NCBI RefSeq assembly: GCF_000142905.1
Contig: NW_013657633.1
Span: 107,154-171,153 of the forward strand
Length of the DNA stretch: 64,000 bases
Source of the DNA: Thecamonas trahens ATCC 50062
Lineage: Eukaryota > Protista > Apusomonadida
Reading direction: 5' to 3'
Shown: positions 1 to 64,000 of the stretch, one piece after another
Layout of the letters: each line of letters opens with the position of its first letter
Numbering within the stretch: the stretch's first letter is position 1
The notes under the pieces: generated by a model
Databases searched by the model: none
What the model was told of the DNA's origin: nothing
The model's input: the letters and a program-made list of their open reading frames with translations, nothing else
Program-made: the position numbers and the translations under genes

Positions 1-1004
1 CGGGTGGGCGAGGGTGGCGGACGGAGAGTACGCTGGTGACTGCCAGGGGCGTCTACGAGTCGGACTAGTGGTGGTGGTGGTGGTCGAGGGGTATATGCCC
101 CAGCCCGGGCTGGGGCTGGCGTATGGGCTCCAGGTCATGGGTGGGGTCGGGACAGGTGGTGAGCCATGGGAGGTGGTTGGCGGTCGGCGGGCGGCGGTCG
201 GCGGTCGGTCGGTGGTCCAACTCCATCTCGGTGGCTTGAAGGCTTGGGCAGACGATGAGACAGGCAGATCGCTGGATGCCAGCCACTGTAACGAGTGCTT
301 ATCTTTGTTGAGGGTGATCATGGTTCGAGTGAGCCGAGTTTGGTGCACAGATGCGTGCAGCGTGGCTACATGACTTGGCAATGGGGGCCCATGTCCCGGT
401 GAGCAGCAGAGATCACCAAAATCCACGTGGCCAGCCCGACACCTGGCAAACGGGCCTTAGCTGGGAAAGGGTCATGGTCCACAATGCTAACCTCTCTCTG
501 GTGGTCCGAAGGATGTGCGATGGTTCTGAGCAGCAACCAGGACAGAGGACGGCCTCTTAGGCTGTACCCCGTCCGTTGTCAACGCCTTTGTCAACGCCTC
601 GATACGCTCGCTTACCCCCCTTTTTTTCGCCCCATCCCTCCTCCTTTCCCCCCCTCTTTCTAAACAAGACCTCCTCCTGCACCCAAGATCCGACGCAACC
701 TTCTTTGGCCGGAGACACTCTATCGTACGGTTGGATAGCTAACAACCTGTACCCCTGCAGGGTGGCGGATCACCCCTACTCGGCCCGGCTCACGCCGGTC
801 CGATCCATGTCTTGTTTTTACCCAAGGTCAGGCCTCTAGTCCAGGCGCATCATGCATGCGACGAGGCAGACAGGTCGGCTTGTGCCTAGTCGGGCCCGAA
901 GAGTCCCTTCCTACGGTCGGGGGCTTCGTTCGACAGGGACACTCCAGTCTACATCATAGAATTGATATGCACTCACCGGCGCAAGTACAGCGATTCAGGT
1001 CCAG

Positions 1005-2217
1005 CTATAGCAGCTTCTTGCGCTTGGGTGGACTCGCGCTTGCCAGCGATGCGGAGGCGCCGCTGAGACTGGGGCGCTTGTTAGACCTGCGGGAGCCTGA
1101 GGAGCGGAGCTCGGAGACGATGACGTCCTGCGAGCACTCAAGAACGCGGTAGGCGACGGTTGCGCGGGAGGCGACGGCGTCCTTTGTGGCGGACGGGAGG
1201 GCAACGGTGTCGAGCGAGAGCGGCTCGATGGAGGAGCCCATGGCGGTCATCCACTTGGTGGCTGCGTCGACGACGGTGGTGTGGCCGTGCATGGCGACGT
1301 CGACGGCGGCCTCAAAGGTGAAGACCTTGTAGCCGTACGAGCCGCTGCGGACGCCGAGGAGCGCCTTGCGCTCGCGTTCGTAGTAGCAGGTGTACTTGAG
1401 GGTGAGGTGGATGGAGCCCTCCTCGATGCCGTCTGCAGTGATGGGCAGGTCGGTGTACTCAGCCACAATACCGTTGGACGAGTGGTTGGCGAGCGCATCG
1501 CGGAGCGAGACAGCGACAGTGCCGACAATCTTGTTCGAGAGCTTGCCAACCCGCTCGATCGAGATTTCCAGCCAGCGGTTGATGGCGGTGACCGAGAACG
1601 TCATCCGCTGGTTCCACTTGGGCAGCATGGTCTTCTCCGAGTTCTCCGACATGTGCGTCTCGTCAAAGTACACCCGGCCCTCTGCCGGAGGCGAGTTGAC
1701 CGACTTGCCAAGCTTGAGCTTGAACATCTGGATCCTGACCCTATACACGCCCTCCTTCTACAACCTCCCCGTCCGACCAAACCAACAGCCCCGCGTCCAT
1801 CCGCCCCCCCCCCCCCCCCCCCCCCCCCCACCGTCATCCGCCATCACCATCAGACCAACGCAGCATATTCCCGATCGTCCCCGGTTTGGCGCCCATTGTG
1901 CGACACGCGTGCCACCCACCATACCCCCCCCCCATTGAGGCCAAGGCCAAGGCCAAGACCAAGCCCCATACACCCCCCACAAAGCCCATAACCAGCCCAT
2001 CATACCCACCGCATACCCCCCATCCCCATCCCCAACGTATTCCGCACCACATCCCATGAGTCCCCTCCCCCCCCCCCCCCCTCCCCGCCCCCCTGTCCCC
2101 CTTCCCTCCACCTCCACATACCATGACAGCCAGCTTGGCATTGGAGACAAAGATGGAGACATCACCGATCTGCAGATTGTCATGAGAGATGATGGCTGCC
2201 TTGCTACTCGAGGCCAT
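1005..2217 (-). CDS. C2-domain protein, 2 exons (2217-2122 and 1757-1005)
   Basis: Exon 1 MASSSKAAIISHDNLQIGDVSIFVSNAKLAVM ends at a GTATGT donor (2121). Acceptor TGTAG at 1758 gives a phase-0 join to KEGVYRVRIQ. The segment ...PKWNQRMTFSV...LEISIERVGKLSNKIVGTVAVSLRD is a C2-type pattern. Confidence 0.7.
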
Positions 2218-2490
2218 GGCGGGTCCACAATCAAGTCAGGTGGTCAGTGCCGAGGAGCCAAGAAGAGCAGACCCCCGCCAAAGACCCGCCCTTGCCGCAC
2301 GCCACACGCCCGCACGCCACACGCCCGCACGCCACATCTCGACACGCCACATCGCGCCATCACAACACGCTGCGAGTCCCGCACTATCATCGCATGCGAT
2401 GGAAACCTCTTCTCGCCCCGCACGCCTCGCCTCGTTCATTGCAACGGCTGGAAGTGGAAAGGCCACGATTTCGACTCTCGCGCCGGCTGG

Positions 2491-3926
2491 CTACCGACGA
2501 TGGTCGTGGAGCTCGCGGACCTTCTGTTCGTACCGCTGCTCGAGAGCGTACTTGAGCTTGCGAAGCTCCTGCTCGCGCTGCTGGTCGCGCTCGACAAGAT
2601 CAGCCTCTGCCATGCGGAGGCGGGAGCGGACCTCGTCCTCGCGGACGCGGACATCTTCCTCGAGCTGCATCTCGCGGGCCTTGAGCGCGTTGTACTTGCG
2701 ACCGTACTCTTCGTCCAAGCTCGCCTTGTACGCGCGCTGCTCGGCCTCGCGGGCTCGGTCGCGCTCCTTGAAGACCTCTGCAGCCTCGTCGAGCTCACGC
2801 TCACGGATGCGGAGGGCCTCGACGCGTGCGGCGTGGTCCGACTCGAGGCGGCGCTTGAGCTCGTGCAGCTCCTGCTCGCGCTCACGATCGCGTGAGAGAA
2901 GCTCGTCCTGCAGGGCCTGCTTCTGCCGCTCAAAATCAGCCTCCTTGGCCTTGAGCTCGCGCAGCTTGGCGCGATACTTGTTTTCCATCTCGGCATTGAT
3001 CTCGGCGCGATACAGGTCGCGCTGCCGCTGAAGCTCGACCTCGCGGTTTTTGAGCTCGGCCACTGTCTCGCGGTACTGTGCGTCGACCCGCTCACGGTAT
3101 GCCAGCTGCTCCGACTCGCGCTCGGCGTCCCGCCGCTGCAGCTCCTCCTTCATCCGCTCGATCTCCTCCTCCCTCCTCCGCACCTCGCCCATCTTGGTCG
3201 CATACGCCTCGTCCACCCGCGCCTTGTACTTTTCCACGTCCTCCTCACGGTCCCTGTCGCGCTCTTCAAACTCCTCGGTCATCTACCACCGCCAGGGAGA
3301 GGATGTCTAGCGATAAGTCGATCATCAAGCGCCCCCCCCCCCTCCCCTCCCCTCCCCTCCCCCTCCCTCTACGTACCCGGATAAACGTCTCCCACAGGGC
3401 GCGATCCCTCGAATGACGCATGTCTGCCAACTGGCTCTCCATCTGTCCTTGCCATCCATCGATGCCGTCAGTCCCGGGTCCCGTCAGTGTCCGTCAGCAA
3501 GCCGTTCCGCAGCCATAGCCAGCATCCATGCCCACCAGCACAGGCATGACCCAGACACCCTCCCCTTATCCGCATGAGTACCCACCCTTTTAGGACCCCT
3601 CCCCTCTTCTATCTACCTCCACCCACACCATCCATGACTGTGGCTGTACCCGTAGGTGTGTGTGCCTCCTCCCCTCCCTCCCTCCCCGCTCGGGTCACCC
3701 GCCCAATGACCGCCAACAGTCAACGGCCGTTGGCCACCAGCACCACCACCAGCACCAGCACCAGCACCACCAGCACCAGCACCACCACCAGTACCACCAG
3801 AGATACCACTGGTACCAATACCAGTACAATAGCCTCCCCTCTACCCTACATCTCTGCGCTGCGTACTGCTGAGACTCGCTGGAGATACTCTTCCTGTTCC
3901 CGCTCCCATCGCTGCTTGACGTCCAT
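2491..3926 (-). CDS. E/R-rich coiled-coil protein, spliced, 5' structure uncertain
   Basis: 263-aa charged coiled-coil ORF 3282-2491 is directly preceded by a TAG acceptor. Candidate upstream exon 3926-3867 (MDVKQRWEREQEEYLQRVSA) has a GTACGC donor and joins in phase 0. An alternative small exon near 3377-3423 is possible. Confidence 0.6.
3735..3830 (+). repeat. (CAC/CAG/TAC)n imperfect trinucleotide tract
   Basis: caccagcaccaccaccagcaccagcacc... read directly; lies in the predicted intron. Confidence 0.85.
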
Positions 3927-3965
3927 GCTTGCTTTGCTGCACACTGAACAGGAGACAGGAGTTGG

Positions 3966-4262
3966 TGACTGACCACCACTGATGACCACCATCACCACTG
4001 ATCACCACCATTGATGACCGCCATCACCACTGACCACCACCACTGACCACTACCACTGACCACCACCATTGATGACCACCATTGATGACCACCACCACTG
4101 ATGACCACCACTGATGACCACCACTGATGACCACCACCACCACCACTGATGACCACCATCACCACTGACCACCACCACTGATGACTACTGATGACCACCA
4201 CTGATGACCACCATTGATGACCACCACTGATGACTACTGATGACCCACCATCACCACTGATC
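3966..4262 (+). repeat. degenerate minisatellite with unit like CCACTGATGACCACCA, running into the N gap
   Basis: many copies of (c)cactgatgaccacca(c) visible. Confidence 0.9.
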
Positions 4263-4515
4263 GANNNNNNNNNNNNNNNNNNNNNNNNNNNNNNNNNNNN
4301 NNNNNNNNNNNNNNNNNNNNNNNNNNNNNNNNNNNNNNNNNNNNNNNNNNNNNNNNNNNNNNNNGGGGGGGGAAAAAAAAAAACGAACGAAAACCTCCGA
4401 GCGGGTGTCGTCGATGTAAGGCTTCTTTTTGGGGGGCTGAGGGACGAGGCGGTGAAAAACACCCCCACCCCACCCCACCCCCCACCCCACCCCACCCCCT
4501 CCCACCCCCTCCACC

Positions 4516-7500
4516 ATGTCTGTCTCCACCCCACGCACACCATCATCTCCTGTCGGTGACGCTCTAGATGCCCGCCACCAGTGGCTGACCGCCAAGCTCT
4601 CGGCCGCCTTTGCCATGCCCGACACAGAAGCCATCCGGGCATACCTTGCCGACCCGGGCATCCTTCCCCGGATCAACGCCTTTCTCTCTGGTGGTCCGCG
4701 TGCTTTGGTCTTCTTTCAGCGTGCTGCGGGTGAGGCGGTGCCTGGCAAGCGCCCACCGTCTGTCGCAAAGCCGTCGCCGGCCTCCGCGTCGGGCGCCAAC
4801 CTCGCCGAGCGGAGTGATGCGCTTGCCCGCGCCTCATCATCGGTCTCGTTGTCGGGCAACTCGGATAGCTCGCCGTCCGGCGCGCCGGGCATCCAGCCGC
4901 ACTCTTCTAAGGTCGCCTGGGCCGTCCCGTTCTACCTCGCTGACCCGCGGACGGACATCTTCTTCCGCAAGGGCGCGTACTTTGTGCGCCTCGCGCCGTC
5001 GCTCCCGGTCTCGGAGCCGCGCATTTCCGATGAAGTCGCCTTTGGCGAGCTCATGTCTTCGGTCCTCGAGTCGTCGCACAAGCTCCTCCTCGATGTCTTT
5101 GTCCCGCACCTCCAGCATCGCGAGGACTGGGGCCAGGCTCCGCCCGACGCCGTCACCCAGTTCTTCAATCATGTCTCGTCGATGACCTCGGTCCTCAACG
5201 AGGCACTCAAGGCCGTCCAGGGTGGCATCAAGCTCCGCAAGGCCGACTCCGAGTTTGTGGTCGAGAACAAGCAGCAGGCGTTCAACAAGGCCGCCACGAA
5301 CCCGTCGCTCGTCGCCCACTACGAGGCCATCATGGACGAGTGGTGCACTCAGATCGAGCGACTCATCAACGACCGCGCTCTTGTCGACCCAGGCGCGGCC
5401 GCTCTGGCGGCAACAGCTGCCGGTAAGGTTGGCCCGGCCGAGTCGTCCGCCCCGTCAGCTGCCGCCCTCGCTGCACTCGCCGACGTCGGTCCACTCGCCC
5501 TCCTCGAGTTCTGGCGCGCCCGCGAGGCCCAGCTCCGCTCGCTCATCGAGCAGCTCAAGACCTACGAGCGCAAGGTCATTCTCGGCGTCCTTGTCACCGC
5601 CCACTCCAAGGCCCTCCGCCAGTGGCGTCTCCTTGACCCGCTCGTCACTGACGCCATCAACGAGGCCAAGGACTCGCACAAGTACCTCGAGCTCGTCCGC
5701 AAGTATGTCGAGCCACTCTACTTTGGTACCGTCTCCGCCATGACCGAGGCGCTTCCGGGCCTTTTCAACGCCATCAAGATCATCCACCAGTCGGCCAAGT
5801 TTTGCGCCGAGCCAGGTCCCATGATGGACCTCCTCACCCGCATCTCGCGCCAGCTCGCCCTCGCCTGCAAGCGCCACGTCTCCAAGGGCGGCGCCATCCT
5901 CGCTCAGGACCCCAAGCTCGTGGCTGCCAAGATCGACGACGCCATGGCTCTCATTTCCGCCTACAAGCGCGCCTTTCGTCACGTCCGCTCAAAGGCCAAC
6001 CAGGAGCTCAAGACTCGCCGCGACCGCGCCTTTGCCTACTCGGAGACCGCCGTCTTTGCCGCCCTTGTCTCGCTGGAGGCCCGTCTCTATCGCGTCTCGG
6101 ACGTCGTCCGCACCGCCTCGCAGTTTCGCGCCCTCGCCGAACATCCGGCCCTCCCCAACATGGCCCCTGTCGCATCGGCCTTTGAGTCGCTCCTTGACTC
6201 GTTCTCCTCCACAAAGTACGAACTGCTCGACGATTCGGAGCAGGCCTTTGAGCCCGACTACGCCGCTTTTCAGGACGCGGTTGCCACCCTCGAGAACGAG
6301 CTTCTTGCCCGCATCGACTCGGCGTTTGAGAAGACTTCCGAGACCGAGGACGCACTCGCCATGCTCCAGTCCCTCGAGGGGCTTGTCCACCGCGCCTCCC
6401 TCAAGACCAACCTCGACTCCAAGTACCTTGTAATCTTCCACAACTACGGCGCAGACCTTGGCGAGGCTGCCGCACTCTTCGAGTCGCTCAAGCATGCCCC
6501 GCCCACCATCCGCAACGCCCCACCCGTCGCCGGAAACATCATCTGGGCCCGCCAGCTCCTCCGCCGCATCGAGGAGCCCATGAAGAAGTTCCAGGGCATC
6601 GAGTCTATCATGGCTGCGCCCGCCGCCGTCCCGGTCATCCGCAACTACAACCGCCTCGCCAAAAAGCTCGTCAAGTTCGAGACGCTCTGGTTCTACATGT
6701 GGTCGCAGCGGGTTGTTGACGCCGGCGACGTCCTCTCCGCCCCGCTCATCGTCCGCTCGCCGACCTCGGGCCACCTCTACGTCAACATCCACCCCCGCTT
6801 CCTCCAGCTCATCGATGAGGCCAAGTGGCTCACTCGCCTTGGCCTCGAACTTCCGGCCGCCGCCCTTGCCGTCGCGGACACCGGCGCCCGCGTCAAGGAC
6901 TACTACGCAAAGCTCTCTTTCCTCGTCGATGAGTTTGCCCGCATCACTGCCTCCATCAACCCGACGCTCCGGCCGCTGCTGGCCGAGCCGCTCAGCGACT
7001 TGCTCGGCCGCATGATGCCGGGCATTACCACCTTGACATGGTCGTCTATGAACATCGACGGCTTCCTCTTTCGCGTCCACGCCGCCTTTGACAAGTTCGA
7101 GGTCCTTGTCACCCGCGCCAACACCCTCCTTGTCGCCTCGGTCCTCCGTCCGCTCGACTTTATTGCCCAGTCCTCGCTCCTCCGCCTCTCGCCACCCAGC
7201 CCGTACTCGCTCGGCGAGTTTGTCGATGCCCAGATCCGGTCCATCCGCGCCCACGCCGCCGCTTTTCGCGCCGCTGCCTCGCGCATCGAGACTGCGCTCG
7301 CCATCATCGTCGAGGAAGTCTCCGCCCATCCCACTGAGCTCTCCACCCTCAAGGTCTCGCCCGACGTCATTGCAGACTTTGTCTCGTTCTTCTCAAACAT
7401 GCTCTCCGCCGCCCTCGGCGCCACTGTCAAGCGTGCCCTCTTCGACCTCCGCTCCGCGCTCACCCCGCTCGAGCCGGCCGCGCTCATCGACCCGCCACAC

Positions 7501-10500
7501 GAGCTTGTGGCATCCCGCGCGCCCTTTCTCGCTGTCGACGTCGAGCTCTCCATCCCGCACGTCCACATCAACCCCTCGCTTGACGAGCTCCAGCGCGCTC
7601 TCAACCAGGTTGTCTCCGAGCTCATCCGCATCACAAAGTCGGTCGCCGCTCTCTCCACCCTCCCGTCGCGCCTCCGCATCGCCAACTCGCGCCCCGACGG
7701 CTCGTTCTTCACCTCGGAAGAGTTGTTTGCCTCGGTCGACATGCCGCTCACCCGCCTCGCCATGCTCGGTCTCGACGCCTCCACCACAGCGCAGACGGCA
7801 GCATCCGGAGACGCGGCCGCCGGCGCCCAGTCGAACCCCACGCTACCCACAACGTCGCACTCGGCGACGACTTCGGCGGTGGCGACCGCTGCTGCTGCTC
7901 TTTCGGCGAGCAGCGGCACTTCCGAGTACCACCCGGCCGAGCTAGCCGTCCTCTCCTCGCCGCTCTACGTCGCAGACAACAACTACCACGAGACGCTCTC
8001 CCAGAATCCGACCATTGTCCGGCTCGTGCTTCTGCTCTCCGGCAAAGCCGCCACTCTCGCGCAGGCGCTCTCGACCTACCTCTCTGCCTTTGTCAAGTAC
8101 GCCTACCTCTGGGGCAACACACTCCAGCAAGAGTACGCCGCCTTTCTCTCGGCCTCACCGCTCGTCGTCGACTTTGAGGCCGAGATCCAGCGCTTTGTCG
8201 ACGTCGAGGCCTCCATCCAGGCTATGCACTCGTCCGCGCTCCTCGGACCGCTCCTCCTCTACACCCAAGCCCTCAAGTACTCGCTTCGCTCAGAGGCTGC
8301 AAGCTGGAAAGCCCGCTACGCCGAAACGCTCCACGCCCGTGGCTCGTCCAAGCTCCGCAAGCTCGCCTCGTACATCAACTCGACCACCTCGCGCTTGCAG
8401 CGCGACATTGTCACCCTCGACGACCTCCGTAAGGTCATGTTTGTCCTCCGCGACATGCGCGCCCAAGAGGCCGTCATCGACATGGAGTTTATTCCGCTCG
8501 AGGAAATGTTTGCTCTCCTCGCCCGCCACCAGGTCCACATCAACAAGGCCGAGCTCTCCCACACCCGCCGCCTCCGCGCAAAATGGCAGAAGCTCAAGGC
8601 GCTCGCCGCCACCGAGAACGACCATCTGCTCCAACTGCAGAACCACTTTAAGCACGCCCTCCTCTCAGACGTCGAGTCGTTTGCCATCGAGGTCATCCAG
8701 TTCCGCAACAACTACAACACCCGTGGCCCCATGGCCGTCCTCGCCGCTGATGGCGCGTCGGTCGACCCCAAGGACGGCTTTGGGCGCCTTCGTGTCTTCC
8801 AGGCCATGTTTGCTAAGCTCGAGACAAAGTTCAACTACTTTCGCCGCGGCGAGCGCCTCTTTGGCCTTCCGCCGCGGCCTTTTCCCGGCCTCCTCCGCAC
8901 CCGCCGCGAGCTGGACATGCTTGACGCTCTCCACACCTTGCACTCGGCCGTCTCTGCCTCGCTTCGTCGCTTCGAGTACACTCTCTGGGCGGACACCGAC
9001 ATCTCAACCATGTCTGCCCGTCTCCACCAGCTCGCTACCCAAATGCGCGCCCTCCCACTCGCTGTTCGCGAATGGTCGCTGTACAAGTCAACCTATGCCC
9101 GCCTCGCCTCGTGGATCGCCCTCCTCCCTCTTCTCTCCGCCCTCGCCGATGCTGCCATCAAGAATCGCCACTGGATTTCCATCATGCAAGCCACGGGCAC
9201 CACCTTTTCGCTCGAGTCGCAGTCGTTCATGCTCGCGCACTTGCTCGAGGTCGACCTCCTCGCAAACGCCCAGCAAGTCCGCCGCATCGCCTACGCTGCA
9301 AAGAAAGAGCTCGACATCGAGCACTCGCTCAACAAGCTCGAGGACTTGTGGAACGAGATGACGCTCGAGTTTGTACCCTCTTACAAGGGCCGTGACGGCA
9401 TCGCCGTCCTCGACGTCGCTTCTGCAAAGGCCATCATGCACACCATGGAGAACTCGCTCATGGACATCTCCACCATGCTTGCCTCGCCCTTTGTCGCTCC
9501 CTTTTACGATACCCTCACCACCTGGCTCGCCCAGCTCTCGTCGGCCTCGGAGCTCCTCGAGTCATGGCTCTTTGTTCAGTCTATGTGGATCCACCTCTCC
9601 GCCGTCTTTACCTCGGTCACCATCCAGAAACAGATGCCCGCAGAAGCCGCTCGCTTCTCTGTCATCGACACAAAGTGGGTCCGTATCATGCGCCGTACCT
9701 CGACAGAGGCCAACGTTCTAGCCTGCTGCGTCTTTAACGACTCGCTTCGCTCATACCTCCCGCATCTGCGCGCCGAGCTTGAGCTCTGCCAGATCTCGCT
9801 CAAAGGCTTTCTCGAGCTCAAGCGCTCCGCCTTTCCGCGCTTCTACTTTGTCTCAGACTCGGCGCTACTTGAGCTCATTTCCGCTGCCTCCTCACCAACG
9901 CCGTCGCCGCACACTTTGACCAGTTCTTTGACTCGGTCGTTGGTGTCGTTCTCGACTCGGACCCTCTTCCTGGCTCTTCCGCGAACCCGTCAGGCCCTGC
10001 CGCTGCTCGCAACGCTGACCATGCATCTCACCCTGCTTCCACGCCAGTCTCCTCCGCTCTCGCTGCCCTCGACGACGCTGCCTCCATCCTCGCCCTCCGT
10101 TCGGCAGAAGGCGAGATCCTGCCGCTCCTTGCCTCGGTCACTGCCTCACCAAACCTCACCGAGTGGCTCACCGCCCTGCTAGAGCAGATGCGCCTCACCC
10201 TCCGCTCGCTCATCCGCCGTGCCGCCAAGGAGTGCTTCTCGATCGACCTCGAAGACCTGCTGCGGACGTACCCTTCGCAAGTTGCCCAGCTCGCCCTCTA
10301 CCTCATTTTTACCGAGGCCTCTGAGAACTCCATTCGCCGCATCCGCACTGAAAAGTCGGCTCTCTTCAACACCGCGCAGTACATCAAGCACGTGCTCTCT
10401 GTTGTCCAAGACCTCGTCTCCCGCGCCACCGATCGTCTCGACCGCATCAAGATGGAGGCCCTCGCCACCGTCCAGGTGCACCTCCGCGACGCCTACGACG

Positions 10501-13500
10501 ACATCCTTCGCCGCAAGGTCTACTCGCTCACAGACTTTGAGTGGACAAAGCACTTGCGAATCTATTGGCGCGCCACCGATGCCACCCCGCACGTCGAAGT
10601 TGCGCTCGGCCCGCACTCGCTCGTCCACCAGTACGAGTACATCGGCGCCGCCCCACGCCTCGTAGTCACTGCGGCCACAAAGCGGACCGCGTCTATGCTG
10701 CTCGACGCCACTGTCGCCGGCCAAGCCGTCGTCCTCGCCGGCCCGCCGAGCTCAGGCAAGTCCGAGACCCTGCGCACCCTCGCCGCACTCGCTGGAAAGT
10801 ACCATGCCCCGCTCGCCTGCTCACCCTCTTTATCGCTTCTGACATGGTCCGCATCGTCAAGGGCATGGCCCTCTCCCGCGCCTGGGTCCATCTCGACGGC
10901 ATCCACCTCCTCAAGCCGCCTGTCCTTGGCATCCTTGGCCACCATCTCTTTGCCCTCTCCCATGCCCTCCGACTCAACTTGCCGTTTGCCGTCCTGGCCT
11001 CAGGTGAAGCCCTTCCGCTCTCGCAGCTCTACTCGCGGGGCTTCAAGCCTCGCCCCATCGCCGTCGGCCCCGACGCCGCGGCTGCAGGCGTCCCGCAAGC
11101 TGCTGCAGACCAGGATGTCGCCGCAGATCAGGCCCTCGCTGTCTCCACCACATCCGACGGCATGGAGAACCCCAACCGCAGGAGTGCTTCCACCACCGCT
11201 CGCGCTCGCGCCTCGGCCCGCCGCTCCATCTCCTCCCGCCGCGCTGCACTCGCCCACGGCTCGACCCTCGCCTCCAAGACCAGCTCGCTCCTCATGGGCC
11301 CCTCAGTCGACAAGCGCATCGCCTCGCGGACCGTCGACACTCCGCTCTCGTCTCTTGCGCCCTCGCTCTCGCTCTTTGTCGGAGGCGATTCTGCGGCCGG
11401 TCGCTCGTCGTCAGCCTCGCTGCCTGGCATCGTGCTCCAGCTACCCCCACCCGAGACGCCACAGCCGAGCGCATCGGGTGTCGCCACTCCCTTGGACCGC
11501 CGTGGCGCCACCCGCCTCGACTACCGCGGTGTCCCGGTCTCCGCCGCGGCCCCGTCCGGCATCACCTTCCGTGTCCCGGATGAGGGCGTCGGTCGCTCCG
11601 GTAATCTTCTCAGCCCCGGCCACGGCCTCACTACAGGCGCCCTCCGCTCGTCACTGGCCGACCCGGCCCACGACCAAGTCGCACAACATTCATCTACCCC
11701 TGACGAGGCCGAACGCTCCCGTGATGCCCGCCACAAAGCTGGACTCTCGCCGCCGCAAATCACCGCCGTTGCGCAAGCCCTCGTCGAGGACATGCCCGAC
11801 TCGCTTCAACCACCGACGTACATGCTCAAGGAGCCACTCGGCCTCTTCGCCACTGCGCTCCTAACCTCAAGTTCGCCGCTCGCGGGCCTCCCAGCCTCGC
11901 AAGCTGTTCTCTTCAGGACCGTCACCGTTGTCACACCAGACAAGGACATGCTTGTCCGAGCCCGGCTCGTTGCCGCCGGCTTTTACTACGCCGAGCGCCT
12001 CACTCGCAAGCTCACCTCGACTCTTCGCGCCGCACAGGCAACCCTCTCGCGCGCCATCCACTACGACTGGTCGTATCGCTTCCTCGTCGCCGTCCTCGAC
12101 CGTACCTGCCTTCTTCGGCGCCAGGCTGGTCCCTCCGCCAACGAGTCGCACACGGTCATGGCCGCCCTCGCCCAGCTCACCCTGCCGCGCCTCCTACCTT
12201 CAGATATGCCGCCGTTTCTGGTCCTCCTCCGCGAGACCTTTGCCGCCACCGACATTGTCGATGATCCCAACGCGCCAGCGGCCCCTCCTGGTGCTACCGG
12301 TGAGCTCACCGCTGCTGGCATGGTCGGCGACGGCAGTGGCGCCGGATCCGGTGCGGGATCAGGTCCGCGCCAGAGTCAAATGGGCTCGTCGGGCATCGAG
12401 TCGATGCTCTCGGCCCATGCTCGCCGCCGCCGCGCCCAGGTCCGCTCGCGCCGCACCAACGACCGTGACCGCACAGCCGAGGCCGAGACCGAGGCTACTG
12501 CCGCTGCTGCTGCCGCCGCCGCCGCGCGCACCGTCCCCTTTATCGACGGCGTCGGCCGTCTGCCAGTGTCCAAGGCTCCCCAGGCCACCAAGATTCCTCT
12601 CAACGCACGGGGAGGCGGTCCCGGTGCGCCGGGCTCTACCCGACTTGCCTTTGACTCGCCTCGTGAGTCGTCGGCGTCGTCGCTTACTGTTCCTCGCACG
12701 TCAATCACCGCAAACGCAGGCGCGTCCACCGGCGCAGACGCAGGCTCGAGCTCGTCGCCGGCGGGCGTTCCCACTCTTGATATACCAGCTGCGGGCGAGC
12801 CCGATGTCGAACCGCCGACCCTTGCCACCATGACCGTCGCCCAAGCCGCAGCCGCGCTCCGATTGACGCACAACCTCGCCCACAAGACCTCAGTGCCCGA
12901 GCTCTCCGAGACCGCGCTCTTGGCTTCGCTCGAGAAAGTGGTCACCGCAACCGCCCAGTCGGCCTCGCTTGTTGCCTCCAGTGATTGGGTCGAGAAGCTC
13001 CTGCAGCTCTTTGTCTCGTTGCGAAACTGGGAGTCGACCGTTCTTCTCGGCCCGCCAGGCACCGGTAAGTCAACCGCGCTTGAAGTCCTTGTCGCAGCCC
13101 TGCATCCGTCGCTGGCGAGACTCGCTGCCGCCAGCGAGTCGCCGGCAGGCGAGGACGATGCCCGCGAGGGCTCGACCGGTGATCCTTCACTGTACCGGGT
13201 GGTGCGGATCAATCCCTACGCCCACACTACCCGCGAGCTTGTCGGCGAGGCCGACCCTCGCTCTGGCGACTGGGCCGATGGCCTTGTAGCCGCCACCGTC
13301 CGTCGCGCCATGGAAGAGTCGGAAGTCAGCCACTACATGGTGCTCGACGCACCAGTCGATCCAGTCTGGGCCGATCCGCTCGTGTCCATGCTTGATCCTT
13401 CTCGCAAGCTCGTTCTCACCTCGAACATGTACCTCGCACTCCCACCGAACATGCACATTCTCCTGGAAACGACCTCGCTCGAACATGCCTCGCCACAGCT

Positions 13501-16500
13501 TATCGGGCGAGTCGGTGTAGTCTTCTTCCCGCAAGACCTCGTCTCGCCCGACATGCTCGTCGAAGGCTGGCTCTCTTCGCGCCGGCCCGCCGAGGCCGCT
13601 CTCCTCGCGCCGTTTTTTGCCTCTCTCCTCTCCCCTGTCCTCGAATTTCTCCGCCACACCCCGACTACCGTCGTCCTCCAACCGGAGAGCGCCCGGGTCC
13701 GGACCATGCTCTCGCTCCTCGACGCCCTCCTCGAGCAAGGCGCGCTCAACAACGAAGTCTTTGAGGAAGACCACCTCGAGCGGCTCTTCATCTTTGCTCT
13801 TGCCTGGGGCATCGCCGGTGCCCTGCCCCACACCGACCGCCTCAGGCTGCAGACCTTCCTCTCCTCTGCGACCGTCAACCTGCCGCGGTTCGAGGGTTCA
13901 GAGACCATCTTTGACTTTTATGTCCAAGAGGCATCGACTCATTGGGAGCTCTGGGTCCACCGCGTCCCACACTGGGCATATCCCTCGTCCAACGTCGCCA
14001 TTCCGGATCCGGGCTCGTCGAGGACGCTCTCCTCGCTCTTCTCATCAGCCATCTCACGCGCCCGCGTTCGCGCCGCCGCTCCGGCGCCGGTCGGAGCGTC
14101 CGAGCCTCTCGTAGGCGACGGTGGCATGCTCGGTCCAGGCACGCTCCACTCGGTCTCGCCTGGTGCCGGCTCGGTGGGAGCCGGCGAACGCATCACTTCG
14201 TTCCGTCTTGGCACACAGCAGGGCATGCGCCAGTCGCTTCAGTCGCGGCTGCGGTCGGCGTTGACCGGTCCTGATGCCATGACAAGCATCGCTCCGCTCT
14301 CGTCGACGCTATTTGCGTCGACTGCATCGGCCGCAAAGGCCGTCGCTGGTGGCCCGGGCGCGTCCGGGGCGAGTGGATCTAGCTCAGGAGCCGACGGCAG
14401 TCGCGAGACCGACGACGAGCGCTCGCGTCATAGTCACGCACCACCCGCCGCATCGGCCGGCGAGCAGCTGCGGTCTGGCGGCGACGAGGCGCTCGAAGGT
14501 TTGGTCGCTGTCTCGCCAGCGCTCCCGCACGCTTGGGACGTCGACATCATGGCACTCCATGTGCCAACGCCAATCACGGTTGCCATGTCTTCGCTCATCG
14601 ACTTGCTCCGCAGCTCACAGCACGAGCTCCCGGTTCTGGTTGTCGGTAACGCCGGCTCGGGCAAGTCGTCGCTGGTCAAGCACTACCTCGGCTCGCTCGG
14701 GGATTCGGACTACCATGCCTATGCCTCACTCGCCCTTGGCCCGTTCACCACCACCGCTCAGCTGCAGGCTCAGCTTGAAGGCCGGTTGGTGCGGTCAATC
14801 GGAAATCGGTTTGCGCCGCGCGCAGCCAAGACTCTCACTGTCTTTGTCGACGACCTCGCACGGCCTCGGCCAAATGCCCACGGTGTCCGCCCACCGCTGG
14901 AGTGGCTCCGCACCCTTGTCGAGACCTCGACCTTCCTCTCCTCGTCCAAGTCGTCCGAGCTCAAGGCCGTATCAGGCTTGCAGTACCTCGCCGCCGGCCG
15001 CATGCCGGCCTCAGGCCCGCTTGCCTATCCTGCCCCCGCTGCTGACACGCTCTTCCGTTCGCGGCGGTCGCGGACGTCCATGGCCGCAGGCGGACGGCCT
15101 CCCGGGCTGGCAAGTTCGCCCATGCGTGGCGGCGGCGGTGGCGGTGGTGGTGGTGGCGGTGGCGGCGGGCACATTCGGGCCGGCTCAGATGACTCGCTCA
15201 ACGCCGGCGAGTTTGGCGACGAGCACGTGGAGCTCTCTGGTCCGGGCACCGGCGGCGCTGCGCTCACTATGGGCCGTGCCACAGGTATCGGCCTCGTCCG
15301 CACCCAGCAGGCCCTGCTTCAGGAGCAGCTCGAGGCCGTCATCCACACCAATGCCCGTCGGGTCTCGGCGCTCTCACAGCGACTCGTCGGCAAGTTTGCC
15401 GTCATCCATCTCGATGACTCGAACGAGTCGACGCTCAACGATGTTTACTCGACCCTGGTCCGTGAGGTCTTCCGCGCTGTTGGTCCCACTGACGACGGCG
15501 ACTCGCACATGAACCTCCACATTCTCAACCTGATGGAAAAAACGTGGATGATCACCTATCAACTCTGGTCCGAGGTCAAGGCCAACTTTAAGGCCACGAT
15601 CGAGACGCCGCACTACCTCTTCTCCATGCGCGATCTCTCACGGGTTTTCCAGGGCATGCTTCGTGCCGACCGCTCAGTCTTTATCGACCAGCAGACCATG
15701 CTCAACCTCTGGCGTCACGAGTGCATGCGGGTGTTTGCAGATCGGCTCGTTGCCGATGCAGACGTCGAGTGGCTGACCAAGACCCTGCGCATCCTAGTCG
15801 AGTCGGCCTTTGGCGGTGCCTCGAGCTCCGTCTTTGGCGGCAACACCGTGTTCGTAGACTCACGAGTTCTTGCCCACATCAACACCTCGGTTCGTGTCGC
15901 TGGCCTCCCCTCAGCACTCTCCAGAGCCGAGTACGTGCCAGAACCCGTGGCCCGGTCTGGCCCCAAGATCTCGAACCACACGCTCTCCGACACCGTCCAC
16001 TACACTGGTCGAGGCGGAGGCCACATCACTGACTCAATCGACGGTAGCGGCCCGGCCTCTGCTGGTGATGACCTCATGTCTGGGGCCTCGGGCGTGTTCG
16101 GTGGTGCACGGGGAAGCTTTGTCGATGGCAAGTGGGAGGGTCCTCCCGGCTCGACGGCTCCCATCTCTCCCGCTGCAAGCTACCAGCCTGTCTCATCGCT
16201 CTCTTGGCTTCAGGAGGTCATTGTCGACATGGTCCAGGTGTACAACACCCAGCACCCGCTACAGCCGTGCTCGATGGCAGTGGTTCACGGTGCTGTCCAT
16301 CACGTCTTCCGCATTGCGCGCGTGCTCACCCTTCCGCGCGGCCACTTGGTGCTTGTCAGCCCGTCGCCGCTCGGTATGCACTCGCTCGGCAAGCTTGCCG
16401 CCCACGTCTCAGGCGTAATCTCGCTCGACCTGGCTGCCGCCGCCGCGCCGGAAGCCCGATGGGGCCCGGCGCGCGCCAGTGGCGCATATGCCGCCTCGGC

Positions 16501-19500
16501 AGTGGGCGGCGACCTGCCGACCTTCTCTGAGCACTGCTCCATCCCGGTCCCGGGCGTCCCGCTCCGCACGGTCCCGCTCGCCGACGCAGCCTCGGCCAAG
16601 CATCCAGTTTCTGACCGCCACGATGGCAGCGGTCTCACTGGCGGCTCGCCACTTCCCGCCGTGGGCCTTCGCGGCAGCCACGAGTCATCGTTGACATTTG
16701 GCGCGATGTACAACCTTTCGCCCGAGTGTCTCGCCCACCTCAAGCAGGCATTCCTCTTTGCTGGCGCAGAGGGCAAGCCGACAGCGCTGCATCTGGATGC
16801 CAGCGAGGAGAGCAGCCGCCGTTCTCCGCTGCTGGACGTCCTCGACCTGTTCTTCACCTCGGGTGAGCTGGCTGGTCTGTTCTCGCCATCTGAGCTCGTC
16901 GCCATCTATCGTGACCTCAAGCCGGTGTACATCAAGACCATGTTCTGCGCGGCCGCGGCGCGGACGCTCGGTGTGGCGGCGTCGTCAGTCCCACACGCTT
17001 CGGGTGTCTACGCCCTCAACATTCTTCTTGCTCGCCTCCTCCACGGTGAGCTGACCGCAGTCCCGATCACTGTCGAGGAGGCCGAGACCATGCGGGCGGC
17101 GTTTGACAATGTTCCCGGCGAGGTGCCCCAGGCCGAGCCCGAAGCTCCTGGTCGCGAGAGCTCGTTCGGCCGTGGCTACGCCGGCGAAGAGCCAGAAGCG
17201 TCCAAGCGGCCAAGCACGGTAGCATCGACGGCAACACCTCAACAGCAGACCAAGTCGGCGGTGGTGGATCTGGATGAGTCGCGCCGTGACGCTATCCTTG
17301 CGCTCTCCAAGCTCATGGAGAGCCTCGTCGCAACGCCGTTTCTTGACCTCTGTCGGTCGTGGCCGGCTGAGCTGCTCTCGCAGACTGACAGCCCGGTCCC
17401 ATTCACCCCCGTCGGCATGACTGTTGCTGCTGGCGATGGCACTGCTGCTGGAGGTGGAGGTGGCCATGGTGGTGGAAGCCGCCGCTCGCCGACGTCGGGA
17501 AAGGCCAGTCGGGGTGCGTCCGAGTCTGGTGCGTCCGATCTGATTTCGCTCGCGCTACAGGCGTACGAAGCGCTCACCGAAGAGGAGCTCAACATGATGT
17601 ACGAGCAGGTGAGCTCGCGGATGCTGTATTCGTTCTTCATCTCGCGAGTCCAGCAACTTCTCCATGTTGTGATCAACACCACGCCCGAGAGCCTCAGCCC
17701 GCTTGTACAAGACTACAGCGGTGTGGTCAAGGTCGCACACACTCTCTATCTTCGGCCGTGGAACCGGCAGTCGATGCTGGCGGCGATTCGGGCTCGCATC
17801 AACCGTGCCGAACTCCAGTGTGGCGGGCCGATGAAGGAGCGCCTGCTGCAGACGCTTGTGGCTGTCCACGGTGTGGCGCTCAAGGTCCGGCTCCCGCTTC
17901 GGCTCCGTGGCCTCGGTGCCAATACTGCACACTGTTTCGCCTTTGTTGAGACGTTCAAGTCGATGTACGCCAACACAGTCGCCGGCCTGCAGGCTGACCA
18001 GCTGCGCATGCAGCAGGCGCGGAAGCACCTGGAAGAGGCACACGCCTCTATCGGTGTCCTCGAGTCGCTGGTTGTCGAGCAAGAGGCTGCCGTTGCGTCG
18101 GCCAACGACTCGCTCTCTTCTCTCCTCGACGCCATTACCGATGCCACCATGGCGCTGGAGCAGACCAAGGTGGCACTCGCACGAATGCGGCTGCGGATCG
18201 AGCAGGTCTCGCAGGCGTCGTCCTTGTTGTCAGACACCGTTATCGATGAGGCTCGCGTTGTCAAGCCGTACAAGGCTCCGGTCGAGGCAGCGCTCAAGTC
18301 ACTCGACGATGCCGCAATCATCTCGGAAGTTGTTGATCGCTCCAGCGAGCCGCCGTCGATTGCGCTGGCGCTCCTCCTCGACGCGGTCATGTTCGTGGCT
18401 GGGCTCAAGGTCCGACATCGGCCGGACGAGGCGCACGACGACGAGTTGGCCACCGCCATGCTTGTCCACGCTTCGGAGGCTGCCACCGGCTCAGACCTCT
18501 TTGTGCGGCTCGGAACATCACCGGCGGTGGCAGTGGCCGGGACGCTGCCAGCCGGTGGTGCCGCCGCTGTCCTCCGACTCCCTGTCTCGCCGTCCAAGTG
18601 GAATGAGATCCGCCGCCAGCTCGGCACGCCGGAGAAGTTTGAGCGTGCGCTGGAAATCCTCGACGAGGTGCTTGGGTCCAAGCTCTATGCGCTCTCGGAC
18701 GAGGTGGTTGATCTTGTGGCGCCGCTAGTTGAGCATCCGCTCCTCACCGACGCGTTGCTGGCCGAGCTTGCACCTGCGTATGTCGACCTGCGACACCTCT
18801 TCTTGGCAGTACTCGAGTATCACGCGGCGTCGGTTTTCCTCCGGCCTGTCCTCCTACAAATAGTTTACAACGACGCGCTGGTGAGCATGCTTGAGGGCCA
18901 GGTGGCCGAGCGCGAGGCAGAGCTGGAGAAGGCGCTCGCAGCTCGGGCGAAGCTGCAGGCCGAGTACGATGCCAAGTTGCTTGACAAGCAGAAGCGGGTG
19001 AACCAGCTGGGGAAGCTGACCACCCGTCTCGAGTCGGTCAACCGGCTGGTGGCGTCGCTCGACTCCGAGCGGGCGACGCTGGCCAACGCGGAAGACATGA
19101 CTCAGGCTCGCATCGAGGTCGCGCTCGGCCAGTCGGTGCAGCGCGCAGCGTTTGTGGTATACGCTGGTTCGATGCCGGCCGCGCTGCGGCTGGTCTTCAT
19201 GAAGGACGTCCGCGGAGTGTGCATTACCAACCGGCTTGCCGGCGCAACGACGGCCGTTTCTCAGGTCCGTGCCACGGTGGCGTCCGCTGGCGACAATCCG
19301 TTTGGACGGCGGGCCGGCCAGGTCTCGTCGATGCGTCTCTCGTCGATGCGGACAAGCGCCAAGTCCAAGGGCTCAGGCAGGACCGGTCACACCCGTGAAG
19401 GCTCGTCAGGCTCGGGTCGACGAACGGCCTCTCCTGTCGGAATGGCCAGCGTCGCCGGGCTAGACACCTCGTCCCCATCTGCGCTCAACGCCGAGGATGC

Positions 19501-22500
19501 TGAGGCGCTTGCCGAGCAGGCCGCGCTTCTGGACAAGGTTATCTGCGAGAACTCACCGCGGCCGGTCGTGTTTTCGCTGACAGCGCTGTGCGATGCTGCG
19601 GCGTCGAGCGACGCCGCGTCGGTTGGGCTGACCTCGTTCTCGGGGTCGGCGGTGGCGCTCTCGGCGCTCATGGCTGAGGAGCCTGGCTACCAGGACGCAC
19701 TCGCCGAGTGGGCAGCCATCGGGCTGCCGTGCGACGAGATCTCGTTGCTCAACGTGTACCTCATGCGCGGCTCGCGAGCGGCGCCGGGGCGGTACATGGA
19801 CGGCTTGACTCAGTGGCCGCTGCTGCTAGACCCAGATGGCGTCGGCCTGACGTGGATTAGGCACCTTGAGCGCGGTGCGGGCCTGGTCGTGACCTCGCCC
19901 ATGCGGTCCGACTTTGTCGAAACGCTTCGGATGTGCGTGGTCGAGGGCTTGCCGCTCGTGGTTGAGGACGTGTCCGGCGCGAGCTACGCCCTGCTTAAGC
20001 CGCTCCTCCACGGCAACGTTGTTGGCGTGGGCAAGCAGCTGCGGGTGCTGATCGGTGGCAGAGAGGTCGAGTACTCGCCGATGTTCCGGCTGTACCTGGT
20101 GAGCCAGCCGTCGGTCTTTGACGTCGACACGCCGTGTAAGCGCTCGAGCAAAGGTCCGGACGGAGCATCGCTGCCAGGTGCGTTCTTTGGCTCGGCTGCG
20201 TCGGCGCTACTGGCGGCAACCATGGTCATTGACTTTACGCTCACTGCGGCGGCAATGACCGAGGCGCTGCTCTCGCGGGTAGTCCAACGCGAGCGGCCCG
20301 ATGTCGAGGCAGAGCGGCCGATCCTTCTCAACGAGCTGGTCACGGTCTTGCGCGAGCGGGCGGCAGCGCGGCGGCAGCTCTCGCAGCTTCTTGCAGCGAC
20401 AGCGTCTGCGCGCCGCAAGCGGCGGCGGCGCAAGCGGCAGATGCGGCGCAAGCGGCGTGCCGAGCGCAAGGCTCGCGCCACAGGAGAAGACGCTAGCATT
20501 GACCGGAGCTGCTCCTCGGTCGGCTCACGGAGCGAGTCGTCGGGCGAAGACTCGTCTTGGCACTCATCAGCAAGTTCGGGTCACGCCGGCGCGGGCGAAA
20601 GCCATGCGCTGGGTGTCCAGGGTGCCCAGGCCGGTGACGATGGCGAGTCGCAACGGTCTGACGATGGGTCAATGCTACTGGTTGAGGCCTCGGGCCGCAG
20701 CATGGAGGGCATGCTCGTTTCGGGCAAGCAGATTGACGAGCTGGGCAAGGTCAAGGCGCACTTGGAGAAGCTTGACGAGAGCGTGCTCGACGTGGCGCGG
20801 CAGGTTGCTCGGATGATGGATGCACGCGAGGTGTACTTGCCTGTGGCGCTCCGAGCTGCAGCGCTCAACGGGTTCCTCCACGAGCAGGTTGCGCCACTGT
20901 ACCCGATGGCGGCCATTGCGCTGCCAATGTACGTGCGGCTGTTTGAGTTTGCGATCCGGGCCGCGGTGCGAGCGGTCCAGCCGGAGAAGCGAGTGATCCA
21001 CATTGCTGACGCGCTGACCGAGGCCGTATACGGGTTTGTCGCACATGCGCTCAACGAGCAGCAGCGGCTGCACTTTGCCTTTCTGCTAGCGGTCAACACC
21101 GATTTTGAGTGTGGCGGCGTGAGCGCAGCTGCCATCCAGATGCTGTTCGAGACCGGAGCGGGCCATCTCGGCTCGCTCAGTGACTTTGCGCACGGTGCAG
21201 TGCCGACAGCCGGGCCGTCGCACGCGTCAGGTGGAGGTGGTGGGAGCGGGAGTGGAGGTGAGTCCGGCGGAAGGCCGAGCTCGTCGCGGCGGTCGCGTCC
21301 GTCGACGCCGGCCAACAAAGGTGAGCGGCTGGGGGCCGGAATGCAGCGAGGCGGCGGCTCGACGACATCGCTTGTCTCTGGAGCCGGCGACGACGACGAC
21401 GCCGCAAGCGGCAGCGAAGGCGGCGGCGGACCTGGTGATGACGAGAGCGTAGCTTCGACTCGCCCAAGTGGATCGCGCAAAACTGCCGGCGGCGACGGTG
21501 CACTCCATGTGTTCGGCACGGTGTATCGGCACGTTACCAAGCCGCACGCGTGGATTACGGACGAGGCTTGGGCCCGGATCGAGGCGCTGTGTGCTATGTT
21601 TGCGCCTCTGGCGACCCTCAATCAGACGATTGCACTCAACGTCAACGCATGGCAAGAGTGGTTCGAGTCTGAGGATCCAGAGGCGCGGCCGTTTGTTGAC
21701 TTGCGGCGCGAGAGCGGCGAGTACGCGGTCTCGGCCTTTCTGCACGCGCTGGTCACTCTCGCACTGCGGCCCGACCGGTGGCCAGCGACGGTGAACCGAT
21801 ACGTAGAGAACGTGCTTGGTGCGGGATTCCGGGTCACGGCCTACTTTCCGCTCTCACTCGCCAAGATGATGCTGGTCTCAGACCCATCTGCGCCGGTCTT
21901 TGTCCACGAGGCGTATGCCGGTGCCGATGCGCTGCCGCTCCTCCAGCGGTGGGCCGAGGCGGTGCCGGGCATGGTTGACATGTACGTCACGTCTGTCATG
22001 CCAAGCGACATCGAATCGCCGTTCCGACTCCTCGCCATTGCGCGCAAGTGCATGTACGAGGGCTGGTGGCTGGTGCTGCAGAACGCGAGCGAGGCGCCGC
22101 AGCTGGTGGAGGCTCTTGTCGAACTGGTGAGCAAGGAGCAGCTCATGTCGTCTGGCGTGCTTGTCACTGGCTCACCACTTCTTGGCGCTGGTGCGCATGT
22201 GCACACCACGTTCCGCGAGGACATTGAGTCGAGGTGGCGCGGCTCGCTGCTGCTCTCGGGCTCGGGTCGCGGCATGCCGAGGCGCCGGAGTGACGGCGGG
22301 CAGGTCCGGCCGTCGTCGGGGGTGGAGCGGCGAAACCGCCGGAACGCCGCCAGTGAGCGCCATGGCTCGGATGCTCGGGCGAGCGCCAGTCGGGGGGACG
22401 GCGGCGAGGCCACCGGCTCGGTATCGACACAGAGTCGAACCAAGAGCTCCCGGGCAGCACAGGCGCGCCGGCTCCTGGGGCTCGGCGAGTACGCGTCGCT

Positions 22501-24883
22501 GGCGCGAACCGGGCGGCATCTGCAGCCAGGCGTGCCGTCGCGGCGGCACACGGTGTCGGCGATGTTCCGGCTTATTGTGCCGCTGCAGGACATTAGCGAG
22601 GTCGAGCCGGGTCTCCTGGCGTCGGGGGTGAAGCTGCGGTTGGAGGCGCCAGCGGGGCTCCGTGCCGAGATGCTGGCATGGCTCGAGTGGGTAGCCGAGA
22701 CCGACTTGCTCCGGGTTCGCATTGCGACCTGGCCACAGCTCGTCTTTGCGCTCGTCTTTGCCTTTGCGCTCATCCAGGGGCGGATCAAGTTTGGCAAGGT
22801 CGGCTTTGCCTCGGAGCGAGTCATGCTCTCGTGGCTCCACCTCCGGGCGGCGCTCGACCAGCTGGAGACGATTGTGTCCGAGGCTGCGAACGCGGCCGGT
22901 GTGGTAGTGTCCGAGGCTGACCCGTCGGTCGACGATGCCGAGAACGCAAGCGAGGGCCCGTCAGTCGGGAGCGGTGACGGCGCGGACGCGTCGTCGCGGC
23001 GGAGCTCGCGCGACAGTGGCAGCAAGACCAGCAAGCGCACACGAGGGCTGGAGAAGGTCATCAAGCTTCCGTGGTCACTCATCCGGTTTGTGGTGGCCGA
23101 GACCATCGGCTCGGCCCTGACGTCAGACGCGGACCGCCGGGTGGTCAGCGTTGTCGTCGACAACATCTTTACCAAGCACATGTTCGACAAAGCATTCTCG
23201 TTTGACGTCTATGAGACGGCGCGGCTGGTGGGTGACGACCGGCGGCCGATGTACAAGCTGCCTGTCCTGCCGCCGAGCGGTAGTGGAACAGGCTCGTCGG
23301 GGCGGTTGGTCATGGATGCCCTCTACGCCGAGGTGCTGTCGTGGCCCGAGCACGAGCCGCCGTCGCTGTACGGGCTCTCGCCAGCTGTTGTCTCGGCAAA
23401 AATCAACGAGCGGACGCGGCAGATGCTGCTGGAGATGCAGCAGCTGTACGCGTTCAACCCGCGACTGGGTGAGGCGTTTTGCGAGTCGCTCGGCGCGCGG
23501 GCACCGGGCGTGACAGTGCCGGCCCGTCCGCGAGAGCGGGCATGGGGCGCGGCGGTCTCGCCGTCGATGTCTGTCGCGCTGGCGACAAAGGCCGCAGGTA
23601 TGGCGGCGTGGTGGGCACGGAACCCGCTGCCACTGAGGGCTCTGCTCCCGTACTCATCCAAAGAGCTGCTCAAGGTGCTGAAAACGATGCAGGAAAGCAT
23701 TCCGCTCGCGCTGGTCCACGGGCAGCTCCGCGACCGACTGCGGAGCATGCCGAGCTCATCGCCGTTCCGCGAGGTGCTCGCCTTTGAGGTGAGCGAGCTG
23801 GAGCGTGTGGTTTTCAAGGTGCAGGAGGCGATGGTACTTGTGCGGTATGGGCTCTCGTGCGGAGTGCTCGGCCTGTACCAGGCGCACCGGTGGATGCAGC
23901 ATCCAGACGTGGGGTGCACGGCGTGGGAGGTTGCGCGGCGGCACGATACGCTGGGCGCGTTTGCGAGCCCGTCGCGCGGCTCGCGCAGTGGTGATGGGAG
24001 CGGCCGGCGCGGTGGCGGGGTGCGGCCGCTGGCGGTGATGGTCAGCTCTGTCGCGCGAATTCCGCAGGCAACTGGACTGGAGGATGACATCGACGTGGAG
24101 CGCAGTGCGGCACTGGCGGCCGAGTGGTCGGGCGTGGTGGCGCACTTTTTCGAGCTCGTCCACGCCATGAACTTTGGCCTGGTCCCGCCGTCGTGGCAAG
24201 ACTGGTCGTGGGGTGCCAAGGATCTCGGGGCGTGGCTGGCCGGCCTCGCGGCGCGCGGCGACCAGCTCTCGGCTTGGCTCAAACGGGAGCGGACGCCGAT
24301 GGTGTGGCTTGGTGGCCTTTTTGGTCCAGCCGAGTTCCTCCATGCCCTCAAGCGCAAGGTGGTGGGCGACCACCCCGGGTGGCAGCTCGAGAACGTGGTA
24401 CTGTACGCCGAGGTGACGAACCGCGAGCGCGAACAGTACAACACGTCGCCAACCGATGGTGCGTATGTCTACGGGCTGCTGCTCGAGGGTGCGTCGTGGG
24501 CCGGCGGCAAGCTTGTCGAGGCGCCGCCGAACTCGCTCCGTAAGACCATGCCGGTCACCGTCATCACTGTCCTCCAGCGCAAGGACCGGCCGCGTCATCG
24601 CGCAAACGCCTACGCCGCGCCGCTCTTCCTCTCGCCGCAGCGGAGCACGCGGCTTATGATGGTCGACCTGCCGACCGATGTCGATGCCAAGCGGTGTGTT
24701 GCGCGGGAATCGCCTTGCTTGCGCGTGAGTGACCGTGTGGGCAGGCACGCCAGTGAGCACCGCTGGGTAAATATCTGTGACGCTGGGTGTTGGAGGGGTG
24801 TGGGACAGATTACAGGTTTAACGCAGCAGTGCGGGTTTCTCACTTGCGCTCGCCGAGGCCTAGCGCGACGGCGCGCGGGTTGA
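4516..24883 (+). CDS. Giant divergent axonemal dynein heavy chain (DNAH5/8 outer-arm gamma-like), split over 3 frames by single-base deficits at ~9895 and ~10830
   Basis: Tail motif [29 protein letters not shown]. Linker motifs RHW and LELKRSAFPRFYFVSD. AAA1 YEYIGAAPRLVVT and GPPSSGKSET. AAA2 GPPGTGKST and MVLDAPVDPVW. AAA3 GNAGSGKS and VFVDDL. PHYLFSMRDLSRVFQGML. Stalk coiled coil. AAA5 WPLLLDPDG. C-terminal WLGGLFGP and GAYVYGLLLEGASW. The exact 3' end is uncertain. Confidence 0.9.
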
Positions 24884-27800
24884 GAGTCACGCTCTTGGTC
24901 ACGTTGTTGGTCTTGTAGACGCCAACGAGGCGGTCGGCGAGTTCAAACATGTTGTTGCGGAGCGAGATGACGATAAACTGGGCGTCCTTGGTCCGGTCCT
25001 TGATGTAGTTGGCGACAATGGAGACGTTGCGGAAGTCGAGGGCGGCGTCGATCTCGTCCATGACGTACAGTGGCGTCGGCTTGTAGTGGTGGAGGGCAAA
25101 GACAAGGGCGAGCGAGGAGAGAGTCTTCTCTCCGCCAGAGAGGTTGGAGATGTTCTTCCAGCTCTTCTTGGGCGGACGGACCGAGAAGACGATGCCCTCG
25201 GAGAACGGGTCCAACGAGTCGACTAGCTCGAGCTCGGCGTCGCCGCCCATGGTAATCATCTGGTACATCTCCTTGAGCTTGAGGGTGATAGTGGAGAAGC
25301 CAGCCATGAACTTGTCGAGCCGCTGCTTGCGAAGCGAGTCGAAGACGTCGCGGGCGGCGTCGCGCTTCTCGGTGATCTCGTCGAGCGCGGTCACCTTGGT
25401 CAAGTACTCCTCTTCTTTCTCACGGTACATCTGGATGGCGCGGAGGTTGGGTGACATCTCCTTGATGGCTTCCTCAAGGAGTCCAATTTCGGCCTCGAGC
25501 TCGGCCTTGTCAACCTTGGCCAGCTTCTTGGCTGAGAGCTCGCGGAGGACGCCAGAGGCAGGTGCGGCGCCAGAGGCGTCGTCGCCACTCTCATCGCCGG
25601 CGTCGTCATTGTTCGCTTCCGCCTCGTTGTCGCTCTCATCGTCGTCCGACGCAAGGTCCATGCCGGCGCCGGTCTTGTTCTGGAGCTCGGCGAGTTGAGT
25701 CGGCGAGGAGATGAGGCCGAGCGATGAGGCGTACTGGGCCTGGACTGCCTCCATCTTTGTGGACCAGTCGGCGATGCGGCGGTCGTAGTCTGCGATGGTA
25801 CGGGCGAGTTCGTCGCGGCGGTCGGTGATGTCGACTTCCTGAGCCTGCAATGCGTTGTACGTCTTTTTCTGGTCGTCGTAGACGTTCTTGAGGCCTGCCA
25901 GCTCCTCCTCCTTCTCCTCCATCAACAGCTGGGTCTGCTTGTACGACTCGAGGACGGCGACGGCCTCGGTCTCGAGCGTGGCAAACTCAGCCTCCATGGT
26001 GGCGAGCGAGGCGGCGAGGTCAGCCGACTCGGTCTCGAGGCCGGCGAGGGCGGCCTCAGCCTTGGCCAGTGCCTTGGTTGCCGACTTGATGGCGACCTTG
26101 GCCTTGGTCGCTGCCGACGCGGCGAGGTCTGCCTGCTGCTGGGCCGAGTCACGGGCCGACTGCGCCTTACGCAGCTCCATGCCACCAGCCTCGAGAATTT
26201 TCTCCTGCAGGATCTTGATCTCGGCATCGAAAGCGTCAAGGACGAGCTTGGTCTCGTCGAGAGCGGCCTGCTCGGTCGCCATGGTCGCCTCCAGCGCTGC
26301 GAGTTGGGTCTTCTCTTCGGGTGTGAGCGCTGCGGCGGCGGTGTGGGCTTCGATTTGAGCCTTGAGGACCGGCTCGGCAGCAGTCGACGCGGCGAGATCC
26401 ATCTCGAGCTTGGAGATGGAGGTCTCGAGGGTGGAGACCTTGGTGGCGACCTTGTACGAGCGACGCTTGAGCGACTCCATCTCGGCGCGGAGGGCGGCGA
26501 GCTGTGAGGACTTGGTCTTGAGCTCGGCCTCGGCAGCGGCAACGTCGGCGGCGGAGACGACCGAAGCAGCAGCAGCAGCAGCGGCAGCGGCTGACGCCGA
26601 CGACGCCGTCGCCGAGGTGAGCATGGCGCCCGAAGACGCACGCGAGCCACCGCCGGACATGGTACCCGAGGTGTCAATGAGCTGGCCGTCGAGGGTGACA
26701 ACCCGGAAGCGACGATCGCCGGCAAAGGCGACAGATGTGGCGGCGTCGAGCGAGTCAGCAACCAGGGTGTTCTTGGTGGCGTAGAAGAAAGCCGGCGCCA
26801 CCTCGGGACTCGACGGCGTGATGAGGTCAAAGAGGCGCGGTGCCGGAAACGACGCCGCCGCTGACGCCATGTACTTGGCCAGGTAGCCGAGCTCGGAGAG
26901 GATGATAAAGGTGGCGCGGCCGAGGTTGTGCTTGCGGAGGTAGGCGACGGCCTTGGCTCCGGTTTCGGGCGTGTCAACAACAATGTTGTTGAGCGCCGGC
27001 GCGGCGGTCGAGACGGCGACGTCGTAGGCCTCGTCAATGACGCCGAGGTCCCCAAGCCGGCCGAGCACGCCCGGAAGCTTGCCGGCGGCCTTGAGCGCAA
27101 GGAGCTCGTCGAGCACGGCCGAGCGTGAGTTGGCGGCCTGAAGCGAAGACCGCGACTCCTCGAGCGTCGAGCGGAGGGCGGCGACGTCCTTCGCCAGCTC
27201 GGCCTCCATGGCTCCGGCCTGGGCGAGGTCGTTGGCAATCTGCGTCGCCTCAGCAGACGCCTCGGCAAGCTTGGCCTGGAGCGCAGCAAGCTTTTCGGCC
27301 TTGGCGTCGGCGGTCGAGGCGTAGCTCTCGAGCTCAGCAGTGGCCTTGGCGAGGGCGGCGGCAGCCTTGGCAACACGGTCGTTGATGAGCGCAGCCTGCG
27401 AGGCTGCGAGGTCGAGAGCAGCCTTGTGCTGGGCCGAGGCCTCGACATGCGGCATGGCCGCCTTCTGCGCTTCTTCGATCTCGGCCTGGAACTCGGCCGT
27501 GACCGAGGCGAGCTGAGCGTTGAGCTCCTCGAGCGCCTCGCTGTGCTTGGCGGCGGCCGCGGTGTGAGTCTCGAGGGCGGCCGCAGCATCGGCGGCATCG
27601 GTCTCGGCACGGGCCAGGTTTGCCTTGCACTGCTCGACCTTGGCAGCAGCAGTGACGCCGGCCTTGGCGTTCTTCTTGATCTTGGTCTTGCAGTGCTTGA
27701 CGTCCTCGCGGAACTTGACGTCCTTGCGCTCGTAGGCCTCAAACTCGCGCTTGGCCGCGTCAAGCGCAGACTCGACGTCCTTGTGCTCGGTCTGGATGCG

Positions 27801-28706
27801 CGAGAACTGGGCCTCGGTAGCGGCAAGTGCCGTCGTCGTGCTGCTCAGCGCCTTTTGCAGCGTGGCGTACTCGCCGTCGACCACGGTGGCCTTTTCGCGG
27901 AGCGCCTCGGCCTGAACCGCGGTCTGGGCCCGGTTGAGCTGGTAGAGATGGAACCGATGGGTGCAGAGCTCGAGCTCTTTGGCCATGTACGCCTCGGCCT
28001 CGAGCTTGGATGACTCGAGAGCGAGGCGCTCCTTCTCGACAACTTTGACGCGGTGGAGGTGCGAGGTCCGCTCCTCGTTGAGCTCCTCCGTCGCCTTGCC
28101 GGCAGCGTTGATGTCCTCCACAAACGTGTTCGAGCCGATGATGTCCTCGAGGAACTCGAGGAGGCCCGAATCGTTGTCGCCGGTGCCCTTGGGCTTCATC
28201 ATGGCAATCTGCTCGATCTCGCCCTGCAGCACCATGGACCGGTTGTGGTCGAGATCGATGCCGCGCTCGCGAAGGAGCGCAGTGACCTCCGAGTATGACG
28301 ACGACTTGTCGTTGAGAAAGTACTTTGAGCCGTTGGTGGCATACGCCACTCGGGTAACGACAACCTGTGAGCCGTCCACCACGGTGTAGTCCTCATCGCC
28401 CGGCCCGGTGTCGACAATGTCCTGAAAGTAGACCGAGACCTTGGCGTACTCGCACGCCGGGTAGTTCTCCGACTTGTGGATGAGCTCCGAGACCTTCTTC
28501 AGCCGCATCCGGCTCGCACGCTTGCCCATCACAAACTGCATGGCATCGATGACGTTGGACTTGCCCGACCCGTTCGGGCCCACCACCGAGGAAAACCGCT
28601 TGTGAAAGGGTCCGATCGTCCGCTCTCCGCCGTACGACTTGAAGTTCTCCAGCACCATCTGGGCAATCATCAGCCGGCCCCTGCGCTCGCCACCGGCCAC
28701 CTCCAT
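24840..28706 (-). CDS. SMC4: Condensin subunit SMC4
   Basis: MVLENFKSY...GPFHKRFSSVVGPNGSGKSNVIDAM; hinge GVLGRLGDLG...GRATFI and VTLDGQLIDTSGTMSGGG; C-terminal FSVRPPKKSWKNISNLSGGEKTLSSLALVFALHHYKPTPLYVMDEIDAALD. ATG at 28706 follows a C/A-rich leader. Confidence 0.96.
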   Translation of the reverse strand: MEVAGGERRGRLMIAQMVLENFKSYGGERTIGPFHKRFSSVVGPNGSGKSNVIDAMQFVMGKRASRMRLKKVSELIHKSENYPACEYAKVSVYFQDIVDTGPGDEDYTVVDGSQVVVTRVAYATNGSKYFLNDKSSSYSEVTALLRERGIDLDHNRSMVLQGEIEQIAMMKPKGTGDNDSGLLEFLEDIIGSNTFVEDINAAGKATEELNEERTSHLHRVKVVEKERLALESSKLEAEAYMAKELELCTHRFHLYQLNRAQTAVQAEALREKATVVDGEYATLQKALSSTTTALAATEAQFSRIQTEHKDVESALDAAKREFEAYERKDVKFREDVKHCKTKIKKNAKAGVTAAAKVEQCKANLARAETDAADAAAALETHTAAAAKHSEALEELNAQLASVTAEFQAEIEEAQKAAMPHVEASAQHKAALDLAASQAALINDRVAKAAAALAKATAELESYASTADAKAEKLAALQAKLAEASAEATQIANDLAQAGAMEAELAKDVAALRSTLEESRSSLQAANSRSAVLDELLALKAAGKLPGVLGRLGDLGVIDEAYDVAVSTAAPALNNIVVDTPETGAKAVAYLRKHNLGRATFIILSELGYLAKYMASAAASFPAPRLFDLITPSSPEVAPAFFYATKNTLVADSLDAATSVAFAGDRRFRVVTLDGQLIDTSGTMSGGGSRASSGAMLTSATASSASAAAAAAAAASVVSAADVAAAEAELKTKSSQLAALRAEMESLKRRSYKVATKVSTLETSISKLEMDLAASTAAEPVLKAQIEAHTAAAALTPEEKTQLAALEATMATEQAALDETKLVLDAFDAEIKILQEKILEAGGMELRKAQSARDSAQQQADLAASAATKAKVAIKSATKALAKAEAALAGLETESADLAASLATMEAEFATLETEAVAVLESYKQTQLLMEEKEEELAGLKNVYDDQKKTYNALQAQEVDITDRRDELARTIADYDRRIADWSTKMEAVQAQYASSLGLISSPTQLAELQNKTGAGMDLASDDDESDNEAEANNDDAGDESGDDASGAAPASGVLRELSAKKLAKVDKAELEAEIGLLEEAIKEMSPNLRAIQMYREKEEEYLTKVTALDEITEKRDAARDVFDSLRKQRLDKFMAGFSTITLKLKEMYQMITMGGDAELELVDSLDPFSEGIVFSVRPPKKSWKNISNLSGGEKTLSSLALVFALHHYKPTPLYVMDEIDAALDFRNVSIVANYIKDRTKDAQFIVISLRNNMFELADRLVGVYKTNNVTKSVTLNPRAVALGLGERK

Positions 28707-28740
28707 CCCGGACGTACTTGCCACTGCATAGATATGGAGA

Positions 28741-28743
<3 letters not shown>

Positions 28744-28772
<29 letters not shown>
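28744..28772 (+). repeat. (GT)n microsatellite just upstream of SMC4
   Basis: read directly. Confidence 0.95.
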
Positions 28773-28775
<3 letters not shown>

Positions 28776-29299
28776 TATGCGTTGGGGGATGGTTGGGGGA
28801 AGGGGGGGGAGGGGGAGGGTATGGAAGGTCTTTGACGATTTGCGCGCCAAAACTTTGGCCACCTGCCTGGTGGTGGTGGGAGGGGAAAGGGGATGAAATA
28901 TGGATGGGAGGTGGGGGTGGGGATGGTAGGGGATGGGGATGGGGGTGGGGGATGGAGTGGATGGGGGGTGAAGGAGGCGTACTCTGTTGTTGGGTACAGA
29001 AGGTGGGACGAGTGTGCGTGCGTGTGGGTGGTGGGTGGTGGGTGGTGGGCGGTGGGTGGTGGGTGGTGGTGGGTGGTGGGTGGTGGACGGATTGGGAGGG
29101 GAGGTGATGTATTTGTAGTTTACGAGGCCCAGACGGAGAAAGGGGTTAGGCTTGGGTTGGTTTGGGGGTCTCGGGTGAGGGCGCAGGGTGTAGGTTAGTG
29201 GATGCAGGAGCTGGTGGCCACAGGCACGGCCACAGATGCAGGCAAAGGCAGCGGCGCGCGCGATGGATAGGGGGGGTGGGGGAACGAGGCGGCGACCAG

Positions 29300-29800
29300 C
29301 TAGATGACACCAAGGAAGTCCTCCGAGATGGTGCCGATGCAAAAGATGTCGTTGGCGTGCTCATTGACGGCCTGGATCTTGATGCGGACCTCTGAGTCGA
29401 CCTTGATCACATGCCGCGAGTCGGGCGAGGTCCAGCACTGCGGAGCAGCGTCGGCATCAAAGGAAAAGTCGCCGAGGCGCTGGTGCGGGACAAAGACGTT
29501 GAGCGGTCCGACGGTGCAGGAGAAACCGATTTCCGAGACCGAGACAACCTCTGCATCGAGGACCTCGCCAGTAAACGGCTTGAAGACAATGGCCTTGTAG
29601 CGGACGTCAAAGACCACGTCTCCGATGTTCTCCTCAATCCGGCCCTTGCCCATAGACACGATCTCGGTCACCGTGATGACGTAGCCGAACCGCCCGGTGC
29701 AGGTCCCCTCAACCTTGGCATGCAGCGCCTCCTTGAGCCGCTCCTGCAGCTTCGGCCCAAAGTACTTGGGCGGCAAGTACACTGCTTGTGACCTCTCGAT
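29300..29800 (-). CDS. RPB7: RNA polymerase II subunit RPB7, main exon; short first exon not found, probably in the N gap
   Basis: CAG acceptor at 29801, then IERSQAVYLPPKYFGP...VEGTCTGRFGYVITV...YKAIVFKPFTGEVLDA...IFCIGTISEDFLGVI. Confidence 0.94.
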   Translation of the reverse strand: MERSQAVYLPPKYFGPKLQERLKEALHAKVEGTCTGRFGYVITVTEIVSMGKGRIEENIGDVVFDVRYKAIVFKPFTGEVLDAEVVSVSEIGFSCTVGPLNVFVPHQRLGDFSFDADAAPQCWTSPDSRHVIKVDSEVRIKIQAVNEHANDIFCIGTISEDFLGVI

Positions 29801-30394
29801 CTGGTTTCGGGGGGGGGTGGAGGGGGAAAGAGACAGTTAGGGGGAAGAGGTGGGTAGGGGTAGGGGAGAAGAAGGGAGGGAGGGAGGGGAGNNNNNNNNN
29901 NNNNNNNNNNNNNNNNNNNNNNNNNNNNNNNNNNNNNNNNNNNNNNNNNNNNNNNNNNNNNNNNNNNNNNNNNNNNNNNNNNNNNNNNNNNACGAACGAA
30001 CGAGGTGGCTGGGGGGGGGGGGCACCACATCATCCAGCATGTATCACGCACCATACATCGCCACAGTACAGTCCAGACACACCCTCTCCATTCATGGTAC
30101 CAGGTACCACTCTCTTCTCGCCATCGCTCTCACCATCCCTCCATCACTTCCAGCCCACTGGCCCCATCGCCAGCTGCCTAAACAACTACCATCGAGAGAC
30201 AATCGGCCGAACACGGGCGAGGCCTCTGCGCACGACCGCCTGTCCACCCCCCCCCCCGCCTCCCCCGCTTCCATACACATACACATACCCACACATCTCA
30301 CCACACCGCCACACCGTCCACCAGCAACACTATCAATCAAGTCTACCATTATACACACACTCACCGCCACCTTTTGAAGCATACGGTGGAGGGC

Positions 30395-31999
30395 ATGAGT
30401 CAGGAGAGCAAAGCCGTGGGCGACGGACCCCTCCCGGGCTCTGTCGGAGGTCATGGTGGTCCGACCGACCTGGGTGCGGACGAGGGCTATGACGGAAGTG
30501 CAGAGGCTGGAGCAGGAGAGGTGCAAGTCATGGACAGCTCGCATACGCCTGCCCATGATGCTTCCTCATACCAGCACAACAGCCAGAATGGTCAGAGTGG
30601 TCAGGCTGGCGGTGGTGGCGGCGGCGACCCTGTCGGGTCGGCTCTCGCTCAGCATGGTCAGGGGCAAAGGCAGAGTCCGGCTACAGAGGTGGAAGGTGGG
30701 AATGCTGCAGGGGTAGAAGTGGTTGCTGGCGAGGCTGGTCCGGGGAGTGACGGTGTGGCAGTCGTGCCCGCAGGCGAGGTTGCAGACCGAGGCGGAGAGG
30801 CCGAGGTCGCTCCGGCTCCGGCCGCATCCGAGCCGGCCTCGTTTGGTGAGCTGCTCGCAAGGACCGGCCCGGTGGAGGCACTCGGTGAGATCTGGGTTCA
30901 AGTCTTCGAGTACTTGCCGACGTCGGACCTGCGGTCGCTGCCGCTGGTGTGCAAGCGATTTGCCGAGATGATGCGGAATTACTCGAACCAGCTCTGGCGG
31001 GCGGTGCTGCAGCGGCAGCCGTGGCGGGAGACGCTGCCGCGCAAGTCGTCGCGCAACCTGCGCGAGTTCTACAAGTTCAAGACGCTGGAGACGACGCGAA
31101 ACTGGCGCGAGGGCCGGTGCGTGTTTACCTGCCTCTGGGGCCACACTGACTACGTCTGCTGCCTCAACTTTGACGACAAGGTCCTTGCCTCTGGCTCGAT
31201 GGACACCCAGATCCGGATTTGGGACATTCATGGCGACCGGTCGTGCGTGGCGGTGCTAGAGGGCCACGAGGGGACGGTCCACCAGGTCCGGCTGCAAAAG
31301 GACGGCACACTGGCTAGCTGCTCGGGCGACCGCACTGTCCGGGTTTGGGACCTCAACACGCAACAACAGGTTCTCTCGCACACGCTCATGTCGTCCAACT
31401 CGGGCACCTGCCCGGTGTACGACCTCAAGTCGAACGGGTGGGGCGAGCTTGTGGTGGCGTGCCACGACGGCTCGTTCCGCTTCCTCGACACCCGCGTCCC
31501 GGGTCTCGAGGTCTCGCGAGTCCTCGAGCACACAGGCTCGGTGCTCTGTCTCGAGTGGGACCGCGACCGGTACGTTGTGACCGGCGGGACAGACAAGATC
31601 TGCCGGACCTTTGACCGGCGGATGAACGCCTCGCTCTGCACCTTTGCCAAGCACCGCCGCGCCTGCACCACCATTGCCTGGGACGGACCAGGCTCCAACG
31701 TCATCTCGGGCTCGTTCGACCGCACCGTCCGCCTCTGGTCGTGGTCGACCGGCAAGGGCATCAAGAAGCTGACCGGTCACACAGAGTCGATTTCCTGCGT
31801 CCAGGTCCATCGCAAGCGCATGGTCACCGGCTCCAACGACCGCACCCTTCGTCTCTGGTCGCTCAAGTCCAATCGCTGCATCCAGACCTTTGGTGGCTTC
31901 TCCGGCGACGTCTTCTCGCTCCAGTTCTCCCAGTCGCTCATGGTCAACGGCTCCTGTCGCACCATCAACGTCTGGGACTTTGAGGCTCTCGAGCGGTAG
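30395..31999 (+). CDS. F-box/WD40-repeat protein (FBXW7/beta-TrCP-like SCF adaptor)
   Basis: F-box LGEIWVQVFEYLPTSDLRSLPLVCKRF, then ~7 WD repeats (GHTDYVCCL...SGSMDTQIRIWD; GHEGTV...SGDRTVRVWD etc.). Confidence 0.92.
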   Translation: MSQESKAVGDGPLPGSVGGHGGPTDLGADEGYDGSAEAGAGEVQVMDSSHTPAHDASSYQHNSQNGQSGQAGGGGGGDPVGSALAQHGQGQRQSPATEVEGGNAAGVEVVAGEAGPGSDGVAVVPAGEVADRGGEAEVAPAPAASEPASFGELLARTGPVEALGEIWVQVFEYLPTSDLRSLPLVCKRFAEMMRNYSNQLWRAVLQRQPWRETLPRKSSRNLREFYKFKTLETTRNWREGRCVFTCLWGHTDYVCCLNFDDKVLASGSMDTQIRIWDIHGDRSCVAVLEGHEGTVHQVRLQKDGTLASCSGDRTVRVWDLNTQQQVLSHTLMSSNSGTCPVYDLKSNGWGELVVACHDGSFRFLDTRVPGLEVSRVLEHTGSVLCLEWDRDRYVVTGGTDKICRTFDRRMNASLCTFAKHRRACTTIAWDGPGSNVISGSFDRTVRLWSWSTGKGIKKLTGHTESISCVQVHRKRMVTGSNDRTLRLWSLKSNRCIQTFGGFSGDVFSLQFSQSLMVNGSCRTINVWDFEALER

Positions 32000-32429
32000 C
32001 TCCAGCGCTCCAGCAAAGCTGCGACCAGCGCCCATCGTCGCGGTCGACGCCCGTCATCGCAGTCAACTGCCGGTCATCGCGGCCGGCGCCCACCATTGCG
32101 GTCGATGTCCATCATCGCGGCCAGTGGTCAACCTGATTGAACTGCTTGTTACCCTTGCCCTTTCTCTCTGCCCTCCTGCCGCGCCGTCCAGGTCGCGCTG
32201 TCGGGCTCGCGCAGGATAGGGTCGCCTTCCGCGAGCAGACGACTCATTCTCGGCCTCTCCCCCGCACACACACCGGCCGCACTGACGACAACCACAGCCA
32301 CCACCGCAGCCACAAGCACGACCACAACTCCCGCACCACTTTTCTCTCCAGCCCATCCCCTCCCGCCACCGCCACCCTTGGCCAACCCATACACACCCGG
32401 CATACCCCTCACAGACAGACACACTCGGA

Positions 32430-33995
32430 ATGGTCGGCGTGCGACGGGCGGTGTCCGGGCGGACGACGGCGACGGGCAAGTCGACTAGCCGTACCAGGAG
32501 CAGCGCTGGAGCCAGAAGCAGAGGCCGGACAAGCGGGGAGGTGGTGGACGGAAGGAATGGCGTCGGGAAGACGGAGGACGGAAGGAATGGTGCCGGACGG
32601 CAGAGAGACCGAGGCGGTGGACAGCGATGGAAGGTGGCCATGGGCGGCAGGGGCGGGCCTGGTCCTGATCCTGGAGGCGGTGGATGCCTGCAGATGCGGC
32701 TGCCTGGAGAGATGCTGCAGCTGCTGGCAAAGGGCGCTTCCGTCTCTTTTTCGGGCACAGACAGCGCCACTCTCCGCATGGGCAACCACACCTCGCAGTG
32801 CAAGATCGTCGACAACTCGGCCCGTGTCGAGGCGTACGTGCCCGTCGTTGGTGAGCCGTTCTCCCTCGCCCTCCTCGGCCGTGTCGGCTACACCATGTCG
32901 CGGATGACCACCTCGCTCTCGGTCGCACAATCGCGCAAGTACAAGGCCGCCACGGTCGCCGCTTCCAAGAGCGCCTCAACCTCAAAGGCTGCCACTCTCT
33001 CGGTGGCAGAAACCGAGGCGTCCGGCACCCGAAAGCGCCGGAGGAGCACGAATGCAGCCAAGACAGACTCGATTCGCAAGCGCGGTAGTCGCTCGGCCGT
33101 GGCTGTAGAACGCGCGGCGCTCGCCGCCCGGTATGGCGGTCGCGCCGCCAAGCGTGCGCGCGGGCTCTCGGGCCGCACCACCGGGCTCGCCGGCACCCGC
33201 CCACACCTTCGCGAAGAGGTCATCCGCTTGCTAATGGCCAAGCCGATGACGCTTTCCAAGCTCAAGTCGCAGCTGGACGTGACGCCAACGCAGGCCAAGG
33301 TCCTTGTCTCCATCCTAAGCGAGATTGCGTCGCCGCATCCCAAGTCGCCCTCACACTATGTGCTCTCATCAAGCGTCGGCACCGCCGCAGGCGGACCGGT
33401 CGACGTCGACGCCATTGTCGACGCCAATAATCGCTCGCCGTCGCGGGCTGCCGCTGGCATCCGCCCGGTCCTCCCGTCGACTCGCCGGACAACGCTCTCG
33501 CCAGTGCCTTCGGCGTCGAACCCGCCGCCGCTCCTCACTCCCACCGCGCACGCCGCCCGCTCGCTCGCCTTTGTCTCGCGCATCGACGAGCTTGCCTCCA
33601 AGCTCGGCATCACCGTCGCCCCGTTTCCCTCGGCACAGACCATGCTGGTGCTGGGCAAGCTACCGCCGGCCGACGCCATCGCCGCCGACGAGCAGCAGTA
33701 CCCGCCCATCACCGACCGGCCGCAGTATCGCCGCTACAAGAATCTGTTCAACGAGCTCTACGCCAAGTATCGCGCCATCGACGCGGACCTTTCTGCCAAC
33801 ACCGCCCTCTTTAAGAGCCTCGGCGAGCGCGTCGATGAGCCCGAGGCCATCGAGCTCATCCAGGAGCTCGCCAACGTCCGTACAGACGTCCGCAAGTCGC
33901 TCTACGCCTACTTTGGCCGCCTCCAGCGCGAGCTCGAGGCCATCAAGGCCCACGTCGTTGCCTACGTCGATGGCGAGGCCAAGCTCGCCTCCTAG
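32430..33995 (+). CDS. ELL: ELL-family Pol II elongation factor (winged-helix region plus occludin/ELL C-terminal domain)
   Basis: LREEVIRLLMAKPMTLSKL resembles the ELL central motif. YPPITDRPQYRRYKNLFNELYAKYR...LEAIKAHVVAYVD is an occludin_ELL domain. Start uncertain: a G-rich in-frame intron 32433-32693 (GT...CAG) is possible. Confidence 0.75.
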   Translation: MVGVRRAVSGRTTATGKSTSRTRSSAGARSRGRTSGEVVDGRNGVGKTEDGRNGAGRQRDRGGGQRWKVAMGGRGGPGPDPGGGGCLQMRLPGEMLQLLAKGASVSFSGTDSATLRMGNHTSQCKIVDNSARVEAYVPVVGEPFSLALLGRVGYTMSRMTTSLSVAQSRKYKAATVAASKSASTSKAATLSVAETEASGTRKRRRSTNAAKTDSIRKRGSRSAVAVERAALAARYGGRAAKRARGLSGRTTGLAGTRPHLREEVIRLLMAKPMTLSKLKSQLDVTPTQAKVLVSILSEIASPHPKSPSHYVLSSSVGTAAGGPVDVDAIVDANNRSPSRAAAGIRPVLPSTRRTTLSPVPSASNPPPLLTPTAHAARSLAFVSRIDELASKLGITVAPFPSAQTMLVLGKLPPADAIAADEQQYPPITDRPQYRRYKNLFNELYAKYRAIDADLSANTALFKSLGERVDEPEAIELIQELANVRTDVRKSLYAYFGRLQRELEAIKAHVVAYVDGEAKLAS

Positions 33996-36355
33996 CGTGT
34001 GCCAGATGCCGACGCTGCGCCCCGTGATGGCGCAGGTGGCGGCGGCGGTGGCGTGAACCGCGCCCCGCCGTTCACCGAAGCCTCAGCCTCGCCCTCAGCT
34101 CGCGCTGGAGCCGGAAAGTACCGCGGCCGCGGCAAGTCGCGCACCTCGTCGATCGCGATGCCATGAGCGATGTCCGAGATGTCGCGCTCGTCCGGCTGGA
34201 GAAGAAAGAGCGCAAGCGAGGGCATGAGCGGCGCCATGGCCATGAGCGTGAGAATCCGGAACGGCGACGGCTTGGCCCATCCGGCCTTGTCCGCCATAAA
34301 ATGCGGGACGACCGGTTCAGAGCCCTTGCCCTTACCCTTGCGCTTCTTCTTCTTCTTCTTCTTCTTCTTCTTCTTCTTCTTGCTCTTGGACTGTCGCTCC
34401 AGTCGCGACCGCTCCAGTCGTGGCACCTTGTCCTTACTCACCGGCGCAAACGGCTCAGCAATCACCGTGTCCGAAGAGTAGCCCGAGTCCGAGCCTGAGC
34501 CGTCATCGGTCTGCAGCGAAAGTGGCGGCAGCGAGGCGTCGAGCGGCTCGAGTGTGCCTCCTCCAGAACTCAGCAGCGAGCTCTGCATCGATGGTGCAAT
34601 GTGTGAGGCCTGCATGCTTCGCATTGGCTCCGAGGGCTCAAAGTACGACGGCACTTCGCGGAGAAACGAGCGCGACGCGATCGAGCTGACATCCGGCACG
34701 CGAACGTCCGGCGCAGACGTCTGGGTCTCCATCTCGGATCGGGCCACCTGCGGCGCCGGCTCACGGTCCGCGCCGGGGAATGGCGAGCCGTGATCAGCCC
34801 CAAGCGCCACAGAGATCGTCTCGGGCGCAAGCTCGTACTCGTAGTACTCGACATCGTACTCGACGGTCTGCTCCGAGTACTCGGACGAGTAGAACGAGGC
34901 TGAAAGCTCGCCGCCGCCGTCAGACTCGATCTTGCCGGCCGCCCGCGCCCGCTTCCACTTGGCAAACTTCTTGTACTCGTCGTAGAGCCCGCCAACAGGC
35001 ACATCGTCACCCGCCACCTCCCACAGCCGTTGCGACGACGGGCCGTCAGTCGAGTAGTACGAGCTTGACCCGCCGCCGCCACCACCACCACCGCCGTCGC
35101 CACCGGCCTCCCACTCGTTGTCCGACTGAGCGTCGCCGGCCTCGGCGCCCACCACGGGCACCGGCTCGACAACGTAGAACGAGAACGGAAGCGAAGCGGC
35201 GATGCGTGCCGAGGCAAACCGCTCGTGCCCGGGCCGCAGCGGGGCCTTATTGTCCTCGATACGCACAAACGACGAGTCGTCTAGCATGCCTGCGCTCGAA
35301 CTGTTGCCAGCACCGCTGGCTGAGCCGCTTCGGTGATCACCGTCGTCCTTGCCGATGGTCGAGCCTGCATCAAACGACGGTGAGCGGTGGCGAGGCGGGC
35401 TTGGCGCCCGTGATGGTGACCGCCGCAGGAGCCGGATAAACGGGGCAAGCTCGAGCGCCATCAGCTCGACTCGCACATGATGCAGCACGTCAAGCGCTTG
35501 CGCCCGCAGCTCGGCAGCCTTGCCGCTCACCACATTGCGCGAAGCGAGCTCGACCCCGCGCTGCCGGGCGACGCTCCCGACGTCTGCAAGTAGCGACCGG
35601 ACACGCGCAGCCATGCGCTCGACCTCATCTTTCTCAGACTCCGAGAGCGCAGCCCAATCTTCTGGATGCGACGCATAGCCGTCAACCAGCGGTGAGAACG
35701 AAGCCATGAGACGGGCCACGACGTCACGGGCCTCGTTCTCGATGTGCTTGTGGTCGATGTCGCGCATCGACGCGCCACCCGCCACCGATCCGTCATCCGC
35801 ATCCGACGACGAGGTCTGCGCTTGCGCATCCTGTGTACCATGTGCCTCAGGCAGCTGCGCCTTGCCTGTCACGTCGGCATGCTGCCAGAGCCCGTCGAGA
35901 GCGTCAGCCACGGCAGCGCCGCGTGCATACGCGTGGTCGACCTTTCCAGCCAACAGGCGGAGCGATTCCTCATGGGCCATGGCCGTCTCCCCAAGCTGAT
36001 CCCGTCCTTTGCGCAGCAGGGCATGCGCCTGCAACAGCTCTGCCCGCGCCGCCTCGAGCGCCTTACGCACGTCGCCAGCCACCGAGTCCACCGCCGCCAG
36101 GTCGTCGGCCTCGGCCGCCTGCAGCAGCGCCACGTCTGCCTCCATCGAGCTGACCGTCGCCAACGCCTTCCGCTCGGCGTCCCGGAGCGCATGTACCACC
36201 TGCGGGTACATGACAAGGTGTTTGCGCTAAGTGGAGTGGTGTGGCGTGGCGTGGTGTAGCGCCAAGGGGGCAGCTAGGCGTACGGTGGTAGGGCCTGGTC
36301 CCGGTGCGGGTCTTGCGGTTGCGGGGGTGGGGGGACCGACAGCGAACATTGTCAT
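33992..36355 (-). CDS. Hypothetical protein with N-terminal coiled coil, acidic Tyr-rich segments and a poly-Lys tract; 2 exons
   Basis: 739-aa ORF with host-like codon usage. Putative exon 1 36355-36284 has a GTACGC donor; acceptor CAG at 36200, phase 0. Confidence 0.65.
34343..34381 (+). repeat. (CTT)n tract encoding poly-Lys on the minus strand
   Basis: read directly. Confidence 0.9.
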
Positions 36356-37043
36356 TTTTTTTACCAATCCCCCCCCTCCCGGCTACTCTGTCGTCTTCGT
36401 CCTACATCTCCTGCTCTATTCCAAGATCCTTGAACTTTGATGGCTTCTTCAATGAGAGTAGCCTCTTACATCTCCTACAATCTCCCTCCCGTACCGTCAC
36501 TTCCATCACTGACTGGAAAATCCCCACTTTCTCGATCGCTTCAGTCATGCCTTGTTTTCCTTCGTCAAAAAAATGTTCGGAGGCCAGCATGTGGGGAGAA
36601 CGGTTGTCATGTGGAGCATTCGCCTGGAGGAACACACACACACTCCCACGATCACACACAATGTATATATAGTATCGCTGATGTATACCTAAATGCATGT
36701 AGAAGCTGTACCAGCGCACCATCTTCTCTCCAAAGCCTCAAACACGTCCAGACATCATTGTTCTGCTCTTCCGCCACCCAAATATTATCAGGGGAAATCC
36801 ACACCCTGCCACCCACTCTTCCACCCTTCTCCCCGCTCCGCCACACCTCCTCCATCCCCATCTCCACCCCTCATACTCTTCCTCATCGCATCATGTATTC
36901 CCTCCGCTGCTCCTTCCATCCCCTCTCCCGTCCTCTGATCAATATGTGCCAACCAAAAAGAGCACGGCTCAAAGCTTTGCATCACAACTGACTGAGACAC
37001 CCGCTGGGAGACGGGCGGGAGAGCGGCCACCTCGCTCACGGCC

Positions 37044-38408
37044 ATGGAGACAGAGGCCGAGGAGGTAGCAGGGCTGAAGGCGGCACTGGCCGAGGCGGAA
37101 GCGACCAACGAGCGGCTGCGAGTGGTTGCGCTGGCCCAGTCCGAGGCTCTGGCAAAGCTGGCGGAGAGCAGCGCGGACGGGACAGCGGCAACAGACAAAG
37201 GCGGCAAAGGCCATGTTTCTGGCTCCGATGCAGATGCACGGATCAACGAGCTGGAGCGCCGCAACGGGGTGTATCGGAGAGAGTTGGTCCATGCTGCCAA
37301 CGAGCTGGCTCGTCTGCGCGGCCTCCGCGACTCGCTGGATGCTGTAGGTGGCCTCCGTGTCCTGGGCGATGGCAGCCTGACAGTCAATGCTGACGCGCTG
37401 CGGGTGGACGATCCCATTGCGGGCGCCATAAGCTCCGTGTACGTAGTCCGCATGGGTGACTCACCATCATCAAGTCTGACGTCTTCAGCGCTGTCTGGCT
37501 CTGTCGCCCGTGAGGCCGCCCGTCGCCTGCGAGTTCCGGGGAAGCTGCCGTTTGATCACAAGCTCAACCCGATGCAACTCGAGATGCACGTTCGGCTGTG
37601 GGAGCGGGTCGGAGCCGAGCTTGTAGCCGAGAACACCGCTCGCAAGTCAGCGGCGGAGAAGCTCGGTCGCAGAGTCCGGGCTCTGGCGGCCGAGCTGGAC
37701 CTGGCGGAGCGGCGGCTGGCAGCTTACGCACGCGATGCTGCCCACCCCCCGCAGCCGCCGGCGCGCAACCCGGCGCTGGAAGCTCTTGTCGCTGAGGACG
37801 AGCTTCTGGATGAGTTGACTGAGCAAACCACGAGAGTCAACACCTCGCTGCAGGAGACGCTCGATCTGGCGCGAAAGAATCAAAGGCGGCTGGCGGAGGC
37901 ACGGGTGGCGCCGTCGTCGAGTCCCTCGACGGCGCGCCGGCGGTCACCGCCCGAGCCCGAGTCGTCGTGGCTGAGCTCGGTCGATGGCGACGAAGTTGCC
38001 GCCTTTGTTGAGATACCGTCGTTTGCAGACATGTTTGGCAACGATGGCGCGCTCTTTGACGAGGACCTGGCTTCGGTGGGCGAGCCGGACCCAAATCCGG
38101 ACGAGTCGGTGACCAGCGCCGGCGCCGCCGACCGCCGACCTCCCCCGCCTACATCATCCCCATCAGTTGGGCATCGGTTGCGCTCGCTCCCGCCAGGTGC
38201 GGTCTCTCCGCCGGTGCCACCTCTGTCGTCAGGCGGTAAGCGGCGGCGGTTCTCTATTTCCTTTGCCGGCACCGGCGCTGCCGCCCTAGTTCGCGAGCTA
38301 GGCGCTAGCGATGCTCCATTCCGCTCCCCCCAGTCGACCGCCATCAGCTCCCGTCTCGATCGCAGGCCGCGTCATCCGCCTGTAGTCCGTCGAGAGCAAA
38401 CCCAGTAG
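37044..38408 (+). CDS. Hypothetical coiled-coil protein
   Basis: 454-aa ORF with GCCATGG start context, heptad-like helical segments and a disordered C-terminus; no family recognised. Confidence 0.65.
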   Translation: METEAEEVAGLKAALAEAEATNERLRVVALAQSEALAKLAESSADGTAATDKGGKGHVSGSDADARINELERRNGVYRRELVHAANELARLRGLRDSLDAVGGLRVLGDGSLTVNADALRVDDPIAGAISSVYVVRMGDSPSSSLTSSALSGSVAREAARRLRVPGKLPFDHKLNPMQLEMHVRLWERVGAELVAENTARKSAAEKLGRRVRALAAELDLAERRLAAYARDAAHPPQPPARNPALEALVAEDELLDELTEQTTRVNTSLQETLDLARKNQRRLAEARVAPSSSPSTARRRSPPEPESSWLSSVDGDEVAAFVEIPSFADMFGNDGALFDEDLASVGEPDPNPDESVTSAGAADRRPPPPTSSPSVGHRLRSLPPGAVSPPVPPLSSGGKRRRFSISFAGTGAAALVRELGASDAPFRSPQSTAISSRLDRRPRHPPVVRREQTQ

Positions 38409-38534
38409 CAATGCATATCCGACCCACCCCACCTCGCCCACAACCTTTACATCCGATCTGTCGACCCAGCCGTGGCAGCTGGACCCGGACCGGGACCCCT
38501 CCATGGCCACCGCCCCACATCCCCCTGTCCGACA

Positions 38535-38602
38535 CACGCACACACACCTCACACTCACACACACACATACATACACACATACATACACATACATACACAC
38601 AC
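38535..38602 (+). repeat. (CA)n/(CATA)n microsatellite abutting an ATG
   Basis: read directly. Confidence 0.9.
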
Positions 38603-39580
38603 ATGTTGCGGAGTGGTGACGCGGAGCTCCACCCGTTCCATGGGCTGAGCATGGCGCTTGCGGCGCAGGGCACGACGGCGGCGTATTGGGACGCCGTGTA
38701 CACTACCGAGTTGGCGCGTGTGGAGGGCGGGGCTGGGAGCGGTGAGCTCGGTCTGGCTGCTCTACTCAACGAAGTGTATGTGTGGTACGGGAGCGAACCT
38801 GTGGCGCTCATTGTCTCGCTCTTGGCCCATGCTGAGGAGCATCTGCCTCGCATCGCTGACGTCGCCGCCCGCGGCGAACTGCGCCTCCTGGAGGCAGGCT
38901 GCGGGAACGGGCATCTCGCCCTTGTCCTCGCCGCCATGGGCAGCGAGCTAGGCATTGCGGAGATCGTCGGTGCTGATCGCTCGCGTCCGGCCATCAACGT
39001 TGCAAAGGTCCTGCGTGCGCGGCTCGAGGCTGATCTCGACGACGCTGCGCGCTCGGCCAGGCCCGAGCTCATCTTTGTCGACGACGACCTGACCGAGTCG
39101 GGCATGGCTCCGGCCGCCTTTCACGTCGTCATCGACAAAGGCTCGCTCGATTGTCTGGTCATGGAGGACCGCGTCGTCGACTCGGACGACGATGCCACAG
39201 AGTCGACCCGTGATCGCGAGAAGCTGCCACTCATGCCTGAGGACACAGGCAACCTGGCCAACGCCTACCTGTGGGGCGTGGCCGAGCGGCTGGTTGTTGG
39301 TGGCTACTTTGTCCTTGTCACCATCGCAGTCTCTCGGTCCGAGCTCGATGCATATCTCGTCGAGAGCGCCGTCCCGCTCGTTGTCGCCGCCGACCTGAGC
39401 TCGCTCTTTGCCGACGACGCCGAAGGCTCGCTCCTCGCCCTTGTGCTCGAGCGTGTTGTTGACGACGACAACTCGGACGACGACAGTGCGAACAGCGCCT
39501 CCGACGCCGCCCGCAATGCTACTCCTGACGCTGATGCTGATACAGATGTGGATGCGGATGCGGGTGAAAGCCAGGCCTGA
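38603..39580 (+). CDS. Class I SAM-dependent protein-lysine methyltransferase, EEF1AKMT2/METTL10/Efm4-like
   Basis: GTTAAYWDAVYTTEL...VWYG; motif I LLEAGCGNGHL; post-I IVGADRS; motif II FHVVIDKGSLDCL. Start at 38603 or 38651. Confidence 0.8.
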   Translation: MLRSGDAELHPFHGLSMALAAQGTTAAYWDAVYTTELARVEGGAGSGELGLAALLNEVYVWYGSEPVALIVSLLAHAEEHLPRIADVAARGELRLLEAGCGNGHLALVLAAMGSELGIAEIVGADRSRPAINVAKVLRARLEADLDDAARSARPELIFVDDDLTESGMAPAAFHVVIDKGSLDCLVMEDRVVDSDDDATESTRDREKLPLMPEDTGNLANAYLWGVAERLVVGGYFVLVTIAVSRSELDAYLVESAVPLVVAADLSSLFADDAEGSLLALVLERVVDDDNSDDDSANSASDAARNATPDADADTDVDADAGESQA

Positions 39581-40202
39581 GATGGCGAGCCGAACTGTGG
39601 CGTTGTGCCTCGTTTCGGCGACGTCGCACTCTTTGCGGCGTCTGCATCTAGTCGCCTCGGTACCCAACGTAAGCACGCCCAGCACTTTAAGGTCCCGATG
39701 ACACAGTATCCACATCGCCCGGGTGCTCCTGACGACCAATGGCAAATATATAGCCCCAAATCGCCCAACCTGCAACAGAATACAGCCTGATGGCGAGCGC
39801 ATGCGATAGCAATGAGATCGAGACGGTACACGGCTGACCGAAAGCTCGGCCTTAGCAAGGCAGCCGAGATCGCAGCTTGGTAGCGCGGCTGGCCGTGGAG
39901 CGGGTGCCACGACTGCGGACCCTGCGAGTTGAGGAGGCCCACCCACTCCAGGGACGAAATGCTTTAAGAGGTGTGGCGTAGCAAGGTACTCGCCGATCGC
40001 GCCGCGAACACAGGCCGGGGCATTGCTCTCCAGCCGCGCGTCCAAATGCGTAGCCGTGGGGTACGCCTGGCCCGCGTCCATTTCTGCCATCGGTCAGCCA
40101 ACTCGGTTGTGTACGTGGTAGAGCAGTCGGAAGCGAGACCGAGAGACACTCAACTCACCTTGGTTGCCACAGCAAAAGTCCGTTCCGGACCCGGCAATAA
40201 CC

Positions 40203-42508
40203 ATGCCCAAGACAACCAAGACAGCCAAGGCCAAGATAAAGGGCCGATGGACGGCAGAGGTATGTTCTTGTGGTAGTTTAGCTTGTTTTGCACCACATCC
40301 CGCCTTGGTCCCTCTTCTACATCTCTGCTATACCCATCTACAGCGGCGCCCCCGTAGCCTGCGTGTGAGTGACGTGACCGAGGTGTCCATCAGAGCGACA
40401 CAAGCGGGGATGGCTTGTGGGCGGTACTCCTGTACTACATGCATATTTTTGTCCACAAACCACATGCAGGCCTTCCCCTTCCATGGTGGTAGGTACTAGC
40501 CAAGTTTGGTTGTTGTGGTGGTAGTCCTGCTCCTGAACGGCCGCGGGAACCGCAAAGGCAATGTACCGGCCGTCGGCTGGCCTCCATCCTTGGCCACTTG
40601 CACACGGCAGTTTGCGGGAGTAGCGCCCGGACGCAGGACTTCCCCCAGAAACGCCCCGTTTTTCATGCAAGTAGAAGCGGTAGTCACATTGCTCCTTGCC
40701 AAGTTTGGTGGTCTCTTTCGACTCCATGCTTATGCTAGCCCGCCTGGGGCAGAGCAGGAGGCGGTTGGTGGCCGGAAAGAGGCGACGCTGTGGAGTGTTC
40801 CGCGAGTTTCGCCGACACCCACGCACGCTTCCATGGGCAACAACAGGATATATATGACAATGCGCAACACACGCTTGCCATGAGCATGTAGCGCGTATTT
40901 CGCTGCACCTCTTGATGTCATTTTGGTGGCAAAGTAGCCGGTAGGCGCTCTGTTAGAGCGGTACACGCACCGAGGTCACCGTTTGTTTCTATGTTTCTTT
41001 GCGGGAACCAGTCATCAAGGGACATTCCCGCTCTTTTTTGCCATTGCCTCGCTGCCCGGCGTCACACCCGCCAGTCAACGGAGGAGGGGCGGGATTTTTC
41101 ACTGCAGATGATGAAGATTCTGGTGCGGTGGTGCGGCCGAAGAGAGGGGAGGGGGATGGAGGAGGGGGGATGGGTGATGTGTGTACTCACAGTATGCTGC
41201 ATTTCGGGCGCGGACGTGACGTGGATGGGTTCACAGGAGGATGCGATTATCATAGAAATGGTGGCCAAGCACGGGCCGCGCAAGTGGAACACGGTCATTG
41301 CTGAGCGGCTGGAGGGCCGGGTGGGCAAGCAGTGCCGTGAGCGGTGGCACAACCATCTGGATCCGTCGATCTCTAAGGAGCCGTGGACGGCCAAGGAGGA
41401 TGAGATCATCATCGAGGCGCACGCGCGACTGGGCAACAAGTGGGCGGCGATTGCCAAGCTGCTCAAAGGGCGGCCGGACAACGCTATCAAGAACCACTGG
41501 AACTCAACACTCAAGCGGCGGGTGAACGGCGCCGAGGGCTCGCCGTCAGGCGGGCGGCGGGCCAAGAAGGCGCCGCAGACGCCGCAGTCACGGCGCGGGC
41601 GGAGCAAGGCGGGCTCGATGATTTCGCCGGGCACAGCGCGTGCGCGGACGTCGTCGCGGCTGGACTCTGCCGTCTCTGCCCTGAATGCTATCACGCCGGC
41701 CAACAAGGGTGCGCGAATGGCGCGTGGCGGATCACCATCGCCGTCGCGGCGGTGGCCGCGGAGCCGGACAGGCGCCCTGGAGCGCGGTATTGCCCTCACG
41801 GCTGACGATGAGGACGCCGCGGCGCAGTTGGCCACCATCTACACGTCGACGCCACCGCACTCTGCGCCGCAGTCCAAGACGACGTCGCCAGTGCCGCCGT
41901 GCCCGCTCCCGCTGGGCACCTTTTCTGAGTCGTTTGTCCCGCAGGCGGCGACGGTCCAGGTTGTGCCGCAGGCGCGGCGAGGCCCGTTTGCGCCGCTCAC
42001 GCCGCTGGCGGTCGGCGAGCGTGCGCGCGGCGTCGCGGCACCAATGACCGCCGAGGAGCAGGAGCTCCTCTCCATGGCCCAGTTTATGGCCAGCTCGTCA
42101 GCGGCGACCTCGCCCGTCCGGGCTACGGCGCCGCCGCCGGGCGAGCGCGCGGCAACGCGCTCTCCGTTTGTACCGCACGTCGGAGCCAAGCGCCGCCGCC
42201 GGCCGTCGGGATCGGACTCGAGCGACGAGAACTCTGGCGCCGGCGCCGGGAGCGTTGCCGCGGATGCCGGCTCGTCGTCGGCCTCCGCCGCCATGCCCAT
42301 CTCGCCGTCGCCGCTCGCCGATCCGGGCGCCCGCCCCGAGTTGGCCAACACGGCCTCGCGATTCAACACGCTCCAGTCGCGGCTGCAGGACCAGCTCGAT
42401 GCCGCCGCCGGCGATGCCCTCGCCGCCGCCCGTGTCCAGCGCCCGCCGACCAAGCGGGCCAAGTCGCTTGTCGCCACATCCGATGGCAATATCCACAGCG
42501 ACGCCTAA
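40203..42508 (+). CDS. R2R3 Myb transcription factor (c-Myb-like), 2 exons (40203-40259 and 41237-42508)
   Basis: Joining the GTATGT donor (40260) to the CAG acceptor (41236) restores KGRWTAE|[17 protein letters not shown]...[17 protein letters not shown]...WTAKEDEII...[30 protein letters not shown]. Confidence 0.92.
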
Positions 42509-42901
42509 CCCAAGCCGCACCCCGCTAGTCATGCGTAGTCACCTCGTGTCAAACGCAACTGTAACTGTCGCCATCTATGTCTTGCCCGGGGGGGGGGGGG
42601 GGGGGGGGGAGGGGATACAAGCGAGAGATAGCGTACGGGTTTGGTTGGTAANNNNNNNNNNNNNNNNNNNNNNNNNNNNNNNNNNNNNNNNNNNNNNNNN
42701 NNNNNNNNNNNNNNNNNNNNNNNNNNNNNNNNNNNNNNNNNNNNNNNNNNNNNNNNNNNNNNNNNNNNNNNNNNNNNNNNNNNNNNNNNNNNNNNNNNNN
42801 NNNNNNNNNNNNNNNNNNNNNNNNNNNNNNNNNNNNNNNNNNNNNNNNNNNNNNNNNNNNNNNNNNNNNNNACAATTCTTGTCTGAGACCACCACCACAC
42901 T

Positions 42902-42928
42902 CACACACACACACACACACACACACAC
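42902..42928 (+). repeat. (CA)n microsatellite abutting the TRAPPC10 start
   Basis: read directly. Confidence 0.95.
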
Positions 42929-42932
42929 GCGC

Positions 42933-45900
42933 ATGGAGGAGTCCACTTCCACTACCCCCTCCCCCTCCCCTGCCGCTGCTGCGCCTGCTGCCGACTCGCC
43001 CTCGCCTCCAGAAGCAGGCGCTCTGGACGAGAGCGTGAGAGTCAACATGGACAATGGAGCAGACGCAGACCTAGGTGCTCTTGTCGAACCCGAGCCTGAA
43101 CCCGAGCACGAAGCCGAACCCAAACCCGAACCCGAGCACGAAGCCGGGCACGAAGCCGAACCCAAACCCGAACCCGAGCAAGAAGCCGAGCACAAAGCCG
43201 AACCCAAGCCCGACACGGCGCCTGCCGACACCAACAACTCGCCCGCAAAACACAAGTCCAAAGCCAAGTCCAAGTCCAAGCCCAAGGCCAAGTCCAAGTC
43301 CAAGCCCAAGTCCAAGGCTAGCAATGGCGACAAGCCATCGATCAAGTCCTCGCCCGAGCTGCGGGCGGGATACCCGGCTGGGGCATCGCCGATTCTGACG
43401 CCGACGGCGATGGCGTCGGGCGGGTACCTGACGTCGACTGACACTCATGCGCTGGGCATGGTGTACGCCGACCCAGGCGGAGCAATGGCGGTCATTGCGC
43501 CGCGACTCGAGGCGCACATGCCGTTCCGCAACGTCATCTGCACCTCCATCGACAACAAGTCGGGCATGTACATCGGCTCCGTGTCGGTGACGCTCTCGCG
43601 CGAGACGCCCGACCTCGACGGTGGGCGCAACTCGCTCTCGCAGTACTGGCACCTCCTCCCGGTCCTCCGCATCTTTGTGCTGACCTGTGAGACGGCTGAT
43701 ACGTACAAGCGCGACCACCGGCAAGAGCTCAAGTCGTGGCTCACCCGCGTCGCAGCGCTCCCAGTTCCGGCCCACTGGCTCGTCCTGCACGTCACCGGCG
43801 CGCCGTCCAAGGCCAAGGAGTCGCGGTTCAAAAGTCACTCACCTCCAAGATCAAGTCGGACCTCGCACCATTCGTGCCGAAGACCTCTGGCGGGCCTCGG
43901 CTGGTCCAGCTCGTGCTCGATGCCCATGAGCGTGAGTGGCTCGACCGGGCTCGCGGTGCTCCGCAAGGTTCGCGCCCGTCGCCGCTCGCTTCGCCGCCTA
44001 ATGCCCGCAAGTACGAGGAGCTCACCACCGAGCTCGCCGCCGGCCTCATGGCCGGCTTCAACGCCCGCATTCTCGCCTTTCGCGCCGAGATCAGCCACAT
44101 CACCGCGTCCATCGGGCCCGGTTGGAACTACTGTCGGTTTTTTGTGGTCAAAGAGGGCCTCGCGCTCCTCTACGAGCAGGCCTCGCTTCACATCAAGGCG
44201 CTGGAGATTTACGAGCATCTCAGTGGCATGCATCGCTCCGGTGAGGTCCCGCACACTCCGGGCGTTCTGGACACCTTTGGCACTGTCGACTTTGACCTTG
44301 CTGCCCAGCTGTTTACCCTTTCGGCGCTCCCCTACCGCGGCCTCATGTTCGAGTCCAAGATCTCACTCCTCGAGTTTCATGTCTATGTCACCGGACGCCG
44401 TGTCGCGCTCCTTGCTTCCCTCGGCTACACCGACCAAATGGCCGATGTGGCGCTTGCGTTTCTCTCCGGCGTCGTTCCGCAAGTCCGTTCGCTTCCGGCG
44501 TCGTCGTGGATTCTCCGCGGCGTCCCGCTGCCGGCTTCACCGGACGCGCCGTTTCTCAGCCCGCTCGCCCTTGTCGAGGCCTGGCAGGCACTTGCCGCTC
44601 TGGGTCTTTTACCGATCCTGGAAGCAGCAGCCGGGCTCGCCGATGAGCCTGACGCACCGCAGCCGCTCGAGCACCGGCTCATTGCAGTGCGGCTGGTTTC
44701 GTACGCTGCGGCCCACCTCGGCGCCTTTGGTGCCGCCATCGGTGCCCTGCCGTACACCTCGTTTGAAGCTGCGCTTCGCTCGGCGCCCGCAGATTCAGCT
44801 CAGGTCTGGACGCTCCCGCGCCAGTTTGAGACTTCGGGCCTCACGCAGACCGAGCCGACCGCCCTCTACGAGGTCGCGTCGCTCTCGGCGCTCGAGCTGC
44901 GCGACGCCTTTTACGTGGCGTACAACATTCTCCTCGCTCATCTCGTTGCGGTCCATGACGATGCTGGGCGGAGCCGGACGGCTGCACTCTTCCGCGCCGA
45001 GCTTGGCTACGTAGCGCTGGTCCGCGGCGACTACGCCGCGGCCGCTGGCCTCCTCGCCGGCATTTGCGACATCTACCACCACGAGCGCTGGCCGTCGCTC
45101 TACGGCATGGCCATGCTGCAGCTAGCGGCGACGCAGCGGGCGGCCCTGGCAGGCGTGGCAGCTGCCGGCTCAGCCCCGCCTCCAGAGCTAGTCACCGCCC
45201 ATGCCACCACCCTCATCCGAGTGCTTTCGGCGCGCGATGTGACGCTCCCGTCAGCCTCGCTCGCAAATTCGCTTGCGTCCGAACTGGTGGCGCTCGCACC
45301 CCACGCCGCGCTGTCGCTCGACGCCAGCGCAGTCCTCGGCGCCCGCCTCAGTCTGGCCGGTGCCGCGCTCCAGGTTGCCCGCGGCGCAAATCTCTCCGAG
45401 CTACCTCTCGGTGCACCGTTTGAGCTCGAGCTCTCGTTCGACTCGGCGCTGGCAGCGCCACTCCCAGTCGTGAGTCTCGTCCTGCAGCTGGTCCCGGTGC
45501 TAGGCGACGACAATGGGCGCGGTTGCGAAAATGGGGAGGTTTTCGAGCTGACGCTCACGCCCGAGCCTGGTGCCACGAGCAACGACCGCTTTTTCTTTGC
45601 CGGCGCCGATGGCTTCCCGAGTCTCGGACCGTGGGCCGTGGCCCGGATCGAAGCGACCGTTGCCGACGCCCTGGTTCTTGTCCCGCTTGTGCCCGAGCAG
45701 GCGCTTGTTCATGTGGCAGCGCGCGAGGCGCCGTGGACAGTGGTGCTTGAGCACGGCGCGCCGGCGCATCGCGACACAGCATCGGAGCTTGTATTGGCCA
45801 TTGCACCGACACCTGTCACGCTCGTCGATCCGCGGACGCTCGCAGAGGTGACCATCCGGATCGAGATTGCTCCACATAGGCCTGCAGGCGCCGGTCCGGT

Positions 45901-46825
45901 TCTTGTCATCGACTCGGGCCGCGAGCCAGCGCTGAGCGGCAGCGAGCATGCCCAGCTCCGCCAGTGCGAGGATGTGGTTGTCGAGTGGGTGCTGAGCCGT
46001 GTGTTGACCGAACACAGCTGGGAGGTTCGGGTGCCTGTGATGGGCATCGACGTCGGCACTGTGGTTGTCGGCGTCGAGGTGCAGTGCGCCGCATACGCGG
46101 CGGCAAGCTCGATGGTGGTTGACGTGGCGCCGCTGCTGGCGCCGAGCCTCTCGCTTCTGCCGGGCCGCGAGGACGGGCGGTGGTATGCCCAGCTCAAGCT
46201 GACGAACATCGCCCCACACGACATCGACGTGGCCGACATTGATCTGACGGCAAACGTGGGATCGGTGAGCGTGAACCGCGCATCGCGGTGTGGGTCGCGG
46301 TCGGCGCTGCTCGGACGCGGACGGACGGTCGGTGCGCTGTTTGACGTGCAGCTAGTGGGTGAGAAGAGCGTGGAGACGGTGGCGGACGTTGTGGTCGGCG
46401 TCGGCGGCGTCGGAGTGTGGCGCGAGCGCGTCCCGCTTGTTCTTGCTGTTCCGCGGCTGGAAGTCGAGTTTGTGCTCGAGCGTGGCCTGGTGGCCAACGT
46501 CTTTACAACAGCGCGGACGCGGCTGCGGCGGATCGACGGCAAGCTGGAGAGTGTCGAGCTGCGGCTGACGCTGGCGGTCGACAGCTCGGCGTGGTTAGTG
46601 GCCGGCAAGACAAGCCAGGTGCTGCAGGTCGGGAGTGAGTGGCGCGAGGTTGTGGTCCGAGTTATGCCGCTGCGGGCAGGCCAGCTGCCGATGCCTCAAG
46701 CAAGTGTCAACATCAGCGCGGCTAGCGAGTGGCCGGTGGCGTACCCGCCGCGTGGCGCCACCATCCGCATCCTGCCGCCACTGGAGATGCTCGCCCCGGC
46801 GCTGCCGGACCACATGATGGGTTAA
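42933..46825 (+). CDS. TRAPPC10: TRAPP II subunit TRAPPC10/Trs130, with a single-base deficit at 43830-43833
   Basis: IFVLTCETADTYK...LKSWL...WLVLHV; after the frame change SKIKSDL...GWNYCRFFVVKEGLALLYEQASLHIKALEIYEHL; YHHERW; C-terminal WLVAGKT...VMPLRAGQLPMP. Confidence 0.82.
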
Positions 46826-47669
46826 CCCTTAGCGGTACGGTCGTTCGGACGCGTTGTCGCGCGTCTCAAAGTGAACAACTCGATGATGCTTGACTTCCCA
46901 GTCACCGGCCGACGCTGCGCGACGCTTGCTTGGCCTGCGGCTTGAGGTGGGAGGCGCGCCCGCACGTGATGGCGGCCGACACGTAGATGCCCGCCTGACG
47001 ATTTGCCGTCCCAGTGACGGGCGCCTGGAAGCATGGGCGATGCGCGCGAGGTGCCGAACGGCCCCGATCCGGAAAGCGGCGGGCGCGGACGGTGCGGAGC
47101 TTGTAGTTGACGACCCCGACGACTTGGAAGGAGAGCATGGCAGAGTTGAACACAGCGGCCGGGACAGGAGAGCGGAGGACGGTGTGGATCTTCTTGCGGC
47201 GGACGAGCTTGCCGGTCGGCGTGGCCGCGCAAGTGGTGGTGGCACGCCATCTTGTACTGGATTCTGGGCGCCGTGCTCATCAACGCGTACGCGCTCTACG
47301 CTGGCACGATCCCACACCCCGCCATAGCTCGCGTGGCTTTCCTTACGCCTCATCGACGCCCTCGCCGCCGGCGCCGACACCGTCAGCTACGCACCGTCGC
47401 GCAAGCGGGAGCGTCCCTCTGCACCGGCTGCTTGTCATCACCACATTCCCCAACAAGCCGCTCTGCGATGCGACTGCCTCGCCTGCCGGAAGCTTCATGG
47501 TAAGCGATCGCGGCCGCGGACCTTTTGTGCCGCGTGCGGCGTCCATCCTGCATCGCCGACTGTTTTCTGTTGTGGCAACCATGAACACATTGTACTACTC
47601 TTTTACAACAATCCATGGACGCTGCGACGTCTGTGGAGCGTCGCGGAGCGCGCGGCTTGCGCGATGGAC
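46826..47669 (+). mobile_element. Decayed piggyBac-type DNA transposon remnant
   Basis: Begins TTAA|CCCTT. Frameshifted transposase C-terminus RKWWWHAILYWILGAVLINAYALY...FL/LIDAL, then a Cys-rich domain CLAC...RTFCAACGVH/CIADCFLLWQ*. Second TTAA at 47670-47673. No clear right terminal inverted repeat (TIR). Confidence 0.75.
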
Positions 47670-48860
47670 TTAAACACCGATGTCGCCAAAATCGAGAACG
47701 TTTGCATCAGGCGCGGCTGCCGCCCGCTCGGCAGCCGCGGCCGCCTGATCGGCAACGGCCGCATCACGCCGCTTCAGCCGCTTCTGCTCCCGCTTCAGCC
47801 GCTTCTTGTCACGCTTGGTCATGCGCTTGGGCTTGACTGTCGGCTCGGCGGGACCATCGGCCGCATCGCACGCTGCGTCAGTCGCAGGCATTGACAATGC
47901 GGCAGCCACAGCGGGGGTCGAGGCGGAGGCGGAGGCCGCCGCCGCCGCCGCCGCCGCCGCATCAATCGTGGGTGGGCTCTGGTACTTGACGACACAGAGG
48001 TACTCGATGGCGGCGTCGACGTTGCCCATAAAGTCGTGCAGGGTGTCCCGGACAATACAGAGCGCGTCGGGACCTGACATGTCAGTCGCCTGCATGACGA
48101 CAAGCTCTTCGTCAGTGGGCGCGCCAGGATCGCGTGGCTTAGCAGCCGGGACCTTGGGCGCGCCCGAGACGAGGCCGGCGGCAGGAATGGGATCAAAGGG
48201 ACCGGTGAGCGGGCCAGCAAGCGGACGGACCGAAGCGTAGTGCTGCTGGTCATGGTAGGAGAGGTGCAGGGTACGAGTGTCTTCCGGAAAGTTGATGATG
48301 GACCAACGCGGCTCGTTGAGGCGGTGGATGATGATGTTGACCGAGTAAACCATGGAGAGGGCTTGGATCTCGATCTGGCCACCCCAAGAACGCGACTCAC
48401 GCATGTAGGCGACATAGTCATCAAAGGGCTCGTCATCCTCGACAAACCATTGGTACAGATCCTTGTTTGCGGCGACATGGTCCATGACGGCAGCACGGAT
48501 CTCTGCGTGGCTCGTCACCTCGCCATACAGCTGATCTGCAGCAGCGCGGAAGAGACAGTTTCCATCCGAGGCCACATCCTTGATGATGAGCGCTAGGCTC
48601 TCCATTTGCTTCTGAAACTTGACAAAGTTGGCCGAGTACACATTCTCATCACGCGCCCACTTTGCCCGATCACGGGCCTTCCGGGCGGCATTGCGAGCCT
48701 TACGCTCGGCTGCCTTGACCTGACGGCGATTGGCCACCACGTCCTCCCCAGCCTCCTCCTTTCCCTTGCCACTCTTGCCTCCCTTGCCACTCTTGCCTCC
48801 CTTGTTCCCCTTGGCTCCCTTGTTCCCCTTGGCTCCCTTGTTCCCCTTGCGTCGCCCCAT
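47670..48860 (-). CDS. OTUD3: OTU-domain deubiquitinase, OTUD3-like
   Basis: DVASDGNCLFRAAADQLYG...FVEDDEPFDDYV...WGGQIEIQA...IIIHRLNEPRW...LHLSYHDQQHYASVR; CUE/UBA-like segment GNVDAAIEYL; N-terminal KGNKGA repeats. Confidence 0.85.
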   Translation of the reverse strand: MGRRKGNKGAKGNKGAKGNKGGKSGKGGKSGKGKEEAGEDVVANRRQVKAAERKARNAARKARDRAKWARDENVYSANFVKFQKQMESLALIIKDVASDGNCLFRAAADQLYGEVTSHAEIRAAVMDHVAANKDLYQWFVEDDEPFDDYVAYMRESRSWGGQIEIQALSMVYSVNIIIHRLNEPRWSIINFPEDTRTLHLSYHDQQHYASVRPLAGPLTGPFDPIPAAGLVSGAPKVPAAKPRDPGAPTDEELVVMQATDMSGPDALCIVRDTLHDFMGNVDAAIEYLCVVKYQSPPTIDAAAAAAAAASASASTPAVAAALSMPATDAACDAADGPAEPTVKPKRMTKRDKKRLKREQKRLKRRDAAVADQAAAAAERAAAAPDANVLDFGDIGV

Positions 48861-49337
48861 ATCGGCCTGCTGTCGCAGAGAGTGGTGTGCCACCGGGTGG
48901 AGTGGAATGGAAGGAATGCCAGGGGGGGGGGGGGGGGGGGGGGGGGGGGGATGGGGATTGGGGAGGGGATAGGGGGAGGGATAGGGATAGGGGGGATGGG
49001 GATGGGGGGATGAGGATGGGGATGGAGGGGCATGGAGGGGGATCGGGATCGGGATCGGGATGGGGGAAGGGAGGATGGGGATGATCAAACCATACCCCCT
49101 CCCCTCCCCTCTCCACACCTTCCCCCATGCCCATCTCATCCATTCCTAACCGATGCGCCATCATCCACGCCTGACCAATGCGCCCAACCAACGAACCACC
49201 GCCACCGCCAGAGACCCCCCCACACTGCCACAGCCACACTGCCACAGCCACCTCACCCCACCCACCCCCACCCTACCCCTACCCCCACCCCCACCCTACC
49301 CCTACCCCCACACACCTACACATACACACATACACAT
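48861..49337. promoter_or_regulatory. Probable bidirectional promoter (OTUD3-like / RasGEF) with an abrupt G-rich to C-rich switch at ~49085
   Basis: 477 bp between divergent ATGs; left half G-runs, right half C-runs and CA. Confidence 0.6.
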
Positions 49338-51038
49338 ATGGCTGCACTTCCGTCTCACATGCGCAGAAGACCAGAAGAGCCACAGGCAGAGCAGGCAGCA
49401 GAGGCCAAGTCGTTGCCTGTGGCGGGTGGTTGGGCAGGCGCTGGCGGTGGCGATGGGGGGGAGAGGGGAGAAGCCAAGGCGGCGAGACTGAGGACATCGA
49501 TGGCAGAGCAGAGGCGGAGAAAGGCGAGCAAGCAACAGCGGAAGACTCCTCCGCCGGCAGGTGGGGCTGGGCTGGCCACTGGTCGGAACTCGGGGAGACG
49601 CGGATCGGTGGTCCAGCAGAGGCTGCGGACACTGTCGTCGGGCAAGGGCGATGGGAGTGTGGCAAGAGTCCAGAGGCTGGGTTCGGTCTTTCGTCATGAG
49701 TCGTCGCTCAAGTCAGCACGTGGCGGGAATCCGTCGGTTGTCTTTGACTCGGTCGAGGGCAAGCGACTCATCGGCGCGTCGACCCGCGGCAGGCTCCTCG
49801 ACGTGTTGCTTGATCTGGAGCTGGATCCAGAGTTTGCTGACAAGGACTTTGTGGAGACCTTTGTACTCACGTATGAGTACTTTATGACGCCAACCGAGCT
49901 GCTCGAGACGCTCATCGAGTTCTACTTTCCCGACATTCCCGACTCGCTCGATCCCATGGCGCGCAAGCTCTTTCTCCGTGGCGTCCGAGTCACCCGCGAG
50001 CGCATTGTGGCGGTGATGGAGACGTGGGTCGAGCAGGACGTGGAGGACTTTTGGTACACGCCGGGCCTGTACCACACGCTGATGGCTTTTGTAGATGATG
50101 CAGCGGCCGATACGACCGAGCCGCACATGCTCGACGCACTGTTCCGGGTCTCGCGCGCCGTCGTCGCCGCAGAGGCCTCTTCTGGACTCAAGGACGCGCC
50201 ACTCGACGACGTGCGAAGCGCGGTGAGCGGCTTGCCGCGCGAGGTTCGCGATCCGGCAAGCTTCAACGTGCTCAAGATCTCGCCTGAGGTTCTCGCGCAG
50301 CAGATCACGCTCGTCGACCACGCGTACTACCGGTCAGTCAAGCCGACCGAGTGCCTCTGGCTCGGCCCAGACATGGCAGTCCGCGAGCTGTATGGGCCAT
50401 CTCCCAATCTGGCGGCGTGGATGGACCGCTCGTTTGCGTGGGCCGACTGGGTCTGGGCATCGATCCTCAACGGGAGCAGCAACTCGGAGCGGGCCAAGCT
50501 CATCGAGCACTTTGCCGCCGTTGCCGACGCCTGCCTCCTCCTCCGCAACTTCAACACGAGCTGCTGGATCATTTCAGGCCTCCACGACAACACCGTGGCT
50601 GACAACCGGCTCCGCACTGTGTGGGCCAAGGTCAAGCCGAGCGTCAAGGCGCGTGTCGAGCAGCTCAAGGCCGACTTTTTGCAAAACGGCTTTGTACACT
50701 ACAAGAAGGAGATGGAAGCCGACGCGGAGCTGCCGATGGTTGCCCTCATGGCGGCGTACAAAAAGTGGTTCGTCACCATCGACATGTCCAACAAGGACAC
50801 CACCGCCGACGGCCTCATCAACTTTCTCAAGCTCCGTGACATTGGAACTACCATCCGCCGGTTCGAGGCCAACCAGGCCGAGACATATCTCTTCGAGCCC
50901 GTTCCTCACGTCCTCTACCACCTGGTCAACATCGATCGCTTTACTATGTCGCTCGAAGACGGGTGGAACAAGTCGCTGGAGATCGAGGCGTGGAAAGGTA
51001 AGCGAGCCCCGCCGCCACCGCCGTCTCGGGAGGGATGA
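49338..51038 (+). CDS. Ras guanine-nucleotide exchange factor (REM plus CDC25 domains)
   Basis: FVETFVLTYEYFMTPTELLETLIEFY; SPEVLAQQITLVD; RAKLIEHFAAVADACLLLRNFNT; GLINFLKLR. Confidence 0.92.
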   Translation: MAALPSHMRRRPEEPQAEQAAEAKSLPVAGGWAGAGGGDGGERGEAKAARLRTSMAEQRRRKASKQQRKTPPPAGGAGLATGRNSGRRGSVVQQRLRTLSSGKGDGSVARVQRLGSVFRHESSLKSARGGNPSVVFDSVEGKRLIGASTRGRLLDVLLDLELDPEFADKDFVETFVLTYEYFMTPTELLETLIEFYFPDIPDSLDPMARKLFLRGVRVTRERIVAVMETWVEQDVEDFWYTPGLYHTLMAFVDDAAADTTEPHMLDALFRVSRAVVAAEASSGLKDAPLDDVRSAVSGLPREVRDPASFNVLKISPEVLAQQITLVDHAYYRSVKPTECLWLGPDMAVRELYGPSPNLAAWMDRSFAWADWVWASILNGSSNSERAKLIEHFAAVADACLLLRNFNTSCWIISGLHDNTVADNRLRTVWAKVKPSVKARVEQLKADFLQNGFVHYKKEMEADAELPMVALMAAYKKWFVTIDMSNKDTTADGLINFLKLRDIGTTIRRFEANQAETYLFEPVPHVLYHLVNIDRFTMSLEDGWNKSLEIEAWKGKRAPPPPPSREG

Positions 51039-51051
51039 TCGAGAGGTCGTT

Positions 51052-52779
51052 TTACTCGAGATCGAGCAGGGCGTACGGGTTCGAGGCCACAAAGGCGTCG
51101 GACGACGATGACGACGACGAGTCAGAGTCTTCATCGCTGTAAGCGCCGCCGTCCGCGTCTGCAACGGGCGGAGCAATGGTGGTGTGCAAAAGACGGCGGA
51201 GGGCGGGCGCAACGCGCTTGGACGACGAGCGGGAGCCCGAGAGGTTGTGCGACCACGGACCGAGCTCGAGCGCAGCGTAGCCGCCACACACAAACACGTT
51301 TGTATCTCTGCCCCACTGGAGCTCCGGCGAGAGGACAGGGAAGCCGCGCTCGATCGGCAGGTCGAGGGCCGGTGAGGCCAGGAGCGAGGCGAGGAACGGC
51401 TCGGCACCGATGTCCTCGTCGGCGCCGGTGGCGAGGATGACCGAGTGGATGTCATCAAAGACCGGGCCAGACTCGCCGTAGCTCGGCTCACGGTCGGCCT
51501 TGCTCGGCTCCAGAGTGCCGGCAAAGGCGTCGGCGTCGGCGTCGTAAGCCAGCGACGCCACAGTGGCGTTCTCTACCAGCGTCAGGCGCTCCTCGGCGGT
51601 GGCAGCCTTGAGTGCGGCGACATAGCGTGGCGGGATGGAGCCGCCCGCACGGACGCTGTGAATCTCGTCGAGCCGCTCGTCGGGGCTGAGCGTGAGCAGC
51701 GCAGCCATGTTGGCGGCCTTAAAGGTGCCAACCCAGTCGATGGGCACGTCAAACTGGCGAGTGAGAATGAACGAGCGAGTGACAAGCGTGACGTGCTTGA
51801 CGCCCGACGCCAGTGCGAGGTTAGCGATGTGAGCGCCAGTCAGCCCGCCGCCGACAATCAACACGTTGCTCGCTCGCTCAAAGACCAGCCGCCGCCCGCC
51901 TGCCCGCAACGGAGCCTGGCTCCCGGATCCATCGTCCGGGAGAGCGTCAAAGTGGACCTCGTAAGCGTGCTGGATCCGGCCGGCCGGGTACGCGCCCGGC
52001 TGTAGGCTCGCCACAAACTCGGGAATGGACAGGTGATTGGTGAGGCCGATAGCGAGGACGAGCGCGGTGGTGATGATGGTCTTGACCTCGTCGCAGTCGC
52101 CGCCAGCCGGCGCCATGTCGACGGCGTACTTGACGACGGCACCGGTGGCATCGTCCACAATGGGGCGGACGTCGACAACGGTGGCGTGGCGGACCAAATC
52201 GCCGATGCCGTACGAGTCGACGACCGAGGAGCAGAAGGAGGAGAAGAGGCGCGACGATGGGAGGAGGAAGTTCTGGCGATGGACCTCGTTGTTCCACTGC
52301 TGGGTCTGACCCCGGCGTGACTTGACCTTGTACGCCCGCTTGTTGTCAAAAAACGAGTCGATGGGTGTGAGCTCGGCATCGCGGCCGCAACTCTTGGCGT
52401 ACGTCCGCAGGGCGAGGCCATCGCGAGGATCAGGATGATGAAAGACAGGCGAGCGAAGCATGGGAATGCGGAAGGCCTCAAAGTACCTGTTCCACCTCGT
52501 CATCCACTTGTCATCGGAGGCATCGATGACGGCCACATGCGGCAAAAGGCTCTCCACCGGCGGCACGTCGTCCTTTCGCTTCTGTCCGGGCCTCTGCTTG
52601 CCCGTCTTCCTCACCGCCGTCAGCAGCGTGTTGTGGTCCCGCTCGGTGAGGTGGTCCGGGTACGGCTCGATGATTCTTGCCACCACAGAGAGCGCTGTGG
52701 GTCCACCGCCCACCACAACCACCGCAACCTCTTCGCACTCATCACCGCCACATCCTCTACTCTGTTCGTCAGCAGACAT
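51052..52779 (-). CDS. FAD/NAD(P)-dependent oxidoreductase (class B flavin monooxygenase-like)
   Basis: Two Rossmann motifs VVVVGGGPTAL and VLIVGGGLTGA; LRSPVFHHPDP; VILATG; FVCGGYAALELGP. Confidence 0.85.
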   Translation of the reverse strand: MSADEQSRGCGGDECEEVAVVVVGGGPTALSVVARIIEPYPDHLTERDHNTLLTAVRKTGKQRPGQKRKDDVPPVESLLPHVAVIDASDDKWMTRWNRYFEAFRIPMLRSPVFHHPDPRDGLALRTYAKSCGRDAELTPIDSFFDNKRAYKVKSRRGQTQQWNNEVHRQNFLLPSSRLFSSFCSSVVDSYGIGDLVRHATVVDVRPIVDDATGAVVKYAVDMAPAGGDCDEVKTIITTALVLAIGLTNHLSIPEFVASLQPGAYPAGRIQHAYEVHFDALPDDGSGSQAPLRAGGRRLVFERASNVLIVGGGLTGAHIANLALASGVKHVTLVTRSFILTRQFDVPIDWVGTFKAANMAALLTLSPDERLDEIHSVRAGGSIPPRYVAALKAATAEERLTLVENATVASLAYDADADAFAGTLEPSKADREPSYGESGPVFDDIHSVILATGADEDIGAEPFLASLLASPALDLPIERGFPVLSPELQWGRDTNVFVCGGYAALELGPWSHNLSGSRSSSKRVAPALRRLLHTTIAPPVADADGGAYSDEDSDSSSSSSSDAFVASNPYALLDLE

Positions 52780-52924
52780 GATCCGTCGAGGTGGGTGTGG
52801 GATGCCGATGGATGCAGGCCGGAGAGGGAAAGTTGGATGGATTGGCTTTGGATCGACTTGGCAGGCGACACACCGGGATCGGGGGAGTGGAGGGGATCAG
52901 GGGAAGTCGAGGGGAGGGGAGGGG

Positions 52925-52975
52925 GTCGAGGGATCGAGGGATCGAGGGATCAAGGGATCAAGGGATCGAGGGGTC
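52925..52975 (+). repeat. 8-bp tandem repeat (GGGATCGA/GGGATCAA)n
   Basis: gtcgagggatcgagggatcgagggatcaagggatcaagggatcgag read directly. Confidence 0.85.
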
Positions 52976-53712
52976 GGGAGGGAGGTGAGCGAGGGAGAGA
53001 GGGGGATGGAGATGGATGTGATCGAGGTGGGGGAGGAGGAAGGAAAGGGTTTTGATTTGGAGGAGTATGTGGCGGAGATGTGGCGGAGCAGGGGGCAGGG
53101 GAGGAGCTGGTGATGATGGGGGGAAGGGAGGCGATTGGGGGCGAGGAGACACCGATCAAGACCTTGATCAAACTCATTGTCACCTAAAGTCAAGTATGTC
53201 CATGTCCACCATCGCGGAAGTGAGGGACCCCACCCCCGCCCTCTCCCCCCTGCCCACNNNNNNNNNNNNNNNNNNNNNNNNNNNNNNNNNNNNNNNNNNN
53301 NNNNNNNNNNNNNNNNNNNNNNNNNNNNNNNNNNNNNNNNNNNNNNNNNNNNNNNNNNNNNNNNNNNNNNNNNNNNNNNNNNNNNNNNNNNNNNNNNNNN
53401 NNNNNNNNNNNNNNNNNNNNNNNNNNNNNNNNNNNNNNNNNNNNNNNNNNNNNNNNNNNNNNNNNNNNNNNNNNNNNNNNNNNNNNNNNNNNNNNNNNNN
53501 NNNNNNNNNNNNNNNNNNNNNNNNNNNNNNNNNNNNNNNNNNNNNNNNNNNNNNNNNNNNNNNNNNNNNCCAACCCCCCAAACCATTCCATTCGATTCGA
53601 ATCATATGCCAGTCGCCAAGCCAGTCACCCTCCCCTCCCCTCCCCTCCACCCCCCCTCCCCCCGGAAAAACCCTCCCCCCTCCTGCCCACCTCACCCTCT
53701 CCAACAGCTGGC

Positions 53713-55578
53713 ATGCCACGTCGCGGAGGTAAACGGAGCAAGCTCAAGGTGATCAATCCCAAGAAGCGGACCAAGGCGAGCGTGCTGGACAATGACGAGC
53801 TCTCGACGACTCCGCTAAGCGACTGGCTGCCGTCGGCTCTGGCAGACTTGCTGGGCTTTGATCCTGGGCCAGAGCTCCCTGGCTACCTGGCCGAGTTTAG
53901 CGACAAAGAGGCCATTGCTGCTTATCTGGCTGCTCTTATTGACGTCTCACCCTCCGATCCGCGCATCGATGCCTTTGCAAACAGCCTCATGGCCCGTATC
54001 ACCATCAAGTCCGCTGCATCGTCGTCGGCTGACCATGCGCCCGCGGGTGGCAACCCGGCGCAGAGTGGCGGGGTGGCTGCGGGTGGCGAGATGGCTGCGA
54101 GTGGCGAGATGGCTGCACGTACCGACGCAGCTGCACGTACCGACAAGCCGCAAGCGGCGACAACGCTGAGTCTTGACTCAAAGAACGCAGCATCGTCGCA
54201 GTACAGCAGGAAGAAGGGCTCAGTCCGTGGTGGGCTCGAGCTGCTGCGGCAGCTGCCAGCGCATTTGCGGACGGCGTCGGGCGCGTGCGGATGCCAGGCC
54301 CGGGTCCACGGACTTCTTGCCAACTGTCTCAAGTGCGGCAAGATCGTATGCGAGGCCGAGGGCTGGGGCCCGTGCGCACACTGCGGCGAGGCCGTCGGCT
54401 CGCGCGGGCAGATCAAGCGCGACTCGAACAAGGTGCGTCGAAGGGTGGCCCGGGCTGAGGCTGAGCGCGCCGAAGCGCTCAAGGCTGCTCAGGCCCGGAC
54501 GGCCAAGCTGCTCCAGCAAGAGCGCGAGTACGCGGTCCGCAACAAGATCATCGACGACCAGGCCGACTACTTCCAAACCTCCAACGTGTGGCTCTCGCCG
54601 GCTGAGCGCGCCGCAGTGACCAAGCGTGCTGCGGCGGTCGAGGATGCCAAGATTGAGGCCCGCGACCGGACCAAGATGCGGACCACCATCACCTTTGACC
54701 TCGCTGGGCGCAGGGTCCTGGTCACCAACCCGGGCGCGTCGGCGCGGGTCCCGGCAGCCGAGAGTGAGATCCACGACCCGCGCGCGCTGCGGCCGGTTGA
54801 GGAGACTGCGCCGCACGGCAACGTTGAGCTCCTCTCGTACGCTGGTACATACCGCAACCCAACACTCTCCAGGCCACCACCCATGTTTGTGGCTCCCGAC
54901 TACCGCGACAAGCTCAAGGCCGCCGCACGCGACGCCGTCGCTGAACAGCAACGCGCTCGGCGACATGGCGTCCTGCAGCACGACGACTACTTTCCCATTC
55001 CCATGGTGGCCGGCAACCCGAACCTGCTCCCGCCGCCGGTCGAGCCCGAAGAGGCGGCCAAGGCTGCCGCCATCGCCGCCGCCAACTCGCCATTTGCGCG
55101 CACCAAGGCCGAAAAGGACCGCGGCATGGCGCTCTCGATGCACCAGCCGTGGGCCTCGCTCCTTGTCGCCGGCATCAAGCGGGTGGAGGGCCGGACGTGG
55201 CGCTCAGACTTTCGCGGGCGGCTCTGGATCGCCTCAACTGTCCGCGAGCCGACCGACGAAGACATCGCCGAGGTCGAGGGCCAGTACGTCGGTTCGACCG
55301 ACATTCCGTTTCCGGCCTCGTACCCGACCGCAGCCCTCCTCGGTTGCGTCACCGTCACCGACGTTCTCTCCCACGACGAGTACGTGGCGTCGGCGTCCGA
55401 CGAGGTGCGCGAAGACAACTCGTCGCCGTATGTCTTTGTGTGCGCCAACCCGCGCCTCCTCACCGTCCCAATCGCCATCTCGGGCGACCACAAGATCTGG
55501 AAGCTCGACGCGCACTCACACGCCGCCGCCCTGGCCAATCTTGAAGACGACGACGGCGACGGCGGGAGTGACGACTGA
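53713..55578 (+). CDS. TRIP4: Activating signal cointegrator 1 (C2HC5 zinc finger plus ASCH domain)
   Basis: CGCQARVHGLLANCLKCGKIVCEAEGWGPCAHCG; IIDDQADYF; ITFDLAGRRV; ASCH domain DRGMALSMHQPWASLLVAGIKRVEGRTWRSDFRGRLWIAS...GDHKIWKL. Confidence 0.95.
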   Translation: MPRRGGKRSKLKVINPKKRTKASVLDNDELSTTPLSDWLPSALADLLGFDPGPELPGYLAEFSDKEAIAAYLAALIDVSPSDPRIDAFANSLMARITIKSAASSSADHAPAGGNPAQSGGVAAGGEMAASGEMAARTDAAARTDKPQAATTLSLDSKNAASSQYSRKKGSVRGGLELLRQLPAHLRTASGACGCQARVHGLLANCLKCGKIVCEAEGWGPCAHCGEAVGSRGQIKRDSNKVRRRVARAEAERAEALKAAQARTAKLLQQEREYAVRNKIIDDQADYFQTSNVWLSPAERAAVTKRAAAVEDAKIEARDRTKMRTTITFDLAGRRVLVTNPGASARVPAAESEIHDPRALRPVEETAPHGNVELLSYAGTYRNPTLSRPPPMFVAPDYRDKLKAAARDAVAEQQRARRHGVLQHDDYFPIPMVAGNPNLLPPPVEPEEAAKAAAIAAANSPFARTKAEKDRGMALSMHQPWASLLVAGIKRVEGRTWRSDFRGRLWIASTVREPTDEDIAEVEGQYVGSTDIPFPASYPTAALLGCVTVTDVLSHDEYVASASDEVREDNSSPYVFVCANPRLLTVPIAISGDHKIWKLDAHSHAAALANLEDDDGDGGSDD

Positions 55579-55640
55579 GCTACTGGGCAATGCGATGCAT
55601 AAAGGTACATTTAGAGCATGGATGGGCAAGGTTCGGAACA

Positions 55641-58127
55641 TCAGAACAGGCTCCGAGCAAGGCCGTCATCGGCGCCCTCGGTCGCGACCGGCGTGGCGGT
55701 CTTGCTCGCGAGCCGGGCCGAGCGGCGCGAGGGCGTGACCGGCTCTTCAGCCGCAGCCGACCGTGACCGCGACCGCGTCGTCCGCGAACGCGTCTGTGAC
55801 CGCGACCGTGTCTGCGACCGCGATCGCGTCTGTGACCGCGACCGCGACCGCGGGCGCGACGACGGCGAGTCAACGTCGCTGTCGACCGCCTCATCATCAT
55901 CGGCCGCCTCGCCGTTGTGTGCGTGCTGGTCGGCGTCGCTACCCACCGGCACGACACGGGTCTGCGACCGCGACCGTGACCGCGTAACACGCGCGGGCGG
56001 CAGCGAGGGCTTGGCCTCAGCCTCCTCGGCCTCCTCGGCCTCGTCAGCCGCGTCGGCCTCGTCGCTGAGCGGAGCCATGACCGGCGCTGGCGAGCCCTTG
56101 GCAAAGAGCGGCGAGACGACGTTGTACTCTTTGACCTCGGTGAGGGTGCGGGCAAAGGAGACGGCCTTCTTGCTTGTGGTCACCGCCCGATGGTGCCGCT
56201 TGGTCATCGGCGTCACGGTGCCGGCCACCGGTAGGTCACCGACCTCCAGATTGGGGTTGGGCGCGTACGCGTAGCCAGTGTCGGCAAGCGTGGCCGACGT
56301 GACTGGGCGCTTGTGGGCCGACTTTGTGGCGCGAGTCGAGCGGCGCGCGGGGGTGAGGACCATGCCGTCGCCGAGATGCGAGGGGGCACGGACCGGCGTC
56401 ATGATCACAACCGAGGTACGTGCCGTTGCGTCGGGGGAGGAAAAGCCAACACCGCCAGTCGCCCGCTCAGAGCGCGGCTGATGCCGCTTGATGGCTGCCG
56501 TCAGCGGCGAGTCATCGCCGGCGCCGGCAGCCTCGGCCCGACGCGCAGCCGCCGTGCTGGGCGTCTGCGGCTTCTTGGTCAGCGAAGCGTGGAACGACCG
56601 GGAGAGGACTAGGGCTGGTGGCGAGGCAAGCGGATCCGACTCGGCCTCGTCAAGCGCGGCCGGTGCAGGCAGCGCGTCGGGCGACGGCGGAAGCGCTGTC
56701 GCGGCCTCGAGCTCGGCCATCGACTCGGCAACCTCGATCGTGTCCGCGGCAATCTGCGAAATAGCCTGTGCAAGCTTGGTAAACTTGCGCGGAGTGACCG
56801 GCATCGACATGGTTGTCGACGCCGTCGCCGCCGCGAGCTTGGCCTGGTGGGCGCGCCCGCAGAATGCCTGCAGTCCAGCCTGAAGCTCGGCGTCGGGCTT
56901 GGCACACGCCTCGAGCGCGGCCTCGTACGTTGCAATGACCGCGTCGTACGAGCCACGCGCCTCGTGCAGCTTGGCGTACTGGATCCAGTACCGCGCCTCG
57001 CCGTGAAGCGAGCTCGAGATCTCGTCCTGGAACAGCCGCAGCGCCGCGTCGTAGTCGCCGTTCTTAGTCGCCGTCATGGCGTTGGCCAAAAGCTTGTCGT
57101 CCGACAGCGGGCCGACGTGCATGATGACTGCATCCTTCTTGTGCAGAGGCGCAAAGCCACGGTGCTTACCGACCGAGTTGGTAACGTCCGACAGCGCGCG
57201 CTTCACCACCGATCCGCCTGGCTGGGTCGGGCCGCGACGCTGGGGCGTCGACTCGCTGGACGCAGAAGTTGCAGTCACAGCAGCCACAGCCGCAGCTGCA
57301 GGAGGCGCGGGCGCAGGCGATAGCGCAGGCGTGGGGGCCGAGGCAGGCGTGGCCTCTGCCGCCGGCTTGGTAGAGAGCTCGTCCGCAAAGGTCGGGATGT
57401 GCATGCGAGAGGGGGTCGGCGGCGCACGAGCGACTGGAGCAGCACGCGCCGCCGGGGCACGAGTAGCCGGGCGCGCCGGCTTGCGCGACATGCCAAAGGT
57501 AGTTGGCACATGGCCAGCGGGGGCGAGGTCATCGGCAGCAGGCGCCCGCTTGTTGCGGCGCGCCTCGCGCGGCTGCGAGATGCGAGCGCCAAGCGAGCGG
57601 CTGGCATCAAAGACCGGCTGGCGCATGGGCGTGACAGCGCCGGCGACCAAGCCACCATTACGATCAGCGAGCGGCGAGAGGGCGGCAGCGGGCGCCTTTC
57701 TTGCCGATTTGGTCGCCTGCAGGCCACCACCGCCAGCCCGCCTCTGCTTCTTGGCAGACTCGGTAAGCGCCTTGAGCGCTTCTGTTCGCTTCCGCAGCTC
57801 GTTTGTCCGCTTCATGCGCGCCTTACTGTGGCCACCAGACCATGAGGCGTACCATGAACGGGGGGGGGGGAGGGGGGGGGGGCGAGCGGGCGAAGGAGCA
57901 AAAGTTTGAATGAATTTGGGTGAGGAATACGGCGCCAAAACAGGGGAGCATACAGGCGGGTGTATCCAGAGGGATAGGAAAGATGGGGGAGAGTAGAGGT
58001 ACACAAGGGAACAGTGGGAGTGTGTACATGATACATACCGCTTCTCGGCCTCCTCGGCCTTCTTCTTCGCTCGGGCCAGCTTCCACTGCTCGAGCTGCTC
58101 CCGGCGGGAGAGTGCCGCCGTCTCCAT
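55641..58127 (-). CDS. CKAP2-like microtubule-associated protein, 2 exons (58127-58039 and 57825-55641)
   Basis: N-terminal RREQLEQWK; helical domain ARYWIQYAKL...VIATYEAALEACAKP..EL; TPVR and LTPARRSTR motifs; YAPNPNL. Intron GTATGT(58038)...CACAG(57826). Confidence 0.65.
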   Translation of the reverse strand: METAALSRREQLEQWKLARAKKKAEEAEKRYVSCTHSHCSLVYLYSPPSFLSLWIHPPVCSPVLAPYSSPKFIQTFAPSPARPPPLPPPRSWYASWSGGHSKARMKRTNELRKRTEALKALTESAKKQRRAGGGGLQATKSARKAPAAALSPLADRNGGLVAGAVTPMRQPVFDASRSLGARISQPREARRNKRAPAADDLAPAGHVPTTFGMSRKPARPATRAPAARAAPVARAPPTPSRMHIPTFADELSTKPAAEATPASAPTPALSPAPAPPAAAAVAAVTATSASSESTPQRRGPTQPGGSVVKRALSDVTNSVGKHRGFAPLHKKDAVIMHVGPLSDDKLLANAMTATKNGDYDAALRLFQDEISSSLHGEARYWIQYAKLHEARGSYDAVIATYEAALEACAKPDAELQAGLQAFCGRAHQAKLAAATASTTMSMPVTPRKFTKLAQAISQIAADTIEVAESMAELEAATALPPSPDALPAPAALDEAESDPLASPPALVLSRSFHASLTKKPQTPSTAAARRAEAAGAGDDSPLTAAIKRHQPRSERATGGVGFSSPDATARTSVVIMTPVRAPSHLGDGMVLTPARRSTRATKSAHKRPVTSATLADTGYAYAPNPNLEVGDLPVAGTVTPMTKRHHRAVTTSKKAVSFARTLTEVKEYNVVSPLFAKGSPAPVMAPLSDEADAADEAEEAEEAEAKPSLPPARVTRSRSRSQTRVVPVGSDADQHAHNGEAADDDEAVDSDVDSPSSRPRSRSRSQTRSRSQTRSRSQTRSRTTRSRSRSAAAEEPVTPSRRSARLASKTATPVATEGADDGLARSLF

Positions 58128-58628
58128 GGTCGTTTGATCAAGTCGAGTGGTGTGTGTGGACAGAATACGGGGGGGGGGTTGCAGGCGGCACAAGGGACAG
58201 TCATAGCAATTCCAGAAAAGGCTGGCTGGCCCAATGTTGAACGGACAATTCCTGCTGTACATGTTGGACAACACGGTTGTTCGACATTGAGACGACGATG
58301 TGTTGAACGATGTCAATCAACTCGGTTGGATCAGCATCTCCCAGCTGTTTGGAGGCCAACAATAGCGCCGTGTTGACCGTAAGGCTCATGCCCGTCAGGC
58401 CTCATGCCCATCACAGCTCATCCCAGCTAGGGCCGGCATCGTCCCCAACCACGGGGTAGGACCAAACCTGCACCAGAAAGGTCTCCATCGTCAACGTGTA
58501 TGGATTCTGGGAGTTGGGCGGCGAGTGTTTATCGATCGCCACGCCAATGACGAGTGTGGGCGTGATCACAGGGACAGACCGCGAGCATGAGGAGTGTGGA
58601 AGGGATAAGGGTGGAGATAGGGGGGATG

Positions 58629-58862
58629 CTACTGTTTGAACAAGATCTGGGTCCCGTGCTGCGTAGTCGGCAGCCAGCGGCCGTCCTCAAACTGGACCCA
58701 GCCTGGATGGTCATCCGACTCCTTGCCCTTGAGCAGAGCGCCATTCCGCGGCCAGTCCGCGTCAGACGAAGTAGCCGACATCTCGGGCTTGGTGCGGTAG
58801 AACATACCCGTGCATCCGTTTGCAGACGCGTCCACCTTCCATGTCTCCATTCCGTCGGCCAT
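58629..58862 (-). CDS. 77-aa microprotein of unknown function
   Basis: MADGMETWKVDASANGCTGMFYRTKPEMSATSSDADWPRNGALLKGKESDDHPGWVQFEDGRWLPTTQHGTQILFKQ; high-complexity sequence, host-like codons, ATCATGG start context. Confidence 0.6.
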   Translation of the reverse strand: MADGMETWKVDASANGCTGMFYRTKPEMSATSSDADWPRNGALLKGKESDDHPGWVQFEDGRWLPTTQHGTQILFKQ

Positions 58863-59088
58863 GATGCTGATCCTGGTCCTGGTCCTGGTCCTGATCCTGG
58901 TGCTGCCTGTCGGTCTGCCCACCGCCCACTCCCACACACACCACACCAAACCCCGCACATACACACACACCACACACACACCACACACACACCAAGCACA
59001 ACCGCATGCACGTACATCCGTCAGTCGGTAGCCAGAGCGCGCCTCCTTCCTCCACCCCCCACGTCCTGCGCACGCTCCCTCGACAACC

Positions 59089-59089
59089 A

Positions 59090-59135
<46 letters not shown>
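59089..59135 (+). repeat. (CA)n microsatellite
   Basis: read directly. Confidence 0.95.
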
Positions 59136-59138
<3 letters not shown>

Positions 59139-59363
59139 CATGCATGTACTACCTCCCCCCCCCCCTGCCCCTTCCCTCCCTTCCACATACCAAGACAAGA
59201 GATAGCGAACACCCATGTCCGTCTGACGCCATCACCCCAGTCGGCGACCAGCGCCAGGTCTTGACGGCTTTTTCCTGTTTGGTGACATGTTCACCGCAAA
59301 CACGACCGCGATCGCGATCAGGCACCTCCCCACCACGCCTCACACACCCTCACCCAGTCCACC

Positions 59364-61807
59364 ATGGGCAACAAGACCCTGTTCCAGCTGCTCATCTTCC
59401 TCCGCCATCCATATGCAATATCCACCGAGACCGTGGCCTCGGTAGCCTTGCCTCCGCTCACATACTCGGCCAACGGCTACCGGGCGGTGACAAGGCTGGG
59501 TGGGCGGAGCGTGTCGTGGTGGGCCGTCGACGCCGTCCTCACCGCCCACGCGCCGGTAATCGTCTACGCAGCGTATCTGTACTCGGACGACTTTGTGGTC
59601 CTGGACGAGCTCCATCTTCCTCTGCTCCATGCTGATGCACCGGCCTGCTACGCCTATGATGCCCTCGCTCTCGTTCCCTCGCCGGCCTGCTCCTCACCGA
59701 ACGCCCTTCGCACCGCTGCCGTCGCTGCTGCTCCTCCTCACGCTTCGCCGCTGGCATGGGAGACCATCCACGCTGATGACGGCAGCTGGCGGCTAGTGTG
59801 TGCCTGCCCAAACCATGGCGCTGGCTGGTACCGCGTCCGCTCGGGCCACACCGACGACGTGGTGGTCTCGATTGCTCCGCCCGCTCTGGCCCTGCTCTCG
59901 CTCGATCCCGACGAGTCTGTCCCCGACGACGTACACCTCCACGCCTATGCGCTCATGGCCACAGGCTTGGTGGCCCGTGTCGAGCTTGTTTATCGCAACA
60001 CTCCGGTCGTCGTCTCGGTCCCACATCTTGCGCCAGACGGCGCGCTCCGCGTCGTTCTCCACAATGCATCGACATGGCGCAACCTGGCCAATGCCGAGGC
60101 CGCCCTCCCCTACGCCCGCCTCTCCGCCAAGCTCGCCCTCGAGATCCCGCTCTTTAATCTCCCACTCCGCTCACATGACTTTGTCGACTGGTGCCATCGC
60201 CCGAAGAGGCCCGCTTGTCTCCCCTCACTTGCTCACCTCGCAGCCGCGGCCGCCGTGCCGAACCTGGCAAGCTTTCCCGACGCACAGCTCGCCGCGGCGC
60301 CTCTCGAGGTCCGCGCCGTTCTCCTTGATCACGCCGTACAGTTTATGGCCGAACTTGGAGCTGCCTTTGGCCCGCTTGTCCTCTCGCCGCGCGCACTCCT
60401 CGCCGTTCTGGTCAGCCTCGCGCCGCCGAACCAGTTCTCGCTCGCGTACTGGGCCTGGCTCCCCGCAGCCATTCCTCGAGCGCAGATCTTGCACACCTAT
60501 CTGTTTGACGTGCTCGGCATTGGCATGCCTAATAGGCCAGCATCGCTGAAAGTGCTCTCCCTGGCCGGCGGCGAGCCTGTTGTCCCGCGTGATGACAGTG
60601 CCATTGCCGCCGGCGACGCCGCCTGGGCCTATCCGCTCGGCGAGTCATCGGAGCTGGCCGACGTCATGCCGTCAGGCGTCTCGCCGTTCAGCGGCGCCTC
60701 GTCGTGTGCGCTGAGCCTCGATGACGTCGTTTCCCAGGCCATGGCCGTCTCGGACCTTTGCTCGCCGCTGGCCACCCTTGGCCTTGTCTCACTCGACCTC
60801 TCGCACTGCACCGATGTGAGCGGTGCGACGCTCGCGGCAGTCGTCGGCGAGGTGGTTTGCGGCGGTGTGCTCCGCAGCCTTGCCATTGCCGGTTGCGTCC
60901 ATCTCTCGCTTGACGAGCTGGCGGCGCTCCTTGACGCTGCCAGCACGGCCGAGTTGACCAGCCTCGACGTGTCGGCCCTGTCGCCCGAGCTCCAAGCCAC
61001 GGCCTGCACGACTGTTTGCCGCAGCATGACCTCGCTGCAGCAACTGGCTCTCCGCGAGTACACTGCACTCCCGCCCGGCGCTGCAGCCGATTTGGGGGCT
61101 GCCTTTGACACTGTCTCTGGCTTTGACCTCAACATCAGCGGCTCGTCCAGCCTTAATCTGCTTGATCTCGGCTCGCCGGTGCCATGGGGTGTAGTCCGCG
61201 CCAGTGGCACCGCCCCCATAGACCTTGCCGACCTGCTCGACGTCTTGTCCGCCGCAACCGTCATCTCCGTGAGTGTCTCCGGATGTGCCCGCGCACTGAG
61301 CGCGCCACGGCCGGCTCCCCTCACCGACCTCGATCTTTGCAGCTGCTACCATGAGCTGATGTCGGAGATGGAAGGCGAGGTCATGCTCGATGCCCTGATT
61401 CCGCTCCTCACTTCTTCTCTGCTCTCTCTCCACCTCCCGTCATGGGCACCGGTCGACGATGCGTTTCTGGCAGCCCTCAGCGAGTCTGCAACATCACTGG
61501 CTGCGTTCACTGCCCACAACGTCGGGCGGCAAGTGGCGCTGCCGTCGCCGAGTGGATGGACCGGGCCCACGCTCTAGCTTCGGTCTGTCTTCACGGGCTC
61601 AAGGGTGATGACCAAGGCGGCGCGCTGGCCGAGGTTCTGGACGCAGTCCGCGGATTCGACGCCGACCGTGCAAGCGTGGGGCGAGCGCTGGAGTCTGTTG
61701 TCCTCCGTGTCGGCTCGGCGGACGATGTGGTTCTTCCGCCCGATGCACTGGGCGGCACCGAGGTCGACGGCTTGGACGCGGTGCGGTGCGTGGTGATCCG
61801 AGTGTGA
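59364..61807 (+). CDS. Hypothetical protein with C-terminal cysteine-containing/RNI-like leucine-rich repeats; single-base deficit at 61524-61526
   Basis: LVSLDLSHCTDV, LRSLAIAGCVHL, LTSLDVS, LTDLDLCSC. The LRR-like pattern continues in the -1 frame (ALASVCLHGL...ALESVVLRV) to 61807. Confidence 0.65.
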
Positions 61808-61830
61808 GAGGAGAGCAGGTGTCTTTAGCT

Positions 61831-64000
61831 TTAGTTCGAGGGATTTGTGGACGCGCCCGAGTCGCGGCGGAGCCTGTCCATGGTGCTGGCTTCGCGACGG
61901 AGTCGGGCGATGGAGTGCTCTGAGGCACCCGAGTCGCGGCGGCCACGGTCACTGGCGTCGTCTTCCATGGCAGTGACCTGTTTGAGCTGGCGCTCAGAGA
62001 GGTCGTTGAGAGCGGCGACTGAGATGTAGGTGTACGTTCCCCATGCGTGCTTGGTGTTGAGCGAGTCAAGCTCCTTCTCGACATCATCGTCGCCGGTAAA
62101 GGTAATGAGCGAGGTCTTGCCCTCGAGCAAGCGGGTCAGCTCGTCCTCGTCCTCGTCCGGAGCCGGCCCAGCGCCGCCGTCGTGCGAGTCGCCGAATTCG
62201 GCGGTGATGTCGGCGGCCGGATCGGCGCCAGTCGCACCGCGGTCGTACGAGTAGTCAACGTCCGGGTTGGGCACAAACGGGCCGTCGCGGTCGAGGAGGT
62301 CGTCCCAGTCAATGTCGCGGAAGAACGGGTGGCTTTTGACCTCGGACGCCGAGTGCCGCCCCAGCCGCTTCCGCGGGTCGATGGTGAGCAGCTTGGAGAT
62401 GAGGTCCTTGGCCTCCTCCGAGATCTCCTCGGGCACGTCAGGCCACACGATGCGCCGCTCGATGATGTTCTCAAAGATGTCTAGCGGCGTCTCGTCGTTG
62501 AATGGCGGGACGCCGGTGAGCATCTCAAAAAGGATAACTCCGAGCGCCCACCAGTCGACCCGCTCGTCGTGCGAGCCATGCATGATAATCTCCGGTGCGA
62601 GGTAGTCCGGCGTACCCACAAACGAGTGCTTCTTCTGCGCACCGCGCTTGAATGACATCGAGGCAAAGCGAGTCGCCGAGCCGTCGTTGGGAACGACAAC
62701 CGGCGCGCAGCCGCCGACCGCGCCCGCGGCAGCGCTCGACGTCCCGCCAGACGAAACATCCGCCGACGAGTGCCCCGCAGAGATTGGCCGGGCGAGGAGT
62801 ATCGACTGCTGGTCGCGGTAGGTGTCTGACAGCTTGAGCCGCCCGGATGAGCGCTCGTTGGAATCGGACGGCGCGGCGCCGGTCTGGATCCGCCGCGGTG
62901 CCGTTTGTGGGATTGGCGGTCGCGAGTACGAGTCCGAGCCGCCCTTGTAGTACTTGCTGCTGCGCTGCGGCGTCCGCGGCGTGACCGGCACCGACGGTGA
63001 AATCGGCGTGGTCGGCGACGTCACGTCGGCAACATCGATAATGCCGCGGGCCTGGGTTGACGACGCAAGACCAAACGAGGTCGACGACGAGAGCGACTCG
63101 GACGACGATGACGATGACGAGTCGCGATGGCCGTCAGGTCGGACAACCGTGGGAATGGCGTTGAGCGGGCCTGAGCCGTTCAGCGAACCAATTTCGGTAT
63201 CCTCGTCGATGAGGTCGAGCGCCATTGGCCCTAGCGACGACGAGTTGTTCGACGCTACCGAGTGGGTTGAGTTGCGCCGCATCCGCATCCGCATCGCTGG
63301 TGGAACTGCCGCTGACGGCGAGACGTTCCGCATGTTCGGGTCCGGCGTCTCACCGAGTGACATGTTGACCGCCGAGTACGATGACGACATGATCGACGGT
63401 GAGAGCTCCGACGCGCCGCGCCGCCGCCGGATGCCGTGCGGGCTCGGCCTTGGCGGGCGTGGGCTCGCCTGGGCTGCCTGTGGCGACCGCTGCGGCGATT
63501 GTTGCGGTGAGCGTTGCGGCGACATCGACCGCGACCGCGCGGGCGTGCTCGAGCCGGACGACCGCGACGACCGCGACGACCGCGACGAACGCATCGCCCG
63601 CGGTGACGACCGCGATGCCTGTGATGACCGCGTTGCCACCAGCTGTGCTCGCGGGCCAGCAGCCACCTCCTGCACCACAATCGAGAGCCCTGACGGCTGC
63701 AGCATGCCCACGCCTCTGGCATCTTTGCTGGTGCTCCTGCGCTTGCCGCTCTTGCCCTTACCCTTACCCTTGCTCTTGCCCTTGCCCTTGCCCTTGCCCT
63801 TGCCCTTGCCCTTGCCATTGCCATTGCCCACAGCACTGCCGCCCGACTCGTCCGAACCGGCAAACAACACACGCGCAGCCGACGACGGTGTGGTCTGGGC
63901 TGGCGACGGGCGCCCGCTCGGTGTCTTGCTGTCTGCGTACCGCGAGCCGTGGTGGACCGTCCGCGGCGAGTCGCCGCAGTCGGCCTCGCCCGGAAGCACA
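61831..64000 (-). CDS. AGC Ser/Thr kinase of Greatwall/Rim15/MAST type, C-terminal part; 5' end lies outside the window
   Basis: FVGTPDYLAPE...VDWWALGVILFEMLTGVPPFNDETP..IFENI....IVWP...ISEEAKDLISKLLTIDPRKRLG...VKSHPFF..IDW...PFVP, preceded by >450 aa of disordered sequence. Confidence 0.88.
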   Translation of the reverse strand, partial: VLPGEADCGDSPRTVHHGSRYADSKTPSGRPSPAQTTPSSAARVLFAGSDESGGSAVGNGNGKGKGKGKGKGKGKSKGKGKGKSGKRRSTSKDARGVGMLQPSGLSIVVQEVAAGPRAQLVATRSSQASRSSPRAMRSSRSSRSSRSSGSSTPARSRSMSPQRSPQQSPQRSPQAAQASPRPPRPSPHGIRRRRGASELSPSIMSSSYSAVNMSLGETPDPNMRNVSPSAAVPPAMRMRMRRNSTHSVASNNSSSLGPMALDLIDEDTEIGSLNGSGPLNAIPTVVRPDGHRDSSSSSSSESLSSSTSFGLASSTQARGIIDVADVTSPTTPISPSVPVTPRTPQRSSKYYKGGSDSYSRPPIPQTAPRRIQTGAAPSDSNERSSGRLKLSDTYRDQQSILLARPISAGHSSADVSSGGTSSAAAGAVGGCAPVVVPNDGSATRFASMSFKRGAQKKHSFVGTPDYLAPEIIMHGSHDERVDWWALGVILFEMLTGVPPFNDETPLDIFENIIERRIVWPDVPEEISEEAKDLISKLLTIDPRKRLGRHSASEVKSHPFFRDIDWDDLLDRDGPFVPNPDVDYSYDRGATGADPAADITAEFGDSHDGGAGPAPDEDEDELTRLLEGKTSLITFTGDDDVEKELDSLNTKHAWGTYTYISVAALNDLSERQLKQVTAMEDDASDRGRRDSGASEHSIARLRREASTMDRLRRDSGASTNPSN

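Follow-up and report, generated by a model that had tools for sequence, protein, structure and literature searches.

The dynein power stroke depends on hydrolysis at AAA1, and heavy chains that have lost motility, such as DNAHX and DNHD1, came to be recognised as functional components of flagellar biology only recently, and their origin is debated. Mammals, for example, require DNHD1 to assemble their flagella. DNAHX was described as a non-motile chain descended from the outer-arm alpha/gamma (DNAH5/8) class, featuring insertions, a degenerate AAA1 and a conserved PS2i insertion (a beta-hairpin plus helix) at H6-H7 of AAA4S; within the sea urchin sperm 'dynein-X' complex it is paired with a second heavy chain as a heterodimer and held in the pre-power-stroke state (Chai et al. 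2025, 10.1101/2025.01.18.633724). The same authors report that DNHD1 and DNAHX lack sequence homology, call the latter absent from protists and see it as arising in animals with external fertilisation (10.1101/2025.01.18.633724). In the classification of Kollmar (2016, PMC5100056), DNHD1 constitutes the metazoan-specific class 11, while orphan dyneins of Thecamonas trahens were placed basal to classes 12 and 13, with high support for class 12, and the tails of these two classes resemble those of classes 3 and 4. ATP hydrolysis and microtubule-binding sites were explicitly outside that analysis (PMC5100056). DNAHX probably corresponds to Kollmar's class-12 dyneins.

The window considered here is a 64,000-nucleotide stretch of the T. 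trahens genome, and it contains a real and very long dynein heavy chain gene of about 6,790 codons (4516-24732, + strand, as are all of its features below), which is very likely one of Kollmar's orphans. Three-frame translation reads the gene in four pieces, with three 1-nt (-1) frame changes between them. Piece 1 (4516..9897, frame 1, 1,794 codons) covers the N-terminal tail and the greater part of the linker, in which Pfam recognises DHC_N1 (5314-7065, 432 bits), the DYH2-5-8 coiled coil (8314-8664) and DHC_N2 (8896-9897, 285 bits). Piece 2 (9900..10811, frame 0, 304 codons) carries the end of the linker and the start of AAA1 including its Walker A; it matches positions 2-59 of AAA_6 and 351-403 of DHC_N2, and the alignment agrees. 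The remaining motor, from the AAA1 Walker B to the C-terminal domain, lies in piece 3 (10808..24706, frame 2), which has a collinear BLAST match to a canonical paralogue, weak Pfam hits and no in-frame stop. Piece 4 (24706..24732, frame 1) reads GIALLARE followed by a TGA stop at 24730-24732, as is canonical for a dynein C-terminus (RGVALLTTRN-stop in the paralogue). The frame had been described in the original prediction as stop-free for thousands of codons, which is correct for the motor, where 4,691 codons contain no stop against 55-152 in the other five frames of the same stretch, a run far beyond chance; the gene as a whole is not one frame, being divided into the four pieces.

The class of the protein is indicated by its tail, where the dimerisation, intermediate/light-chain and docking regions are well conserved. 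The best PDB matches are the Chlamydomonas outer-arm gamma chain (846 bits) and DNAH5 (774 bits), against 339 bits for DNAH10 and 296 for the outer-arm beta chain, and a gamma-class clade including this gene obtains 100% support in three trees. The tail sequence is thus clearly homologous over its length to gamma/DNAH5 tails (Kollmar class 3, broad sense) and not to beta or inner-arm tails, as the proposed outer-arm gamma (DNAH5/8) origin had it. The canonical gamma paralogue, whose existence had been left to be checked, is present on contig 23 of the same genome with an intact AAA1. No close orthologue turned up among 1.84 billion representatives, the tail and linker having their best relative at 37% identity.

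Each motif on which the claim of a defective motor was based occurs where it had been placed or a few bases away (10740, 10898-10900, 11846 and 16358), and alignment to canonical dyneins puts all of them at homologous positions. The AAA1 Walker A is kept (GPPSSGKSET, 10740-10769, frame 0). In the Walker B, which reads WVHLDGIHL (10883-10909, frame 2; alignment with 11 dyneins) where canonical rows have WGCFDEFNRI, the Asp is retained and the catalytic Glu is replaced by Gly (GGC, 10898-10900). Sensor-1 is degenerate as well, with FATALLTS for FITMNPGY (11846-11869), so that its Asn becomes Leu, and it is followed by PLAGLPASQA in place of the canonical GRQELPENLK. The NGDR motif, which we take to hold the Arg finger acting on AAA1, aligns with SNMY (13418-13441). 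Further along the motor, the AAA2 Walker A (GPPGTGKS, 13049..13072) and both AAA3 motifs (14645..14860; Walker A GNAGSGKS at 14645, Walker B FVDDL at 14840) are intact, and the AAA4 Walker A is lost, with SPSPLGMHS for GVGGSGKQS (16358..16384). Hence, where a canonical gamma motor has the Walker B DE of AAA1, the sensor-1 Asn and the AAA4 P-loop, this gene has LDGIHL, FATAL and SPSPLGMHS.

The original prediction placed the defect at the AAA1 and AAA4 sites only, yet the entire motor has diverged, including the microtubule-binding domain (MTBD). The Pfam scores of this gene and its canonical paralogue are 432 and 600 bits for the tail domain DHC_N1, 131 and 461 for AAA_6, 49 and 280 for AAA_8, and 127 and 260 for Dynein_C, while the MT model finds no match here against 145 bits in the paralogue and the stalk is not recognised by Pfam. 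By alignment, the MTBD spans 18341..18847, with residues conserved in canonical chains replaced and an insertion of about 60 residues past the first helices, in the loop that also holds one in the caecilian and sponge rows. The motor is about 26% identical to canonical chains, and 34-72% of the columns invariant in canonical gamma chains are kept, which is the range of the DNAHX-like rows, compared with 72-98% in leave-one-out controls. The insertion map of piece 3 assigns about 1,585 low-complexity, A/G/S-rich residues to 23 sites; since such insertions also lengthen one or more canonical dyneins of this genome, the extra length alone is not diagnostic. What had been said to persist, namely the AAA2 and AAA3 P-loops, the tail, a remnant of stalk and MTBD, and the C-terminal domain, is indeed there and collinear with the canonical paralogue.

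An active motor with unconventional chemistry, relying for example on AAA3 hydrolysis or on substitute residues in AAA1, would be in keeping with the preserved P-loop and Walker B Asp of AAA1, with an Arg retained at what is presumably the sensor-2 position, and with the intact Walker A and B of AAA3. It is nonetheless very improbable, as AAA1 hydrolysis is an established requirement of the power stroke and the AAA1 site has lost its catalytic Glu along with the sensor-1 Asn and what is probably its Arg finger, while the stalk and MTBD have diverged past Pfam recognition and constraint is relaxed across the whole motor.

The three frame changes raise the question of whether the gene is still alive. 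The first (9885..9900) passes from LLELISAASSP in frame 1 to NAVAAHFDQFF in frame 0 beside CC/AA dinucleotides, and homology to the canonical LLEIL...VQPHL continues straight through it, leaving no room for an intron. The second (10803..10815), at a CCCC run, leads from LAALAGKYHAP in frame 0 to LLTLFIASDMV in frame 2 and separates the AAA1 Walker A from the Walker B; these motifs lie 39 residues apart, where canonical chains have 41, so that no intron would fit. The third (24704..24732) falls at GGG (24705-24707), and frame 1 downstream of it yields the canonical C-terminus. All three are therefore -1 changes at or beside short single-base runs, none with space for an intron. A canonical dynein on contig 57 has an intron-less break of the same kind at a TTT run, and canonical dyneins on contigs 17 and 14 show frame changes that are likely of this kind too. 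Within the window, TRAPPC10 may also feature a similar break.

A recent pseudogene, i.e. a divergent dynein maintained for long and now decaying after three real 1-nt deletions, has in its favour that three breaks in 20 kb are a modest excess over the rest of the assembly's dynein genes (about one every 23-40 kb, three in about 118 kb of loci; Poisson p about 0.01-0.06), that two other degenerate dyneins of the genome run without a break over 4,544 and 4,841 open codons, and that third-position GC in the motor is 0.76, below the 0.86 of the canonical paralogue. Moreover, three indels imply roughly 25-30 substitutions, among which less than one stop is expected, so that the absence of stops is compatible with a very recent death. 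Against this stand the uniform nature of the breaks, the reappearance of the canonical C-terminus and stop exactly where expected past the third one, and the treatment of the orphan dyneins as bona fide genes by Kollmar (PMC5100056). Because at least one canonical dynein of this assembly, and probably three, shows the same type of break, assembly error is favoured over pseudogenisation, which appears unlikely though not negligible; judging from the sequence, the three changes would most likely be single-base length errors of the assembly. As 2.9% of substitutions would create a stop and none is seen, neutral drift is unlikely to have gone past about 0.7% per site, and the lack of stops in the 4,691 motor codons implies that nearly all of the motor divergence arose under selection for an open frame. 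The long stop-free frame thus argues for the selective retention of the divergent motor that had been proposed.

With a probability of roughly 0.6, the gene is a non-motile ('pseudo-motor') heavy chain derived from the outer-arm gamma/DNAH5 class and kept beside its canonical gamma paralogue. Its head would bind ATP at AAA1 without hydrolysing it, precluding a power-stroke cycle, while the tail would still assemble into an outer-arm-like complex and the frame changes would be errors of the assembly. By analogy with DNAHX in the sea urchin sperm 'dynein-X' complex, the head may be static or regulatory, and it could act as a scaffold, tether or brake. A likely partner is a second degenerate heavy chain on contig 23 (44.5-58 kb), which has an outer-arm beta-type tail (379 bits to the Chlamydomonas outer-arm beta chain) and IDSLEV as its AAA1 Walker B; tail class and analogy make it the likely candidate for the other half of a heterodimer. 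Scanning the genome also flagged other pseudo-motor dyneins at further loci.

Whether this pseudo-motor shares its origin with DNAHX is addressed by the trees, in which we take the DNAHX-like clade to represent animal and choanoflagellate DNAHX. The gene falls outside the pan-eukaryotic canonical gamma clade with 97-98% SH-aLRT, a placement to which long-branch effects could contribute. A recent duplicate, sister to the canonical gene of the same genome, was rejected (AU p = 5.6e-6). An independent, lineage-specific decay of a gamma duplicate, convergent with DNAHX, concerns the origin only and is compatible with a non-motile chain; we give it slightly less than an even chance. It agrees with the tail trees, which return a trichotomy, with the repeated independent degeneration of AAA1 in the gamma class (e.g. 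in a diplonemid-containing group and in a ciliate-related sequence), and with the alignment at the PS2i site (canonical position 3178), where this gene has no insertion (the nearest being at 3077 and 3085) and the caecilian and sponge rows have 51 and 120 residues; the choanoflagellate row is likewise without one. On the other hand, the AU test on the tail does not reject the grouping with the DNAHX-like clade (p = 0.35), and the motor tree makes the gene sister to that clade with 95% SH-aLRT, a result whose long-branch control failed: the diplonemid-containing gamma group is drawn toward the degenerate clade, which shows long-branch attraction at work. Shared features also speak against convergence: like this gene, each of the six DNAHX-like rows has lost the AAA4 P-loop, the sponge and caecilian rows likewise read D-x-x-H-L-L where DEFNRI is canonical, and insertions fall in matching loops of AAA2 and the MTBD. 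The high support for T. trahens orphans basal to class 12 (PMC5100056) points the same way.

A bolder and more doubtful proposal, perhaps one chance in three, is that this gene and the beta-tailed chain on contig 23 correspond, in a protist, to the 'dynein-X' pair of animals (DNAHX/class 12 plus class 13). If so, a non-motile outer-arm-like heterodimer would predate animals and be no younger than the ancestor shared by apusomonads and opisthokonts, which would contradict the animal origin of DNAHX tied to external fertilisation (10.1101/2025.01.18.633724). A unicellular flagellate with gamma- and beta-tailed pseudo-motors beside canonical outer-arm genes offers a simple system in which to ask what dead heads do, e.g. 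transporting or inhibiting other dyneins or specialising one of the flagella, and whether the dynein-X complex of animals predates them. That this lineage has divergent orphan dyneins had already been published; what is added is the description of the individual sites and the connection with DNAHX.

The gene is accordingly a new protist example of the non-motile dyneins known from animals (DNAHX, class 12, DNHD1) and not a new kind of protein. With canonical outer-arm gamma, DNAH5 and DNAH8 chains it shares domain order and tail architecture (DHC_N1, DYH2-5-8 coiled coil, DHC_N2), and it differs from them in lacking the catalytic motifs of AAA1 and AAA4 and in lying outside their clade. DNHD1, suggested at first as the analogue, is similar in being a heavy chain without catalytic Walker B residues and with disordered insertions, but nothing seen here ties the gene to it; the closest described analogue is instead DNAHX/Kollmar class 12 (10.1101/2025.01.18.633724; PMC5100056). 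The pair in this genome, with gamma-type and beta-type tails on degenerate motors, matches the class 3/4-like tails of Kollmar's classes 12/13, to which the orphans were placed as basal. DNAHX differs in its PS2i-site insertion in AAA4S, in the Thr to Val change in Walker A (Ser here) and in its host, here a protist; furthermore, the tail of this gene is not resolved inside the DNAHX clade and its stalk/MTBD remnant is still recognisable. The two nevertheless have in common an outer-arm alpha/gamma (DNAH5/8) origin, many lengthening insertions including one in the MTBD, poorly conserved AAA1 catalytic motifs, an AAA4 P-loop lost here and in the rows taken as DNAHX orthologues, and a second heavy chain available as partner.

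The window has a G+C content of approximately 65% (0.52 at 52001-54000 and 0.60-0.68 elsewhere) and belongs to a 131-contig assembly, 28.7 Mb in size, of a eukaryote with few introns. On its plus strand, a gene for a dynein heavy chain begins with an ATG at 4516, ends with a TGA stop (24730-24732) and is read as four pieces. These lie in frame 1 (4516-9897, 1,794 codons), frame 0 (9900-10811, 304 codons), frame 2 (10808-24706, approximately 4,630 codons, the open frame extending to 24883) and frame 1 (24706-24732, ending at the stop). They are set apart by three -1 frame changes: the first, LLELISAASSP to NAVAAHFDQFF, adjoins CC/AA dinucleotides, the second, LAALAGKYHAP to LLTLFIASDMV, occurs at a CCCC run, and the third, KRCVAR to GIALLARE and stop, at a GGG run. 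Introns were ruled out as their cause, as homology is unbroken across each change and the spacing is within two residues of that in canonical chains. All searches, alignments and trees of this gene took each piece separately.

The motifs quoted in the original prediction were all recovered on the plus strand, and they sit at the homologous positions when aligned with six canonical chains of the gamma class and five divergent chains. The AAA1 Walker A is GPPSSGKSET (10740-10769), while the Walker B reads WVHLDGIHL (10883-10909) against the canonical WGCFDEFNRI, retaining the Asp and replacing the catalytic Glu with Gly (GGC, 10898-10900), as had been claimed. Sensor-1 is FATALLTS (11846-11869) against FITMNPGY, and downstream of it PLAGLPASQA is found where canonical chains have GRQELPENLK. 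HYDWSYR stands for HYDFGLR with its Arg, which we take to be the sensor-2 Arg, retained, and the AAA2 motif NGDR, presumably the holder of the Arg finger acting on AAA1, is replaced by SNMY. The P-loops of AAA2 (GPPGTGKS) and AAA3 (GNAGSGKS) do persist intact, as does the AAA3 Walker B FVDDL, and the AAA4 Walker A is gone (SPSPLGMHS, 16358-16384).

The defect is motor-wide. Pfam scores, given first for the gene and then for the genome's own canonical gamma paralogue, were 432 versus 600 bits for DHC_N1, 285 + 28 versus 421 for DHC_N2, 131 versus 461 for AAA_6, 101 versus 227 for AAA_7, 49 versus 280 for AAA_8, 95 versus 266 for AAA_9 and 127 versus 260 for Dynein_C; the stalk domain MT and Dynein_heavy were not matched in the gene and scored 145 and 105 bits in the paralogue. 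Among columns constant in six canonical gamma chains of distant eukaryotes, the gene keeps 34-72% per domain, compared with 72-98% in leave-one-out controls. Insertions of Ala-, Gly- and Ser-rich sequence at 23 sites add approximately 1,585 residues. In the alignment the microtubule-binding domain is still recognisable; some 60 residues are inserted in it, and it has lost residues conserved in the canonical rows. As a separate observation, third codon positions shift steadily from C-ending at the 5' end to G-ending at the 3' end along both long dynein genes (skew from -0.41 to +0.20 over window positions 4516-24880, and from -0.07 to +0.34 in the canonical dynein of contig 23), a pattern suggestive of a mutational or codon bias that depends on position along the transcript.

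The long stop-free frame is also real: the motor contains 0 stops in 4,691 codons, against 55-152 in the other five frames. Since 2.9% of single-base substitutions in the motor piece would create a stop and none is present, neutral drift is limited to roughly 0.7% per site; identity of the motor to canonical chains is only about 26%, and almost all of its divergence has therefore accumulated while selection kept the frame open. The sole argument for a pseudogene, that is, for recent inactivation, lies in the three frame breaks, whose number in 20 kb exceeds the rate in other dynein loci (Poisson p ~0.01-0.06, the comparison being three breaks in ~118 kb retrieved from those loci, or, with shorter open frames counted, perhaps one every 23-25 kb). 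However, the breaks sit at or beside the short runs and dinucleotides listed, and similar changes are found in canonical dyneins of the same assembly: the clearest case is an intron-less break at a TTT run on contig 57 (WWTWEVEDV to FRQVRKG, locus L002, ~1210), and frame changes leaving no room for an intron also occur on contig 17 (L005, ~3230) and contig 14 (L029, ~1430). Moreover, beyond the third break the shifted frame still spells a canonical dynein C-terminus and stop, and taking this change into account abolishes an otherwise odd 44-base overlap with a convergent SMC-family gene (SMC_N and hinge; 24840-29342, minus strand). Overall, assembly error is favoured over recent inactivation at about three to one. 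The breaks in the canonical dyneins suggest single-base length errors in the assembly, of consequence for any call in this genome that depends on a frameshift. When the 304-residue middle piece was used in a word search of proteins 167-532 residues long (E <= 1e-10), no fragments from independent assemblies bridging the breaks were returned. A TRAPPC10 homologue (42168-46825, plus strand), read in two overlapping open frames with a switch near an AAAA run at ~43830, is ambiguous between a single-base error and a short GT-AG intron.

As for class, the best matches of the tail among solved structures were the Chlamydomonas outer-arm gamma chain (846 bits) and human DNAH5 (774 bits), with outer-arm beta at 296. 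The genome holds approximately 16 dynein heavy chain loci, and the canonical gamma paralogue sought among them is present on contig 23 (~383.6-397.7 kb), where the open frame spans 4,714 codons, the tail scores 1,361 bits to DNAH5 and AAA1 is intact (GPAGTGKT, FDEFNR). Degenerate AAA1 sites occur at four further dynein loci. One such dynein, at ~44.5-58 kb of contig 23 (loci L043, L046, L015 and L018), has an open frame uninterrupted over 4,544 codons, a tail of the outer-arm beta type (379 bits to the Chlamydomonas beta chain), the AAA1 Walker A GPHDTGKT, a Walker B reading IDSLEV and no sensor-1. It is a natural candidate for a partner of the studied gene. Weak AAA1 matches were seen in three more dyneins, on contig 24 (~68-72 kb, L017), contig 35 (~11.5-16 kb, L019/L020) and contig 14 (~94.6-98.7 kb, L014); the first carries GPASSGKSETLRELA, closely like the GPPSSGKSETLRTLA of the studied gene, without a Walker B, and the last retains DE and has lost FNR.

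An exhaustive HMMER search of the tail/linker (residues 1100-1794) against 1.84 billion representatives yielded thousands of dyneins, all at most 37% identical, and thus no close orthologue of the kind needed for dN/dS. Several gamma-class chains with degenerate AAA1 were among the best matches, including one clade formed by the caecilian Rhinatrema, the bichir Erpetoichthys, the frog Hymenochirus, the sponge Sycon ciliatum, the choanoflagellate Salpingoeca infusionum and two metagenomic proteins. Its vertebrate rows show the Walker A Thr-to-Val change described for DNAHX, a non-motile animal dynein of 5,272 residues (10.1101/2025.01.18.633724), and its vertebrate, sponge and choanoflagellate rows span 4,856-5,517 residues. 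Since this change, the length range and the taxa fit, we take the clade to be DNAHX and its relatives.

Tail trees were built from 29 rows (LG+G4) and from 20 rows by 1,563 columns (LG+C20 PMSF), the latter without P0023, P0032, P0043, P0049, P0063, P0069, P0075, P0124 and P0126. They divide the gamma class into three branches, namely the studied gene, the DNAHX-like clade and a canonical clade (97-98% SH-aLRT) which takes in the canonical gene of the same genome and sequences from excavates to animals. Constraining the gene with the DNAHX-like clade was not rejected (delta lnL 1.7, AU p = 0.35), whereas placing it as sister of the same-genome canonical gene was (delta lnL 53, AU p = 5.6e-6), which rules out a recent in-genome duplicate. 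In the motor tree the gene is sister to the DNAHX-like clade (95% SH-aLRT). Long-branch attraction is demonstrably acting there, since a degenerate diplonemid-containing group, firmly in the canonical clade by its tail, is drawn to the DNAHX-like side.

The original prediction, a non-catalytic dynein derived from the outer-arm gamma class and retained in the genome, was right in substance, although its comparison with DNHD1 needs correcting, the closest known kind being DNAHX/class 12. Divergent orphan dyneins of this lineage have been published previously; new here are the site-by-site account of the degenerate gene, the motor-wide relaxation and the beta-tailed candidate partner. Kollmar (2016) defined classes 12 and 13, with tails like those of the outer-arm classes 3 and 4, and proposed that the two pair as a heterodimer resembling that of the outer arm, ATP and microtubule-binding sites being outside that analysis (PMC5100056); the gamma-tailed and beta-tailed degenerate pair of this genome fits the description. 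Sea urchin DNAHX is locked in the pre-power-stroke state, retains ATP at AAA1 and is paired with a second heavy chain; its possible roles are transport or the inhibition of other dyneins (10.1101/2025.01.18.633724). Like the studied gene, all DNAHX-like rows have lost the AAA4 P-loop; further shared traits are insertions located in the same loops of AAA2 and the MTBD and, with the sponge and caecilian rows, D-x-x-H-L-L in place of DEFNRI; unlike DNAHX, the gene lacks the conserved PS2i insertion in AAA4S in the alignment. Furthermore, P0138 (Salpingoeca infusionum) and the metagenomic proteins P0081 and P0004 group with the animal DNAHX-like sequences. This grouping contradicts the absence of the subfamily from protists stated by Chai et al. 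2025 (10.1101/2025.01.18.633724) and agrees with a class 12 starting in Holozoa, as in Kollmar; the gene described here hints, without proving it, that the DNAHX-type lineage may be older than animals.
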